64,000 nucleotides of DNA from Gammaproteobacteria bacterium (GCA_965222155.1 CBDCTH010000012.1:352001-416000); one strand, 5' to 3'; counted from the stretch's first letter, positions 1 through 64,000 are shown. The notes: generated by a model from the sequence alone, not told the origin. Made by a program: numbers and translations.

Positions 1-819
1 GAGCTGGAGCTGAAGGGCACGGGCACGCTTGCGCCAGAGCCGGACCTGGACATGCACCTGGTGGCCGGCGGCTTACAGGCGCGGTTGCCTTCCCTGAGTG
101 AGCACCTGGCGCTGGCCTTGAAAGCGGATGTGTTTGCGCTGGGTCTGGAGACGGACAGCGTAGCGGGGCTGGCCGGGCTGGATGCAGACAGTCAGCGGCT
201 GCGGCTGCTGTTGGAGGCCAGCAGTGACCATCTCCTCTCTGATGCGGCCAGCTTGCGTCCGAGTGTTGAGATTGGCGCCCGGTGGGACAACGGGGATGCG
301 GAGGACGGCGTAGGGCTGGAGGTCGGCGCCGGGCTGGAATACCGCAATGCGGCGAGTGGGGTCCGGCTCAGCGGGCGCGGGCACTGGTTGGTGACCCATG
401 AGAAGTCGGGCTTTGAGGAATGGGGCGCGAGTGTGGAGTTGCAGGTGGACCCGGGGAGACGGGGGCAGGGCTTCTCGTTGCGCCTGGCGCCGACCTGGGG
501 GCTGCCGTCTGCCGGGGCCGAGGGAGTATGGGCGGATGCGCGGCGTACCCGCGCGCAGTCGGGCTTGCAAGCTGACAGACAGCAGGCGGCTCGGATGGAG
601 CTGCAGTTGGGCTATGGGATGGAGGCCTTAGCGGGTCGTGGGCTGTTGACGCCCTATACGGAGGCGGCGTTGCGGGCCAGTCAGGTGCGGCGCCTGCGCA
701 GTGGGTTACGCGTGCAGGTGACGGATCTCTTCGAGGTCGATGCCTACGGGGAACACCGTGCGTACGAGTTTGAACGCGCGGACAACCGCATGGGGATTAA
801 CCTGGTGTTGCGGTTCTGA
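1..819 (+). CDS. Autotransporter-like outer membrane beta-barrel protein, C-terminal part (5'-truncated by window)
   Basis: Frame is open from base 1; amphipathic beta-strand pattern (LRPSVEIGARWDNGDAEDGVGLEVGAGLEY, GFEEWGASVELQVDPG); C-terminal Phe (LVLRF). Confidence 0.7.
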   Translation, partial: ELELKGTGTLAPEPDLDMHLVAGGLQARLPSLSEHLALALKADVFALGLETDSVAGLAGLDADSQRLRLLLEASSDHLLSDAASLRPSVEIGARWDNGDAEDGVGLEVGAGLEYRNAASGVRLSGRGHWLVTHEKSGFEEWGASVELQVDPGRRGQGFSLRLAPTWGLPSAGAEGVWADARRTRAQSGLQADRQQAARMELQLGYGMEALAGRGLLTPYTEAALRASQVRRLRSGLRVQVTDLFEVDAYGEHRAYEFERADNRMGINLVLRF

Positions 820-840
820 CAACGCAATACCAATTTCAAT

Positions 841-877
841 AGGGCATCCTGCCCTCGTGGAGGGCGAGACGCCCTCC
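841..877. repeat. REP-like doublet of short palindromes
   Basis: agggcatcctgccct (841-855) and ggagggcgagacgccctcc (859-877), intergenic hairpins. Confidence 0.5.
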
Positions 878-915
878 CTCCCAGGGAAACATACCCCCTT
901 ATGGTCAGACTCCCA

Positions 916-939
916 GGGGACAGATTTAAATCTGTCCCC
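916..939. repeat. GGGGAC-type palindrome, copy 1
   Basis: Perfect 24-bp palindrome ggggacagatttaaatctgtcccc; related copies at 12903, 41205, 43523 and 43777. Confidence 0.85.
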
Positions 940-1042
940 CTTGTCTTAAACTGTATTGACCTCGATTTAGCGGGAACTGCTGTATAAGAAATACCAGACG
1001 AGATGAAATTTATGGAATAATGTATACTTTCTTAACTGACTG

Positions 1043-2086
1043 ATGATGAGAGAATCAATGGACGAGAAGAAAAAACAGGCCCTGGACATCGCCTTGGGGC
1101 AGATTGAAAAGCAGTTCGGCAAGGGCTCCATCATGCGTATGGGGGACGGGTCTGTTGTCCATGACGTAAGCGTAGTATCCACAGGATCATTAGGACTGGA
1201 CCTGGCGCTGGGTGTCGGCGGATTGCCCCGGGGACGGGTCGTCGAAATTTACGGGCCGGAATCCTCCGGCAAGACCACCCTGGCCTTGCACGTGGCCGCG
1301 GAAATACAGAAAGCCGGCGGTACGGCGGCATTTGTGGACGCGGAGCATGCCCTGGATCCGAAATATGCGGAAAAACTCGGGGTGGAAATTGCAGACCTGC
1401 TGGTCTCGCAGCCGGATACCGGCGAACAGGCCCTCGAGATCACCGACATGCTGGTTCGATCCGGCGCCACGGACCTGATCATTATCGATTCCGTCGCGGC
1501 ATTGACGCCCAAAGCGGAAATAGAAGGGGAAATGGGTGACAGCCACATGGGGCTGCAGGCCCGGTTGATGTCCCAGGCCCTGAGGAAACTCACGGCCAAC
1601 ATCAAGCGTTCCAACACGCTGGTGGTATTTATCAACCAGATACGCATGAAGATCGGTGTGATGTTCGGCAACCCGGAAACGACTACCGGAGGTAACGCAC
1701 TGAAGTTTTATGCATCTGTGCGTATGGATATCCGCAGGATCGGCGCGATAAAGAAAAACGATGAAGTCGTAGGCAACGAAACCCGCGTCAAGGTGGTCAA
1801 AAACAAGGTGGCGCCACCGTTCAGAGAGGCTTTTTTCGATATCCTGTATGGTCGCGGCATTTCCCGTGAAGGAGAAATTATCACCCTGGGTGTGCAACAC
1901 GGCATAATTGAAAAAACCGGCGCCTGGTATGGCTACAACGGCTCGCGCATAGGCCAGGGGAAAGACAACGTGCGCAATTTCCTGCAGGAACATCCCGAGC
2001 TTGCAGCGGAAATTGAGCAGGCAGTGAGAGGTAAAGTCCTGCCACAGACTGCTGTGGCGGAAACGGCGGAGGAGCCCCGGACCTGA
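1043..2086 (+). CDS. recA: Recombinase RecA (start may be ATG at 1058)
   Basis: GPESSGKTT Walker A; [14 protein letters not shown]; [11 protein letters not shown]; [12 protein letters not shown]. Confidence 0.99.
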
Positions 2087-2121
2087 GTTACGGTCAAACA
2101 ACGGAGATCAGGAAGCGGGCA

Positions 2122-2535
2122 ATGGACCTGCTCGCCCGGCGCGAGCATTCTGAACAGGAGTTGCAACAAAAACTGCTGGCGCGTGGATACGGTCCGGAAG
2201 CTGTCGGGGAAGTCCTGGTAGGTCTTAAAACGGCGGGGGTGCAGGATGATGTGCGCTATACCGAGGCGTATATCCTCAGCCGAGTAGCTAAAGGATATGG
2301 ACCGGTGCGGATCTCCCGGGAACTGTACGAGCGCGGCATTACCGAGACACTTGTAACGCAGGTGTTGGCCGGAATGGATTTGGATTGGGATGAACGCATC
2401 CAGGCAGTCCGGCAGAAGAAGTTCGGCCGGCAAGCACTGGCCGATATCAGGGAGCAGGCAAGACAATCCCGTTTTCTGCTGTATCGCGGTTTTACCTCTG
2501 ATCAGACCCAGAGGGTATTCAAAAAGAGTGACTGA
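2122..2535 (+). CDS. recX: Regulatory protein RecX
   Basis: [31 protein letters not shown] motifs; directly downstream of recA. Confidence 0.93.
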
Positions 2536-2543
2536 TTAACGGG

Positions 2544-5162
2544 ATGAAGTATATCGAAGCAAACGGCATTCGTCGGCGGTTCCTGGATTATTTCGAGCGC
2601 CGCGGGCACGAAGTGGTGGCAAGCTCACCCCTGGTGCCGGCCAATGATCCGACGCTGTTGTTCACCAATGCCGGCATGGTGCAGTTCAAGGAGGTGTTCC
2701 TCGGACTTGAGCAACGCGCCAGTCCGCGCGCCGTTACCGCCCAGCGTTGTGTACGCGCCGGCGGCAAGCATAACGACCTGGAAAATGTAGGCTATACCGC
2801 CCGCCACCACACTTTTTTCGAGATGCTGGGCAATTTCAGCTTCGGAGATTATTTCAAGGAACAGGCCATACACTATGCCTGGGAGTTCCTCACCGGGGAA
2901 CTGGCTATCCCGAAAGAGAAACTCTGGGTGACCGTCTACCGGGATGATACCGAGGCGGAGGCCATCTGGTTGCAGCAGGTCGGGGTCGATAAAGACCGGT
3001 TCAGCCGTTGTGGAGAAAAAGACAACTTCTGGTCAATGGGAGATACGGGTCCCTGTGGGCCATGCAGTGAGATTTTTTATGATTACGGCGAGACGGTGCC
3101 TGGCGGCCCACCGGGCAGCGCCGACCAGGACAGTGACCGCTACGTGGAAATCTGGAACCTCGTGTTCATGGAATTCAATCGCGACGCAGAAGGTAAACTG
3201 CATCCCCTGCCGAGACCGTCCGTTGATACAGGCATGGGCCTGGAGCGGGCCGCGGCACTGTTGCAGGGCGTCCACAACAACTACGAAACAGACTTGTTCC
3301 GTCCCCTGATCGACGCAGTGCATTCCCTGGCGGGCGGCGCTACGACTGACCCCATCTCCACCCGGGTGCTGTCCGATCATATCCGCTCTTGTGCCTTCTT
3401 GATCGCCGATGGCGTAATCCCGGCCAATGAGGGCAGGGGTTACGTACTGCGCCGTATCATCCGCCGGGCGCTACGGCATGGGGCCAAGCTGGGTTTCAAT
3501 GAACCGTTCTTCCATAAGCTGGTAGACCCTCTTGATGGCGTCATGGGGGATGCCTGCCCTGAATTGACCAGGGCAAAAGAGTTCGTGATGAATACCCTGA
3601 AACAGGAGGAAGAGCGGTTTGCCGAGACCCTCGAGCAAGGTCTTAAACACCTGGAAGCAGCCATCGACACGCTTGTCTCCGGTACTATCCCCGGCGCTGT
3701 CGTTTTCAAGCTTTATGACACTTACGGTTTTCCCGTTGACCTGACTGCCGATATAGCCCGCGAGCGCCGGCTTAATCTGGACCTGGCCGGTTTTGACAAG
3801 TGTATGGAGGAGCAACGCCAACGAGCGCGGGAGGCAAATAAATTTGCCGTTGATGTCTCCGTCCTCCCTGACCTGAAAGGGCATGACTGCGGTTTCAAAG
3901 GTTATGATTCCCTGCGCGTGAACGGGCAGGTAACGGCTTTGCTGCGGGATAACCAGATTGTTGACCGGCTTGAAGAAGGCCAGGCCGGCGCTGTTGTGCT
4001 GGACCAGACCCCATTCTACGCGGAGTCAGGCGGACAGGTTGGCGACCGGGGTGAGTTGGCTTCGGATACGGGTGCATTCAGTATTGATGACACGCAAAAG
4101 CAAGGGAATGCCCACATTCATCTTGGCAAGGTAAGCCGTGGAACCTTGCAAACCGGCCAGCAGGTGCTCGCACAGGTGGACCCCATCACCCGCATCAATA
4201 CGGTGCGCAACCATTCGGCGACACATCTGTTACATGCCGCGTTACGGGAAGTGCTGGGCGATCACGTAACCCAGCAAGGTTCCCTGGTAGCGCCGGACCG
4301 CCTGCGCTTTGATTTTTCCCATCCCGAACCCGTATCGGAACAGCAGATGCTGCAGGTTGAGCGGCTCGTCAACCGTAAGATACTGGAAAATATCGATACC
4401 GAAATACAACTGATGCCCCTGGATGAGGCGCTGAAGTCAGGCGCCATGTCGTTATTCGGTGAGAAATACGATGAACAGGTGCGGGTATTGAACATCGGCG
4501 GCGATTTTTCGGTGGAGTTGTGCGGCGGTACACACGTAGCGCGCGCCGGAGACATCGGCTTGTTCAAATTCGTTGCGGAGACAGGGATTGCCGCCGGCGT
4601 TCGACGGGTTGAGGCGGTCACTGGTCTGGGCGCGCTGGCCCTGGTTGAGGCCGAGGAAGCGGAGTTGGCCGATCTGGCCCGGTTGCTGAAATCTGATCGG
4701 AACAAACTCACGGCAAAACTGGAACAGGTGCTGGAGCACTCCAGGCGTCTCGAAAAGGAACTGGAACAGGTAAAGCAAAAAATGGCCGGCCGTGTCGGCG
4801 CTAAATTAAGCGAGCAGTCTGAAGTGATCAATGGTATACATGTCCTTGCCCGTAATATGGATGAGGCCGACCCGAAAACATTGCGGGATATGGTCGATCA
4901 GTTGAAGAGTAAACTGGGTACGGCCGTTATAGTCCTGGGCACGGTCAAGGGCGATAAAGTCAGCCTGGTGGCGGGAGTCACAAAAGACAGCATGGATAAA
5001 GTGCAAGCCGACGAGTTGGTCAATTATGTCGCGCAACAAGTCGGTGGCAGAGGAGGGGGCCGTCCGGACCTCGCACAGGCGGGCGGCAATGACCCATCCG
5101 CCTTGCAGCGCGCGTTGGCAAGCGTGTCCGCCTGGGTGACACAGAAGACAGGTAAGATCTGA
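2544..5162 (+). CDS. alaS: Alanine--tRNA ligase
   Basis: [34 protein letters not shown], editing motifs HSATH and ELCGGTH, C-terminal [15 protein letters not shown]. Confidence 0.99.
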
Positions 5163-5165
5163 ATC

Positions 5166-6410
5166 ATGTCCCTTATCATTCTAAAATTCGGCGGTACTTC
5201 AGTCGCTACGGTCGAACGGATCAAGGCGGTCGCCGATATCGTTATAGCAACGCGCAAGCAGGGACACCAGGTGGTAGTAGTTCTATCGGCTATGGCCGGT
5301 GAGACGGACCGGCTCATTGAACTGGCAGGACAGGTGGCAAAAGACCCGGTTTCGCGGGAGTTGGACGTGTTGTTGTCCACCGGAGAGCAAGTGACTATTG
5401 CCTTGCTGAGCATGGTGTTACATGACAGGAAATATCCGGCCGTTTCCTATACCGGCGGCCAGGTCCATATTCTTACGGATAACGTCCATAACAAGGCCCG
5501 TATTGTTGATATCGAGTCGGCTCGGGTAAAAAAAGACCTGACTGGCCATAAAATAGTTGTAATTGCGGGTTTTCAAGGTATTGACGAAAACGGTAATATC
5601 ACCACTCTTGGGCGAGGCGGCACGGATACCACTGCCGTTGCCATGGCAGTGGCGCTGAATGCCGATGAATGCAGGATATATACGGACGTGGACGGAGTAT
5701 ATACGGCGGATCCCCGGATCGTTCCTGAAGCAAAACGCATGGATAAAATAGCCTACGAGGAGATGCTGGAACTGGCCAGCCTGGGGGCGAAAGTGCTGCA
5801 GATACGCTCTGTGGAATTCGCCAATAAATATAAAGTACCAATGCGTGTTCTGTCCTCTTTTACAGAGGGGCCGGGCACGCTCATTACAGATGAGGATGAA
5901 GAAATGGAACGGGCGCTTATCGCGGGTATTGCCCACAATCGTGACGAGGCAAAGCTGACGCTGCTTGGTGTGCCGGATGAACCCGGCATCGCCGGCGCGA
6001 TACTGAGCCCGATCGCCGACGCCGATATCGAGGTTGATATGATCGTACAGAACGTTGGAGTGGACAATACGACAGATTTTACCTTCACCGTACATCGGAC
6101 CGATTTCAACAGGGCAATGACGTTACTGAAAAAAACTGCCCGGGGCCTGGGCGCAAAGGAAGTTCAGGGAGACGACCGCATTGTCAAGATTTCCGTGGTG
6201 GGAGTGGGCATGCGCTCTCATGCCGGGATCGCAAACAGGATGTTTTCCGCGCTGGCTGACGAGGGTATCAATATACAGATGATATCCACGTCAGAAATAA
6301 AAATTTCAGTTGTTGTTGCCGAAAAGTATTTGGAATTGGGCGTAAGAACGTTACACTCTGCATTCGGCCTTGAAGGCGATGGCGACGTAATTGATGATGC
6401 TGCAGGGTGA
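5166..6410 (+). CDS. lysC: Aspartate kinase
   Basis: KFGGTSV, TTLGRGGTDTTA, DVDGVYTADPR; two C-terminal ACT domains; alaS-lysC-csrA synteny. Confidence 0.96.
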   Translation: MSLIILKFGGTSVATVERIKAVADIVIATRKQGHQVVVVLSAMAGETDRLIELAGQVAKDPVSRELDVLLSTGEQVTIALLSMVLHDRKYPAVSYTGGQVHILTDNVHNKARIVDIESARVKKDLTGHKIVVIAGFQGIDENGNITTLGRGGTDTTAVAMAVALNADECRIYTDVDGVYTADPRIVPEAKRMDKIAYEEMLELASLGAKVLQIRSVEFANKYKVPMRVLSSFTEGPGTLITDEDEEMERALIAGIAHNRDEAKLTLLGVPDEPGIAGAILSPIADADIEVDMIVQNVGVDNTTDFTFTVHRTDFNRAMTLLKKTARGLGAKEVQGDDRIVKISVVGVGMRSHAGIANRMFSALADEGINIQMISTSEIKISVVVAEKYLELGVRTLHSAFGLEGDGDVIDDAAG

Positions 6411-6529
6411 TTAAGGAACCTCTGACTTAATCAGGGGTTCTCCAATGATTGTGCATTAAATTATGCGGAAAATATTGCCGGAAAAGGCTAATATAATTAA
6501 TACCTAGGGAAAAAACAGGAGAAATAGAG

Positions 6530-6796
6530 ATGTTGATATTAACACGCAGGATTGGCGAGTCTCTGATGATCGGGGATGATGTCAATGTGACCGTACTCGG
6601 AATACGCGGCAACCAGGTTCGAATCGGAGTAAATGCCCCCAAAGAAATTGCGGTACACCGAGAGGAGATTTACGAACGTATCCAACTGGAGAAGGTAAAA
6701 CAGGCAAAAGCCCAACTCGCTCAGGAATACATGGACGAACCGGAACCGGAACCGGAAGTGGAAGTGGAAGTGGAAGGCAGCGACGTAAATACGTAA
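6530..6796 (+). CDS. csrA: Carbon storage regulator CsrA with acidic C-terminal tail
   Basis: [17 protein letters not shown]...[19 protein letters not shown]. Confidence 0.97.
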
Positions 6797-6873
6797 TCAG
6801 CACATAGTCATCAAGTACAGGGGTTCAAGCCCCTGATATTTGCATCTTGAGGTGGTTATATAAGCGCAAGCAC

Positions 6874-6964
6874 GGAGAGGTGGCCGAGTGGCTGAAGGCG
6901 CTCCCCTGCTAAGGGAGTATGGGTTGAAAGCCCATCGAGGGTTCGAATCCCTCTCTCTCCGCCA
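6874..6964 (+). tRNA. tRNA-Ser (anticodon GCT)
   Basis: GGAGAGG acceptor stem, anticodon arm CTCCC-CTGCTAA-GGGAG, long variable arm, GTTCGAATCC T-loop, encoded CCA. Confidence 0.97.
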
Positions 6965-6970
6965 ATTTCA

Positions 6971-7017
6971 ACAGGGTGCTTACCGGAGACATGGTTGACA
7001 CATTATACCGGTGACAT
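6971..7017. mobile_element. Remnant terminus of an IS481-like element downstream of tRNA-Ser
   Basis: taccggagacatggttgaca (6981-7000) matches 25981-26000 at 18/20; partial second copy taccggtgacat at 7006. Family assignment is inference. Confidence 0.45.
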
Positions 7018-7087
7018 TAATTTGCACTTTATCGATTATCTACTGCCTCAGAAGAATAGCTTCAGAGGTTGACATTTTCCTGTTGCA

Positions 7088-7243
7088 TTAGCCAACACCC
7101 TCTAACCATTTTCCGAGAGGCAAAGTCTTAATCCCGTACTTTTCCCGGGCCCGGTCGAGTTGAAATACAAGCTGTATTGGTTCTTTTGGTTTCAGTCTGT
7201 CTGCGTAATACCTGAGGCTATTGCTGACGGTGTCATCCGATCG
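7088..7243 (-). pseudogene. Possible C-terminal remnant of an AAA_14/DUF4143 ATPase
   Basis: SDDTVSNSLRYYADRLKPKEPIQLVFQLDRAREKYGIKTLPLGKWL resembles C-termini of that family; no upstream part present. Confidence 0.3.
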
Positions 7244-7310
7244 GCGACGTCGATGGGGTGTAGCCGGTAAAAGCGTCCCCGGTTTTACGGAAGGCGTCGC
7301 CACATCGATC

Positions 7311-7413
7311 CTGCATTACGGTACACCGGTGAGGGCGCCCAGAGCGAATACAATTGCTGAGCGATGGTTACGAGCGATTAGGTCGGAATGTCTTGATCAC
7401 CTGTTTTTCTTAC
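7311..7413 (+). pseudogene. Integrase-core (rve-type) transposase fragment
   Basis: TPVRAPRANTIAERWLRAIRSECLDH matches the PxxNxxAERxxxxxxxECL signature of DDE integrase cores. Confidence 0.65.
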
Positions 7414-7452
7414 CAAACTTGCAGGATGTGATTAAAATTAATTAAAAAGTCG

Positions 7453-8610
7453 TCAACGCGGCCAGTGTTTCCGATAACGCTGCACCAGCCAGCGGTTGAA
7501 CTGGGGTAGCGTTCCTTCCTGCCATGAATAACGGCCGCGGGGGCCAAAGCGGGAATTGAGTCCTCTTTGCACCATAGTATCGGCATAGATGTCTTGTACG
7601 TTGAAATTGTTTACGCCTGCTTCCGCCTGCTCAAACAGGTATTCGAACATCGGATCTTTCAGGGCTTCCGGATTGAAGCAGTAGTTGATGTCGATGCTGA
7701 TCTGTCCTGCTGCTTGTGAGTCGATAATAAAATAGGCGATCTCGTCGGGTACCACTGCCAGGGCCAGGGTGGGGGGAATAAGAATGAACATGCCGCGTTT
7801 TCGCTCCTCCAGGGTCAGTTTCGGAAAGATGGGCAATAAACATTTTTTTGTCGGGTTGAACGAACCATCGATTTCAGTGAAATGCTGGATGCGTGAGACA
7901 TGATTCATATCGTCGCGCCAATCAAAAAAATCACTCATCCCGCTTGGCGCGAAAGTCTGTAGCGGCCCATGTAAACGACTGGCATGATAAGGGTCGTTGA
8001 AATTCTCCATCATTATCTTCCAGTTCCATGGCAGATCAGGAATTTTCGACCTGCTGCGCGTAGTCGTTTGCGACAGATCGAAATGATCCAGCAACGGATC
8101 AAGCTCAGTCAAAGTCGGGGCCAGCGGTGCAGCTTGATCATCGAAGTTGGTAAAGATAAATCCCTGCCATATTTCAACAGGCAGGGAGGGTAGGTTGTGG
8201 TCCGCCTTATTGAAGCCGACTGCCTGGTCCATTTCCGGTGTCCTGATCAAGCGTCCATCCAGGGCGTAGGTCCAATGGTGATAGGGACAGATAAATCGAC
8301 TGCAATTCCCGCCTTTTTCGGCCAGGACCATGCCGCGATGCTGACAAACCGCCGATATGACCCGGATCCCTTCTTTGGTGTGGGCAACAATAAGCGGCTC
8401 GTCGAAGATGGTTACGACAAGATAGTCACCCACGTTGGGGACCTGGTCGACCCTGCCTGCGCACAGCCATTCCCGGGAGAAGATCGCCTCTTTCTCAAAC
8501 CGGAAAAATTCTTCGGAAGTGTAAATCTCTCGCGGTAACAGGCACGCTTCATTGGTCGGTAATATGGATGCATTGAACGTATTGAGCATCTCTTCGCTAA
8601 ACAGGTTCAT
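7453..8610 (-). CDS. Rieske non-heme iron oxygenase alpha subunit (choline monooxygenase/ring-hydroxylating-like)
   Basis: CQH-x17-CPYH Rieske motif; NWKIMMENFNDPYHASRLH mononuclear Fe site; LPREIYTSEEFFRFEKEAIFSREW N-terminus. Confidence 0.9.
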   Translation of the reverse strand: MNLFSEEMLNTFNASILPTNEACLLPREIYTSEEFFRFEKEAIFSREWLCAGRVDQVPNVGDYLVVTIFDEPLIVAHTKEGIRVISAVCQHRGMVLAEKGGNCSRFICPYHHWTYALDGRLIRTPEMDQAVGFNKADHNLPSLPVEIWQGFIFTNFDDQAAPLAPTLTELDPLLDHFDLSQTTTRSRSKIPDLPWNWKIMMENFNDPYHASRLHGPLQTFAPSGMSDFFDWRDDMNHVSRIQHFTEIDGSFNPTKKCLLPIFPKLTLEERKRGMFILIPPTLALAVVPDEIAYFIIDSQAAGQISIDINYCFNPEALKDPMFEYLFEQAEAGVNNFNVQDIYADTMVQRGLNSRFGPRGRYSWQEGTLPQFNRWLVQRYRKHWPR

Positions 8611-8743
8611 AAATCTTGTCTCCCGGGCTGCTTATACAAGCTTCAGTCCACAATGTTACACTATAATATTATGAACAAGATCGTGTGAATTGCATCAGTG
8701 TGCATAAGCGCACGGAAATTTAACCGGTAGATGGAGATGATAA

Positions 8744-9481
8744 ATGAGCGAACTTGCGGAAATTAAGAACCTGTTGGAGAAAATTGACGGAAGGCTACAG
8801 CGCGTGGAAGATATCGAAGACATCAAACGCCTGATTGTCGATTATGCGCGCGGGGCGGACCACGGCAATGATCCGGAAATGCTTACCCCTTTGTTTACCG
8901 AGGATGCAGTCTGGGAGGCAAAAGGTTTTGGTCGCTGGGAAGGCCGTGATAAGACAATTGCCTTTCTCAAAGCCATCGCAGGGGAAAAAGTATGGTGGTC
9001 TTTGCACTTTATGATCTCACCGAAGATAGACCTGGCAGCCGACGGTCAGTCTGCAACTCTGCTTTGGTATTTATGGGAACCTGCAACCATGCCGGATGAG
9101 GTTACCAAACAGGCGGAGCCCCATTGGATCACCGGTATCTATGACGCGGAGGTCGTTAAAGTCGATGGTAAATGGTTGTTCAAACGGATCACCAGCGGCA
9201 TGAACATGATTAGCCCGGCAAAAGACGGCTGGGTAAAAACCCGCTTCCCGCAGGGTTCCAGGACCATGCCTTATCTCATGTACCTGAATGAAGGCGACTA
9301 TTACTGGTGCGCCTGCGGAAAATCTGAAAACCAACCCTTTTGTGACGGCTCACACAAGGGGACGGGCATCACACCGGTCAAGTGTGAAATGAAAAAATAC
9401 GATTTTGTCGGTCTTTGCGGTTGTAAAAAAACCGGGACACCGCCGTTCTGCGATGCCTCGCATCTCGGCCTGGATATCTGA
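8744..9481 (+). CDS. SnoaL/NTF2-like domain fused to tandem CDGSH [2Fe-2S] domain
   Basis: N-terminal LQRVEDIEDIKRLIVDYARGAD...LFTEDAVW...G(IY)...DGKWLFKR; C-terminal WCACGKSENQPFCDGSH and LCGCKKTGTPPFCDASH. Confidence 0.85.
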   Translation: MSELAEIKNLLEKIDGRLQRVEDIEDIKRLIVDYARGADHGNDPEMLTPLFTEDAVWEAKGFGRWEGRDKTIAFLKAIAGEKVWWSLHFMISPKIDLAADGQSATLLWYLWEPATMPDEVTKQAEPHWITGIYDAEVVKVDGKWLFKRITSGMNMISPAKDGWVKTRFPQGSRTMPYLMYLNEGDYYWCACGKSENQPFCDGSHKGTGITPVKCEMKKYDFVGLCGCKKTGTPPFCDASHLGLDI

Positions 9482-9759
9482 ATCGCAGCGAGGGGACGGA
9501 ATACAAGCTACGGCAGAATAGGGTCTGACCCTATAACTCTCTATACTCTTCTGATAATTGTCCAGATTTCAGAGCTCATAGTATCAATTTAGCACGGCTC
9601 GCATCCAGGCATCCTGCTTTGGCAGGCCCGTTCGTAGCCACCAGACCTATCAATAATTTGGTAAAAAACCGATAATAAGGTTTGATATAATATAATATTA
9701 AGCTATTATTAACATAATTTTGTTATTTTTGTCTTATAATATCTTCCTTAGGTGCGATC

Positions 9760-10956
9760 ATGCTCCATAAATACCGATTCAGGAACTTTTTTTCGTTTGC
9801 TGAAGAAACGGAAGTCTCCTTTGTGCTCAATCGCCAGGTTCCAGCCTCGGATCTGGTGTTCGAGAGCCCGGGTGGCACACGTCTGTCGAAAGTACTGGCA
9901 GCCATTGGTCCCAATGCCTCGGGTAAAACCAATATATTGAAGCCACTGCCATTCCTGAGATGGTTTGTTGCACATTCGTTTACTACCAGCAAGCCGGAGG
10001 ACGAAATTCTGGTCCAATCCCACTTTTTCTCTGACATGGCAGACAGTGAGTTCGAGATTGAGTTCGAGGACAAGGGACAGCATTACCGTTATTCGCTGGT
10101 TATCAACCCGCAGCGGGTGGTGCATGAATCCTTGCATCTCAAGACCAGCAAGTTCTTCAGCTTCATTTTCCGGCGCGACTGGTCCGAGTCGGTTTCTGCT
10201 TATGACATCCGTCAGCAGAATTTCGGATTTGCAGCGAGTGAGGCTGAAAAAGTCCGCCCGAATGCGTCGTTAATCGCGACAGCAGCCCAGTACAATGTGC
10301 CATGCGCACGGGAACTTGTCAGTTATTTTGAGCGATTTTATTCTAATGTGAACTATAGTGGCCGGGTTCATTTCGAAACCAGCGATGTGTTTGAGACAAC
10401 GGAATTTTTTCATGGCAGGCCGGCTCTGCGTGCGCAGATGTCCGATATTCTAAGTAATTTGGATCTGGGTTTGGCCGAGGTCATCATTGAATCGCATATA
10501 TTTGTGAAAAAGGAATCCGGAAAGAGCGAAGAGACGAAAATTCCCTATGGCGTCCACCGTAAGGGTAACCAAGAGCAAAAGCTGCCATTCTGGCATGAAT
10601 CCAGTGGTACCCAGGCCGCATTTGTTCTGCTGGAGAATATTCTGCCGGCCCTCGAGCATGGCGGTATCGTCATCATCGATGAGATAGAAGCCGACCTGCA
10701 TCCGGATATGATTACTGCCTTGCTTGATCTATTTATTGATCGTAAGCGCAATCCTCACAACGCACAGATTATCTTTACCTGTCATGCGCATGAGGTTCTC
10801 AATGATTTGCAGAAGGATCAGGTCCTGCTCATCGAGAAAGACCCCGATGGTTTCAGCGAGACATGGCGACTGGGTGATATGAAGGGTATTCGGCGGGATG
10901 ACAATTTGTACGCCAAGTACCGTGCCGGCGCTTATGGTGCGGTTCCAAACCTTTAA
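9760..10956 (+). CDS. AAA_21/RloA-like ABC-type ATPase
   Basis: FRNFFSF, Walker A GPNASGKTN, ESSGT signature, IIDEIEADLHP, QIIFTCH, C-terminal YRAGAYGAVP. Confidence 0.85.
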   Translation: MLHKYRFRNFFSFAEETEVSFVLNRQVPASDLVFESPGGTRLSKVLAAIGPNASGKTNILKPLPFLRWFVAHSFTTSKPEDEILVQSHFFSDMADSEFEIEFEDKGQHYRYSLVINPQRVVHESLHLKTSKFFSFIFRRDWSESVSAYDIRQQNFGFAASEAEKVRPNASLIATAAQYNVPCARELVSYFERFYSNVNYSGRVHFETSDVFETTEFFHGRPALRAQMSDILSNLDLGLAEVIIESHIFVKKESGKSEETKIPYGVHRKGNQEQKLPFWHESSGTQAAFVLLENILPALEHGGIVIIDEIEADLHPDMITALLDLFIDRKRNPHNAQIIFTCHAHEVLNDLQKDQVLLIEKDPDGFSETWRLGDMKGIRRDDNLYAKYRAGAYGAVPNL

Positions 10957-10967
10957 TGGGTTGACGT

Positions 10968-11084
10968 ATGCCCGCCCGCGTCAGACGCTCTGCGCGCCAT
11001 ACCATCCTATTAGTCGGGGAGGGGGCAACTGATTCAGCATTTCTCAAGCATATAAAGTCCCTCTACATCTTGGGTAGCACGTGA
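10968..11084 (+). pseudogene. Truncated RloB-like (TOPRIM-like) partner of the ATPase
   Basis: MPARVRRSARHTILLVGEGATDSAFLKHIKSLY then stop after 38 aa; immediately downstream of the AAA_21 gene; IS remnant follows. Confidence 0.55.
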
Positions 11085-11135
11085 AAACGTGGTCTGATCC
11101 CTATCATTTCCGATTATTTGAACACTACTCATCAC

Positions 11136-11226
11136 CCGCCATTGGTCAATCTTGGCCCGCGCATCTGCCAGCGTTAGAAACCAGTGCTAATTCAAACATT
11201 CCTGGCGCACACGCGCATTAAACGCC
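11136..11226 (-). pseudogene. IS3-family transposase fragment
   Basis: Minus strand reads AFNARVRQECLN*HWFLTLADARAKIDQWR, typical of the IS3 OrfB C-terminus, with an in-frame stop. Confidence 0.75.
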
Positions 11227-11543
11227 CTTTTCATAGCGTTTCACAATGACCTGGAAGAACAGGTTAGCCCTGTTCTTTTGTCACAGGCAGATAACCGATT
11301 TCGTCAATGATCAGCAAACTGGGACCATTCCCGCTACCACTGTCGCCATTGCGTGAAAAAATGCCTGACTTTGAACACAGATACTCCTGCGAACGCAGGA
11401 ATCCAGAGTCATACAGGTCCGACCCTGGAAGTTGCACATTTTCACGTCCGCTTGCATTGCCCGGATGGGGGCGAAGAAGGTAAGAGATTGCTCTGGGAGT
11501 TTAGAATAATATATTACCTGATATTACATATCTTTCTTGATAC

Positions 11544-11562
11544 TATAACACTTGGTGTTATA
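11544..11562. promoter_or_regulatory. Probable antitoxin operator palindrome
   Basis: tataacac-ttg-gtgttata immediately upstream of the toxin gene. Confidence 0.55.
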
Positions 11563-11579
11563 CAATTACCGAGAGAGAA

Positions 11580-11990
11580 ATGGACCTCAAAATGCAAAAA
11601 ATCAGGATTTTCAAGAACAAGTGGTTTTTTCGCTTCGCCAGGAAAGAAAACATTGAGGATGCTGACTTGTGTGAGGCGATCAGAAATTCTGAAAAGGGAT
11701 TGATTGAGGCCGATCTTGGCGGTGGCGTGATCAAGCAAAGGATCGCGCGAGCAAAGGAGGGAAAATCAGGCGGATACAGGTCGATTATCCTGTTTCGCTC
11801 CGGCGACAAAGCGTTCTTCGTGTATGGATTTACGAAGAGTAAACGGGACAACATCAGGAAAGACGAATTGACAGGCTTCAGGGCTCTGGCGGATGAAATG
11901 TTAGGCTATAACGAGGCCACGCTTACCAGGTCTCTGAAAAGTGGAGCGATTGTAGAGGTGAAATGCGATGAAAAAACAGTATCTAAGTGA
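11580..11990 (+). CDS. Type II TA toxin, RelE/HigB-like (start may be a few codons downstream)
   Basis: RIFKNKWFFRFARKE, ADLGGGVIKQRIAR..GKSGGYRSI, FFVYGFTKSKRDNI. Confidence 0.85.
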   Translation: MDLKMQKIRIFKNKWFFRFARKENIEDADLCEAIRNSEKGLIEADLGGGVIKQRIARAKEGKSGGYRSIILFRSGDKAFFVYGFTKSKRDNIRKDELTGFRALADEMLGYNEATLTRSLKSGAIVEVKCDEKTVSK

Positions 11991-12285
11991 TGCTCTCGGT
12001 GCGATCCATGAGACCGCCAGCGATCTGCATGACGCCGGCGTCATGGACAAGCGCACTCTGCGTAAATTCGACAAGATGTGCCTGACTCCAGTGCATCCGA
12101 TGAAGCCGGAGGAAATCCGCGAGTTGCGTAGGCGTGAGCACGTAAGCCAGGCCGTCTTTGCAATTCACCTGAACGTTTCCAAGGGAGTGGTCAGCCAGTG
12201 GGAGCGTGGAGAGAAGCAGCCTGCCGGCACATCTCTCAAACTCCTGGCGCTGGTTCAGGAGAGGGGGCTGGACGCAATCGCCTGA
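11968..12285 (+). CDS. XRE-family HTH antitoxin (HigA-like)
   Basis: IRELRRREHVSQAVFAIHLNVSKGVVSQWERGEKQP; overlaps toxin gene. Confidence 0.85.
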   Translation: MKKQYLSDALGAIHETASDLHDAGVMDKRTLRKFDKMCLTPVHPMKPEEIRELRRREHVSQAVFAIHLNVSKGVVSQWERGEKQPAGTSLKLLALVQERGLDAIA

Positions 12286-12312
12286 CCCAGTCCGGTTCCT
12301 CCTGCTACGGCA

Positions 12313-12597
12313 CCAGGATAGGGTCGGACCTGCCTAACTATTTGTTCCAGTTCAGTTTATATGCCATATACGCCTGTTATTTTTCCTTAAAACCCCCTTT
12401 TTGCTATCAGAATCAAGGTCGTAAGGTCCCCATGCCTGTTTGACGGCATTAGGCCAGGCCAGGATAGGGTCGGACCTGCCTAACTATTTGTTCCAGTTCA
12501 GTTTATATGCCATATACGCCTGTTATTTTTCCTTAAAACCCCCTTTTTGCTATCAGAATCAAGGTCGTAAGGTCCCCATGCCTGTTTGACAGCATTA
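12313..12597. repeat. Near-tandem direct duplication of about 139 bp
   Basis: 12313-12451 is repeated at 12459-12597 (period 146); one mismatch seen (tgacggc vs tgacagc). Confidence 0.9.
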
Positions 12598-12901
12598 CTC
12601 TCCTGATTCGCTGTGGTCTACTTGTGCAGCGTCTGATACTTCCTCTTAAAGTCCTGTTTTGGCATATGAAAAACGTAGTCTAAGCGTAGGACAGCACGTC
12701 TTTTGTGACAGTTTCCCTTTATTATCAGTAGTTTCTGTCAGGCTGGACTGGTCTGACCCTATACTCTAAAGTCGGCGACGGCGGTGGACGGGGCCGATGA
12801 GAGCCGGGTGCGGCTGGACTCGGTGGGGTGCGACGGCCCTTGCCCGACCGGAGCACGGCCTGATGCTGCGCACCACGCTGCCGTGGTAGGGTAAAACAGG
12901 A

Positions 12902-12928
12902 AGGGGACGGATTTCAAATCCGTCCCCT
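12902..12928. repeat. GGGGAC-type palindrome, copy 2
   Basis: aggggacggatttcaaatccgtcccct, just past the 3' end of the amidohydrolase gene. Confidence 0.85.
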
Positions 12929-12944
12929 GTTCGAAACCTGTCCC

Positions 12945-14357
12945 TTACTGCCTGGTAAACTCGTTATGGACGAGTTTAATCAGGGACCGGCGCTCCTCTT
13001 GACCCTTGACGTAATAGTCTGTGAATTTCTCAAACCATTGAGTCGCTTTGGCAATGATCGCTTCTTCATCAAGCATAGTGAATTCGCCTTCCCGGCGCAG
13101 GAACACGCCATCAACCATTACGTCAGCGGCCACGGCGCCCGGACCGTTAATACAGAGAAAGTAAAACAACATGCCGGCGTTTAACGGCATTAAATCAGTA
13201 TTTCGTCGTAAATCAATGGTAATAATATCGGCGCGCTTATCGGGCTCAAGAGTTCCGACCCTGTCGTCCATGCGCAGTACTTTGGCGCTGCCGGTAGTTG
13301 CCAGTTCCAACGGTACCCAGACAGGGACACTGCGCTTCTCCCTTGGCATGATGTTATGGAACAAGGACATGGCGGCCATGTCTTTAAAAAGATTACCGGT
13401 CGGGTTATCCGTTGCCAGTCCGAGCCTGACCCCTGCATCCCGCATATACGGCACGTAGGCACAGTCTCCCTTCCGGGCATTGTTCGTAGGGCAGTGGGTA
13501 ATGGCGCACCCTGTCTCGGCCATGATATCGATCTCTTCTTCATTCAACTGGGTACAGTGAAAGAAAACTGAGCGTTCGTTAACCAGACCGATGTTCCGGA
13601 GATACTGGATTGCGCCTCCTTCATTGGCGCAGAGTTCGTTGGCAAGCCTTTTTTCATCAGGGGCCTCGAACAGGTGCGTCGCGAACTGAACATCGTATTT
13701 TTCCGCCAGGGCCATGCCCTTGACCAGCATACTTTCGGTGCAGTTCCATGGCCAACTGGTATGGACATCGACTGTGATGCGGCCGTCGAGAGTATTGTGA
13801 TAATTTCTGATCGCATCTTCGGTTTGCGCCAGGTATCCCTGCTCATCCAAACCATCCGACATTTCGTAGGCCGTCACCATCTGCGGCTGGATCACCATGC
13901 GCATTCTGCTGTGCTCTGCGGCTTTATAAACCGCATCCGGGAAGTGGAAGGCGTTGGCCGTGGTTGTTGTCCCGTGTTTCAGGAGATTAACAATCCCCAG
14001 CAACGTTAAATCATAGGTGCTCTCTTCGGTCAGCCAGGTCCAGGCCGGCCATATGTAGTGGTGCAGGACATCAATAATGCCGCGCACCGGCTTCCAGGAA
14101 CTCATGCCGAGGATGAGGAACTGGTGGTATTCACCGACGTGATTGTGGCTGTCGATCAGGCCCGGCATAACGATTTTGTTGCGGCAATCGAGAACCTCGG
14201 TATTTTCATCGGTGACCAGCCGCTCGATCTCCGCGGTTGGCCCAACCGCTTTGATAACCGGGCCTTCAACATATACCGCTCCATCTTCCAGAATTCCTTT
14301 CTCAGGCGCTGCTTTGCAAATCAGGTAACGACAATTCTTGAATAACACCTTGTTCAT
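12945..14357 (-). CDS. Metal-dependent amidohydrolase (MTA/SAH deaminase, Atz/Trz-like)
   Basis: MPGLIDSHNH (HxH), THLFE, HCT, HCPTNN, GLATD, GTLEPDKRADII. Confidence 0.85.
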   Translation of the reverse strand: MNKVLFKNCRYLICKAAPEKGILEDGAVYVEGPVIKAVGPTAEIERLVTDENTEVLDCRNKIVMPGLIDSHNHVGEYHQFLILGMSSWKPVRGIIDVLHHYIWPAWTWLTEESTYDLTLLGIVNLLKHGTTTTANAFHFPDAVYKAAEHSRMRMVIQPQMVTAYEMSDGLDEQGYLAQTEDAIRNYHNTLDGRITVDVHTSWPWNCTESMLVKGMALAEKYDVQFATHLFEAPDEKRLANELCANEGGAIQYLRNIGLVNERSVFFHCTQLNEEEIDIMAETGCAITHCPTNNARKGDCAYVPYMRDAGVRLGLATDNPTGNLFKDMAAMSLFHNIMPREKRSVPVWVPLELATTGSAKVLRMDDRVGTLEPDKRADIITIDLRRNTDLMPLNAGMLFYFLCINGPGAVAADVMVDGVFLRREGEFTMLDEEAIIAKATQWFEKFTDYYVKGQEERRSLIKLVHNEFTRQ

Positions 14358-14457
14358 GGCTTAATCTCCTTAATTATCTGTTTAACTATAGTATATGTAA
14401 CAATAGCTCGTATTTCTCACCACCGTTCCAGCCTGATCTGGGGGAGGATAACCATTC

Positions 14458-15825
14458 ATGAAACAAGAAGAACTACAGTTAGCGGTTCGCGGAACCATGA
14501 TTCATCCCCCTGCTGCAGGCGCTATCGAAATCCTTGAAAACGCATTAATCGCAGTGGATAACACGGGTCAAATCGCCGCTGTAACAAGTCCCGGCGAGCC
14601 TGACTACGACAAACTGGAACAAACGGCGAGAGACGCGGGCAAACTGGAGGAACTGTCAGCGGAGGAATACCTGCTGCCCGGGCTGGTCGACACTCACGTT
14701 CACGCCCCGCAATGGCCGCAACTCGGTAAGGCCCTGGATCGGCCGTTGGACGTGTGGTTGCAGAAATATACGTTTCCCCTGGAGGCCAGGTACGCAGACC
14801 TGGAGTTTGCCCAGCGCGTGTACGAAAACCTTGTCCATACCCTGATCGCCAACGGGACGACGACGGCGATGTACTACGCCACGATACACCTCGAGGCATC
14901 AAAACGCCTGGCGGAGATATGCCTGCAAAAGGGACAACGGGCGCTGGTTGGCAAGATCACAATGGATAATCCTGAACAATGCCCGGACTATTATCGTGAT
15001 GCGAGCACCCGGCAAGGGCTGGATGATACGGAGAATTTTATAGAACAGGTGCGGGGCCTGCCCGGCAATTCGAATGAGTTGGTCCTGCCCGTCGTTACAC
15101 CGAGATTTATTCCCAGTTGTACGGACGAAATGCTGCAAGGATTAGGTGAGATAACGCGGCGCGCCGATTGTCACGTACAGACTCATTGTTCCGAAGGCGA
15201 TTGGGAACACGCATTTGTGCTTGATCGTTACGGAAAAACCGACACGCTGAGCCTGGATGGGTTCGGCTTGTTGACGCCGCAAACGGTTCTGGCCCATTGC
15301 AACTTCGTCGATGACGATGACATGCAGGTCATCAAAGAAGCGAAAACGGGGATCGCACATTGTCCGTTGGCGAACCTGTATTTTTCCAATGCAGTCTTTC
15401 CGGTACGCAAAGCGCTTGACAAGGGATTACAGCTTGGGTTGGGCACGGACATAGCAGGCGGGGCAAATCCCAGTATCCTGCACAACTGCCAAATGGCAGT
15501 CACTGCCTCCCGGGCGCGGGAGGACGGTGTCAGCCAGGATCTCGGACCGGACGAGCGCGGCACGTCCGGCGCCCGCATCGATTTCCGCGAGGCCTTCTGG
15601 ATGGCGACGGCAGGGGGTGGCGAGGTTCTGGGTCTGAAAGTGGGCAAATTCGTCGAGGGTTACGCCTTCGACGCCATAGTTATCGGGACTGACGTAGCAG
15701 ATAGCAACCTCATCATCTGGGAAGATATGGATACGGGTGATGATGTGTTACAGAAAATCATTTATAACGCCGAACGTCAAAACATCAAGCAGGTCTGGGT
15801 GCAGGGAAAACGGATAAAAGGCTGA
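14458..15825 (+). CDS. guaD: Guanine deaminase
   Basis: PGLVDTHVHAPQ, WLQKYTFPLE, GTTTAMYYATIH, VTPRFIPSCT, QTHCSE, GLGTDIAGG. Confidence 0.85.
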   Translation: MKQEELQLAVRGTMIHPPAAGAIEILENALIAVDNTGQIAAVTSPGEPDYDKLEQTARDAGKLEELSAEEYLLPGLVDTHVHAPQWPQLGKALDRPLDVWLQKYTFPLEARYADLEFAQRVYENLVHTLIANGTTTAMYYATIHLEASKRLAEICLQKGQRALVGKITMDNPEQCPDYYRDASTRQGLDDTENFIEQVRGLPGNSNELVLPVVTPRFIPSCTDEMLQGLGEITRRADCHVQTHCSEGDWEHAFVLDRYGKTDTLSLDGFGLLTPQTVLAHCNFVDDDDMQVIKEAKTGIAHCPLANLYFSNAVFPVRKALDKGLQLGLGTDIAGGANPSILHNCQMAVTASRAREDGVSQDLGPDERGTSGARIDFREAFWMATAGGGEVLGLKVGKFVEGYAFDAIVIGTDVADSNLIIWEDMDTGDDVLQKIIYNAERQNIKQVWVQGKRIKG

Positions 15826-16093
15826 GTGGACAGGTCTTCCATGTACATTGCAGCGGGATATTCTGCCGAGGCCATGTTTGAATCACAGATATAATATTTT
15901 TCTTCTACTATACTTATCAGATACATTTTTATTACTGGACACCGATGGTTTCAGTAATCGGCACACAAACAGATCACTATGACCAATGCAGCGTTTCGGT
16001 TGTTAATGACCTGTTTATTTTATTTTGAGACAGGAGAGTTTAAACCAACGCTGAGCTTACTGCTGATACCAGCTGGAAAATAGCTCAGACTTC

Positions 16094-18493
16094 ATGTCTC
16101 AACGCGGTGAAGGGGGGCAAAAAATGTGTAAATTCCACACGGTGAATCCACCGATTTCTGTAATATTCCAACTGAAAAAACTCATTATCGGCTTAATTAT
16201 CCCTCTGGGCGTTACAGGCATTCCGGGACTCACAGTGGCGCAGGGACAGACTGCCGGCGCTATCGAAGAGATTGTGGTCAGCGCCCAGCGACGCGACGAA
16301 AATCTCCAGGATGTCCCGATAACAGTCAATGTGTTTTCTTCCAAAGACATTAATGACCTGGCGATTAACAATGCGCGCGATCTGGTCGGCCATACGCCCT
16401 CCCTGGTTTTCATGAGCACGAGCAGTAACCTGACTGCGCCGAGTATTTATTTGCGCGGCCTTGGCAATGAGAGCTTTCATGCCAATGCCGGCTCTCCGGT
16501 GGGTGTGTACGTCGACGGCAGCTACGTCGGCAATAACACAGCCTACGGTTTCCAACTCATGGACGTCGATCGCGTTGAAGTTCTGAAAGGTCCGCAGGGG
16601 ACGCTTTATGGCCGTAATACCACGGCCGGATTAATCAACTATATTCCCAGGAAACCGGTAATTGAAGATGGCTTCAGCGGCGATGTTTCGGCTGGCTATG
16701 GGCGGTTTGATACCTGGAATATTCAAGGCGCGGTCAATATGCCGTTGAGCGATACCGCTGCCCTACGGGTTGCCGTCAAAAGCGACCACACGAACGGACA
16801 ATTCGAGAATGTTTCGCCCACCTTTACCACAGATGATTACGGTGGACACGACGCTACATCCATTCGCGGGTCCCTGCTGTTCCAACCAAGCGACAGGCTG
16901 CGCGTGCTGGCAAGTGGCTTTTATGGCGATCTTGACGGGCCTCCGGGCATCGGAGTTGCCCTGGGTGTTCTGGACCCGACGACTGCGCCCGTGAGCTTCG
17001 CTACCCGCCTCGCACTGGTGCCTTGCCAGGAAACCATAGCAATTGGCAGCAATTGTTCGGATGTGGCGGGATTCGTGCCCAATGACGATATCTATGTGTC
17101 GGAGAAAGACTCTCCCGGTGGGGAAGATGCGCAATCATACGGTTTCCGGTTGCAACTGAATTATGATTTCGAAACTTTTACCTTTACCTCGATATCGACC
17201 TACGATAACACGGAACGGGAGGTGTTCAACGATACCGACAACCTTCCCAGTGGCCTGCTTGTCGCGAGTCTGGCAACGGATTACGAATCATTCAGCCAGG
17301 AACTGCGGCTGACCTCCAGCCATGGAGGTCCGTTCAGTTGGATCGCCGGGTTTTACTACTACACCGATGATGTGATTCAGTGGGAGGGGGTTGCGGTTCC
17401 ATATATCGATTCTCTCTTTGGATTCGGATACGTGGGGCGGGACCTGGAACAGGAAACCAGTACCTACGCCTTCTTCGGTGATGTTGCTTATGAGTTTTCA
17501 GATCGGCTGGAACTGACAGCCGGACTCCGTGTTACTAATGATGAGCGTAAGGGAGATCAGTTTCGCTTCAATATCGACTCGGCATTAATAGCCCGGAATT
17601 CATTCCTGAACCGGGCCGACGGGATGGCCAACAACGTCAGGGTTCTGTTTCCGGTAACTCACCTGGAGAACGACTGGACTGAAGTGAGCGGGCGTGTCTC
17701 ATTGACATACCGATGGAGTGATGAAGTCAGTACCTACGTTACCGGGGCCCGGGGTTTTAAAGGCGGCGAAATCAATGGCGCGCCGGGAAATGCGGATAAT
17801 ATCAGCCTGTCCGGCCCGGAATTCCTGACCAGTGTGGAAGTGGGTATCAAGGCCGAGTTGTGGGACCGGCGGACGCGTTTGAACCTGTCGGGTTTTTATT
17901 ACGATTTTACCGACCAGCAGGTGTTCGTCGAGGAACCGACCGCGACGGGATCGACCTCCCAGGTCATTTCCAACGCCGGCTCATCGACGATCTACGGCAT
18001 GGAGGCACAGGTGGTCATCGTCCCGGCAGAGAATCTGCGCCTCAATCTGACAGCAGCCTACATGGAAGCGGAGTTCGATGAGTTCCTGATAGACCCTCAT
18101 GACCTCGATAATGACGGTGATTTGAAAGACAAGTCCGGAAATAAGTTGGCCAACGCCCCGGAGTTGTTTTTATCCGCCTTAGCGCGCTATGACATACCCC
18201 TGGCTCATGGAGGGAAAGTGACTCTGCAAGCGGATGCGAACCTGCAGGATGACCGGTTCTTTACCGTAGACAACAACCCTTACCTCGCACAGGATTCCTA
18301 TTGGCTCGTGGGAGCGAGAGTGACCTACCTGCCACCCGGCGAGAACTGGGACCTCAGCTTCTGGGGGAAGAATCTCACGGACGAGGAATATTTTGTCGGG
18401 GGCTTCGATTTTCGAGGTCTGGCCGGCAGTGTTTTCCCGCTCAGTGTGGGTGAACGCATGACCTGGGGCGTGACGGGCAACTATCGGTTCTGA
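16094..18493 (+). CDS. TonB-dependent receptor (true start probably somewhat downstream)
   Basis: Signal peptide, IEEIVVSAQRR TonB-box region, RVEVLKGPQGTLYGRN plug motif, C-terminal YRF. Confidence 0.92.
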   Translation: MSQRGEGGQKMCKFHTVNPPISVIFQLKKLIIGLIIPLGVTGIPGLTVAQGQTAGAIEEIVVSAQRRDENLQDVPITVNVFSSKDINDLAINNARDLVGHTPSLVFMSTSSNLTAPSIYLRGLGNESFHANAGSPVGVYVDGSYVGNNTAYGFQLMDVDRVEVLKGPQGTLYGRNTTAGLINYIPRKPVIEDGFSGDVSAGYGRFDTWNIQGAVNMPLSDTAALRVAVKSDHTNGQFENVSPTFTTDDYGGHDATSIRGSLLFQPSDRLRVLASGFYGDLDGPPGIGVALGVLDPTTAPVSFATRLALVPCQETIAIGSNCSDVAGFVPNDDIYVSEKDSPGGEDAQSYGFRLQLNYDFETFTFTSISTYDNTEREVFNDTDNLPSGLLVASLATDYESFSQELRLTSSHGGPFSWIAGFYYYTDDVIQWEGVAVPYIDSLFGFGYVGRDLEQETSTYAFFGDVAYEFSDRLELTAGLRVTNDERKGDQFRFNIDSALIARNSFLNRADGMANNVRVLFPVTHLENDWTEVSGRVSLTYRWSDEVSTYVTGARGFKGGEINGAPGNADNISLSGPEFLTSVEVGIKAELWDRRTRLNLSGFYYDFTDQQVFVEEPTATGSTSQVISNAGSSTIYGMEAQVVIVPAENLRLNLTAAYMEAEFDEFLIDPHDLDNDGDLKDKSGNKLANAPELFLSALARYDIPLAHGGKVTLQADANLQDDRFFTVDNNPYLAQDSYWLVGARVTYLPPGENWDLSFWGKNLTDEEYFVGGFDFRGLAGSVFPLSVGERMTWGVTGNYRF

Positions 18494-18634
18494 TTCTCCC
18501 AAAGATAAAATCGAACTATAAGAGGACTCACCCGGGATGCGTAAGTCCTCTTTTTTGCGCGTGTGGGTTACCATGTTGTTTTTGGCGAAAGTCATTAATT
18601 TCTGATACGCAGGATCAGGGATGGCTCTAACAAG

Positions 18635-19969
18635 ATGCAATCAAAGTTGAATAATAGTTATCCGCCGCGACTTTATGCCTGGCTGGTCGTACTCATTCTT
18701 TTGCTGGCGAATATCTGCTCGTTTGTAGACCGCATGATACTCACCTTGCTTGTCGAACCGATCAAGGCGGATCTCTTACTCTCAGATACCCAGATTGGAG
18801 TGTTGCACGGGTTTGCCTTTGCCGCCTTTTATGCCTTGATGGGGCTGCCCATAGGACGTCTGGCTGATCGTGTGCATCGACGCAACGTCATCGTGATAGG
18901 GATCACCCTGTGGAGTTTCATGACGGTATTTTGTGGTTTGGCGCGCAATTTTCTGACTTTATTTCTTGCCCGGATGGGAACAGGGGTCGGCGAGGCGACA
19001 TTCAACCCATGCGCCTTTCCGCTGCTGGCCGACTATTTCCCCAAATTCACCCGCAGTAAGGCAATGAGCCTAGTGGCAATCGGACCGTATTTTGGCGGTG
19101 GCCTATCTTTTGTGCTGGGAGGGCTCGTGCTGGCGTGGGTGACGGAAATGGGAATGATATCCATGCCGTATATTGGAGAAATCAAACCATGGCAGATGAC
19201 ATTCTTTATCGTCGGCGCACCGGGCATATTGATCGGACTCCTGGTGTTATTGATTGTCCGGGAACCTAAGCGACACGAAAAGATCGCAGGAGATGCGCAG
19301 GGTGAAGCAACCCTGGGGTGGAAAGACACTTTTCGATTCGTATATCGGAATATCAATGTATATGCGTTAATTACGTCCGGCGCCGCATTCAATATTCTGG
19401 TCGCCTATGCCGTGAACGGCTGGACGCCAACCCTGTTCATACGCGTTTACGAATGGGAAGCCGCCAGGATCGGCACGATATTCGGCCTGATTTACATGAT
19501 TTTTGGCTCATGCGGCACCTTTATCGGCGGAATGATCGGTGACATGCTCTACAGGAAAGGGCACTATGATGCATATATCAGGGCGATGCTGATACTCATT
19601 CCCGGAGCTGTATTAATCGCATTCATGCCGCTGCTGTCTACGCCGGAATCCTCGTTGCTATGTCTCTCGCTTGGAATTCTTTGTCTGTCTACAGGCGTAG
19701 GACTGCCGATTACAGCCCTGACACAGGTAACGCCAAACGAATTCCGCGGGCAGGTTCTGGCGATGTACTTCTTTTGCCTGTATGTATTTGGCGTGGGGGT
19801 GGGTCCGGTTGCCGTCGCCGTCATGACGGATTATCTTTTCCAGGACACTGCCGCCATTCAATACTCGCTGGGACTGGTCGCTGCCATCGCCATTCCCCTG
19901 AATGTTACGATGCTTTGGTTCTGTTTGAAGCCCTATGCCAGAATGCTAAAGGCTTTTCAACATGCTTAA
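18635..19969 (+). CDS. MFS transporter (spinster-like)
   Basis: SFVDRMILTLLVEPIKADL, GRLADRVHRR motif A, about 12 hydrophobic segments. Confidence 0.9.
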   Translation: MQSKLNNSYPPRLYAWLVVLILLLANICSFVDRMILTLLVEPIKADLLLSDTQIGVLHGFAFAAFYALMGLPIGRLADRVHRRNVIVIGITLWSFMTVFCGLARNFLTLFLARMGTGVGEATFNPCAFPLLADYFPKFTRSKAMSLVAIGPYFGGGLSFVLGGLVLAWVTEMGMISMPYIGEIKPWQMTFFIVGAPGILIGLLVLLIVREPKRHEKIAGDAQGEATLGWKDTFRFVYRNINVYALITSGAAFNILVAYAVNGWTPTLFIRVYEWEAARIGTIFGLIYMIFGSCGTFIGGMIGDMLYRKGHYDAYIRAMLILIPGAVLIAFMPLLSTPESSLLCLSLGILCLSTGVGLPITALTQVTPNEFRGQVLAMYFFCLYVFGVGVGPVAVAVMTDYLFQDTAAIQYSLGLVAAIAIPLNVTMLWFCLKPYARMLKAFQHA

Positions 19970-19992
19970 GAGTCCTTATACGTTTCCAAAAA

Positions 19993-21080
19993 TTATATAT
20001 CGATATTCGGATCAATCCCCATAGCTGAACGGATCTCGTAGATTTCATCCGGCAGGCCCTCAGCCGGTATTCCCTGCATCAAAAACGCAGCATGGCCCTG
20101 TCTTTTTACACGGTTACGCCAGCCTTCAGACTTGTCTTCCGGCTCAATCGCGTTCTCCCAAAGCTGCTGTAAATCTGAATCTAACTGCTGCCGTCTCTGT
20201 TTGATGTCAATCTGTTTTATCCGCTCTATAAATGAGTTTTTATACCTGCCGTCAAACGCCTTCACATTGGCAGGGCAGACCTCCAGACAAATTCCGCAGG
20301 AATGGTAACTGCCCCCAGTAGGGCGCGCAGGCTTCCGTATCGACCACCCACTTCAGCGCACCTCGTACTTCCTGTTTCTCGTGAACGATGGCATCGCCTG
20401 GACAGTGTTCGACGCACATGCTGCAATTCCTGCAAAAATCTTCCACGCCGTAATCCCTGGATGAATCCAGGCTCATGGGTAAATCGGTGGTGACAGCCGA
20501 TAACTGGAATGAACAACCAAGTTGATCATTTATCAGGGAACCATGTTTACCCAGCTGCCCCAGTCCGGCCTGGATGGCATGGGGGATCATAATGATCTGC
20601 TCGAACCTCAAGGAGTGCGCTCGTGCGGGATAGCCTGACGCACGGATATATTCAGCCACCTTGGCGGACAGGGCGCCCATTTCCGCATAACTGCGCAGCA
20701 CTTCCCTGACGTGTCTCTCCGTGGCGCCGTGCTTAATCCATTCTACTGGCAAGAATCACGGCATATTTGTGCGGAACATCGTTTCCTTTGTAGATGTGAA
20801 ATGGATTGACTTCCGTGATGCCGACCATCTCCGCGCCTGCTTCCAGCCTCACGTTTTTAATACAATCTGCAGCTTCATCAAGACTGGTAAATAGTTTTTT
20901 TTCAGCGGCGACTTCACCTTCCACCTGCAAGACCCTGGCAATGGTCTATTCATTGTAGTGCAGGGTCCCTTCACTCACCGCATTGGCGAACACGTCATAA
21001 CCAAAACTGCGTACAACCTGAGTTGGTTCCACATATTCCAACTCGTCTTTACTCCACTCAGGTAAAACACGCTGGTTCAT
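19993..21080 (-). pseudogene. Reductive dehalogenase/QueG-like cobalamin and 4Fe-4S dicluster protein, disrupted
   Basis: Pieces in different frames: GAEMVGIT, IRASGYPARAH, AGLGQLGKHGSLI, VTTDLP, FCRNCSMCVEHCP, then frameshift to SCGICLEVCP; in-frame stops near 20945 and 20733. Confidence 0.75.
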
Positions 21081-21190
21081 TATTTGCACCTGGATGTTGA
21101 TGTAAATACAGCATACTCGTGGTCAAGCTGATTCTAATCATCATATGATGTGGGAATCCATGCAGCACCTTGCCGATGAAAGGTATTGAT

Positions 21191-21448
21191 TTATGCACTT
21201 TTTCTCCGTGGATTCGGTTTATGCTTGATGCCGATTAGTGCGTCAATGGAAAGATCTTCGTCAATCAAAGGCCAGTGAATTCCATATCCGGAAGGAGAAA
21301 TTTCAAATGCCTGTTGTTCTTCTTCCTTTGCGGTTGCCAATATACTGGAAGCTTCTTCCAGCTTGTGCTTGATATGTTTCCCGTCTACATCAAGGCTGAT
21401 GCAGCCGTTTTCTATACAGACGTTTTCCACTCTATGGTATTTATGCAT
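21191..21448 (-). CDS. DUF2442 family protein (TA-like partner)
   Basis: LATAKEEEQQAFEISPSGYGIHWPLIDEDLSIDAL. Confidence 0.85.
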   Translation of the reverse strand: MHKYHRVENVCIENGCISLDVDGKHIKHKLEEASSILATAKEEEQQAFEISPSGYGIHWPLIDEDLSIDALIGIKHKPNPRRKSA

Positions 21449-21702
21449 TATTGTCGTCTCTTCTGAAACTCATACCATTTATCCATAATGTAATCATAAT
21501 GTTCAAATATGATTTTCCTGATCTGTCTCCTGTCTCTCGGAGCTAACGCGAACGCATAATCTTCCTGAATATCAAACTTATTGACGCCGATCAAATACTT
21601 GCATTCCATTCCCCCTTTTTGACAGTGAATATGAGCGGGTTCATTTCCTTCATTTGAGTAAAAGAAAAGTCGCCATCCTGATCGCCTCAATATTGTTGGC
21701 AT
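21448..21702 (-). CDS. DUF4160 family protein (TA-like partner)
   Basis: MPTILRRSGWRLFFYSNEGNEPAHIH...W; coupled to the DUF2442 gene. Confidence 0.85.
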   Translation of the reverse strand: MPTILRRSGWRLFFYSNEGNEPAHIHCQKGGMECKYLIGVNKFDIQEDYAFALAPRDRRQIRKIIFEHYDYIMDKWYEFQKRRQ

Positions 21703-21781
21703 AAATCTTCCTTAATTCACATCAACGGATATAATATACCGCTCACGGAAAAAAGAACAGCTACGAACGGAGACCATTCCG

Positions 21782-23458
21782 ATGTTATCAGACATAGAGA
21801 TTGCCCAGCAGGCAAGCAAAAAACACATTATTAACCTCGCTGCGGAGCAGTACGGTATCGGCAGTGAGCACATGGAACCCTACGGCCATTACAAGGCCAA
21901 GCTGTCACTGGATTACATTGACAGTCTGAAGGACGAAGCCGACGGCAAATTGATCCTGACCACCGCCATCAGCCCCACGCCGGCGGGGGAGGGCAAGACC
22001 ACTACCACGGTCGGCTTGGGCGACGCCATGAACCGGATCGGCAAAAAGACCCTGATTTGCCTGCGCGAGCCATCCCTCGGACCCTGCTTCGGCGTCAAGG
22101 GCGGCGCTGCTGGCGGCGGCTATGCCCAGGTCGTGCCGATGGAAGACATCAACCTGCACTTTACCGGTGACTTTCATGCAATCGGCGCGGCGCACAACCT
22201 GTTGTCGGCAATGCTCGACAACCACATCAACCACGGCAACCGGTTGAATCTTGATCCCCGCCTGATTGCCTGGAAGCGGGTTGTGGACATGAATGACCGG
22301 GCCTTGCGCAAGGTCGTCATCTCCCTCGGCGGTACGGCCAACGGTTTCCCGCGGGAAGACGGTTACGACATCACCGTTGCCTCCGAAGTCATGGCCATCT
22401 TCTGTCTGGCGACCTCTCTCGCCGACCTGAGGGAACGACTCGGAAGAATTGTCATCGGCTACACCCGTGGCGATAGGCAGCCTGTGCATGCCAGCGACCT
22501 GAACGCCCACGGGGCAATGGCGGCGCTGCTGAAAGACGCCATCAAACCGAACCTGGTGCAAACCCTGGAGAACAACCTGGCCTTTGTGCATGGCGGGCCG
22601 TTTGCCAATATCGCCCATGGCTGCAACAGCGTGACCGCGACCAGGACCGCATTGAAGCTGGCGGATTACGTGATTACCGAGGCCGGGTTCGGCGCCGACC
22701 TGGGCGCGGAAAAATTCATTGACATCAAGTGTCGTATGGCGGGCCTGAAGCCCGCGGCCGTGGTGCTGGTGGCCACTATTCGCGCCATGAAATATCACGG
22801 TGGCGTCGACAAGCAGGATTTAAACGCGGAAAACCTGGAGGCGCTCGACAAGGGCCTGGTCAACCTGGAACGTCACCTGAATAACATCCAGCAACATTAC
22901 GGATTGCCGTGTGTGGTGTCCATCAATCATTTCACCAACGACACCGACGCCGAGATTGACATGCTGAAAAGCCGGGTGGAAGCGCTGGGCGGCAAGGCGG
23001 TGGTAGCCCGGCACTGGGCCGAAGGCGGCGCCGGCGCCGAGGAGTTGGCAAACACCGTTTCCGACGTAGTGGATAACAGCCCCGGCAACCACAGTTACGT
23101 CTATGATGACGACGTTTCACTGTGGGATAAGATAGAGGCCGTTGCCAGGAAGATTTACGGCGCCGGCAGTGTTACCGCCAACAGTAAGGTCCGGGCTGAG
23201 ATCGATAAACTGGGCCGGAATTACGGCAGTTTCCCGGTATGCATGGCGAAAACCCAGATGTCCTTTACTGCCGACCCCACGGTACGCGGCGCGCCGGAGG
23301 GACACAGCGTGGAAGTCAGCGAAGTCCGGCTGTCAAACGGAGCGGGTTTTATCGTAGCAATCGCCGGCAACATGATGACCATGCCGGGCCTGCCGAAAGT
23401 CCCTGCCGCCGAGAAGATCGACGTGGACGCCGACGGCAATATTACCGGTCTGTTCTGA
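21782..23458 (+). CDS. fhs: Formate--tetrahydrofolate ligase
   Basis: [69 protein letters not shown]. Confidence 0.97.
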
Positions 23459-23505
23459 AAATACAAGGGCTTAAGGCCTGAAAGAACTCCACGAAATCGA
23501 AGTCC

Positions 23506-23534
23506 CGTCATTCCGGGCTTGACCCGGAATCCAG
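23506..23534 (+). repeat. REP-like hairpin
   Basis: cgtcattccgggcttgacccggaatccag; inverted relative at 46647-46675. Confidence 0.7.
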
Positions 23535-23541
23535 CGCAAAA

Positions 23542-23633
23542 TCACGGGCGGACGCATCCCTGGCGAAGACGTAAACGTCCGTGTTCGGATACAGGTAGCG
23601 GGATAATTGCAGGACCAGGTGCGCCGAACCACC
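23542..23633 (-). pseudogene. Diverged internal fragment of the neighbouring alcohol dehydrogenase gene
   Basis: 92 bp aligning without gaps to 25245-25336, with several substitutions. Confidence 0.85.
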
Positions 23634-24235
23634 CCGCCCGTGACCCGTCCTGGCCGACCAATACCACTATGCCCCTCACCTACCATCCTGTTCCGCATAT
23701 TGCCTGAACAACCCGGGAACAAACCCGCTCGCCTTAAATCACCACAACAAAGCCAATTCGTCACACCCCGCAACCCGGGCCTTGCCTGGTTAATCATAGT
23801 GAGAGAGTCATATTATCCCGGCGAGTGGGCAGCTAATTCCAAGATAAGTCATAACCTTTATTTCGGAACAGCAGCCACAGGGATTGATTTTCCTATCCCT
23901 CCAATTCCGTTGAATTTTGCCTCCAGGGGGATACCCGTCTTTCGCGTTGCATCTATTTTTACTCGCTTCCATAGCGAGTCTTGACCTGACTTCACGAATT
24001 GTTACCTATGCGACCTCCTTACAGTAGCAGCCGGATAGGATATGCCGGGCTCATGAACTGAATCCAAGTGTTGAGACAAGTAGCTCAATCAGGTAACGAT
24101 TTATTGCAGAATCCGGGTTAAGGAAGATTACCTCTATTTTGGTAAAGAACAGAAGCAAGGCGAGAATATAAGGAAATGCAGAAATGACGGATATCGAGTA
24201 AACTAATAGTTATTGACAAATCCGCTGGGGAGTGA

Positions 24236-24427
24236 TTGATGCAAACTGCAAAACAAGACGTGGAAAGGATGCTGCAGCATTTACCTGGAGAAAGTACTTA
24301 TGAAGATATCCAATATCATTTATATGTACTGGAAAAGATTAAACGTGGACAAGACAATATTGCCAATGGTCAGAGTTGTAGTCACGAACAGGCGAAGGAA
24401 CGGTTAAGTCGATGGCTCAAACTGTAA
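24236..24427 (+). CDS. Putative antitoxin (addiction module component)
   Basis: [35 protein letters not shown]...[12 protein letters not shown]; overlaps the downstream RelE/ParE gene. Confidence 0.75.
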
Positions 24428-24855
24428 TATGGTCTGATGAATCCCTGAAAGATATTGATAGTATTGCAGAGTTTATCAGTCGAGACTCTGCCCACCATGC
24501 CCAACGCGTTGTTGATGAAATCATTCGCATTGTAGAAACGTTGCAGACCCAACCTAAAATGGGTCGTATTGTCCCGGAATTAAACCAGCCACAGATACGA
24601 GAGCACTTCATATATAGTTATCGTATTATTTATGAAATCGAAGACGAACAACTTCATATTCTGGCTGTCATTCACGGTAGACGACCTACCAGACCCTCGC
24701 CCCGCGTGGAAGTCAGTGAGGTCAGGCTATCAAACGGAGCGGGTTTTATCGTAGCAATCGCCGGCAACATGATGACCATGCCGGGCCTGCCGAAAGTCCC
24801 TGCCGCCGAGAAGATCGACGTGGACGCCGACGGCAATATTACCGGCTTATTCTGA
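24412..24855 (+). CDS. RelE/ParE-family toxin fused in frame to the duplicated Fhs C-terminus
   Basis: [22 protein letters not shown]...PKMGRIVPE...YSYRIIY...ILAVIHGRR, followed by [14 protein letters not shown]...NITGLF identical to the end of Fhs. Confidence 0.85.
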
Positions 24856-25852
24856 GCACCTTTGCGCCTTTCACTGGCGCGAATTTCAGCGCCAGTAATG
24901 CCTTGTTGGCGTCTTCAAGCGGGTAGCTCTCGGTCTTTGGCTGAATAGGAATCGCCGCGCCGATATCGAGGAACTCCCGGATGTCCCAATGGGTGATGTT
25001 GGCGACGCTCTTTATCTCCTTTTCCCGCCACAGGTGTTCGTTGTAGTCAAGCCCTAACAAAGCCTCCTTGTCGCTATCTTCCTTGCGGATGGCGTTAATC
25101 ACCAGGCGGCCCCCAGGTCGCAGGTTGCGCATCGCATCCACTAGCGGTTTCCAGGCCGGTGTGGTGTCAATAACGGCATGTAGCCGGGCAGGACAGCCAT
25201 CGGCGCTGTCACCGGCCCAGACCGCACCCGATTCCAATGCAAATTCACGGGCAGACGCATCCCTGGCGAATACGTAGACATCCGTATCTGGATACAGGTA
25301 ACGGGATAATTGCAGGACCAGGTGCGCCGAACCACCGAACCCGGTCAGACCCAACCGGTCACCGTCATTGATCTGTGCCAGTTTCAATGCCCGATAGCCT
25401 ATTGCGCCGGCGCACAACAGGGGCGCTGCCTGCTCATCGGTGAAAACTTCCGGGATGGGATAGGCGTATTGCTCGGGAACGGTCATATACTCGGCGTATC
25501 CGCCGTTGACGTCTTTACCCGTTGCCAGGAATTCGGGACTCAGGTTTTCATCCCGTTTTCCGGTGGATTGGTGAATCCAGCCTACACCCACACGTACACC
25601 CGGTTCAAAAACCCGGGCATCTTTGCCGAGTTTTTCAACGACCCCAATGACCTCATGGCCCGGTACGACAGGAAGCCGGGGAGGTATGAGACGCCCCTCG
25701 ATTTCATCTAGTTCCGTATGGCAGACGCCACAGGCCGATATCCTGATAAGGACCTCACCAGAACCCGGTTCAGGTACTGGAATATCCACCAGGCGTAAAG
25801 ACTGCCTGTCGGGATCCATCGGACCAATTTCGGATAATGCCATTGCGTTCAT
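24839..25852 (-). CDS. Zinc-dependent alcohol dehydrogenase (MDR family)
   Basis: CGVCHTE catalytic Cys, PGHE, GGYAEY, APLLCAG, GFGGSA Rossmann motif. Confidence 0.9.
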
Positions 25853-25887
25853 AGTGACAACTCATTATAGTAAATAATTCTTGTTGT

Positions 25888-25964
25888 GCGCCCGTAGCTC
25901 AGCTGGATAGAGTACCTGGCTACGAACTAGGGGGTCGGAGGTTCGAATCCTTCCGGGCGCGCCA
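25888..25964 (+). tRNA. tRNA-Arg (anticodon ACG)
   Basis: GCGCCCG acceptor stem, AGCTCAGCTGGATAGAGT D-arm, CCTGG-CTACGAA-CTAGG anticodon arm, GTTCGAATCC, encoded CCA. Confidence 0.97.
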
Positions 25965-25970
25965 TTTTCA

Positions 25971-26030
25971 TGTGGGTCCGTACCGGAGATATGGTTTACA
26001 GTTTTTGAATAAACGGATTGGGAGCCGACG
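25971..26030 (-). mobile_element. Remnant terminus of an IS481-like element downstream of tRNA-Arg
   Basis: Begins TGT six bases after CCA; contains taccggagatatggtttaca; minus strand encodes APNPFIQKL*, resembling IS481 transposase C-termini (from recall). Confidence 0.5.
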
Positions 26031-26090
26031 GTGCGTACCGGAGTTCAGATATTATACGCCAATAACACACAAATCGAGGCTGTATAGGAA

Positions 26091-26519
26091 GTGCTTGCTT
26101 CGAGCTTAGCGTTCAATTCACTACTTCTCATTTCCTGCCTGGTCATGGGCCTGGTTCTGGTGCGCTCGCGCATGCTCAGGAATGACCTATGGAAGGCGAC
26201 CCTGACCCCTCTCTCATTCATTATAGGGAGCGGCCTGTTACAGGAAAACAGCCGTGGCCGCCTGTCGACCAGGATTGGATACGTATCGATCTCCGTCTGT
26301 TCGATTCTGCTGGTGTGGGCGGTTGACCTGCTTGAGATCATCACGCTGGCTTCCCGGGCCTTTGCGACCTATTACTTCCTGCAGGCCCTGCTCGCCATCT
26401 TCTACAATTACAAGGATAGTCCTCCGATGGCGCGCGTGACGTTGGCCAATGAGATACTGTTCGTGACCCTCGCTATCATATTGGCCTACGTGATCGTATT
26501 CTCTATTCCCGCGGGTTGA
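26091..26519 (+). pseudogene. Internally deleted APC-like permease remnant
   Basis: LWKATLTPLSFIIGSG (N-terminal APC-like motif) joined directly to C-terminal IITLASRAFATYYFLQ...FSIPAG; only about 140 aa. Confidence 0.5.
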
Positions 26520-26555
26520 GCGCCGTGCCGGAGGTTGTAATTGGAATATGACAAC

Positions 26556-27785
26556 TTATTTGGCGCGCCTTAAATCAATGAAAGGTAATTTCACTACCCT
26601 GGCATTCACCAAACCTGTTTTATCTTTAACATGAAACTGAACGGTCACTTCCGTGTCCGGTTCGCAATATTCTTTTTCCAAGTGCCCGAAACCGATGACC
26701 TTTTGAATTGTAGGACTCCAGGCAATACTGGTCGCACGGCCAATCTTTTTGCCGTCTTTCGTCACCACTAACGGATACCATATCGGGGTTGGAACCACAA
26801 CCGGAGCCAAACCCTGTGCGGTATACATCTCAGCTATCCCTTGCCATTCAATCTGTAACCCTACCCGGTTGCGCCAAACACCTGTTTCTATTTCTTTTAA
26901 CAGTGCGGCTTTGCCCAGGAAATCACCGCTGTCAAAATCAACAAACCGGCCTGCTCCCAATTCAAATGGTGAAGCTTTATTTTCCGAATCCACTTCAATC
27001 GGCGCGCCAATCGCATCAGTCACCGCTCCGCCATTAGTGAAATCCGGTCCCGGAATGATCAAACCGGCTTCTATACGTGCGGTATCCAAAGCAAGGTAAC
27101 CCGCGGGTTTTATACCGTGGGCATCTCCTGCTTCCATTATCGCATCCCACAGAGCTGCACCATTGTCTTCAGCGACACATAATTCATAACCATGTTCGCC
27201 AGTGAAACCTTGCCGGGCAACCTCCACATCAACCCCTCCGATTTCTGCAATACGGATCCGGGAAAACCTGAAACCCGACCAGTCTTCACCCGTTGCGGCT
27301 TCCAGGACTGCCCGGGATTTTGGACCTTGTAATGAAAGGATCCCGCGTTCGTGAGTGACTTCTTTGATTCGTATGTCAAAACCCTCAGCATTTTGCATGA
27401 GCCAGCCGTGACTCGGATCACCGGTGATTCGGAACCTGTCCTCACTCATCCGGAATGCCATACCGTCGCTGACTACCTTGCCGTCATGATCGCACCACGG
27501 TGTATAAAACACCTGATTTACCTCCATTTTCCTTGCATCACGGGTAATGATATAGTTGGTAAACCGCGCTGCATCCGGACCGGAAATATCAAATTTCGAT
27601 AGCGGGGACATGTCAATGACTGCTACAGCTTCACGAATGGCCTTGAGTTCATCATCGAGACCGCTGAATACATCAACGACGTGATAGATATCCCAGGCAA
27701 TCCATCTCACGAATAGATTCAACGGCTCTGTGCGTGATTTAAACGGTGTTCCTGCAAAGCCGGTATTGTTTATACCTGTCCCCAT
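26556..27785 (-). CDS. GcvT-like folate-binding aminomethyltransferase family protein 1
   Basis: AIREAVAVIDMSPLSKF..SGPDA, YTPWCDHDGKVVSDG, LQGPKSR, RQGFTGEHGYE, ARIEAGL. Confidence 0.9.
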   Translation of the reverse strand: MGTGINNTGFAGTPFKSRTEPLNLFVRWIAWDIYHVVDVFSGLDDELKAIREAVAVIDMSPLSKFDISGPDAARFTNYIITRDARKMEVNQVFYTPWCDHDGKVVSDGMAFRMSEDRFRITGDPSHGWLMQNAEGFDIRIKEVTHERGILSLQGPKSRAVLEAATGEDWSGFRFSRIRIAEIGGVDVEVARQGFTGEHGYELCVAEDNGAALWDAIMEAGDAHGIKPAGYLALDTARIEAGLIIPGPDFTNGGAVTDAIGAPIEVDSENKASPFELGAGRFVDFDSGDFLGKAALLKEIETGVWRNRVGLQIEWQGIAEMYTAQGLAPVVVPTPIWYPLVVTKDGKKIGRATSIAWSPTIQKVIGFGHLEKEYCEPDTEVTVQFHVKDKTGLVNARVVKLPFIDLRRAK

Positions 27786-27810
27786 TCCTGAACGTCACCC
27801 CCGGGATTCA

Positions 27811-28860
27811 TCAGGGTTTCCCCAGACCGAACAACTGCACCATGTCACGCCGATATTGGATGGAGAATTTATCGGCGGGGATGGAGGTTTCCTCTGCGAG
27901 GTTTAACGGCACTGAATACGGTCTCTGACTTTCCACAACGACAACGTCCTCCGAGTTGGTTACCAACTGGTACTCGGCGTAATCCTCTACGGTCGCCCCC
28001 GGAATATTGGTGAGTGAGATCTGGTAGATGACTGTTTCCCCGGCGCTGACGGGTGAGGCAATATCGTAGAAATGGCTGGTCATTTCCTCCGTATAGTCAA
28101 CCTTTAGATCCGTGGCATAGGGATAGGTCAGGTCATGGGTGTAATAGACTTCACGCTCACCGATATTGTCGTCATTAAACCCTCTTTCCACTTCGATATA
28201 AGGCAATTCCATGTGCAGACCGTAGTCGGTACGCTCCAGAATATAATCTTCCAGCTGCGGCCGTTGCCGGTTTCCGAACGTCTTCATGTGTACCCAGGAA
28301 ATATGGGCAATATCATTGAAGTTTTCACAGTGGCGGCTGGCAGTGGCCTGCCATACCCCCTTGGGTATTTCGATCCTGAGCCAGCCGGCATCGTGATTTT
28401 CCAGCAACGGCCATTCGGGCAATGGCCGTGAGGATTGGTCTTTAAGACATGCCCATACCAGGCCATAACGTTCAACCGATTGATAGGTGGTTAAACACAT
28501 CCTGGCGGGAATGGGCATATTCTGATCTACATAGGACGGAATTTTTGTACACGCTCCCTGGTAGTTGTAATGATGACCGTGAAACGGACACACTACGTTA
28601 TTACCGCCGTCATCCATCCAGCCCTGGCTGAGTTTTGTCCCGCGGTGAGGGCATTGGTCTTTTGCAACCGTGGTTCCCTCCGGGGTTTTATAGATGACCA
28701 GGTCGGTATCCAGCAACCTGACCGCCAGGGGTTTGTCCTTGATCTCCGAGGTAAATGCTACCGGATGCCAGAAAGCAGCCAGGATATGCCAGTCATTTTC
28801 AGAAATACCGCTGGCAGCCGGATAATCTGTTGTGACTGAGTGGCTGGTGGGTAAATACAT
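27811..28860 (-). CDS. VanA/Ndm-like Rieske oxygenase (subtype A; probable start MYLPT at 28860)
   Basis: FWHPVAF, CPHRG...CPFHG, ENFNDIAHISWVH, ED..VVESQ.P, ADKFSIQYRR. Confidence 0.9.
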   Translation of the reverse strand: MYLPTSHSVTTDYPAASGISENDWHILAAFWHPVAFTSEIKDKPLAVRLLDTDLVIYKTPEGTTVAKDQCPHRGTKLSQGWMDDGGNNVVCPFHGHHYNYQGACTKIPSYVDQNMPIPARMCLTTYQSVERYGLVWACLKDQSSRPLPEWPLLENHDAGWLRIEIPKGVWQATASRHCENFNDIAHISWVHMKTFGNRQRPQLEDYILERTDYGLHMELPYIEVERGFNDDNIGEREVYYTHDLTYPYATDLKVDYTEEMTSHFYDIASPVSAGETVIYQISLTNIPGATVEDYAEYQLVTNSEDVVVVESQRPYSVPLNLAEETSIPADKFSIQYRRDMVQLFGLGKP

Positions 28861-28861
28861 A

Positions 28862-29839
28862 TCACACAATTCCAAAATCCATGCCGATGTCTTTTAAATG
28901 CCGCCGGTACTTCGAGGTAAATAAATCCGAACGCAAGTGCAGTTCTTCGCTCAGGTCCACGGGTAATAATTCAGGGCGCTGGGATTCAAGTATGGGAATG
29001 TCCTGACCGATAATCAGGCTGTGAAAGTCTGCGATATCCTGCTCGCTCAAATCCGCTGCGTAGTTATAAGCGGCGATAAAATGTGCCCATGACTTGTTTT
29101 CAGTCTCCGGCCTCACGGCAAACATCAGGACAAACTTTTCCTTGTTGCTGGGCGTGCCGATGTGTTTCACGAAGTAAACCGTTAACGGAGCCAGGATACC
29201 GAAGTCATACCAGGCATCCCCTCCTACCCCCGTGCCATCCGGGTCCGGTTGAAAATAACGCACATTTTTTACAAAATACCCATCTTCCGTATCTTCCACA
29301 CGGTAATCATCAATGACTGCGTGACTGGAATCCCCCAATATGCCGTCGTGCAGGATCGGAGGGTGCGACAGGTCCAGGAAGTTTTCCACTACCCGCGGGG
29401 CACCGGCGTTGATTTCATAAGGACCACAGGGAATCACGCGATAATCAGGTTCATTGAACTGGGGTAGATCAGGCAAAGGGCGTGAAGTGTCGCCGAGGTT
29501 CACCCAGATTAACCCGGCATGTTCCCTGGCCTGGTAAATGGCAGTCGCTCTGGCCTTGGCCGGCATCCTGATCTCGGGATGGGCCGGAATATACTCGCAC
29601 TGGCCTGCGTCATTATATTCCCAGCCGTGATAGGCGCAGCGAAGGCGGTTGTTGCAAACAGTCCCCAGGCTCAAACGTACTCCGCGATGGACACAGAGGT
29701 CTTTCCAGGCGCAGAGCCTGTCTTTTGAACGCCAGACCACCAGATCTTCACCCAGTACCGTGGCCGCGATCGGTTTTTCATCGGTCAAGGTCCCGGCCAA
29801 CCCGACAGGATGCCAATATTGTTTGATCACTTCAGTCAT
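28862..29839 (-). CDS. VanA/Ndm-like Rieske oxygenase (subtype C)
   Basis: YWHPV, CVHRG...CAYHG, GPYEINAGAPRVVENFLDLSHPPILH, QDIPILESQRP, YRRHLKDIGMDFG. Confidence 0.9.
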   Translation of the reverse strand: MTEVIKQYWHPVGLAGTLTDEKPIAATVLGEDLVVWRSKDRLCAWKDLCVHRGVRLSLGTVCNNRLRCAYHGWEYNDAGQCEYIPAHPEIRMPAKARATAIYQAREHAGLIWVNLGDTSRPLPDLPQFNEPDYRVIPCGPYEINAGAPRVVENFLDLSHPPILHDGILGDSSHAVIDDYRVEDTEDGYFVKNVRYFQPDPDGTGVGGDAWYDFGILAPLTVYFVKHIGTPSNKEKFVLMFAVRPETENKSWAHFIAAYNYAADLSEQDIADFHSLIIGQDIPILESQRPELLPVDLSEELHLRSDLFTSKYRRHLKDIGMDFGIV

Positions 29840-29854
29840 TATTTCACCTCGCTG

Positions 29855-31081
29855 TTACCCGGCGCGTTTGATATCGATGAAAGGCAGCCTTACAACCGTG
29901 GCATCAATCTGACCGGTTTCACGACCAACTTCAAATTCCACTGAAACTTCCGTACCGGGATCGCTGTGATCCGCATCGATAAATGCGAAACCGGCAATGC
30001 TGTTTGCAGCGGGGCTCCAGGCAATGCTGGTAGCCCGGCCGATTGTTTTGTTGTTCATCGTGATATTCAAGGGATACCAAACCGGTACAGGCACGACCAC
30101 CGGTGGCAAACCTTGTTTAGTAAACAATCCGGCAATTCCCTCCCAATCAATCAGTAACCCCCGCATTTTCCTGGCTGCCCCCGTTTCCTTTTCCCGCATC
30201 AGCGCCTCCTTGCCGATGAAGCCGGCTTTATCCAGATGTACGAAATTACCTATACGCATTTCATACGGCGACCTTTCGTCCTGCCTGTCAACTTCGATGG
30301 CCGCGCCGCGTTCCGTATCAGTACCTGCTCCCGTATAGTCGGGGCCCACAATGATCAACCCTGCTTCCATGCGCGCCACGTCATGGGCATGGAACCCGGC
30401 AGGCTGCAAACCGAAGCGTTCTGCGTGCCGGTAAACGGCATCCCAGACAGAGCTAGCACCTTCGTTCTCCACCCACAACTCACAACCATGCTCACCGGTA
30501 AACCCTTGACGCATGACGGCAACCTCAACACCATCAATTTCTATATGGCGGATGCGCGAGAAGGCAAAATCCGACCAGTCCTCACCTGTCGACGCTTCCA
30601 GCACAAGCCGTGATTTCGGTCCCTGTAATGCCAGGATGCCATAGTCATGGCTGATATCGATGATCTCTATATCAAATCCCCGTGCATGTTGATTAAGCCA
30701 GTGGTATTGGGGATCGGTGGAGATGCGAAATTTATCCTTCTCCAACCTGAATATCATGCCGTCACCCACGGTTTTTCCGTTGTCGTTGCACCAAGGTGAA
30801 TAATAGATCTGTCCGATCTGCTGACCGGTCATATCACGTGTCACCAGGTAATCCAGGAACCGTTCCGCATCGGGGCCTATAATGTCGTATTTCCCCAGCG
30901 GAGACATGTCTATGGTTGCGGCGGTGTTACGAATGGCATGGTATTCCGTGTTAAAACCGTTAAATGTATCCACTATGTGATACTTGTCCCAGGCAACCCA
31001 GCGCTGGTTAAAATTTAACGGTGCCGTTCGGGCATTAAACGGTGTGCCGACAAAATCGGTAGTTTGTACATGTACGCTCAA
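29855..31081 (-). CDS. GcvT-like folate-binding aminomethyltransferase family protein 2
   Basis: Clear paralog of 26556-27785: GTPFNART, IDMSPLGKY, LQGPKSR, RQGFTGEHG, ARMEAGL. Confidence 0.9.
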   Translation of the reverse strand: MSVHVQTTDFVGTPFNARTAPLNFNQRWVAWDKYHIVDTFNGFNTEYHAIRNTAATIDMSPLGKYDIIGPDAERFLDYLVTRDMTGQQIGQIYYSPWCNDNGKTVGDGMIFRLEKDKFRISTDPQYHWLNQHARGFDIEIIDISHDYGILALQGPKSRLVLEASTGEDWSDFAFSRIRHIEIDGVEVAVMRQGFTGEHGCELWVENEGASSVWDAVYRHAERFGLQPAGFHAHDVARMEAGLIIVGPDYTGAGTDTERGAAIEVDRQDERSPYEMRIGNFVHLDKAGFIGKEALMREKETGAARKMRGLLIDWEGIAGLFTKQGLPPVVVPVPVWYPLNITMNNKTIGRATSIAWSPAANSIAGFAFIDADHSDPGTEVSVEFEVGRETGQIDATVVRLPFIDIKRAG

Positions 31082-31191
31082 GGCATTTCTCCTGATAAAT
31101 TATTGACGTATCCATGATAAAAAAGGAATGTTTGCAAGTGAGGATTATTTGTCTGAAAGTCACATTTCCCTAATCTATACTAAACGTATAA

Positions 31192-32022
31192 ATGAATATT
31201 TTCACTAAGGACCAGCCATTTCAATTTGGCGATGCAGTTTTTCCGGCCGGAGGCCGTTATGGTCCTGTAACCCATGAGCATCTGGACATCTCTGTGATTC
31301 TTGAGGGTGAAGCAACATTTGTGATAGATGGAACAGAAAATCATTATTTATCCGGTACCGCAATATTTGCCTATTCAGAAGAATACTTTGAAGTGACCCT
31401 GCCAAAAGGCAAACGGCATGTTATATGCTGGTGTCATACCGGTGAACTGTCCATTCCGAAAAAATACAAACTCCAACTTAAATCCATAACCAACGCGCAG
31501 CCCGCATCGAAATTAATGATGTTATTAATAAAGGAAGGCATTAATTTGGATCATGGTGAGAGTGTCAATTTAAGCAGATTGCGAAATTCGCTGGGAGAAG
31601 CCGTGTTCAATGAATATTTCTACCGTGCCAATCTTAAGGAAGAAGACAGCATTTATCCTCCCGCGGTTGCGAGATCAAAACGATTTATAGAGAACAATTT
31701 TACCGGCGCCTGCGATTTGAACGATATTGGCACTCACGTGGGTTTAAACCCTCGTTATTTACTACGGTTATTTAAACGGCATGTTGGTATGACACCAATA
31801 CGCTATCTGTGGCGTTTACGGGCAGAAAGAGGTGTGTACCTGTTACACCAGTCCAAACTGAGCGTAAACCATATAGCTGAGCAATGTGGTTTTCAATCTC
31901 CCCATCATTTCTCACGCCATATAAAAGAACATTACGGTTTGTCTCCGATGAACCTGAGACAACAAACAAGGCAGCGGGATCCCTTTAAGTTTAATAATGA
32001 CGTGCCTGAAATACGTTATTAG
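31192..32022 (+). CDS. AraC-family transcriptional regulator
   Basis: Cupin-like N-terminus; C-terminal double HTH (YLLRLFKRHVGMTP...IAEQCGFQSPHHFSR..K..YGLSP); divergent from the GcvT/Rieske operon. Confidence 0.92.
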   Translation: MNIFTKDQPFQFGDAVFPAGGRYGPVTHEHLDISVILEGEATFVIDGTENHYLSGTAIFAYSEEYFEVTLPKGKRHVICWCHTGELSIPKKYKLQLKSITNAQPASKLMMLLIKEGINLDHGESVNLSRLRNSLGEAVFNEYFYRANLKEEDSIYPPAVARSKRFIENNFTGACDLNDIGTHVGLNPRYLLRLFKRHVGMTPIRYLWRLRAERGVYLLHQSKLSVNHIAEQCGFQSPHHFSRHIKEHYGLSPMNLRQQTRQRDPFKFNNDVPEIRY

Positions 32023-32036
32023 ATACATACGAAAGC

Positions 32037-33062
32037 TCAATACCCCCCTCCTTGCTGGATACCCAACTCTGACAATTTTCTTCTGTATGCGATAGATATA
32101 ATATCGGCCCGGATATGGAATTCCTGTGACAAATCCAACGGCAGGTACACCGGGTACTGGTTCTCAACTATCCTTCTATCTTCTTCGTTGACAACTTCCT
32201 GAAATTGCAACCAGTCAGAAACCGGTTTGTCTTTATCAAAGTTACGTGCCTTCAGCATGAAGATTCGTATTTTGTCTGCTGAGACAGGTGTTGCCACATC
32301 AAAAATATACTCAACACCAACGGAGCTTGTCACTTTCAAACATATCGCATAAGGCATGGTCAGGGTATATTCCGAAAGACATTCTTCTACTGTGCCTTTG
32401 TATTCAAATGTGTTAGCCGACAAAAACATGGTTTTTATCTGATAATAAAGTCCCTCTGCTGTTTGCTCTACGTCAAATTTACCGATCTCCGGATAATCCC
32501 GGGGTGCAAATGTATCAGCATGTATCCATGCGGCATGTGCGATATCAAGGAAGTTTTCCGTGTGTCTGGCTGCCGAAGTTTGCCATTCCGTGCTTAATTC
32601 GATTACCTGATTTTCTGATGTTTCGAGCGCATTCCAGTCAGGTAAAGTAAATCGGGGTTCGGAACCCAGGCAGGTCCAGATTAATCCATAGCGCTCGAGC
32701 GCCTGAAAGGTGTTCAAGCGTAAATTAAGAGAAACCTTTGCATCATGGCCCTCTGCCGGGATCAATGTACACTGCCCTGAACTGTCGTAATGCAGACCAT
32801 GGTAAGCACACACCAGTCTATCGTCTTTCAACCAGCCCTGACTCAGGTCTGCGCCACGGTGCGGACAATTCCGTTTTGCAACAGTAATACCTCCGTTGGT
32901 ACGGTATATTATTAATGGGACATCAAGTAACGTTGCAGCGTACGGCTTGTCTGAGACCTCACTGCTGAAGGCGACAGGATGCCAGCAGTTCGCCAGTATG
33001 TTCCAGTTGTTCTCTGAAAAAGTACTTTTTACGGGTTGGATACAACGGTCAGTACTTATCAT
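32037..33062 (-). CDS. VanA/Ndm-like Rieske oxygenase (subtype A)
   Basis: WNILANCWHPVAF, CPHRG...CAYHG, RHTENFLDIAHAAWIH, EEDRRIVENQ, ADIISIAYRR. Confidence 0.9.
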   Translation of the reverse strand: MISTDRCIQPVKSTFSENNWNILANCWHPVAFSSEVSDKPYAATLLDVPLIIYRTNGGITVAKRNCPHRGADLSQGWLKDDRLVCAYHGLHYDSSGQCTLIPAEGHDAKVSLNLRLNTFQALERYGLIWTCLGSEPRFTLPDWNALETSENQVIELSTEWQTSAARHTENFLDIAHAAWIHADTFAPRDYPEIGKFDVEQTAEGLYYQIKTMFLSANTFEYKGTVEECLSEYTLTMPYAICLKVTSSVGVEYIFDVATPVSADKIRIFMLKARNFDKDKPVSDWLQFQEVVNEEDRRIVENQYPVYLPLDLSQEFHIRADIISIAYRRKLSELGIQQGGGY

Positions 33063-33081
33063 TGACAGTTCTCCAGTCGTT

Positions 33082-34257
33082 CTACACGGCTACGGATTTT
33101 TGTGTTCCCAGTCGATATACAATATATATTAAAATTAACCATGACAGCATTGTTGTAGACGCTGAGGCGAGCCCCAGCCCGGCATAGCCATACCACTCGA
33201 TCAGATTGCCCGCAATCATGGGTCCAAAAGCGAATCCCAGTAAATACACCGAACCTGCAGCGGCGGCCAATCTGCCCTTTTTATCCAATGCGGCAGCCAG
33301 GCCAAATAAATACGGAACTGCAAAGTAAAATGATATAAAAGATGACATAACCGCAACAATGTAGACCGTTGCATTGCTATTCAAACAAAGAACCATACTC
33401 GTTGCGGTATACCAGATACAAAAAATTGAAATAGGAATAAAGCGTCCTATCCGCACGTTTAACCAGGTAGCCAGACCGGCGCCTATTATTCCAACACCAC
33501 TGCCAACCGTTAATACAAACCCAACCTGAGTAGTTGTCAATCCACTGCGAACACCTAATTGTTCAAAAAACGTGTAAACGGCTGCTCCTGCCGCTATAAA
33601 TATAAATATTCCGGCTAATGTACAAATTCCCAACATTGTCGGTATTCTGTTCTCAGCCACAGGCTTGTTTTTTACTATCGTCGGCTTATCCGATGGTAAA
33701 CCTCTCAGGAAAAACACGAAAATAATCATAACGATTGCGGTCAGGCCGAAAATTCCCCGATGGGCATACATATCTGTCAGATAACCACCGGCAGAAAAAA
33801 GGATAACGCTGACCAGCGCCCAGGCGACTTGAAAGTAACCATAAACTTTGTCCGGATTACGGGAATGCGAGGCAACTGCCGCCAGTGAGATGGCATAAAT
33901 TATACCTTCGCCGATACCGGCCAGGCATCTTACGATGATCATGACAGTCAGGGTAGCCACCTGGACTGATACGACATTTGCAGTTATTGCCAGACAAACC
34001 GCATAAAAGCATATCGTACGATAAGGGAATCTGTGTAAAACCGGTGCAACCAGAATAGCCGTAATGGACAACACCAGAAATTCAGCGAATGCGATATAAC
34101 CTGCTTGCTGGGCAGAGAGCGTCAGTCCTGTTATCACGCCCCCGATCACCAGAGGTGATAGCTGGGTAATTACACCACCAATTACCTGTGCAGCTATTAC
34201 TGCGTAGACGAAAAATAATTTATCACCGGATTTATGTGGAGAATCCGGCACGTTCAA
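33082..34257 (-). CDS. MFS transporter
   Basis: About 12 hydrophobic segments; paralog of 37777-38913 (VIAAQV.GG..TQ.SPL, NPDK.YGY.QV.WA, VPYLFGLAAALD). Confidence 0.85.
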   Translation of the reverse strand: MNVPDSPHKSGDKLFFVYAVIAAQVIGGVITQLSPLVIGGVITGLTLSAQQAGYIAFAEFLVLSITAILVAPVLHRFPYRTICFYAVCLAITANVVSVQVATLTVMIIVRCLAGIGEGIIYAISLAAVASHSRNPDKVYGYFQVAWALVSVILFSAGGYLTDMYAHRGIFGLTAIVMIIFVFFLRGLPSDKPTIVKNKPVAENRIPTMLGICTLAGIFIFIAAGAAVYTFFEQLGVRSGLTTTQVGFVLTVGSGVGIIGAGLATWLNVRIGRFIPISIFCIWYTATSMVLCLNSNATVYIVAVMSSFISFYFAVPYLFGLAAALDKKGRLAAAAGSVYLLGFAFGPMIAGNLIEWYGYAGLGLASASTTMLSWLILIYIVYRLGTQKSVAV

Positions 34258-34275
34258 TTTCGTACTTATTTACCT

Positions 34276-36567
34276 TTACCAGTTATAACCAATCTCAACA
34301 CCGTAACTACGCGGCCTGTTTGGCACAGCGGTTTGGAGCCCGATACTTGTGTAATCGAATGTTTGTACACGGTACTTGGTATCCGAAAGGTTACGCCCCC
34401 AACCAGCGACCTCCAGCTTTTCATTCAACATTCGATAAGATATCCGGGCGCCAACCAGCCAACGGGCTTTTGACCGTACGGCATGATGATTTTCCACGCT
34501 GTGAAACATTTCATCGGTCCAACTCCAGTCAAAATTGAATGCCAGGGTACCTTCCGTTGTGGTTTGTAACGGCCACTCGTAAGCCAGATTACCAACAAAT
34601 TTCCACTCCGGCGCATACACGTTGTCATGCCCGGCAAGATCCTGACCCGTAATAGCACGTGTAAATTGCTTGAATTCCGTATTCAGATATGCCATGCCAA
34701 AGTTCAGATCCAATCTGTCGATGAGGCGTGTCTTCAGTTCCGCTTCCATACCGTAATAATCTGCCTGGTCCGCATTGCCGAGCACAATCAGCAGGTTGCC
34801 GAATGAACCAATGAAATTATCAAATACCTGCAGGTCTTCATAATCATAATAAAATCCGGATACATTTAATTGCGCCCTGCCATCAAACAGGGTTGATTTA
34901 AACCCGGATTCAACGGCAAGAATAGTTTCTTCATCATAGATGTTGAACTCTGCAGGATCACCAAAACCAACATTGATCCCTCCACTCTTGTAACCGGTGC
35001 CGACATGCGCATAAACCAGTAAATCTTCAGTAGGCGTAAAATCCACACCCACTTTCCACGTCACGTCATCGTATGTGCGTTCACCACTGGTGCCCGGATC
35101 AAACACACTTAACCCTGTTCCGAAGCCTACAGGGTAAGGCGGGTCAAATAAATCGCTGTTATGATAAATTTCGATTTCATCCCTCGTGTAACGGAGACCC
35201 CCATAGACCTTGAATAACTCATTGATCTGGTATCCCAGGTTGGCAAAAGCTGCAAAATGGTCCGATTCCTGTTTGTAATTTGAATACGTGATGAAACCAA
35301 AGAATTCGTATTCGTTCGTCGACGGCAATTCCTCCGATGCATAATAAAGACCCACTATCCAGTCCCAGGGGCCTTCGCTTGTCGATGTCAATCGAACCTC
35401 CTCTGAAAACGTTCTGGTTTCATGCCGATAGATGTTATGGCTGACTGCACTGGGGCCTCCATCGTCGTCACCTGTCATAGCTCGCTGAAACTTATCATAG
35501 GCAGTAATGGATGTGGCCCTGAAACCATCAAAGTCCCAGTCAATCCGCATATAACCGCCAAGGGTTTCAATATCGGTGGGACCGAAAAGATCAAAGTCAC
35601 CGGCAGTAGGATCGCCACGTTCTTCAATTCCGTCCGGGTCCCGGTAACCATCAAAATTGATACAGTCGTCTCTTACCGTGGCATCACAGTCGGTTGCAAA
35701 TGTATTAGGGTCCACGGTACCGACCTGCTGGTACTGAAATCCGCTGGAATGGTCCTGGGATCCATGTACATTAAATAGAATTTCAATGTTCTCTTGCGGC
35801 GTCCATAAGGCCATGCCACGCCAGTAATACTGATCCGTATCGTTAAACGTACCGCCAATCGTCCCCGGTATGGTAGACCTGCCTTCCATCCAGCCATCAT
35901 CATTCTGGTAGGTTCCCGCGACTCGCAGGGAAAGATTTTCCGTTACCCCACCCGTAACTGCGCCTTCGAACCGCACGGCGTCATAGTTACCATAGCCGAT
36001 GGTACCGTACCCATGAAACTCCTGCTCAGGCTTGTTGGTAATATAGTTGATTGCGCCGGCAGTGGCGTTACGCCCGTACAGTGTGCCTTGCGGTCCTCGC
36101 AAAACCTCCACGCGCTGCATGTCAAAAGGCACCAGCGTATGGGCAAAAATGCTGCTCATGTAAACTTCATCTGAATAGACACCGACTGTCGTATTCGCGT
36201 TTCCGGCAAAATCCACGCTTCCTGAGCCACGAATGATGGTTTTTGCAAACTGGTTTCCCGATGCAGCTTCGACCTGGACACCCGGCAGATATTGACCCAG
36301 TTCGTTGGAAGTAATCAGGTTGCGATTCTTGATTTCCTCGCCGGAAAATGCCGTGATTGAAATGCTGACGTCCTGCAGGCTTTCTTCACGCTTCTTTGCG
36401 GTGACAATCACTTCTTCGAGAATATCGGCGGGAACATTTATGGGTACAACAATAATCAGAAAGACTGCGGAACAGACAAAGCGGAAGTAAATGCGAGAAC
36501 ACAGGTTAAACTTCATAAGACCCCCTAATAATTTGAAATCCGAGTCGTGAATCGTATTACACACCAT
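34276..36567 (-). CDS. TonB-dependent receptor (start possibly MKFNL, a little downstream)
   Basis: LEEVIVTAKKREESLQDV, RVEVLRGPQGTLYGRN, C-terminal GYNW. Confidence 0.92.
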   Translation of the reverse strand: MVCNTIHDSDFKLLGGLMKFNLCSRIYFRFVCSAVFLIIVVPINVPADILEEVIVTAKKREESLQDVSISITAFSGEEIKNRNLITSNELGQYLPGVQVEAASGNQFAKTIIRGSGSVDFAGNANTTVGVYSDEVYMSSIFAHTLVPFDMQRVEVLRGPQGTLYGRNATAGAINYITNKPEQEFHGYGTIGYGNYDAVRFEGAVTGGVTENLSLRVAGTYQNDDGWMEGRSTIPGTIGGTFNDTDQYYWRGMALWTPQENIEILFNVHGSQDHSSGFQYQQVGTVDPNTFATDCDATVRDDCINFDGYRDPDGIEERGDPTAGDFDLFGPTDIETLGGYMRIDWDFDGFRATSITAYDKFQRAMTGDDDGGPSAVSHNIYRHETRTFSEEVRLTSTSEGPWDWIVGLYYASEELPSTNEYEFFGFITYSNYKQESDHFAAFANLGYQINELFKVYGGLRYTRDEIEIYHNSDLFDPPYPVGFGTGLSVFDPGTSGERTYDDVTWKVGVDFTPTEDLLVYAHVGTGYKSGGINVGFGDPAEFNIYDEETILAVESGFKSTLFDGRAQLNVSGFYYDYEDLQVFDNFIGSFGNLLIVLGNADQADYYGMEAELKTRLIDRLDLNFGMAYLNTEFKQFTRAITGQDLAGHDNVYAPEWKFVGNLAYEWPLQTTTEGTLAFNFDWSWTDEMFHSVENHHAVRSKARWLVGARISYRMLNEKLEVAGWGRNLSDTKYRVQTFDYTSIGLQTAVPNRPRSYGVEIGYNW

Positions 36568-36630
36568 ACTATAATAAAAAGAATCTTGTTAAAGTAACAT
36601 GCTTGGAATACACAAAATCATATCCTGGAT

Positions 36631-37656
36631 TCACTCACGGCACCAATCATCCAATCCAGCCAGGTAAGCAGTCTTTTCTTCGTCCGAGGCATAAGAACAG
36701 GAAAAACTGTTTCGGACCAATTGGATGATATCGTCCACACCAAGATTGAACGTCTCAGCCAGTTGAGTGAAATTTGTATTTAAATCCGTTTGAAAAAAAG
36801 GAGGGTCATCGGAGTTTACCGTAACGGTAGCGCCTCTGTTTCTCAATTCAATAATCGGATGTTCTGCAATCGACTCATAAACATTAATCGAAACATTGCT
36901 TACCGGACAAAGAGTCATGGGAATATCATTCTCGACAATATGGTTGACCAGTTCATTATCCCGTATTGCCTGGTTGCCATGGTCAATCCGGTCCACGTTC
37001 AGGTCATTAACCACATCCCAGACGCCTTCAGGTCCTGCAGCATATTCCTCACCACAATGGGCAGATAATTTAAAGCCGAGTTCCCTCGCGCGAGCAAACG
37101 CATCTTTGTGAACACCGGCAGGATAACCCACCTCCTGACAATCCAATCCAATTCCAAGGATCCCGACTTCGTCTTTATAGGCTGCAATTTCATCAACATA
37201 GTTCAGGCTTCGTTCCGGACTGATGGTCCGATCAATGTCGGCAATAAAATAAAGATCAAGACTGAATTCTTCCTTTACCTGCTGACGGCCACGGGCCAGT
37301 CCTTTCATAATCGTATCCAGTTCCACCCTGCCTTCATGGGCAGCCGCATAGGTAAACATCACTTCACGCCGAATGATGTTCTGTCGTTGCATGTCCTTGC
37401 CCAATTCCAGAGCTATCTCGTAATAATCGGTTTCCGTAAATAACACGCCGGTGGTCACTTCCCATTTCTGCAAAAATTCTTCAAGATCATTGAACCGGTA
37501 CCACTCGATTGCGCCCTTAACGTCCGAAAAAGGAAGCTCCACATTATTACGCCGTGCATATCTCAACAGTAATTCCGGGGGAACCGAATCCAAGTGTATA
37601 TGCAACTCTGCTTTTGGGATTCCCCGGATAAATTGTTTTATATCGTCGGCCGGCAT
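36631..37656 (-). CDS. Adenosine/adenine deaminase family protein
   Basis: PKAELHIH, AHCGEE, RIDHG, LCPVSN, NSDDP. Confidence 0.9.
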   Translation of the reverse strand: MPADDIKQFIRGIPKAELHIHLDSVPPELLLRYARRNNVELPFSDVKGAIEWYRFNDLEEFLQKWEVTTGVLFTETDYYEIALELGKDMQRQNIIRREVMFTYAAAHEGRVELDTIMKGLARGRQQVKEEFSLDLYFIADIDRTISPERSLNYVDEIAAYKDEVGILGIGLDCQEVGYPAGVHKDAFARARELGFKLSAHCGEEYAAGPEGVWDVVNDLNVDRIDHGNQAIRDNELVNHIVENDIPMTLCPVSNVSINVYESIAEHPIIELRNRGATVTVNSDDPPFFQTDLNTNFTQLAETFNLGVDDIIQLVRNSFSCSYASDEEKTAYLAGLDDWCRE

Positions 37657-37776
37657 GAAAGTAATAATTATCGACTGAGTTGACTGAATGTAACACTCTT
37701 AAGGAAACATTATCAATGCGAGCCAACTACGTCAATATTGCGATGAACTCGTATTGCCTGAAGACTGAATTAGTGG

Positions 37777-38913
37777 CTACAAATTTCTGACTACAACCAA
37801 CAATAATATCCAGGCCAGGATTGTGGCTATAACGGCTGCAACACCCAAGCCGATATAGTCATACCACTCGATCATCGTGCCGGCAAACGCCGGTCCTACG
37901 GCAAAACCCAGTAAATACGCTGATCCCGCTACCGCCGCCCAGCGGCCTTGCTGGTCCAATGCCGCTGCCAGGCCAAACAGGTAGGGGACAGAGAAATAGA
38001 AAAATACTACTGATAGAACCAGGGCAACCACATAGATTACAGGATGGGTATTAACACATAACACGATGGCAATAATTGAGAACGCAACCGAGAATACCGA
38101 AATAGGAACAGCTCGGCCCTTACGTATGTTCAACCAGGTTGCCAGAACTGCGCCGCTGAAACCAACGGCTGACCCTGTGGTCAGGGCATAGCCGATCTGG
38201 TTCGTAGACAGTCCTGCCCGTTCACCCAACGGCGCAGTGAAGGTATATATGGCCGCGGATGCGGTCAGGTAAATAAAAATTCCCGCTAACGTGACGATAC
38301 CCATCCAGAGCGGCGCAGCGTTGTGATTTTTATTAACTGATTGTGTCGGTGCCGTAACACCGGTCGGCAGCCACCTCAGAAAAATTATCAGGACAATTGT
38401 GATGCAGGCGATCATGCCGTATATACCCCGGTGGGCGAATATATCGGTAAGGTAGCCTCCTGCGGTAAACAACAAGGTGCTCAATACTGCCCAGGTCACC
38501 TGGATATAACCATACAACTTGTCCGGGTTGGCGGAACGTGACGCCACCGCGGCCAGTGATGCGGCATACACCAAGCCCTCGCCGACGCCGGCTATACATC
38601 TCATTATCACGATGAGATACAAATCGGTTAATAATATTGAAACAACCTGGGCACCAACGGCTAGACTCGCGGCATAAAGACACAGCGACCGGTATGACAG
38701 TCTCGGCAAAACCGGCGCTATCACGATTGCGGTGAGCGATAAAACGATAAATTCTGCAAATGCGACATAACCGGCCTGTTGTTCCGTTAATTCAAGACCG
38801 ATAATAACGCCACCCACCACCAGGGGAGACATCTGCGTCACCAATCCGCCGGCCACCTGGGCGGCAATTACCGCAGTAACAAATTTTAGCGGGTCACCCG
38901 CGCGGGTCTGCAC
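37777..38913 (-). CDS. MFS transporter
   Basis: About 12 hydrophobic segments; paralog of 33082-34257. Confidence 0.85.
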   Translation of the reverse strand: MQTRAGDPLKFVTAVIAAQVAGGLVTQMSPLVVGGVIIGLELTEQQAGYVAFAEFIVLSLTAIVIAPVLPRLSYRSLCLYAASLAVGAQVVSILLTDLYLIVIMRCIAGVGEGLVYAASLAAVASRSANPDKLYGYIQVTWAVLSTLLFTAGGYLTDIFAHRGIYGMIACITIVLIIFLRWLPTGVTAPTQSVNKNHNAAPLWMGIVTLAGIFIYLTASAAIYTFTAPLGERAGLSTNQIGYALTTGSAVGFSGAVLATWLNIRKGRAVPISVFSVAFSIIAIVLCVNTHPVIYVVALVLSVVFFYFSVPYLFGLAAALDQQGRWAAVAGSAYLLGFAVGPAFAGTMIEWYDYIGLGVAAVIATILAWILLLVVVRNL

Positions 38914-38919
38914 TGTTAC

Positions 38920-39903
38920 TCAACTCGTTCCATAATTTAATCCCATCTCTTTCAACCAGCGCCGGTATACGTTAGAAGATTTGTCGGCCGGTTGGTGTAA
39001 TTCTGCGGTGGGATCCAAAGGTAAACATTTTGGCCGTTGCGATTCCAGAACTGCCTTATCCTGGTAGAAGATCGTGTCCTGAAAATCCCGGAAATATTCT
39101 TCCGGCTCGCCATGACCATAGTTCATGGCAAGGACAAACCAGGCGCGGATACGAGTTTCTTCCTTCGATTGTATTGACATCAGGATCAAATCGGATGGTT
39201 TCTCGCTGGCGGCGCCGGGCTCCTTGGTGAGCATGACGGTCAGCGGCCGCAGTACCCGGTAGGAATAGGCAACTTTGGTGCCTTCCTCGCTGGTCACATT
39301 GGCCCTAGGTTGATAGACGGTCGCATTGGTCACTCTGATTTCGCTGTCTATCACCTCAACATCGTAATCATCCATTTCCGTGTAGGGCTCCTCCCCCAGG
39401 TAACCGGTATGTACAAAGGGAAAGTGCGACAGGTCCAGAAAATTCTCTACGGCTCGGGGGCCACTGGTCTCAACGTCATAGGGCCCGGTGATCACCAGGT
39501 GATAATCCTCATCTACGCCGTGAAACAATGGCACGTCACCAGCCGGATCACCCAGGCACACCCACACCAGGTCGTATTTCTCCCGCACCTGCAGTCGGGT
39601 CGTCCTGGCCCTTTCCGAGATAGGCTGATCAGGATGGGCGGGCATCCTGATGCAGCGGCCATCGGAATTAAAATGCCAGCCATGATAGGGGCAAACTACC
39701 GTGTCGCCATTTCTGATTTCGCCTAAAGACAACTTGGAGCCACGGTGGGGACAGCGGTCCAGCCAGGCGTGTATCTCACCGTGACTGCGCCAGATAAGAA
39801 TATCCCGTTCCAACAATTGTGTTGCGAACTTATCACCGTCCGCCAGCTCCCTGGCGTTCGCTACCGCATGCCAATCATTGAGCATGATAATATCGTTTGT
39901 CAT
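38920..39903 (-). CDS. Rieske oxygenase (subtype C), NdmC-like catalytic domain with intact Rieske cluster
   Basis: LNDWHAVA, CPHRG...CPYHG, SGPRAVENFLDLSHFPFVHTGYLGEEPYTE, FQDTIFYQD, YRRWLKEMGLNYG. Confidence 0.9.
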   Translation of the reverse strand: MTNDIIMLNDWHAVANARELADGDKFATQLLERDILIWRSHGEIHAWLDRCPHRGSKLSLGEIRNGDTVVCPYHGWHFNSDGRCIRMPAHPDQPISERARTTRLQVREKYDLVWVCLGDPAGDVPLFHGVDEDYHLVITGPYDVETSGPRAVENFLDLSHFPFVHTGYLGEEPYTEMDDYDVEVIDSEIRVTNATVYQPRANVTSEEGTKVAYSYRVLRPLTVMLTKEPGAASEKPSDLILMSIQSKEETRIRAWFVLAMNYGHGEPEEYFRDFQDTIFYQDKAVLESQRPKCLPLDPTAELHQPADKSSNVYRRWLKEMGLNYGTS

Positions 39904-39920
39904 CTTATCTGCTCGTGGGT

Positions 39921-40982
39921 TTAACTTGTAGCCGGTGCACCCAGGTTAAATTTACCGGCCAGTGCTTTCCTGTATTCCAGTGACATACGATCAGCGGGAA
40001 TATGGATCTCTTCCCGCAAATCCAGCGGCAGATCTTCCGGTGATTGTGCTTCCACCAGGGGCTGGTCTTCTTTATTTATGTCTATCGTTTCCTGTATCAG
40101 CTCATCCGTGGCCGGATCACCGGAGTTGTCTGCCAGGATTTGGAAAATGCCGCTCTCGTGCGCGGAGATAGGGCAGACCGTATCCAATATCACCTGTATA
40201 TAATCGGACCCCTGCACATCCACTTCCAGCAGGGTGGAAAACGGAAACGTTAGTTCGTAGCTGTAAACGACTTCACGGTCCTGCAAATCATCTCTCCCGT
40301 CAGGAAAGCGGTTGCCCAGTTCCAGGTAAGGTAATCGAAAGTTGAGGCCGTAATCAGTCTGTTCCACCTGGTATAACGGATAGGCTGCATCCATTTCACC
40401 GCCGAAAGTGGCGCCATGCACCCAGGGGAAGTGCGCCACGTCGTTAAAGTTTTCGACGTGACGGCCCGCTGCTACCTGCCACTTCCCCGGAGGAACAAAC
40501 ATGGATTGATATTGAGAAGTTTCCAGATGGCGCCAGTAAGGTAACGGCCAGGCAGGGTTATCTTTCAGACACACCCAGATAATGCCGTAGCGTTGTTCCG
40601 TCCGGTAGGTTTGCAGCCGCAACTTCTCCGGTATTCTCACATCGGTGTCGGCGATGGACGGTATCTTTCGACAAACACCTTGACCATCATAATGCAAGCC
40701 ATGCATGGGACAAACCAGCAGGTCATCCTGCATCCAACCCAGGCTCATCCTGGTGCCCCTGTGCATACACTGGTCTTTCGCGACCGTGACGCCTTCACTG
40801 GTCCGGTAAATCACCAGGTTTACGTCCAGTAATTTGGCGGCGACAGGTTTGTCCCCGATATCATGGAGAAATGCAACAGGGTGCCAGAAACCGGCCAGTA
40901 TGTGCCAGTCGCTTTCCCGAAAGGTGCAGTGACGGGGTAACTCGGTATTTACCTGAGTTGAATGGTCTGTAGCCAGAAACAT
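39921..40982 (-). CDS. VanA/Ndm-like Rieske oxygenase (subtype A)
   Basis: DWHILAGFWHPVAF, CMHRG...CPMHG, RHVENFNDVAHFPWVH, EDQPLVEAQ, ADRMSLEYRK; paralog of 27811-28860. Confidence 0.9.
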   Translation of the reverse strand: MFLATDHSTQVNTELPRHCTFRESDWHILAGFWHPVAFLHDIGDKPVAAKLLDVNLVIYRTSEGVTVAKDQCMHRGTRMSLGWMQDDLLVCPMHGLHYDGQGVCRKIPSIADTDVRIPEKLRLQTYRTEQRYGIIWVCLKDNPAWPLPYWRHLETSQYQSMFVPPGKWQVAAGRHVENFNDVAHFPWVHGATFGGEMDAAYPLYQVEQTDYGLNFRLPYLELGNRFPDGRDDLQDREVVYSYELTFPFSTLLEVDVQGSDYIQVILDTVCPISAHESGIFQILADNSGDPATDELIQETIDINKEDQPLVEAQSPEDLPLDLREEIHIPADRMSLEYRKALAGKFNLGAPATS

Positions 40983-41204
40983 GAACTCTTACCACATATT
41001 TTGTATTTGTTATCGGTTAAAAACGAAACCAACCCAAGCTGGATTATAGAGGCAGACTAAGGTTCAAGTATATGACTATCGTGTAGGGATTCGTATCTGA
41101 AATTCACTTCACGCTCTGCAAGACGAATGCAACCAATCAGGCAAACCCTGGCCCGGATTTTTGATGTGCGCCCTCCATGGCGTACACCCATACGCGGACT
41201 CTCC

Positions 41205-41229
41205 GGGGACGGATTTCAAATCCGTCCCC
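41205..41229. repeat. GGGGAC-type palindrome, copy 3
   Basis: ggggacggatttcaaatccgtcccc, identical to the 12903-12927 core. Confidence 0.85.
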
Positions 41230-41313
41230 TTATGCACTGACAGATTTGTCTGGTTAAGGGGTGAGCCGGAAAAAGAAAAAGACACTTAACGTGTCTTTTT
41301 CCCAGCGAACGAC

Positions 41314-42243
41314 TCAACAAGGAAGTTGTGGCTGCTGGTCGCCTTCCACCTTGCCTGAAATCGGCGCCAACGGCAGCGCATCATCACCCGGCTCTATGGT
41401 AAAAGTGAAATCGAGCGAACACCAGGGCCCGGTCACTTCAGGGTCCGGCGCAGGTACGTTTTCGTGATGAATATAATCACCGATCAGAGCTTTCGTCACG
41501 CCGAACTGCGCGTCGGTTTCCAGGTAGGGGTCGTCATTGACATAAACCTGTGAAATATGCGTTTTATAACCCGGCTTGTGAATCAGGAAATGCATATGTG
41601 CAGGCCTCATATTGGCGCGCCCTTGCACCCTGAGAAGGTCGCCGACCGGCCCGTTCACGGGAACCGGGTACGCCGCCGGTTTCACGGTACGAAAATTGAC
41701 TTGGCCGTTATTATCAGTTCGGAATTTGCCGCGAAGATTCATATCAGCCTGGACAGGGTCCTGGTTCTCGTACAAGCCTTCTGCTGACGTGTTCCACACA
41801 TCAATCTCTGCATCGACGACCGGATTATCTTCGTTATCCCTGATCCTTGCAGTCACGAATAACGGTTCGCCGATTGTCGGCGAGCGCACGATTGACCCGC
41901 CGCTCTCCGTCTCCGGCGAGTGTGCGCGCCAGAACGGGCCTAGCAGGTTGGCCGTGGTTTCTCTCTGGCCGCGGCCGTTGTTCAGGAGGCACACCAATGA
42001 CGATAGACCAAGCGTACCGGCCAGAAGCACCACTTCATTGTGACTTTTATTCGTTAGTTGCCCTGCCTGCGCGATAAGTGCGCATCCCTGACGAAATTCC
42101 GCCTCCGTCAGTTGTACTTCACGGGCAAAATTGTGTAAATGCCGTACTGCAGCGGATAGAAGCTCTTTAAGACGAGGATCGTTAATGCGCTCAAGTTCGC
42201 TCAATACCGCTTCAGTGACCTGTTCCTGGTTTTTAATGATCAT
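41314..42243 (-). CDS. Intradiol ring-cleavage dioxygenase (catechol/hydroxyquinol 1,2-dioxygenase family)
   Basis: RHLHNFAREVQLT, LLGPFW, GLYENQD, YPVPVNGPVG, RPAHMHF (Tyr/His Fe ligands), DPYLETDAQFGV. Confidence 0.9.
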   Translation of the reverse strand: MIIKNQEQVTEAVLSELERINDPRLKELLSAAVRHLHNFAREVQLTEAEFRQGCALIAQAGQLTNKSHNEVVLLAGTLGLSSLVCLLNNGRGQRETTANLLGPFWRAHSPETESGGSIVRSPTIGEPLFVTARIRDNEDNPVVDAEIDVWNTSAEGLYENQDPVQADMNLRGKFRTDNNGQVNFRTVKPAAYPVPVNGPVGDLLRVQGRANMRPAHMHFLIHKPGYKTHISQVYVNDDPYLETDAQFGVTKALIGDYIHHENVPAPDPEVTGPWCSLDFTFTIEPGDDALPLAPISGKVEGDQQPQLPC

Positions 42244-42285
42244 TTAAGGTACCGTCTGGCTTAGGTCGATGTTGATAGTATGAAA

Positions 42286-42603
42286 TTATTTGCTGGCTGC
42301 AATCAATTCAGCTACTTCTTCTTTCGTAGCGCCAAGGCTCAATAGAGATTTCATAACCAGATCGAAGGATACTGATGAGTCACCCGCTTCAATCTTGGCT
42401 ACCCGTGATTGACTGGATGAAATTACCTTTGCAAATTCAGTTTGGCTGAGGCGCTTTTTCATCCGTCTTGACCTGACTGAATCACATAAAGTAAGTTTCA
42501 TTTCTATATAGGCTGATTCTTCAGGGGAAAGGGACAGAAATTCATCAGTTGAACCAACCTTCCAACCCGCTCTTTCAAGTTTTTTTTGTTTATCTGGTCT
42601 CAT
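42286..42603 (-). CDS. XRE-family HTH antitoxin
   Basis: GWKVGSTDEFL, LSQTEFAKVISSSQSRVAKIEAG. Confidence 0.85.
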   Translation of the reverse strand: MRPDKQKKLERAGWKVGSTDEFLSLSPEESAYIEMKLTLCDSVRSRRMKKRLSQTEFAKVISSSQSRVAKIEAGDSSVSFDLVMKSLLSLGATKEEVAELIAASK

Positions 42604-42928
42604 CGTCGTACGCCTTCGTTCGTTTTATGCACACATCAATTATTTGTTTTGGAGTCTTACCGGTTTTCTTCTGAAAGACCTCAAACAGTACAATCGCATC
42701 TGAATCAATTCGATACATAATTCTCCAAGTAAAATATTTATCATTGATTCTCAACTCGTGACAGCGTTTTCCAACATCCGGCATCGGTCGTGATTGTGGC
42801 ATACTCAGCTTGTCGCCACGCTGTAGCCGTCTGAGTAAGAATCCTGCCTCAACCCTGGCTTCGTCTGAAAACGGTGGTGTTTTAATCTCACCGTGTAGCC
42901 AAACCAAGGGTTTATGTTTATCATCCAT
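42590..42928 (-). CDS. RelE/Gp49-like type II toxin
   Basis: KPLVWLHGEIKTPPFS, PQSRPMPDVGKRCHELRI, WRIMYRID, FQKKT.KTP. Confidence 0.85.
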   Translation of the reverse strand: MDDKHKPLVWLHGEIKTPPFSDEARVEAGFLLRRLQRGDKLSMPQSRPMPDVGKRCHELRINDKYFTWRIMYRIDSDAIVLFEVFQKKTGKTPKQIIDVCIKRTKAYDDETR

Positions 42929-42939
42929 TAAAAACCATA

Positions 42940-42959
42940 ATATGTCAAATATGACATAT
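42940..42959. promoter_or_regulatory. Probable TA operator palindrome
   Basis: atatgtca-aata-tgacatat just upstream of the toxin start codon. Confidence 0.55.
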
Positions 42960-43288
42960 ATTCAAGCGTGAAGCTCCATATAATTGAAATGGCAAATAGC
43001 TGTACTCACGAAAAACAGATAAGTATCGATATAGACGTCCCTGTGTACGCGATCGGCTTCCACTAAAGCCGTCAGAGAGTGGTTATCAAGCGATTCAGAT
43101 GCAGGCATGGGAATATGATGCTATCGTTTCTCCCGAAATTATACACCAACAGGACCTGCCGGTAGCGGCCGGATACTTACCGGGTCAGCAATATCCGACC
43201 ATTAATGCGCAAGATTACCCCCTGTATGACATTGAGCAGGGGCAATTAAAATGCCCCTGATACGGGCTGTTTATGAGGAAAAATAAAC

Positions 43289-43459
43289 ATGACAGATCGA
43301 ATTACCATTGCTGAGTACCATCAAAGGATTGCAGCACTGGCGCCTGCCCTGCGGGAACGGGCCGGTGAGGCGGAAACGTTGTTGTACAGGATAAAAAAGT
43401 ACTCAGCATGGATGAAGCAGAGATCATTCACAAGGCACAGTTGCGCGCTGACGAATTGA
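43289..43459 (+). pseudogene. N-terminal fragment of an acyl-CoA-dehydrogenase-fold flavin monooxygenase
   Basis: RBS gagg, then MTDRITIAEYHQRIAALAPALRERAGEAETL, then loss of similarity and an early stop. Confidence 0.45.
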
Positions 43460-43522
43460 GACGGTCCGCTCACCTCAACTGACAGGCGCTCCGGCTAAAT
43501 CGAGGTCAATACAGAAGACAGA

Positions 43523-43548
43523 GGGGGACAGATTTAAATCTGTCCCCC
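43523..43548. repeat. GGGGAC-type palindrome, copy 4
   Basis: gggggacagatttaaatctgtccccc; core identical to 916-939. Confidence 0.85.
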
Positions 43549-43791
43549 AAGTTCCAAGGGGCATGTTTCCCTACACCTGGAGAAAGCTGAAACCGTTGCC
43601 ATCCACGCCTACGTCATCAAACGCGCCCACGACCCGGAATATATTCCGGAAAGAAAGACATCGGTATTGGCATACTGATATGCAAGGAATTAACATGGAT
43701 ATACAGGATATACAGGATTATGGATTCCTGCTTGCGCGGGAATGGATGTCCCCGTTCGTCATTTCCGAAATGCAATGGGGACGGACTTCAA

Positions 43792-43952
43792 GTCCGTCCC
43801 CGGTAAGCCCCCCGTCCGTCCCCGGTAAGCCCCCCGTCCGTCCCCGGTAAGCCCCCCGTCCGTCCCCGGTAAGCCCCCCGTCCGTCCCCGGTAAGCCCCC
43901 CGTCCGTCCCCGGTAAGCCCCCCGTCCGTCCCCGGTAAGCCCCCCGTCCGTC
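43792..43952. repeat. Tandem repeat, 7 x 22 bp plus a 7-bp partial unit
   Basis: Unit gtccgtccccggtaagcccccc; starts within the right arm of palindrome ggggacggacttcaagtccgtcccc (43777-43801). Confidence 0.95.
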
Positions 43953-44081
43953 ATTCCTGCGGATGCAGGAATCCAGTAAACAAACAGTCACCTCAGGTGA
44001 CACATTTGTTTCCGTCACCCGGCTTAGTACGTGCCAGGAAGGCAAGCCCATTCCTGTTCATCTTGTACATCCATGTCAATG

Positions 44082-46516
44082 TTAAAAATTATAGCGCAGG
44101 CTTCCCCCGAACCAGCGCGGCTTGATGTAAGCCACCTCATTACACCCGCACAAGGTGGCCAGGTCGAACTTGATGGTTTCGTTCCTGGCATTGGCGATGT
44201 TATTGATGAAAAAGGTGAGGCTCCACTTGCCGCCGTCAGCCATATAGGAAATATTGGCGTTGCCCTCTATGGAATCGTCGATCCCGTTTGCCTCGTAGTT
44301 GTTTACGTTGGTGTAAAAGCTTGACCGGTAGTTGGCATCCATCTGTACTGCCATGGTCCCGTTAACCAGCGGCCACTCATACCACGCCAGGCCGCTCCAG
44401 GTGAAATCCGGCGAATAGGTGGGTTCGCGATCACCCACGATACCACCTGGGAATACAACGTCCTTGACCGTGAAGTCGAAAGCGCCCAGACCCATGATCA
44501 GGTCGAAGCCATCAAACGGCGTAACCGCGATATCTATCTCGCCTCCCACGTTGGTCGCTTCCTGGTTGGTCACCACGCTGGATACACCTACAAAGGAAAA
44601 GTTGTGGTAACCGTCATAGTCATAATAATAGACCGCGCCGGATACCCTTGCCCTGCCGTCCATCAGGACGGCCTTGAAACCACCTTCAAAAGCCAGGAGT
44701 TTCTCCTCATCATAGCCTATGTCATCAGCGGGCAAGGGCGGACCCGTAAGCGGAAGCGGCGCCTGGAACGAACCGGCTTTTACGCCCCGGTTGACACTGG
44801 CATATAACAACAGGTCCTCGCTGGGTTTCCAGTTCAGTTGCACCTTGCCGGCCCATAAGGTGTTGCTGGTATCTTCTACGTAGGCCGCGCCGCTCGGGTC
44901 CTCGGCACTGGTGGGAAAAAAGAATGTAGGTTGATCGAGATCATGGCGTAATAAATCATCACTGATGCTCGCCAGTGCATGCAGGTTGAATTCCTTCTCT
45001 TCCTGGATCACCCGCGCCCCGATAATGAAGGTCAAATCGCTGGTCAGGTCATATTCGAGCTGCCCGAAAACCGAATAGGAATCCGTCTCCAGGGTTTCGT
45101 CGTTCGGGGCGTCATAAGGCAGGTCGTCGGGTACGCCGAAGAATGCTCCGAAGGGAATAAAGAGTGAACCCGGAGGGATCAAGAAGCCGGCGGTAAAATC
45201 CGTATTTATATTGAGATAGTATAAACCCGCTACCCATCTCGTACGCTCGGTTTCACCATTCAGTCTTATTTCCTGGCTGAATTGCCACTGGTCGGTGATC
45301 TGCTCATAGATCAACTGGTTTGTCGGGCCGGCATCAACGTCGGTAGTCTGGATACGATCAAACTTTTTATAGTCGCTGATGGCGGTCAGGGTCATGTCGT
45401 TATCCAGCTCCCAGGTCAGCTTGCCGTTGAAACCGTAAAACTCGAACACCGCCTGATCGTCATAGGCCCAGTCCTTGGACACGTCCAGCCCGTCACCGTC
45501 GGGGTCAACGAAACCGAAGAAATCACCGCCGGGCACTGGCCGTGTTTGGGTGGTGGGCAGGCAGCCTCCGTCGACGTTGGCGCCGCTGGGGCCGATGACC
45601 GTGCGCGTCTCGTCGGGCGCGGCGATCAATGTCTCCACTATCCGTCCCTGATCATCGCATACCGCAATGGTGGAAATTTCCTGGTAGGGGTTTTCCCCCT
45701 GCTCCACGCGGTAGCCATGTCCCATCAGGTCAACGGTAACGTTTTCGCCCGGGTCCCAGCGGAGTTTGACACGGTCGGCAATGTTATCGTCATTCCAGTG
45801 ATCTTTACCCCCGCCGGGAGGCGCCGCGCCTACGGCAGGGGCAGAAAGGGGACCGGTGTCTGGATAGATATTGTTGTAGATACCGTCGTGCCGGTTGTAA
45901 TACAGCGCAGCCCGGGCCGACACCCCGTTTCCCAGCGGGCCGCTGACCGCGCCCTGGAAATTCACCTGGTCATAGCTGCCGTAGGTCACGTCGGCATAGC
46001 CTTCGAATTCATCGGTGGGGGCGCGGGAAATATAATGCACCAGGCCGGCCGTCGCGTTACGACCGAAAAGCATGCCCTGGGGTCCTTTCAGAATTTCGAC
46101 CCGTTCGATATCAAACAGGGAAAAAATTCCCGCGCCGATGTTGGCGACGTAGCCCTCATCCAGGTAAATGGCCGTCGTCCCCTCGGCAATTTCATTGAAT
46201 TCGTTCAGGGAGGCGCCACGAATGACAAACTGCTGGTTCTGTGGCCGCCGCCTCCGGCGGAAACGTCGACAGAAGCCGCTAAAGCCGCGACTTTGGTGGA
46301 ATCCGTGTAACCAAGCTGGTCGATCTGGTCGCCGGTAAAGGCGGTAATCGAAATACCGACGTCGTAGACGGACTATTCACGTTTCTGCGCCGTCACAACC
46401 ACTTCTTCCAGTAAGGCAGCCAACACAGCCGACGTCGGCAGCGCAAACGAGAATGTCAGGATGAGACAGAAGAACGGATGGATTCGGTTGAAAATGCCGG
46501 AGTTCACCAGGTGCAT
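44082..46516 (-). pseudogene. TonB-dependent receptor, disrupted by a nonsense codon and a frameshift
   Basis: MHLVNSG...LEEVVVTAQKRE-TAG (46373)-SVYDVGISITAF..., frameshift near 46240, then RVEILKGPQGMLFGRN and an intact barrel ending RYNF. Confidence 0.85.
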
Positions 46517-46646
46517 GATTGTTTCCCCCTTATTGTGAGACAGGATAACTACCAAGGTGGTATAGCACAATCATCCGCATTCTGCCGGATAAAAACGCCC
46601 GGAAATCCAGTGAAACAAAGGGTCGCCGGGGCGACACAGTATTATA

Positions 46647-46675
46647 CTGGATACCGGGTCAGGCCCGGTATGACG
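46647..46675 (-). repeat. REP-like hairpin
   Basis: Reverse complement cgtcataccgggcctgacccggtatccag, same family as 23506-23534. Confidence 0.65.
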
Positions 46676-46706
46676 ATGGAGTGGCTAGCGACAAACGAGG
46701 GAAATA

Positions 46707-48089
46707 TCAGCCAAGGTTCTTCTGCAGGTAACCTGCCGCAGCCAGCGCAACGTCTTCCCGGTAAGGCTGCGCGGCCAGTTGCACTCCCAGCGGCAATCCA
46801 TCCTGGACGCCGGCAGGGGCGACGGCAACAGGCGTTCCCGCCAGGGCAAAGGTATGGACGTAATTGAAAGCCCGGTAAAGAAAATACTCGTCCTGCGGGA
46901 TCCCGAAAGGCGTTTCCATGTGGCGTGGCGCTGGCCCGGTAGTCACCGGCGCTATGACCAGGTCATAGTCATTCATGAATTGACGCATGCGCGCCCGGAA
47001 GGCAAAGAAGCGCCCCTGCAAATCGAAAAAGTTCGGCAGGCTCATGGACTCGCCAAATCCCTCAAGCAAGGTTTTGAACTGTATATGGTGGCGAGCGTTG
47101 GCACCGTCGAGGTCTTTCAGCGTGCGTACGCCGCCATCTGCCCCCGCCATGGAGAAGAATATAGCAGTTGCAGCGCTGACGTCAGGAAGCTCAGCCGCAC
47201 TGACCCGGCAGCCGGCCTGTTCCATCGCCTTAACCGCGGTGGCCAGTGCTTTTTCGGTTTCCGGGCTGACTTTGGCGACGCCGTCATAGTCATAAAATCC
47301 CACCCGCAACTCGCTGATTGTTACGCTGTCAGGCGATAGCAGCGGGGCCAACGGCGCGTAGGGGTCTATCCAGTCAGGCCCTGAAATGACGGATAAAATC
47401 AATGCCAGGTCCTCGGCATAGCGCGCCATCGGCCCGACGCACATCAAGTCGCGGTAGCCCGTATCCCGAGTCACTGGCCAGGTGCCCGTATCCGGCACGC
47501 GGCCTGTCGTCGGCCTGATACCGTAGATGCCGCAATAGTGGCTGGGCACACGGATGGAGCCGCCGCCATCCAGGCCGATACCGACAAGCGAGGCATCGGC
47601 GCCAAGCAAGGCGCCCTCTCCACCGGAAGACCCACCGGCTGTGCGCTGCGTGTCAAACGGGTTGTTGGTGCAGCCGAAGATAGCGTTATCAGTCTCGTAG
47701 GAAGAGGAATATTCAGGCACATTGGTCTTCGCGACCACGATAGCGCCGGCCGCGCGCAAGCGCGCAACTACGGTCGAATCCTTCTCCGGCCGGAAATTCT
47801 CCCGCGCAAACGAGCCGCCGGTACAGGGAAAACCCACGGCATCGATGGAGTCTTTCACGGTAATCGGCAGGCCCAGCAACGGCAGGTCGGCTCCCTGACG
47901 GCGCTGTGAATCTGCGGCCTGTGCCTGTTTGATACAGGTCTCCGGGTCATCTGCGACGACGGCATTCAACTCCTTATTTGCCCCATTGATCCGCGCAATA
48001 GTCTGATTGACCAACTCTACCGATGATATCTCACCTTTCTTCAGTCGGCCAAGCCATTCCGTCGCGGAAGGTTCGGTGATATTTTTCAT
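46707..48089 (-). CDS. Amidase (amidase signature family)
   Basis: GLPITVKD (Lys), GGSSGGE, DGGGSIRVP (Ser-Ser-Lys triad), GLPLGVQL. Confidence 0.92.
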   Translation of the reverse strand: MKNITEPSATEWLGRLKKGEISSVELVNQTIARINGANKELNAVVADDPETCIKQAQAADSQRRQGADLPLLGLPITVKDSIDAVGFPCTGGSFARENFRPEKDSTVVARLRAAGAIVVAKTNVPEYSSSYETDNAIFGCTNNPFDTQRTAGGSSGGEGALLGADASLVGIGLDGGGSIRVPSHYCGIYGIRPTTGRVPDTGTWPVTRDTGYRDLMCVGPMARYAEDLALILSVISGPDWIDPYAPLAPLLSPDSVTISELRVGFYDYDGVAKVSPETEKALATAVKAMEQAGCRVSAAELPDVSAATAIFFSMAGADGGVRTLKDLDGANARHHIQFKTLLEGFGESMSLPNFFDLQGRFFAFRARMRQFMNDYDLVIAPVTTGPAPRHMETPFGIPQDEYFLYRAFNYVHTFALAGTPVAVAPAGVQDGLPLGVQLAAQPYREDVALAAAGYLQKNLG

Positions 48090-48135
48090 GCCACAACAAG
48101 CGCCGATATGGTTGATGATAAGCGGGAATACCGGG

Positions 48136-49302
48136 TCACAGGTGTTTCTTACCCAAGCTGATTGCCGTCAAGTGCCACACCAGTGACAGGGCCAGGAACA
48201 AGCCGCAGATTATGTATAGCAGGGAGAAACCGCCTGCCAGCATATTCGCGGCAAGGGCCGGACCCAGTCCCGAACCCAGACCGGCAACGGCATTCAGCAA
48301 CAGCATCGGCCTGCCGTCCCGGTCAAATGCCGCCAGCAAAGCGAACTGGTAGGGAACATACATGTACCAGCCAAAGCAAAACAACACGGTTGCGATGCTG
48401 AAGAGCAGGTAGTTGAAACCCTGGGACAGCAGCAACAGCCCGATCAACTGGATTGTCAGGCCCACGGATAGCGGCAGGATTCGTCCCATTTTGATGTTTA
48501 ACGCGGCGGCAACATACGCGCCCAGTAACCCCCCGAACAGACCCGTGCTGACCGCGTTGCCGGTTTGCTGCTTGGTAAACCCCGCATCAATGCCAATTGG
48601 CGCAATATAGGTCCAGAAAGCGCCTATGGCTGTGAAGAAGAAGATGAGCCCCATCATAACCAGCGCACACATAAACCAGTGAAACCTGTCATTGCCTTGT
48701 CCCTGAGAGGCGCTTTTCCAGCGTACGACAGGCATGAAACGGGATACGAGAACAATAGCCAGCAGCTCCAGCAGGCACAGAATCAGAAAAATTCCATCCA
48801 GCCCCGCCATGTCCAGCACCGACGGAAAGCTAAAACTGGCGATAATCGCAAAGCCCACCTGTGTGGCCATGAAGGAGCCAAAATTCCTGTCCGTATTGGT
48901 GGTCAGTCCCAAGCCGTAAGCAGCGAAGGAAACACACACCCCGCCAGCAAAACCCGAAATGAAACGCAGGACCAACAACTGCGTTATATTCCCGGTGAGC
49001 GTACAGGCAAAATCGCTGATTAACAGCAACGCCAGCCCAAAGCGCGCCAGGTTCCTCCAATCAAGGAACTTCAACAATATGACACTGGCAATGGAGCCAA
49101 GACCGAGCCCCAGCAACTGGAATGAGGATAGCTGTCCTATTTGACGTTCAGAGAACCCCAGTTCGGAGACAAACCCGAGGATAAGTGAAGGCAGTGCCTG
49201 GAACGAAGCAATCCCCAACAAGCCGGTGATGATCAGCGTGACCAGAAATCGGCTGGAATCCAGTTCCTGACGTAACTCCGATGATAGTGAATTGGTTTGC
49301 AC
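48136..49302 (-). CDS. MFS transporter
   Basis: About 12 hydrophobic segments; distantly similar to the two MFS genes at 33 and 38 kb (LAAFDRDGR). Confidence 0.82.
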   Translation of the reverse strand: MQTNSLSSELRQELDSSRFLVTLIITGLLGIASFQALPSLILGFVSELGFSERQIGQLSSFQLLGLGLGSIASVILLKFLDWRNLARFGLALLLISDFACTLTGNITQLLVLRFISGFAGGVCVSFAAYGLGLTTNTDRNFGSFMATQVGFAIIASFSFPSVLDMAGLDGIFLILCLLELLAIVLVSRFMPVVRWKSASQGQGNDRFHWFMCALVMMGLIFFFTAIGAFWTYIAPIGIDAGFTKQQTGNAVSTGLFGGLLGAYVAAALNIKMGRILPLSVGLTIQLIGLLLLSQGFNYLLFSIATVLFCFGWYMYVPYQFALLAAFDRDGRPMLLLNAVAGLGSGLGPALAANMLAGGFSLLYIICGLFLALSLVWHLTAISLGKKHL

Positions 49303-49399
49303 GATTGCTCCTCAAGGTGTTTTGAGTATTATGTCACTATGCTGGAAAATATCACTTCGTTTTTCCGGTAATCCATGTCAAGCAGCTATTACCTCGTTA

Positions 49400-50548
49400 T
49401 CACAATTTCAACAGTTCGCAGAATTGTGTTACAGGGATAACCCGGGCTTTCAACTCTGCCCTCTCATAGTGTTTGACCCCGGCATGTACCTGATAATAAA
49501 AAGGAATATCTGTACGCTGCGAGAAATAAGCTATATTCCTGCTCAGGTTCCGCTCCCCTGTCTTGCACTCAACCGCAAATAACGGCTTATTATTTTCAAT
49601 CACGACAAAGTCCAGTTCTCTTCCGTTTGCGTCCCTGACAAACCTCAGTTCCATTTCATCACCCTCGGTATCTTCCCGGAAATGGCAATATTTCAACAAA
49701 TGAGACGCCACCATGTTTTCAAAACGCGCGCGCTCATCACTGCAAAGAGACCAGTCCCAGAGATACAGCTTCCGTTCTTTTTTCATGGCCCGCAACCGAG
49801 GCAGCCCATAAGGAGAAATCCTGAAACAATAATACAGGTTTTCCAGGATCGTGACCCAACGGTCCACGGTTTCGTAAGCGACCGACAGTTCCTGCTTCAG
49901 TTTGTTAAGCGAAAGGATGGAAGACACCTTGTCCGGCAACATACGGGCAAGTAAATCCAGTTGCGATACCTCTTTTACATTTTCAAGGTTGATCAAATCC
50001 TCCTGGATAACGCGGCTTTGCCGCTCCCGCTGCCACCTTTTCCAGTGCCGGGTATTCTGTTTCAAAAACGGCTCGGGGAAACCGCCATAGTGCATCAGGG
50101 CAGAGAAATCAGACCGGGTCGGTTTGTTATTCAATTCATATAATGAAAGAGGGTGCAGGCGGCAGTAGTGATAGCGTCCCTGCAACGAATCGCCCCCTCT
50201 CCGATAATGATCCAGACGCGCAGAGCCGGTGATCAGGAAGCGCTTTGTGGATTTGAACTTATCGTAAAAACCCTTAACCAGGTTACGCCAGTGTCTGTAT
50301 TTATGTATCTCGTCAAGGATAATCAGGGATTGATCTGCCGGCAAACCACCGTCCAGCAGCATCCGCTGCGTTTCATACAAATCCCAGTTAAGGTACGCAG
50401 GGTGAGATTCGTCAGCGCCTGTGATCAGGCCGAGCGCAAGCGTCGTCTTACCCACCTGCCTGGGCCCACCCAAAAAGACCATTTTCTCCGCCAGGTCCTC
50501 ATTAATACAGGCCGTCAGGTAGCGGTTCAGGAGCAAGATTTCTGACAT
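49400..50548 (-). CDS. AAA_14 ATPase with DUF4143 domain
   Basis: GPRQVGKTT, ILDEIHK, TGSARLD...GGDSLQGR, KLYLWDW, FENMVA, RELDFV...AVECK. Confidence 0.88.
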   Translation of the reverse strand: MSEILLLNRYLTACINEDLAEKMVFLGGPRQVGKTTLALGLITGADESHPAYLNWDLYETQRMLLDGGLPADQSLIILDEIHKYRHWRNLVKGFYDKFKSTKRFLITGSARLDHYRRGGDSLQGRYHYCRLHPLSLYELNNKPTRSDFSALMHYGGFPEPFLKQNTRHWKRWQRERQSRVIQEDLINLENVKEVSQLDLLARMLPDKVSSILSLNKLKQELSVAYETVDRWVTILENLYYCFRISPYGLPRLRAMKKERKLYLWDWSLCSDERARFENMVASHLLKYCHFREDTEGDEMELRFVRDANGRELDFVVIENNKPLFAVECKTGERNLSRNIAYFSQRTDIPFYYQVHAGVKHYERAELKARVIPVTQFCELLKL

Positions 50549-50734
50549 ATCATTTTTTGTAAATTTTAGAGTATACTCTATAATAAACGTGATAATTTCA
50601 GAGTCAACCCTAAATTTTACCTGTAGCCCGGATTTCTCAAGAGTTTATCGAGCAGACTCCTTCATAATCCCATCATCAGAAAATGTATGACATACTACGA
50701 TTTACCTACAGCGAATTATTAACATACTTCTGTC

Positions 50735-50979
50735 TAACCCGCATTTCTCACCAGTTCGCTTGTTGTCATCGGCTAGTTGTTTGCTGTCAATACGTTATGA
50801 TAATCTGCTCACTATATCAACATAACAGACTGCGCTTGATGCGCCCTCGCTTGTCTTTTTGCCGCCAGCGGGCACGTGCTCCCTCAACCAGAGCTACGGC
50901 TATGCTTTCGGTCGCAGGCACCCGCCGCCGGCAAAAATCCGGCGCGATCATCGCATTAACTGGTGAGAAATGCGGGCTA
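50735..50979. mobile_element. MITE-like non-autonomous element
   Basis: Terminal inverted repeats taacccgcatttctcaccagtt and aactggtgagaaatgcgggcta (21/22), outer TA dinucleotides, about 245 bp, no transposase. Confidence 0.75.
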
Positions 50980-51027
50980 AGAGCAATTTTCATCAAATTT
51001 TAACCCTGAACGCCCAACACAAACACC

Positions 51028-51849
51028 ATGAAACCGGAAGACTATCCCCCTCAGGAACCCGTACCCGAATTTGCCAGGGAGTACAACAAATACCTCCTGC
51101 AAAGGGCGGCAGAACTTGGCGGCGCTGAAGACAATTATGGCCCGGACCCCTACCAGAGCGTTCTCTATTTCCCTGCCCCGGCGCCTGACGGTAACGTGTT
51201 CATCATGATCCACGGCGGCGGCTGGGTCGGTGGCTACAAGGAATGGATGGCGTTCATGGCGCCGCTGTTCAACCAGGCCGGCATCGGCTTCGTCAGCAGC
51301 GGTTACCGGCTGGCCCCGACCCACGTCTTCCCGTCCGGACTGGATGACTGCATGAGTGGGCTGAGATGGGTTTACAACAACGTCGACAAGCTGTCCGGCG
51401 ATCCGGCCCGCCTGTTCATCTCCGGCCACTCCGCCGGCGGCCACCAGACCAGCCTCATGGCCGTGCGCAAGGACTGGCAGGAAGACTACGGGCTGCCCGT
51501 GGATGTCGTACGCGGCTGCCTGCCCGTCTCCGGCGTATTCGACTTCCGTGAAGGCTCAGGCCTGTCCATGCGCCCCCGCTTCCTGGGCCCAACCGGCAAC
51601 GAGGAAGCCGCCAGTCCCATCTGTAATATCCAGGGCACGCCGCCCCCGTTCTTCCTGTCCTGGGGCAGCAAGGATTTCCCTCACTTGATTACCCAGGCGC
51701 AGAAGATGGAACAGGCGCTACGTGAGGCGGGTGGGGAGACCACCAGCCTGGAACTGGAGGGTTGTGACCATCTGCAGGCCAATCTGGTATGCGGCGACTC
51801 GGACGGACCCTGGGCGGGCAGGGTGATTGAGTGGATCAAGGAGCATTGA
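51028..51849 (+). CDS. Alpha/beta hydrolase (arylformamidase/esterase-like)
   Basis: YGPDPYQ, IHGGGW, YRLAP, GHSAGG nucleophile elbow, C-terminal DH. Confidence 0.88.
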   Translation: MKPEDYPPQEPVPEFAREYNKYLLQRAAELGGAEDNYGPDPYQSVLYFPAPAPDGNVFIMIHGGGWVGGYKEWMAFMAPLFNQAGIGFVSSGYRLAPTHVFPSGLDDCMSGLRWVYNNVDKLSGDPARLFISGHSAGGHQTSLMAVRKDWQEDYGLPVDVVRGCLPVSGVFDFREGSGLSMRPRFLGPTGNEEAASPICNIQGTPPPFFLSWGSKDFPHLITQAQKMEQALREAGGETTSLELEGCDHLQANLVCGDSDGPWAGRVIEWIKEH

Positions 51850-51902
51850 TACGCAGCATTTTCCAATCCCGGGGCTAACGTCCCCTCTCCCCTGGAGGGA
51901 GA

Positions 51903-52310
51903 TCAGTCCACCCAATCCTCGAATGATAGACCCTTTATCCGGTTAAATTCTTTAGTGTTGTGGGTGACGAGTATTGCATCTTCTGCAAGGGCATGACAGG
52001 CAATCCACAAATCGTTCGCGCCAACAGGCATGCCAGTTTCCTTCAGGTAGGTAAAATGAGCGGCATATTGTTCACATAAAGTACGATTAACGTGATAAAT
52101 CACGGGAACCTGCCTGACTAATTGACCCAGTTGGCGCAATACCCTGTCTTTGCGCGTACTGCGCTCTGCGCCCTTAAGCATTTCCGCATAGGTAAAAAAA
52201 GACATGCATAGCTGGGCATCCTCTCCCAGCTTGTTGAAGCGTTGCGCTACTGACACAGGCTTGTTCTTGAGCAGGTAAATCAGGATATTCGTATCCAGCA
52301 TATACCTCAT
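51903..52310 (-). CDS. vapC: VapC PIN-domain toxin
   Basis: YMLDTNILIY, YAEM..G, GANDLWIACHA, LVTHNTKEF.RI.GL..EDW. Confidence 0.9.
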   Translation of the reverse strand: MRYMLDTNILIYLLKNKPVSVAQRFNKLGEDAQLCMSFFTYAEMLKGAERSTRKDRVLRQLGQLVRQVPVIYHVNRTLCEQYAAHFTYLKETGMPVGANDLWIACHALAEDAILVTHNTKEFNRIKGLSFEDWVD

Positions 52311-52561
52311 AAGTCTTCCCTTTCCTGTACTGTAGGCTGGGTCCGATAATTTTCTTCGAGAATGTCAATAAAATCATTATCGAACGCTGACAATGCATCA
52401 AGGAGCGCAGTGCCGCGATTTTCAGGTATTGCATGGATCACAAGGTCGCCATCTTTATTCCGGGTAATTTCTACCTGAGAAGTATTCAATCTGAATTCCT
52501 GCGGAATACGTACTGCCTGGCTGTTGCCGTTCATGAATACCCGGCTGTTCAATGTAGTCAT
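52307..52561 (-). CDS. vapB: VapB AbrB/MazE-type antitoxin
   Basis: SRVFMNGNSQAVRIPQEFRL; 4-bp overlap with vapC. Confidence 0.9.
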   Translation of the reverse strand: MTTLNSRVFMNGNSQAVRIPQEFRLNTSQVEITRNKDGDLVIHAIPENRGTALLDALSAFDNDFIDILEENYRTQPTVQEREDL

Positions 52562-53320
52562 CTAAATCTCCTGTGTGTACATATCTGTGTGTATTCTAGG
52601 CTGGAAACGATCAAAACACAAGTAGCTCGTTCAGTGTTTTGTCTGAAAAGAGCAATAGAGTGGATCAGGGACATTGACAACTGCCCGAATAAACGATAAA
52701 CACAAAAAAAGAGTTACACAATTTCCCGGTTGAAAGAACGGTTTGCCCGCCAACCCCTGTGGGAACGATAACCGTATACAGAAATGCAAATTCAAATCAA
52801 CGATAAAACCCTGGAACTCGCCGAAGGCGATATCACCGAACTCCACACCGACGCCATCGTCAATGCGGCAAATGCCTCGCTCATATTAGGCGCGGGCGTG
52901 GCGGGCGCCATTCGCGCCAAAGGCGGTCCCGCCATCCAACAGGAATGCGAAGAAATCGGTGGCTGTCCGGTCGGCGGCGCGGTAATCACGGGTGGCGGCA
53001 ACCTCAAGGCGCGGCACGTCATCCACGCCGTCGGCCCGCGCAAGGGAGAAGGGGACGAGGAGGAAAAACTCAGGAACGCCACACTGAGCAGCCTGAAAGT
53101 CGCAGACGAAAACGGCCTGAAAAGCATCGGGTTCCCGGCTATCAGCACCGGCGTTTTCGGGTTTCCGATAGAACGCTGCGCGGAGATCATGCTTTCCGGT
53201 GCGATTGATTACCTGCATGCGTATTTCACTGAATCCTGCCACCCGTTTCACGTGAAGGCTGCCACCCGGAACGCAGCAAAGCTGCCACCCCCAGGCGCGT
53301 GATGACGTGGGTGTTGGTCA

Positions 53321-54079
53321 TTATGACTCTGTTGGGGTCATCGTCGTCAATGTTTTTTTCTGTTTTCGCATGGATTCACCCTTGAGTTGTATTTTGTAAG
53401 CATTGTGCACCAGGCGGTCAAGGATGGCATCGGCGAGGGTGGGGTCGCCGATGCTGTGATGCCATTTTTCGGCCGGTAATTGACTGGTAGCGAGGGTGGA
53501 GCGTGCGCCGTGGCGGTCTTCCAGGATTTCCAGCAGGTCACGGCGCTGCGCTGCGTTCAATTTGACCAGGCCCCAGTCATCGAGGATGAGGGCCTGGGTT
53601 TTTGCCAGGGTGGTGAGGAGCTTGGGATAGCGTCCATCGCCCTTGGCGATGGACAGGTCCTGGAGGAGTCTGGGCAGGCGCAGGTAGAGGGCGGTGTAGC
53701 CGTGCCGGCAGGCGTTGTGTGCCAGGGCACAGGCGAGCCAGGTTTTGCCGACGCCGGTGGGGCCGGTGATGAGGATATTGAGGTGTTCGCGGACCCACTG
53801 GCAGGTGGCCAGTGATTGCATCAGGGATTTATCCAGTCCGCGCGGGTGGCGATAGTCGATATCCTCCAGGGTGGCATTGTGTTTGAGGCGGGCGCGTCGC
53901 AGCCGGTTGGACAGGCGTCGGTTGTCCCGTTCGGTTATCTCCCGGTCGACGAGCAGGCCGAGGCGTTCCTCGAAGCTGAGGGTATCGATATCGGGCACGG
54001 ACATCTGCTCGGTGAGGGCGGCAGCCATACCGGTGCATTTCAAGGTCTGGAGTTTGTCCAGGGTGGGATGTATCAACAT
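53321..54079 (-). CDS. istB: IS21 helper ATPase IstB
   Basis: LSFEERLGLLVDRE, GPTGVGKT, LILDDWG, ADAILDRLVH, LKGESMR. Confidence 0.95.
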   Translation of the reverse strand: MLIHPTLDKLQTLKCTGMAAALTEQMSVPDIDTLSFEERLGLLVDREITERDNRRLSNRLRRARLKHNATLEDIDYRHPRGLDKSLMQSLATCQWVREHLNILITGPTGVGKTWLACALAHNACRHGYTALYLRLPRLLQDLSIAKGDGRYPKLLTTLAKTQALILDDWGLVKLNAAQRRDLLEILEDRHGARSTLATSQLPAEKWHHSIGDPTLADAILDRLVHNAYKIQLKGESMRKQKKTLTTMTPTES

Positions 54080-54098
54080 AGCAGTCTCCTGTCGTGGG

Positions 54099-55640
54099 TC
54101 AGTGGTAGTAGGATGGGCCACGGATATTGTCGTGGTCATCAGGTAAGGCCGCCTCGGTCTGCTCGGCGAGGGGTTGCCGGTCCAGGCCGTGGCGGAGGAT
54201 GGATTCGATACTTTTGTAACTGTGGCTGCCCAGGGTGAGGGCGCGTTGGCAGGCGGCCTCCAGCCGGTCGTCGCCGTAGGTTTTAGCCAGGCGCAGGATC
54301 CCTAAGCAACTGCGGTAGGCCTGCTGGGGGTGCTTGCGGGCAGACAGGACACGGAGGATAAGGGTTTCTGTGGCCGGCCCGACCTGCGCGGCCCAGCGGC
54401 CCAGGCGTTGCGGGGACCACTCGCCGGCCTGGCGGTGCGCCTCGGGCATGTGGGCCGGGACGGTGGTATGACGTGCCTTATGATACGAGCGTCGATGGCT
54501 GGCGATGCGCTGGCCGCGATGAAAGCATTCAATGGTGTTGGCGGTGATGCGCACGTCCAGTTGTTTTTTGATGAGCGCGTGGGGCACGGAGTAGTAATGG
54601 CCATGGACCTCGATGTGATAGTCGATATGGACCCGCGCCTGCTTCCACTCGGCGTATTCGTACGCTTCGACGGGCAGGGGGCGCAGGGCCGGTTTATCCA
54701 GTTGCTCAAACAGCGCGCGCCGGGTGCCCGGCAGTTTCTTGAAGGGCCGGTTGTTGAGCGTCTCCAGCAACGCCCGGATGGCGCGGTTCAACTCTGCCAG
54801 GGAGAAGCACTGACGCTGGCGCAGGGCGGCGAGGATCCAGCGCTCTACCACCTGTACCGCGACCTCGGCTTTCGCTTTGTCACGGGGACGACGCACCCGT
54901 GCCGGGACAATGGCGACCCCGTAATGGGTGGCCAGGTCCTGGTAGGTGGGGTTGATGTCCGGCTCATAGCGATGCGCCTTGCTGACCCCGGCGCGTAAAT
55001 TATCCGGCACCACCACTTCAGGCACACCGCCCAGGTAGGTAAAACAGCGCACGTGGGCGCCGATCCAATCTTCCAGGCCCTGGCTCCAGGTGGCCTCGGC
55101 ATAGGTGTAGTTCGACGCGCCCAGCGCTGCCACAAACACCTCTGCCTCACGGACTTCCCCGGTTGCCGGGTTGATGACCTGAGCACGCATACCGGCATAA
55201 TCCACGAACAGCTTCTCACCGGCCCGGTGACTCTGGCGCATGACCAGATCCAGCTTGCCACGCCACGTCCGATAATGCTGGCAGAACCAGGTGTACTGAT
55301 AGCCTTGCGGGTGAGTCTGGCGATACTCATGCCATAACAACTGCAAGGTGACGCCCGGGCGTTTCAACTCCCGATGAATGTGTGACCAATCGGGCACGCC
55401 GCGGGCCGCGGCGGGCACGGCCGGGGCGGGCGGAAACAGCAAGCGCTCCAGCGCCCCGTCATCCAGCGCCGCAGGCAGCGGCCAGCTCATCCCGGCCGCC
55501 TCAGCACGGCGCAGGTAATCATCCACCGTCGGGCGTGAGACCCCGCAACTGCCGGCCGCCTTGCGCTTGCTCAGACCCTGGCTCCAGCACAGGCGTAATA
55601 CGTCTTTTATCTTTCTCATGGACAACCTCTTTGCAGGCAT
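54099..55640 (-). CDS. istA: IS21 transposase IstA
   Basis: HTH N-terminus, FVDYAG, VPDNL, PRDKAKAE DDE core, YSVPH. Confidence 0.95.
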   Translation of the reverse strand: MPAKRLSMRKIKDVLRLCWSQGLSKRKAAGSCGVSRPTVDDYLRRAEAAGMSWPLPAALDDGALERLLFPPAPAVPAAARGVPDWSHIHRELKRPGVTLQLLWHEYRQTHPQGYQYTWFCQHYRTWRGKLDLVMRQSHRAGEKLFVDYAGMRAQVINPATGEVREAEVFVAALGASNYTYAEATWSQGLEDWIGAHVRCFTYLGGVPEVVVPDNLRAGVSKAHRYEPDINPTYQDLATHYGVAIVPARVRRPRDKAKAEVAVQVVERWILAALRQRQCFSLAELNRAIRALLETLNNRPFKKLPGTRRALFEQLDKPALRPLPVEAYEYAEWKQARVHIDYHIEVHGHYYSVPHALIKKQLDVRITANTIECFHRGQRIASHRRSYHKARHTTVPAHMPEAHRQAGEWSPQRLGRWAAQVGPATETLILRVLSARKHPQQAYRSCLGILRLAKTYGDDRLEAACQRALTLGSHSYKSIESILRHGLDRQPLAEQTEAALPDDHDNIRGPSYYH

Positions 55641-56275
55641 CTGTGTCTCCTCCTTTCAGTAGAAATAAGGACACAGGATACCCTTGGTTATCCACGTCAA
55701 ACGCGCCGGTTATCTACCTCCTTGGGGGTGGCAGCTTTGCCGTGTAATGGGTGGCAGCTTTGCTGTGAAATACGCAACCTGCAGGGAGAAACTGGGCTGG
55801 TGAGAGTATTGTTCTGTCTGTATGGGCAGGAGGCGTTTGGGGTTTTTGAGGGGGTTTTGAAAAATCTCTAATGACAGTGTTGGCAGGTTGCGGAAACTTG
55901 CCGAATACGCCGGCGTGATTAGAATAGCGGCACCCTAAAACCGGCCAGAATTAAATTGAAACGGTACTAGTACCTTTTCCAGTTAATTCTGATCAGTTGA
56001 CGGGTCAAAGTTAATCAAGCTGCGGCAGTAGACGGGCTGGTATAGCGAGAGACACGCTACGAACCATTCCCGGTTGTTTACGAATCAGTCCCATCTCCTG
56101 CAAATGGGTCAAAGTTCTTCCACGTTTGCCGTTTTTTTCATTTCAGTTATGCACAAGACAAAATCGTTGAACCACAACACAAACATACACCATATATAGC
56201 ATAGGGGCATGCCGGAAATTCCGAATTTTCAGGTGTCTAGTTCCGGGGTCATCAACCTGAATTTTTCAGAATACC

Positions 56276-57043
56276 TTATTTTTTAACCCTGTCTTCTTTA
56301 CTATCGTTGGTCTGCAACACCCCTGAAATTTGACGCTCTGTTCCAGCTGCTATATCCGTAGCAAATCTTTCACTAAAGCCTGTTAGAAACGCTATGGCAA
56401 AAAAGAAGTATTCTTCAGTATCCGCTTCAAAGGCCAGAGGTAGCATTCCAGACCTGATAAGGGCAAATACGAAGAGCGCGAATCCGGTTCCAATTAACGG
56501 TTTAAAGAAACCTATGGCAATTAAAACAAAGCGATCAGTTTTCTCCAAATTAGAAAAGTCCTGTATTCTGACCATGACGCTAATGATGCTACCTAGGCCA
56601 CCCCCGATAATTACTAGCATGAGAAGCTCTATGGGAATGCCTAGAAAGTGCTCTGTATTATTAATCAATAGTGGAAGTAACATCATCGCAGCTGCTAAAA
56701 CCACGTATAACAACAAACCTAAACCGAAGACAACAAGCGTGGGGGGTGTGCCACTTTGCCAAATCTTATTCATTGGGCTTTTTCTAATACGAATACCCTT
56801 TGTTATTTTCTTTCGCAAATCAGTAGCGAGTTTTACATTTGGCTTGTCAAGCAGAAGCGAGTGGACAGCAATTTCCAATAAGCTCACAAATGAAGCGTAT
56901 TCTGGTTTTCGAATTTCTTCTGTGAGTGCTAAAACACTGGCGAGTTCAGTTTGAATGGTAATGTCGGTCGCTTTTGAGAGATTTTCTTTTACTTCTAACA
57001 AAATAGAATCGACATTTGTTGTTTGTTCAGTTTGGTTTGCCAT
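56276..57043 (-). CDS. Hypothetical membrane protein, about 4 TM helices
   Basis: Soluble N-terminus, then hydrophobic segments with GGLGSIISV, KPLIG and AFLTGFSERFA; co-oriented and closely spaced with the PLD gene. Confidence 0.7.
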   Translation of the reverse strand: MANQTEQTTNVDSILLEVKENLSKATDITIQTELASVLALTEEIRKPEYASFVSLLEIAVHSLLLDKPNVKLATDLRKKITKGIRIRKSPMNKIWQSGTPPTLVVFGLGLLLYVVLAAAMMLLPLLINNTEHFLGIPIELLMLVIIGGGLGSIISVMVRIQDFSNLEKTDRFVLIAIGFFKPLIGTGFALFVFALIRSGMLPLAFEADTEEYFFFAIAFLTGFSERFATDIAAGTERQISGVLQTNDSKEDRVKK

Positions 57044-57078
57044 TATATCGGTATTCAGGTTGGGAGATTAAACCTACT

Positions 57079-57993
57079 CTAGTTTCGTGATTTCAAGCGT
57101 AAGACAAACGATTCAGGCGCCACTTCAAACTGATCTTCAAAAAAGATTCCAATCCATTCTCGGACTATTCTCCACTGTGCTCGAACATCCTGTTCTATTA
57201 AGTCGGGGCGAGCTTCTTTAATACGTTCTATCCCGTCAGTATCCGAAAGACCTTGTGGCACAATATCAATAATTCCAGCGAATGCAGGGATTTGCAGAAG
57301 TGTATCCCGTACTCTAGTTTTGAAAACCTTTTCCGATAGTCCTGGTTGGATATGTAAGTCTTTTAAATCAGCAAGACCATCTTCCTTTGTCCCAGATACA
57401 ACTACAGTTGTTTCAGGGTTAGAGTAGATCTCATATAGCTTATCAGGCGCTGCACAGCGAGGGAGCCAGGTAACTTGGTGGACTGAACTATCTCCTGCCA
57501 TCTTTTCTCCTTCTTCATGCTTTGTCATCTTGAGGGCGTTGGCCAATTCCTCTATTTTAGAGTGAATTTCGATGGTTGCTATTTCTGCTGTGTCGAGCCG
57601 TTGTAATAAATTAACGATGTCTGGGTCTATAGATTTAGCTGGGACCAGAAGTTCTACATTGCTATTTTTTGCCCACCCTAATGCGCTGGCTGTAAGATTT
57701 GCTGAACCAACTAGACATAGATCATCTGCGAGATACAGTTTTGCGTGTAGGTCATTTAACAATCTGAGTTCTGTATGCGGTCTCTCATTTACAATCTGCA
57801 ATACTTCAAGATCACTGACACCTGCTGCAACTTCAGTTGCTCGCCATCGGGTAAAAATTTGAACAGGAATATTTGTTGGTATGATTGGTAATATTGTCTT
57901 TAATACATCCGCTTTAATAAATGGAGCACATAAGATCACTCTGACGTGAGCTTTTTTGAGTAGTGTTTTTAGTCGTTCTCCGTCTGCAATCAT
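57079..57993 (-). CDS. Phospholipase D-family (HKD) nuclease-like protein
   Basis: CAPFIK, LHAKLYLAD (HxKxxxxD), VGSANLT, NVE. Confidence 0.85.
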   Translation of the reverse strand: MIADGERLKTLLKKAHVRVILCAPFIKADVLKTILPIIPTNIPVQIFTRWRATEVAAGVSDLEVLQIVNERPHTELRLLNDLHAKLYLADDLCLVGSANLTASALGWAKNSNVELLVPAKSIDPDIVNLLQRLDTAEIATIEIHSKIEELANALKMTKHEEGEKMAGDSSVHQVTWLPRCAAPDKLYEIYSNPETTVVVSGTKEDGLADLKDLHIQPGLSEKVFKTRVRDTLLQIPAFAGIIDIVPQGLSDTDGIERIKEARPDLIEQDVRAQWRIVREWIGIFFEDQFEVAPESFVLRLKSRN

Positions 57994-58013
57994 GAGCAGT
58001 CCTCACAAAATAG

Positions 58014-59870
58014 TTACAGTGAGTAGCTATCATCCGGTTCTAAAAACTTCGCTGCGATTTGTCCCCAGTCAAATCTTACCTTCTGTAGGGCTTTGGAGCG
58101 CTCAATACCTGCTTCCCTTTCATAGCGTCCCCATGCTGCAAAGATAATTTTCCCCGCATTTACTGCTCTTGTTAATCGTTCAAGTACTTCTTCTCTCGTG
58201 AACTCGCTTACATCCTCGTCAGTAGTGGCGATCGTACCAAAGATATCGTCGAAAGCCGGGTGTTTCCTGTTGAATATTATTTCGGTAACATTTCCCTTCA
58301 TCTCTACATTAAACAGTTGATATGCATCAGGAAAATCTGCCTCTAGAAATACTACTTTTAAGTCTGCATCTCTGATGAGTGAAATAAGCTGTTCAGCATC
58401 CGCCTCACTATATTTCTTGTTTTCAGTGAGATCGGTTCGGATATCATCAAGGTCACTTTCTGTGGGTGATTTCTTATCATCTTCAAGAGGACGTTCTTTT
58501 GAACGTTCCTTCCATCCCTGGTTGGCTGCTTTGGTTACGTCGTCAGCTTCATCATGGCGATTTCGTCTGCTTGATCGCTTACCTGCCCCTTGAGCCTTTA
58601 TCAAAGCACGTAGTTGAATGATATTACGTTTGATACCGTTACTTACGCCAAGTAACCACCCGCGAGGATCACCTTCCTCCTTCAGGCGATTTACGACATC
58701 AATAAATTGTTCACCTTCTTCAGCGAGTTCTTCCCATTCCATGGTAGCTAATTCAGCAAAATGGGTTGCTGCTTGCTTATTGTTTGTAACGCCAAATACC
58801 TCGTCGAGTTGAGGAGGGAACTCTACTTCAGCACCCCACCACCTTTCCCTGGGGTCGTATCCAATGCACCATCCGTGATCAAGCATGATCTCGCGTCGCG
58901 CGCGAAGTACTGAAACACCAATGTTACTTGCTGCATGTTTCCCATATTTTGTACTTCCTCGATCAAATGTGCCAGCTTCTGAAATCGTATCTTCAGTCGC
59001 TATCGAATAGCGAGTTATTACTGGATAGACATGCCCTTTATACTCAATTTCATGTGTTTCATTAAACACATCTTCAAACATAGGACGTTCATTAAATGGT
59101 GGCGGCAAAGACATTATAGGTGCAAGATAAAGTGGATCATTAATTTTGGTTTCTCTGTCAATTAATACATTATTGTTATCCTCTTCAATTGCGTGCAGCC
59201 GTATCTTTACAGTGTCATCAGCAATGAAGTTCCTATACACTCGTCCCACTATCTCCTCTGTGCGAAGTAGAGCACGTTCGGCACGTTTCCATGTCAATCT
59301 TTCAAAGTCAAGATCTGACCATACCACTAAGGTCCCATGTTGCCCGATGTCTTCTGAAAACTCTCGCCATGTTTCAGGAACTCTATCACGCTTAGGTTCT
59401 GGTATTTTTTTCATATCACCTGACTCGACTTGACTAAGGTCAATGAACGACGTTATTGCATTATCCGGTCCATTCTGCCAAGTCCAAACATCCACTCGTC
59501 TAGCTTGTGAGATAGATGCATTTGGAAGCCCCATACCGAAACGACCGATACCAGTTCGGTCACCAAGACGTGTGCCGTTACCAAATTGGAGTGCCATCCA
59601 TAAAGTCTGCAAATCCATACCTGCTCCATTGTCAAGCACTGCTATTTTCCAAAGCCTTGAACGCTCACGCTTATGAACTTGTTCGCGTTTTTCTATACAG
59701 AACACCTCAATCATTGAAGCTTCGGCTTGAACAGCGTTGTCTATCAGTTCCGCAAGTGCATAGGCTGTGTTCTTGTACCCCGAATCACGCATAGCAGTAA
59801 TTGCGAGACTCGGAGGAATGATTTGAGCGTCAAACAGGTCACTTTGTTTAAAATTCTCGCTGCTAGTCAT
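58014..59870 (-). CDS. MORC-like GHKL (HATPase_c) ATPase
   Basis: MRDSGY...ALAELIDNAVQA, DNGAGM, GRFGMGL, HGTLVVW, S5-like region (GVSVLRARREI, LDEVFGVTNNKQ); probable start 59870 overlaps the helicase stop. Confidence 0.85.
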   Translation of the reverse strand: MTSSENFKQSDLFDAQIIPPSLAITAMRDSGYKNTAYALAELIDNAVQAEASMIEVFCIEKREQVHKRERSRLWKIAVLDNGAGMDLQTLWMALQFGNGTRLGDRTGIGRFGMGLPNASISQARRVDVWTWQNGPDNAITSFIDLSQVESGDMKKIPEPKRDRVPETWREFSEDIGQHGTLVVWSDLDFERLTWKRAERALLRTEEIVGRVYRNFIADDTVKIRLHAIEEDNNNVLIDRETKINDPLYLAPIMSLPPPFNERPMFEDVFNETHEIEYKGHVYPVITRYSIATEDTISEAGTFDRGSTKYGKHAASNIGVSVLRARREIMLDHGWCIGYDPRERWWGAEVEFPPQLDEVFGVTNNKQAATHFAELATMEWEELAEEGEQFIDVVNRLKEEGDPRGWLLGVSNGIKRNIIQLRALIKAQGAGKRSSRRNRHDEADDVTKAANQGWKERSKERPLEDDKKSPTESDLDDIRTDLTENKKYSEADAEQLISLIRDADLKVVFLEADFPDAYQLFNVEMKGNVTEIIFNRKHPAFDDIFGTIATTDEDVSEFTREEVLERLTRAVNAGKIIFAAWGRYEREAGIERSKALQKVRFDWGQIAAKFLEPDDSYSL

Positions 59871-61497
59871 GCCATACATCCTCCCAATTGGTAAACGCAT
59901 CAGCAATATCGCCAAAACCAGGTAAGTCAATATCAATCACTGTAGAAATTTCGCAAATTTTATTACCGCCAGCTTTAGGTCCTCTTGTTGCGCGACCCAC
60001 CATCTGACTGAAAAGAACAAGGGATTTAGTAGGTCGAGCGATCACGGCAGCGCTCGTGTTAGGAGCGTCAAACCCGGTCGTTAGGACGCCGAAATTGCAT
60101 AGGACAATCGGCTTTGTCGAAGGTCTTCGAAACATTCTAATGCTTCTTATGCGGGAAGTAGAATTTGTTTTACCAGTCACAACTTGTCCATCAATCCCCA
60201 AAGCTGACAGAGCCGCAGCTAACAACTCAGCGTGTCGTACTGACGAGCCGAAAAGTATAATTCGGCTATGTCCCTTTTCTATCAAACGTCGTATTTCGTT
60301 AATTATTATGACATTTCGACCTGATTGTTGAGCTAGCAATTCTAGCACCGCTGAATCATAGTCGTCCCATCTACCTGAATCCTTTAGATATGGCTTAAGA
60401 TCAGATGTCGCTTCAAACTCCAAGCGTCGAAAAGTTGGTCGAGCCAAATATCCCTGTTCTATAAGAAAAGCAACTGGATCGTCCCAACCCTCGACTTCCA
60501 ACATGACCTTTCGGCCACCGAAAAATTCAGAGAGCTGTTCATCGGCTGCAATATCTGACCATGTGCGACCCGGTGTCGCCGTCAAACCGACAAGAGCGTT
60601 ATTTGAGCCAGTTTCTGTCAAGATATCAATTATGTCCCGATAGGTTGGCGCAATTGCCTGATGCGCCTCATCAACAATGACTAGCTTTACAGATTTTGCG
60701 AGCCTCAAAACGCCGATATGATCCCTCGTTTTAAGAGCATACATTTTTTGTAACCCGGCGAATATTATGCAATCTGAGGGTGTAGTTAGATCTGGTGAGT
60801 AATTCCCCCAATATCGCAATATGCTTACCTCACGGTTACCGAGTTGTGACCAGGCATTTTGGAAAGCGTCTGCTGCCTGGTCGAGTAACTCTGAACTTGC
60901 AGCTAACCAAACGATAACCGAAGGTTCAGAGGCAGTCATAAATCTGCTAACAATATGCATAGCTGTTCTAGTCTTACCTGCACCGGTTGGCATGTGGAGG
61001 ACAACTCGTCCATGACCGCCTCGGATTGCATTACATACTCGGTCGGCTACTCGTCGTTGATGTGGAAACAGCCCATAGTTAGCTCGAACCTCTTCCAGTT
61101 CGTACTCAAGAGAGAACGGAACAGCTTCATGTGTATCGATCCCAAAAAAGCCCAAAAAGGACTGCCAAGTTTTAGTATTCGCTGTTAAATCCAGGGAGCG
61201 AAACACGGCTATATCCTTTACGCCTAAACGGTTTACTAACTCCGTGAGTTTTCCTTCCGACAGTGCGTTGAAGCATATCTTTTGGATATCCCTACGCGCC
61301 ATCAAAGTGTCTGCCTGCTCTCGCAGTATTTCGGTAGCGATTCGGCGGAGTGTTAAATTAATATCTTTGGGATCGGAAATAGCTTCCACAAGCGAGATGA
61401 TGTCTTTCCCAAGAATTTTATATAAATCATCCATGCTTATGCGGTTTACAACCTCATCCAAGTCCTGTCCAGGACTGTTACCATAGAATGCTTCCAT
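59863..61497 (-). CDS. SF2 DEAH helicase (ResIII-like)
   Basis: LFPHQ, MPTGAGKT, IVDEAH, GLTATPGR, VLTTGFDAP, QMVGRATRG. Confidence 0.92.
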   Translation of the reverse strand: MEAFYGNSPGQDLDEVVNRISMDDLYKILGKDIISLVEAISDPKDINLTLRRIATEILREQADTLMARRDIQKICFNALSEGKLTELVNRLGVKDIAVFRSLDLTANTKTWQSFLGFFGIDTHEAVPFSLEYELEEVRANYGLFPHQRRVADRVCNAIRGGHGRVVLHMPTGAGKTRTAMHIVSRFMTASEPSVIVWLAASSELLDQAADAFQNAWSQLGNREVSILRYWGNYSPDLTTPSDCIIFAGLQKMYALKTRDHIGVLRLAKSVKLVIVDEAHQAIAPTYRDIIDILTETGSNNALVGLTATPGRTWSDIAADEQLSEFFGGRKVMLEVEGWDDPVAFLIEQGYLARPTFRRLEFEATSDLKPYLKDSGRWDDYDSAVLELLAQQSGRNVIIINEIRRLIEKGHSRIILFGSSVRHAELLAAALSALGIDGQVVTGKTNSTSRIRSIRMFRRPSTKPIVLCNFGVLTTGFDAPNTSAAVIARPTKSLVLFSQMVGRATRGPKAGGNKICEISTVIDIDLPGFGDIADAFTNWEDVWHD

Positions 61498-61640
61498 AAT
61501 TTTGTTGTACCTTTCCTAGATGGTTAGTCAGATGGGTTATATCTCCATTGTTTGGCAGGGATTATATTTATGAGCGTGCGTTCTGCTAAACATTTTACCT
61601 AGAGAAGCCTGAAATACTAGATTTGGAGTAACTATTTGAA

Positions 61641-62483
61641 TTATTTATGACAAGCCAAACAAACCTTCGCCTGCCCGTATAAATCGTCAATATCCAGAGG
61701 ATCATTATCAGGACGTAAAGGATTAGGCTGGACCTTGGAGCGCATACGAAATAGACGCTGTTCATGCTCCAGCCTGATTTGTCTGACACGTTCCGGCTTC
61801 TCCAGTTCTTCAAGCGCTTCGCCCTGACACCAGGTGAAAGGAGAACCGTGTTCCACGGAGTTCTTTTCGTAAGTTTTAGCTTCCTCAAATGCTTCAGGGT
61901 GATACTCTTTCAACCGGACCCATTCGATTTTTTGTTGGAAAAAACAGAAAGTGCAGCCACTGCGGGTACGCCATGCGTAATATGTCGGCAAGCCCAGACC
62001 CGCGCCATCTAGTATATCAAGAACGCCTGTCTTGTCGATCCCGACTTCCTTGAAAGGTAGACGCACTATAAGCCTGTCGTTTTTGGAGGCATAGCCTTCT
62101 CGATATTCCTCGTCCGAACGGATAGCGACATAGCTGTAGATGGTCTCCCCATTTTCGAGCTTGGGACGCAGCCATTGTTCGAACGGCCGCAGCTTCAGTT
62201 GTCTGGTACACCAGCGGCTTTGAGGTGAAGGTAGGAAATCATTGTATTGCTTGAGCCAGAAATCAAAATCCCGGTCGGGATTCAGCCGTAATATCGGCTG
62301 GCCCAAAAAACCTTCCAAACGCCCAAGATATTCGTACACTTCCGGCAATTCTTTGCCGGTGTCCGTAAAAAAGTATTCAATTTCCAGTTCCGGATGGTGT
62401 TGCCGCATATAAACTGCCAAGGCTGCGCTATCCCGACCGCCGGACAGGCCTAGTACATGTCTTTCTGCCACCGCAATACTCAT
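61641..62483 (-). CDS. PAPS reductase-family protein, SspD-like (DNA phosphorothioation)
   Basis: PP-loop LSGGRDS, DTGKELPE, RWCTRQLKLRPF, RSGCTFCFFQ, C-terminal CLACH; 4-bp overlap with the upstream large gene. Confidence 0.8.
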   Translation of the reverse strand: MSIAVAERHVLGLSGGRDSAALAVYMRQHHPELEIEYFFTDTGKELPEVYEYLGRLEGFLGQPILRLNPDRDFDFWLKQYNDFLPSPQSRWCTRQLKLRPFEQWLRPKLENGETIYSYVAIRSDEEYREGYASKNDRLIVRLPFKEVGIDKTGVLDILDGAGLGLPTYYAWRTRSGCTFCFFQQKIEWVRLKEYHPEAFEEAKTYEKNSVEHGSPFTWCQGEALEELEKPERVRQIRLEHEQRLFRMRSKVQPNPLRPDNDPLDIDDLYGQAKVCLACHK

Positions 62484-64000
62484 GACGCCGTGTGTTTCTT
62501 CTGCTCCATATCCGTAGGGTCGGTTACTGCCTGTTTAAGATACCGGGCGCTCAACTCCGCCAAGGCCGCTAGAATTATGTTGCGGCGTTTTTCTTTACTA
62601 TTCTCAAGCGTTTTATCTACCCGTTTTATTAAATCTTCTACTTGATTACGTTCTAGGTCAGAAACGGCAAATTCATCATGAACAGGTGTCGGGCGGCCAT
62701 CCATCCCGACCACCACTGCCATGGCATGGCGTTTGTCTTGCCGTCCTTTTACCCGGGCGAATGTTTCAGCCCGCAGAAATTTTTGTGATAGCTCGGCGAG
62801 CTCAACAGTTGTCCGATCGAGATCGATATCTATCCAATGACGTGGTGGTTTATTTGCCGCTAGGCTGGCTATGTCTTCAATACTCGTATCATTATCATCG
62901 AACTGCGAGAGCCTGCCGATAAATGCTTCGAGTTTGAAGTCTCCGACAACCTGGCGGATGTTCTGTGCACGGTCATGCAATTCATTCAGAGATTGCGGGG
63001 AGATATTCGGCACTTGCAATTCTGAGAGCATAATGTCGCGCAGTCGATGCAACATCAAAGGGTAGGCGCGTACCAGCTCCGTCAGACCATCACGTACATT
63101 TTTTACAACGTGGTGCAAGGCTTCCGCATCGATTTGGGAAATGTCTTGGCCCAGGGTTTCGGGTATATCATCAAACAGGAACTTGTTCGGATCCCGTGCG
63201 CGCTTGAACATATCCCTGATACGTACTGCGTTGGCTGATAATCGCATTGTCCGTTTAGACCATTGTGGTAATAGATCGTATATCACCACTAGTCCGCGTG
63301 CGACGTCGATAGGTTCAAGTTGGGCCAACTGGTTGGTTTCGTCAAGGTCCCTCACGATTGCAGCCATTTCTGACAACAACCTTCGGGCAATGTCGGATAA
63401 ATCCATCCATCTGATTTGGATGGTGCTTGAATCCTTTGCCAAGTAGTCAACATCCACGTCGTCAAATCGTGCTTTGAATAAACCTTCCCGGTAGATCGCT
63501 AGTTTTTCCTGTTGTGAAAGAATGAACGCGACGGAAAGAACCGGCAGCAGTCCGTCCTTAACGCCGTAAGGTGGTTTGCGCCAGAGATCATACAAATCCG
63601 AGACTGCAATAGTCTTTTCACGTACCCGCTTGGTCGCAGCTTCCCACATTGGAGTTAGATGACAGGGATCCGAGTTTTCATCGGGAGGCAGAAATTGCCA
63701 TTGATCATTGTGTTGCCGATAAAGCCCGGACGCATCCAGTATTGAAACAAATAGGCCGGCTTCTGCCGGGAATTTCTGTATGCCCAACCTGTCTGCTCCT
63801 TTATTTAGAACCATGCGTCGAAGCAATATATTTTGGGCTGCCACGGCGCTGCCGGATGGTTTCTGCCGGTTCAACAATTCATTATGCAAGCGTGGGCATT
63901 GGTTGAAACGACTGTCTGCAAGTTCTGATGCGATGTTGTTTAGCTCAGCCTGTCTCAGGCGCTGGGCAGTTTGTGATTTGCCAAACCATTGGGCATTATC
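62480..64000 (-). CDS. Large SspC-like ATP-binding protein, C-terminal part (5'-truncated by window)
   Basis: Frame open to the window edge; HNELLNR.KPS, RLGIQKFPAE.GLF.SIL...GL, W.KPPYGVKDG motifs recalled from SspC-like proteins; coupled to the PAPS-reductase gene. ATPase domain lies outside the window. Confidence 0.65.
   Translation of the reverse strand, partial: DNAQWFGKSQTAQRLRQAELNNIASELADSRFNQCPRLHNELLNRQKPSGSAVAAQNILLRRMVLNKGADRLGIQKFPAEAGLFVSILDASGLYRQHNDQWQFLPPDENSDPCHLTPMWEAATKRVREKTIAVSDLYDLWRKPPYGVKDGLLPVLSVAFILSQQEKLAIYREGLFKARFDDVDVDYLAKDSSTIQIRWMDLSDIARRLLSEMAAIVRDLDETNQLAQLEPIDVARGLVVIYDLLPQWSKRTMRLSANAVRIRDMFKRARDPNKFLFDDIPETLGQDISQIDAEALHHVVKNVRDGLTELVRAYPLMLHRLRDIMLSELQVPNISPQSLNELHDRAQNIRQVVGDFKLEAFIGRLSQFDDNDTSIEDIASLAANKPPRHWIDIDLDRTTVELAELSQKFLRAETFARVKGRQDKRHAMAVVVGMDGRPTPVHDEFAVSDLERNQVEDLIKRVDKTLENSKEKRRNIILAALAELSARYLKQAVTDPTDMEQKKHTAS

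Follow-up and report, generated by a model that had tools for sequence, protein, structure and literature searches.

Five Rieske oxygenases and two GcvT-family proteins in a gammaproteobacterial gene island: a candidate route for folate-coupled N-demethylation of purine-type bases

The genes at 26556-40982 of a 64,000 nt stretch of Gammaproteobacteria bacterium (GCA_965222155.1, CBDCTH010000012.1:352001-416000; this stretch is the window, and coordinates are counted from its first letter) form an island which may serve the import and N-demethylation of methylated purine-type bases, the capture of the C1 units on tetrahydrofolate (THF), and deamination. Judging from the sequences we assign this reading a probability of about 0.5. 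A similar pathway had been proposed in a sequence-only reading of the same DNA. Its grouping of the oxygenases with N-demethylases, the purine-type context and the linkage of GcvT proteins with oxygenases stand. Against it, two of the five oxygenases are nearer to the saxitoxin enzymes SxtT and GxtA than to NdmA, and the island has no reductase gene.

The substrates would pass the outer membrane via a TonB-dependent receptor and the inner membrane via the carriers MFS1 and MFS2. Each of five Ndm-clade Rieske monooxygenases, three NdmA-like (R1, R3, R5) and two NdmC/SxtT-like (R2, R4), would hydroxylate a different N-methyl group, and some may hydroxylate a ring position instead. Electrons would be supplied by a reductase encoded outside the island. 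GcvT1 and GcvT2, in one operon with R2 and R1, would load the C1 unit, as formaldehyde or as an N-hydroxymethyl intermediate, onto THF, generating 5,10-methylene-THF. Oxidation via methenyl-THF and formyl-THF would yield formate and ATP through Fhs, by which the C1 unit is probably released. Demethylated aminopurines would be turned into hypoxanthine or xanthine by an adenine-deaminase-like enzyme, a guanine deaminase and a cog0402 amidohydrolase; the AraC-family protein presumably controls the divergent operons.

Gene content and conservation of the island

The gene map is based on ORF calling and Pfam domain matches, which agree with the inventory given in the sequence-only reading (five Rieske/VanA_C proteins, two GcvT proteins, an ADA-like deaminase, two MFS carriers, a TonB receptor and an AraC regulator, with fhs and a guanine deaminase gene upstream).

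26556-27785, minus strand: GcvT1, GcvT-family folate-binding protein (GCV_T 7.8e-57, GCV_T_C); last gene of the GcvT2-R2-R1-GcvT1 operon
27811-28875, minus strand: R1, Rieske oxygenase of the NdmA-like subgroup (Rieske, VanA_C); 14-nt overlap with R2
28862-29839, minus strand: R2, Rieske oxygenase of the SxtT/NdmC-like subgroup (Rieske, VanA_C)
29855-31081, minus strand: GcvT2, GcvT-family folate-binding protein (GCV_T 1.8e-58, GCV_T_C); first gene of the operon, divergent from AraC
31192-32022, plus strand: AraC-family regulator (HTH_18 3.9e-22)
32037-33062, minus strand: R3, Rieske oxygenase of the NdmA-like subgroup (Rieske, VanA_C)
33082-34257, minus strand: MFS1, inner-membrane carrier (MFS_1 6.4e-21)
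34276-36567, minus strand: TonB-dependent outer-membrane receptor (Plug, TonB_dep_Rec_b-barrel)
36631-37656, minus strand: ADA-family deaminase (A_deaminase 1.4e-70)
37777-38913, minus strand: MFS2, inner-membrane carrier (MFS_1 3.2e-20)
38920-39903, minus strand: R4, Rieske oxygenase of the SxtT/NdmC-like subgroup (Rieske, VanA_C)
39921-40982, minus strand: R5, Rieske oxygenase of the NdmA-like subgroup (Rieske, VanA_C); first gene of the R5-R4-MFS2 unit
21782-23458, plus strand: Fhs, formate-tetrahydrofolate ligase (FTHFS 1.4e-263), upstream of the island
14458-15825: guanine deaminase (TIGR02967, 450.2 bits; cut-off 375.4), upstream of the island
12945-19969: second uptake/deamination module (cog0402-type amidohydrolase, guanine deaminase, second TonB receptor, MFS carrier)
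41314-42243: intradiol dioxygenase
20252-20752: reductive-dehalogenase-like fragment

All genes of the island except AraC are on the minus strand. In the GcvT2-R2-R1-GcvT1 operon the GcvT genes occupy both ends and the intergenic gaps are 15, -14 and 25 nt. The two GcvT proteins share 54% and the two MFS carriers 58% identity; both pairs are paralogues, as had been proposed.

The neighbourhood comparison suggested earlier has borne out conservation of the cluster. It is retained in some genomes of the genus and in a Porticoccaceae genome (L017), in which R, ADA, GcvT, TonB-receptor, MFS and AraC genes are located together at 48-62% identity. The AraC gene keeps its position in six loci (L002, L005, L006, L007, L009, L017), and of nine Roseobacter-type loci eight have an AraC gene beside their R5 homologue. 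The TonB receptor accompanies the cluster at 51-57% identity in L007, L009, L017 and L072. The ADA gene is present in 5 of 22 other genomes of the genus, always inside the cluster and near GcvT2. Four genomes (G004, G005, G010, G022) possess the R5 cluster with no GcvT gene nearby; thus, GcvT is accessory, not obligatory. In L071 fhs is located beside the GcvT1 orthologue, and the second uptake/deamination module also adjoins GcvT1-fhs; in L001 and L003 fhs lies beside reduced clusters.

The oxygenases, the GcvT pair and the proposed one-carbon route

All five R proteins have Rieske and VanA_C domains above the Pfam cut-offs. The CxH...CxxH ligands, the ENFxDxxHxxxxH motif and the downstream Asp are preserved in every one of them (alignment A2). 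With these ligands, a 2-His-1-carboxylate site and VanA_C, R1-R5 are class IA alpha-only Rieske non-haem-iron oxygenases (VanA/DdmC/Ndm type). R1, R3 and R5 are 40-46% identical with each other, R2 and R4 39.5%. NdmA, NdmB, SxtT and GxtA match all five over the full length (E 1e-26 to 1e-65), whereas the aryl O-demethylase DdmC aligns with the Rieske half only (1e-12 to 1e-22), which upholds the earlier grouping with methylxanthine N-demethylases as opposed to aryl O-demethylases. NdmA matches the R1/R3/R5 subgroup at 1e-35 to 7e-43 over about 310 residues. Individual values are 3e-36 (NdmA) and 2e-30 (GxtA) for R1, with DdmC at 7e-14 over the Rieske half only; 6e-36 (NdmA), 4e-34 (GxtA) and 6e-31 (NdmB) for R3; 7e-43 (NdmA) and 9e-35 (NdmB) for R5; 1.8e-57 (SxtT) and 8e-39 (NdmA) for R2; and 5.7e-65 (SxtT) and 2.3e-39 (NdmA) for R4. 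All three motifs which the sequence-only reading gave as NdmC-like for 38920-39903 are present in R4. R4 shares motifs and 36-37% identity with Rieske-less proteins from NdmC/NdmD/NdmE-like clusters. When aligned with the one encoded on pSymA of S. meliloti (37% identity), the gap spans the Rieske cluster-binding region. Genes for a reductase, a ferredoxin, an NdmD-like protein or a GST are all missing from the island, the window has no NdmD-type reductase, and candidates in the genome are weak and far off.

The GCV_T and GCV_T_C matches place GcvT1 and GcvT2 in the GcvT superfamily. They are not glycine-cleavage T proteins proper, as they score 153.8 and 138.9 bits against TIGR00528 (cut-off 235.85); the gene annotation of the window includes neither gcvH nor gcvP, and a separate GcvT paralogue elsewhere in the genome is 33% identical. 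The scores for DmdA (150 and 141 bits; cut-off 410), LigM (83 and 75; 580) and DesA (101 and 81; 800) are likewise below the cut-offs. The best solved relatives of GcvT1 are the GcvT domain of TMAO demethylase (Tdm, 3e-46) and GcvT (2e-40), followed by DmdA (3e-28) and LigM (6e-15). D107 of GcvT2 corresponds in the alignment to D96 in the T-protein of T. maritima and to the DDG of Tdm, and it is invariant in a 13-sequence family alignment (A1); for its T-protein counterpart we assume a catalytic role.

Relatives of this GcvT subfamily are found next to oxidative demethylase-type genes across phyla, in the flanks of 64 of the 80 best-scoring loci (flavin amine oxidase 49, GbcA-type Rieske 25, Ndm-type Rieske 10); as the set consists of the top scorers, many of which are related, these counts are not independent, and 26 of the 80 are shorter than 12 kb.

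The earlier claim that the C1 unit is captured on THF and oxidized via Fhs is supported in part. Fhs is encoded in the window, and the two GcvT genes share an operon with R2 and R1. In the same assembly an FchA equivalog adjoins a 285-aa ORF with a weak PF02882 match, which we take to be MtdA-like; both are on a contig other than that of the island, in an assembly with an estimated contamination of 7.28%. No glutathione-dependent (class-III alcohol) formaldehyde dehydrogenase reaches the cut-off in this genome (best 59.7 bits versus 544). A weaker point comes from a Chloroflexia locus (L073). There, a 51%-identical GcvT directly precedes one corrinoid protein (B12-binding) and three methyltransferases like MtmB; the locus also has deaminase-like genes, amidohydrolases and a Bmp importer but lacks an oxygenase.

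L073 thus keeps alive the alternative that the GcvT pair comprises DmdA/LigM-type THF methyltransferases. These would take activated methyls of methylated purine-type bases, e.g., from cationic ring nitrogens, as 5-methyl-THF, and the Rieske enzymes would process unactivated methyls and release free formaldehyde. True methyltransferases such as DmdA and LigM exist in the GcvT fold, yet the closest characterized relatives, Tdm and GcvT, form methylene-THF. In L072, which lacks an oxygenase, the same transporters and genes of deaminase-like proteins accompany a GcvT relative; on the other side stand the 64 loci with oxidases or oxygenases which generate formaldehyde or imines. MetF, required for methyl-THF oxidation, is present in three copies, and two conserved GcvT paralogues favour substrate-specific enzymes over a generic formaldehyde trap. 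The invariant Asp argues in the opposite direction, provided that its presumed catalytic role applies. On balance, direct methyl transfer is possible, if rather doubtful.

The nature of the substrate

That the substrates are of a purine type, as proposed earlier, is suggested by the deaminases of this genome and by Bmp/PnrA-type importers in other taxa. The ADA-family protein passes TIGR01430 (270 bits; cut-off 216.55). Among solved structures, 3ou8/3pan/3pao/3pbm and 3rys are closest to it (1e-56), and the next match is at 1e-31; by sequence it is most like the deaminases of free adenine within the family. The 3ou8- and 3rys-type chains we take to be the characterized adenine deaminases Pa0148 of P. 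aeruginosa and AAur1117, which presumably also accept N6-methyladenine. A second ADA-family gene elsewhere in the genome encodes a protein with 35% identity. Guanine-deaminase-like genes adjoin R-like genes in three other loci (L008, L012, L064).

R5 homologues at 55-62% identity are common in Roseobacter-group bacteria. In Ruegeria such a gene adjoins an AraC gene, a VanB-type reductase and a Bmp/PnrA-type ABC importer, and the cluster further encodes two Rieske-less R4-like proteins, a Rieske-reductase fusion and a GST. S. meliloti pSymA has the same gene set. This corresponds to the NdmC/NdmD/NdmE architecture as outlined in a review (PMC4408171). Five Acidimicrobiia loci (L074, L079, L081, L086, L097) unite NdmC/D/E-like genes with a Bmp gene, an amidohydrolase and GcvT.

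The pair of residues which positions the substrate in NdmA (N282/F286) and NdmB (Q/L) is absent. The corresponding residues are T/N in R5, Q/N in R1 and R3, Q/F in R4 and H/I in R2, and therefore the pockets of R1-R5 are unlike those of the caffeine enzymes. Further, R2 and R4 are nearer to the C-hydroxylases SxtT and GxtA (E 1e-57 to 1e-65) than to NdmA (1e-39), and these two could be hydroxylases instead. The cog0402 amidohydrolase is equally near to MTA/SAH deaminase, guanine deaminase, 8-oxoguanine deaminase and atrazine chlorohydrolase, and of the 120 nearest database entries listed for each of R4 and R5 none carries a functional name. All of this would suit a non-purine N-heterocycle or a guanidine-type alkaloid of host or diet (cyclic guanidines, pterins, triazine-like compounds), C-hydroxylated by R2 and R4 in the manner of SxtT/GxtA and opened or deaminated by the amidohydrolases. 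We consider such a substrate unlikely in view of a guanine deaminase above its equivalog cut-off, the adenine-deaminase-like protein, the importers in homologous clusters and the R4 motifs common to proteins in the NdmC position.

Methoxylated aromatics, lignin-type or halogenated tyrosine-derived, are a very improbable substrate: VanA_C in all five oxygenases, a GcvT-fold enzyme plus Fhs as in the ligM/ligH cluster (here LigM-like and LigH-like), the reductive-dehalogenase-like fragment, and the intradiol dioxygenase for ring cleavage, which stays beside the cluster in L001-L003, would fit, yet NdmA/NdmB match over the full length and DdmC does not, LigM and DesA rank lowest among the matches in the GcvT family, two terminator-like hairpins, each followed by a T run, lie upstream of R5 between it and the dioxygenase gene, and O-demethylation would leave the genes for the ADA protein and the guanine deaminase without a function.

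Close relatives of the bacterium include a MAG of a name series assigned by a paper to the sponge Aplysina aerophoba; thus, a marine, host- (sponge-) associated origin is a reasonable, if indirect, guess. Returning to methylated purine-type bases, a more specific version can be put forward tentatively, although it is rather doubtful. Bases derived from alkaloids of the host, or from the modified RNA/DNA of prey that it digests, would be imported via a dedicated TonB receptor and hydroxylated position-specifically by the Ndm-clade enzymes, and the N-hydroxymethyl intermediate, not free formaldehyde, would be passed directly to THF by a cognate free-standing GcvT paralogue. If true, sponge-associated and other marine bacteria would practise a hitherto undescribed methylotrophy that draws on the methyl groups of purines. 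Each methyl would furnish reducing equivalents and, by way of Fhs, one ATP, and a glutathione-dependent formaldehyde pathway could be dispensed with.

Comparison with known systems

The nearest parallel is NdmA/NdmB/NdmCDE of Pseudomonas putida CBB5 (Alx cluster). Both systems possess several presumably position-specific Rieske/non-haem-iron monooxygenases of one clade, with full-length matches down to 7e-43, the same metal-ligand motifs and, in R4, motifs of proteins in the NdmC position. Both are accompanied by genes for importers and for a regulator of the AraC type, and a purine-type substrate class is probably shared. P. putida CBB5 handles C1 by the glutathione-dependent frmA/frmB; in their place the DNA analysed here has two GcvT-family proteins and Fhs, and purine deaminases and a TonB receptor are extra. 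The specificity positions of NdmA/NdmB differ in R1-R5, and neither an NdmD reductase nor an NdmE GST is encoded in the island. R2 and R4 have a Rieske domain of their own, unlike NdmC (PMC4408171), and the island does not class as NdmCDE-type.

SxtT and GxtA (SxtDIOX), the best solved relatives of R2 and R4 over the full length, are C-hydroxylases of cyanobacterial saxitoxin biosynthesis acting on a tricyclic bis-guanidinium. The island, in contrast, has a catabolic context (importers, deaminases, folate C1 enzymes), and the window showed no further genes of the sxt type. From the adenosine-deaminase family, the adenine deaminases Pa0148 and AAur1117 (3ou8, 3rys) are the closest counterparts of 36631-37656.

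DmdA, LigM and DesA share the fold of the GcvT pair and the association with Fhs-type C1 genes; their matches are weaker than those of GcvT and Tdm, and they need no oxygenase partner. In the literature searched we found no description of free-standing GcvT paralogues paired with an Ndm-clade Rieske oxygenase. A folate-binding GcvT fold beside, or fused to, an enzyme which releases C1 from N-methyl groups is common to dimethylamine monooxygenase and, as the C-terminal domain, to TMAO demethylase, dimethylglycine oxidase/dehydrogenase and sarcosine oxidase. DmmD is the separately encoded GcvT-domain protein of the first, and Tdm carries its own GcvT domain (PMC5520151); these are precedents for the role proposed here. 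Compared with these acceptors, the partner here would be an Ndm-clade Rieske oxygenase, and the GcvT protein is free-standing and present as two paralogues.

The cluster and the larger island

The gene inventory which the sequence-only reading had drawn up for positions 26556-40982 is borne out by the ORF list and by Pfam scans with exact coordinates, and its placing of fhs and guaD just upstream is correct. The paralogies it had asserted are real: the GcvT-family proteins GcvT1 and GcvT2 are 54% identical, the carriers MFS1 and MFS2 58%. Among the five oxygenases, R1, R3 and R5 are mutually 40-46% identical, R2 and R4 39.5%.

Genes of the cluster (ORF list and Pfam; R1 to R5 by Pfam Rieske and VanA_C) and upstream genes of the larger island
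7453-8610, GbcA-like Rieske oxygenase (Ring_hydroxyl_A)
12945-14357, cog0402 amidohydrolase
14458-15825, guanine deaminase (TIGR02967, 450.2 bits against a cut-off of 375.4)
21782-23458, fhs
26556-27785, minus strand, GcvT1
27811-28875, minus strand, R1, Rieske oxygenase
28862-29839, minus strand, R2, Rieske oxygenase
29855-31081, minus strand, GcvT2
31192-32022, plus strand, AraC regulator, divergent from GcvT2
32037-33062, minus strand, R3, Rieske oxygenase
33082-34257, minus strand, MFS1
34276-36567, minus strand, TonB-dependent receptor
36631-37656, minus strand, ADA, adenosine-deaminase family
37777-38913, minus strand, MFS2
38920-39903, minus strand, R4, Rieske oxygenase
39921-40982, minus strand, R5, Rieske oxygenase

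The larger island around the cluster follows recA, alaS, an aspartokinase gene and a tRNA-Ser; it also contains a second TonB receptor and MFS carrier, a zinc alcohol dehydrogenase gene and a tRNA-Arg. The operon GcvT2-R2-R1-GcvT1 has intergenic gaps of 15, -14 and 25 nt, and spacing suggests R5-R4-MFS2, ADA, and receptor-MFS1-R3 as further units. Two hairpins with T runs lie between R5 and an intradiol dioxygenase gene (41314-42243). A promoter and terminator pattern scan of 25800-41400 returned counts similar to those of shuffled sequences. An Rfam scan of 6000-50000 (E up to 1) gave two tRNAs only, i.e., no riboswitch that would name a ligand. TGAAWKTMACA-like sites (at most one mismatch) are located at 31154, 36589, 37656, 37685 and 41098, among others, and fall in intergenic stretches ahead of AraC/GcvT2, the receptor, ADA and R5. 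The window holds 20 of them against 8.15 expected, 9 of the 20 within 31-41 kb, for a weak motif whose pattern was drawn from these same regions; it may represent the AraC operator.

Other features mark the surroundings. Directly past the tRNA-Ser, at 7453-9481, the GbcA-like oxygenase adjoins a SnoaL-like/CDGSH iron-sulfur finger fusion. A reductive-dehalogenase-like ORF of 166 aa (20252-20752) matches only the middle of TIGR02486 (112-228 of 314, 89.7 bits) and looks like a fragment. The terminal 152 nt of fhs (23307-23458) recur at 24704-24855 with 95% identity. The repeats flank an insert of about 1.4 kb with a ParE-toxin gene, the ORF of which (24412-24855) continues into the second copy of the fhs end. 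The arrangement resembles an insertion of a toxin-antitoxin cassette at the fhs 3' end with target duplication. A gene pair for a Gp49-like (HigB-type) toxin and an HTH antitoxin (42286-42928) separates the intradiol dioxygenase gene from another TonB receptor. At 53321-63889 a block of low GC (0.42-0.45) comes after an IS21-type element (IstA/IstB); with its PLD-like, HATPase_c_3, ResIII/DEAD helicase and PAPS-reductase-domain genes the block looks like a defence island.

The oxygenases and their likely substrates

All five oxygenases possess a Rieske domain and a VanA_C catalytic domain, and in their alignment the CxH...CxxH ligands, the ENFxDxxHxxxxH motif and the downstream Asp are kept in every one. 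As ligands and motifs are complete, none looks decayed. They were placed by ranking against all solved structures in place of a tree. The sole full-length solved relatives are NdmA, NdmB, SxtT and GxtA (SxtDIOX). R5, R1 and R3 match NdmA with 7e-43, 3e-36 and 6e-36, respectively; R4 matches SxtT with 5.7e-65 and NdmA with 2.3e-39, and R2 matches SxtT with 1.8e-57 and NdmA with 8e-39. For the dicamba O-demethylase DdmC, matches of 1e-12 to 1e-22 are confined to the Rieske half, and carnitine, stachydrine and glycine-betaine oxygenases match more weakly than DdmC. Thus, a grouping with aryl O-demethylases, which would have spoken against purines as substrates, is not seen, and the ranking, as a weaker form of evidence than a tree, favours the N-demethylase/Sxt clade. 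The 120 best matches listed for each of R5, R4 and GcvT2 carry generic names only.

Demethylation competes with hydroxylation for two of the oxygenases. The three NdmC motifs that the sequence-only reading named for 38920-39903 are all found in R4. An ndmCDE-like set was found on pSymA (annotated by tblastn). The protein of this set that lacks a Rieske domain shares 37% identity with R4, and the gap in their alignment falls on the Rieske region; hence R4 and R2 are relatives of NdmC-type proteins that bear a Rieske domain. In sequence, R2 and R4 are about equally near to NdmC-type proteins and to SxtT; they may demethylate or hydroxylate. The specificity positions were located via an alignment of R5 to NdmA and the NdmA N282Q/F286L variant. 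The pair is T/N in R5, Q/N in R1 and R3, Q/F in R4 and H/I in R2, whereas the caffeine enzymes have N/F (NdmA) and Q/L (NdmB); the pockets of R1 to R5 are consequently not those of the caffeine enzymes. The island itself has no reductase or ferredoxin gene; the best electron-donor candidates, a PaaE-like protein of 360 aa, a MOSC-FNR-ferredoxin protein and a [2Fe-2S] ferredoxin of 91 aa, are all encoded far off.

The neighbouring genes speak of purines. The best solved relatives of ADA are 3ou8/3pan/3pao/3pbm and 3rys (1e-56; next match 1e-31). We take these to be Pa0148 and AAur1117, deaminases of adenine and not of adenosine, which presumably also accept N6-methyladenine. A second ADA-family gene, 35% identical, is present elsewhere in the genome; the island ADA is thus an extra copy. 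The closest matches of the cog0402 amidohydrolase are deaminases of MTA/SAH, guanine and 8-oxoguanine. In other genomes guanine-deaminase-like genes stand beside genes resembling the oxygenases (L008, L012 from Bacillus, and L064), and Bmp/PnrA importers recur in homologous clusters.

The GcvT proteins and the fate of the C1 unit

According to Pfam GcvT1 and GcvT2 are clear GcvT-fold folate binders, which remain below every equivalog cut-off tried. Among characterised proteins they come closest to the GcvT domain of TMAO demethylase and to true T-proteins; the match to DmdA is weaker, and that to LigM is the weakest. In an alignment of 13 GcvT-family sequences D107 of GcvT2 does not vary, and it aligns with Asp96 of the Thermotoga maritima T-protein, an Asp which we take to be catalytic.

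Two models have to be weighed: GcvT proteins capture the C1 unit released by the oxygenases as methylene-THF, or they transfer methyl groups directly to THF. The flanks of the 80 best loci of the GcvT subfamily across phyla were searched; since 26 of the 80 span less than 12 kb and many are related to one another, the counts are descriptive. A flavin amine oxidase is present in 49/80, a GbcA-type Rieske oxygenase in 25/80, mostly directly downstream, an Ndm-type Rieske oxygenase in 10/80, and at least one of the three in 64/80. Locus L119 combines two amine oxidases, GcvT and a Rieske oxygenase. In a same-genus locus (L071) a receptor, MFS carrier, ADA-family protein, amidohydrolase, amine oxidase, MFS carrier and amidohydrolase precede the GcvT1 orthologue, to which fhs is convergent. 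Five loci from Acidimicrobiia (L074, L079, L081, L086, L097) have NdmC/D/E-like genes, Bmp, an amidohydrolase and GcvT. These partner enzymes all release C1 at the formaldehyde level, which fits the C1 role that passages of PMC5520151 give as known for the GcvT domains of DmmD, Tdm, dimethylglycine oxidase and sarcosine oxidase.

A direct methyl transfer is possible: a GcvT relative in L072 has no oxygenase in view, and in L073 from Chloroflexia GcvT directly precedes a corrinoid protein and three MtmB-like genes. A complex prediction of R2 and GcvT2 from their alignments scored 0.00 and speaks neither for nor against a pairing.

A recurrent unit at L119:6605-12338 and in about 25 similar loci of Pyrinomonadaceae and others joins GcvT to a flavin amine oxidase, or two of them, and to a GbcA-type Rieske oxygenase, with amino-acid permeases alongside. 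The Chloroflexia MAG (L073:752-15671) has a Bmp-type ABC importer, two amidohydrolases and the GcvT-family protein, followed by the B12-binding corrinoid protein, the three MtmB-like methyltransferases and a xanthine-dehydrogenase-type FAD subunit. This may be a corrinoid-dependent demethylation route for a purine-like compound.

The genome has no class-III alcohol/formaldehyde dehydrogenase at cut-off (best 59.7 bits against 544), and PF02882 found no canonical FolD in the assembly, with two weak matches only. Contig C10 carries an FchA equivalog (333.6 bits; cut-off 275) and, divergent from it, an ORF of 285 aa with a weak PF02882 (THF_DHG_CYH_C) match (G000:C10:12079-13824; L151:4080-5825), which we take to be MtdA-like. 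Together with Fhs in the window, FchA and the MtdA-like candidate make up a complete THF route from methylene-THF to formate and ATP. This points to a THF C1 module of the methylotroph kind instead of FolD, although C10 is a contig of its own in an assembly with an estimated contamination of 7.28% and may itself be contamination. With three copies of MetF in the genome, this enzyme does not discriminate between the two models.

Distribution, habitat and comparison with known demethylases

Every cell makes methylated purines as modified bases of its DNA, tRNA, rRNA and mRNA caps, and plants and marine invertebrates make them as alkaloids. To our knowledge, their bacterial catabolism is almost unknown, save for caffeine degradation in a few soil pseudomonads.

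Among 56 loci found with R4, synteny at 83-99% is seen in three MAGs of Gammaproteobacteria (L002, L005, L006). L007 and L009 have the shorter form R5-R4-receptor-MFS-AraC-R2-R1, and in L017 from Porticoccaceae R1, R5, R4, receptor, MFS, AraC, R3, ADA and GcvT are together at 48-62% identity. In 40 genomes of relatives, 22 of the same genus and 18 others, R5-type genes (E up to 1e-50) occur in 15/22 and 0/18, respectively. Of the same-genus genomes, 8/22 have GcvT1/2-type genes and 5/22 the ADA gene, every time within the cluster near GcvT2. Four genomes (G004, G005, G010, G022) have an R5 cluster without nearby GcvT; the island is therefore modular. The oxygenase and transport genes are its core, and GcvT, ADA and R3 are accessory parts.

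The close relatives are uncultured Gammaproteobacteria MAGs, among them 'APA_bin_93'. A MAG of this name series is assigned to the sponge Aplysina aerophoba in a passage of PMC11706023, which also reports sponge-symbiont lineages in Aldehydirespiratoraceae, and methylated purines such as 1-methylisoguanosine are present in sponges according to a passage of PMC13143886. The earlier guess of a host-associated origin is reasonable, if indirect, in view of the name series and the sponge methylpurines. A search of sequencing runs returned DNA matches in 20 runs from 9 studies, with no RNA run listed.

In the literature outside subscription journals and supplements a pairing of a Rieske demethylase with a GcvT protein or aminomethyltransferase was not found, the loosest search yielding lignin, dmm and SAR11 papers only. 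For Rieske demethylation of methylguanine or methyladenine the same literature gave only caffeine and DNA-damage papers. Of the proposed folate-coupled Rieske N-demethylation of purines the gene observation stands, and the interpretation is supported in part.

R5 homologues with 55-62% identity occur in Roseobacter-group bacteria. In Ruegeria (L057) such a gene has an AraC gene upstream and is followed by a VanB-type reductase, a Bmp/PnrA-type ABC importer, two Rieske-less R4-like proteins, a Rieske-reductase fusion of 575 aa and a GST. This set corresponds exactly to the description in passages of PMC4408171, i.e., NdmC without Rieske domain, NdmD with an extra one and a GST-like NdmE; function-unknown ndmCDE homologues are placed there mainly in Sinorhizobium and Mesorhizobium. 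If the island indeed imports and N-demethylates purine-type bases, the caffeine-type demethylases would widen to a large family that is marine and spans several phyla, a function could be given to the ndmCDE-like clusters that are so far unexplained in rhizobia and in the Roseobacter group, and five differently tuned N-demethylases or hydroxylases would be on offer for biocatalysis. The pairing of a Rieske oxygenase with a GcvT protein that stands free and binds folate would be a new partnership: whereas other systems detoxify the C1 unit as formaldehyde, the GcvT partner would conserve it.
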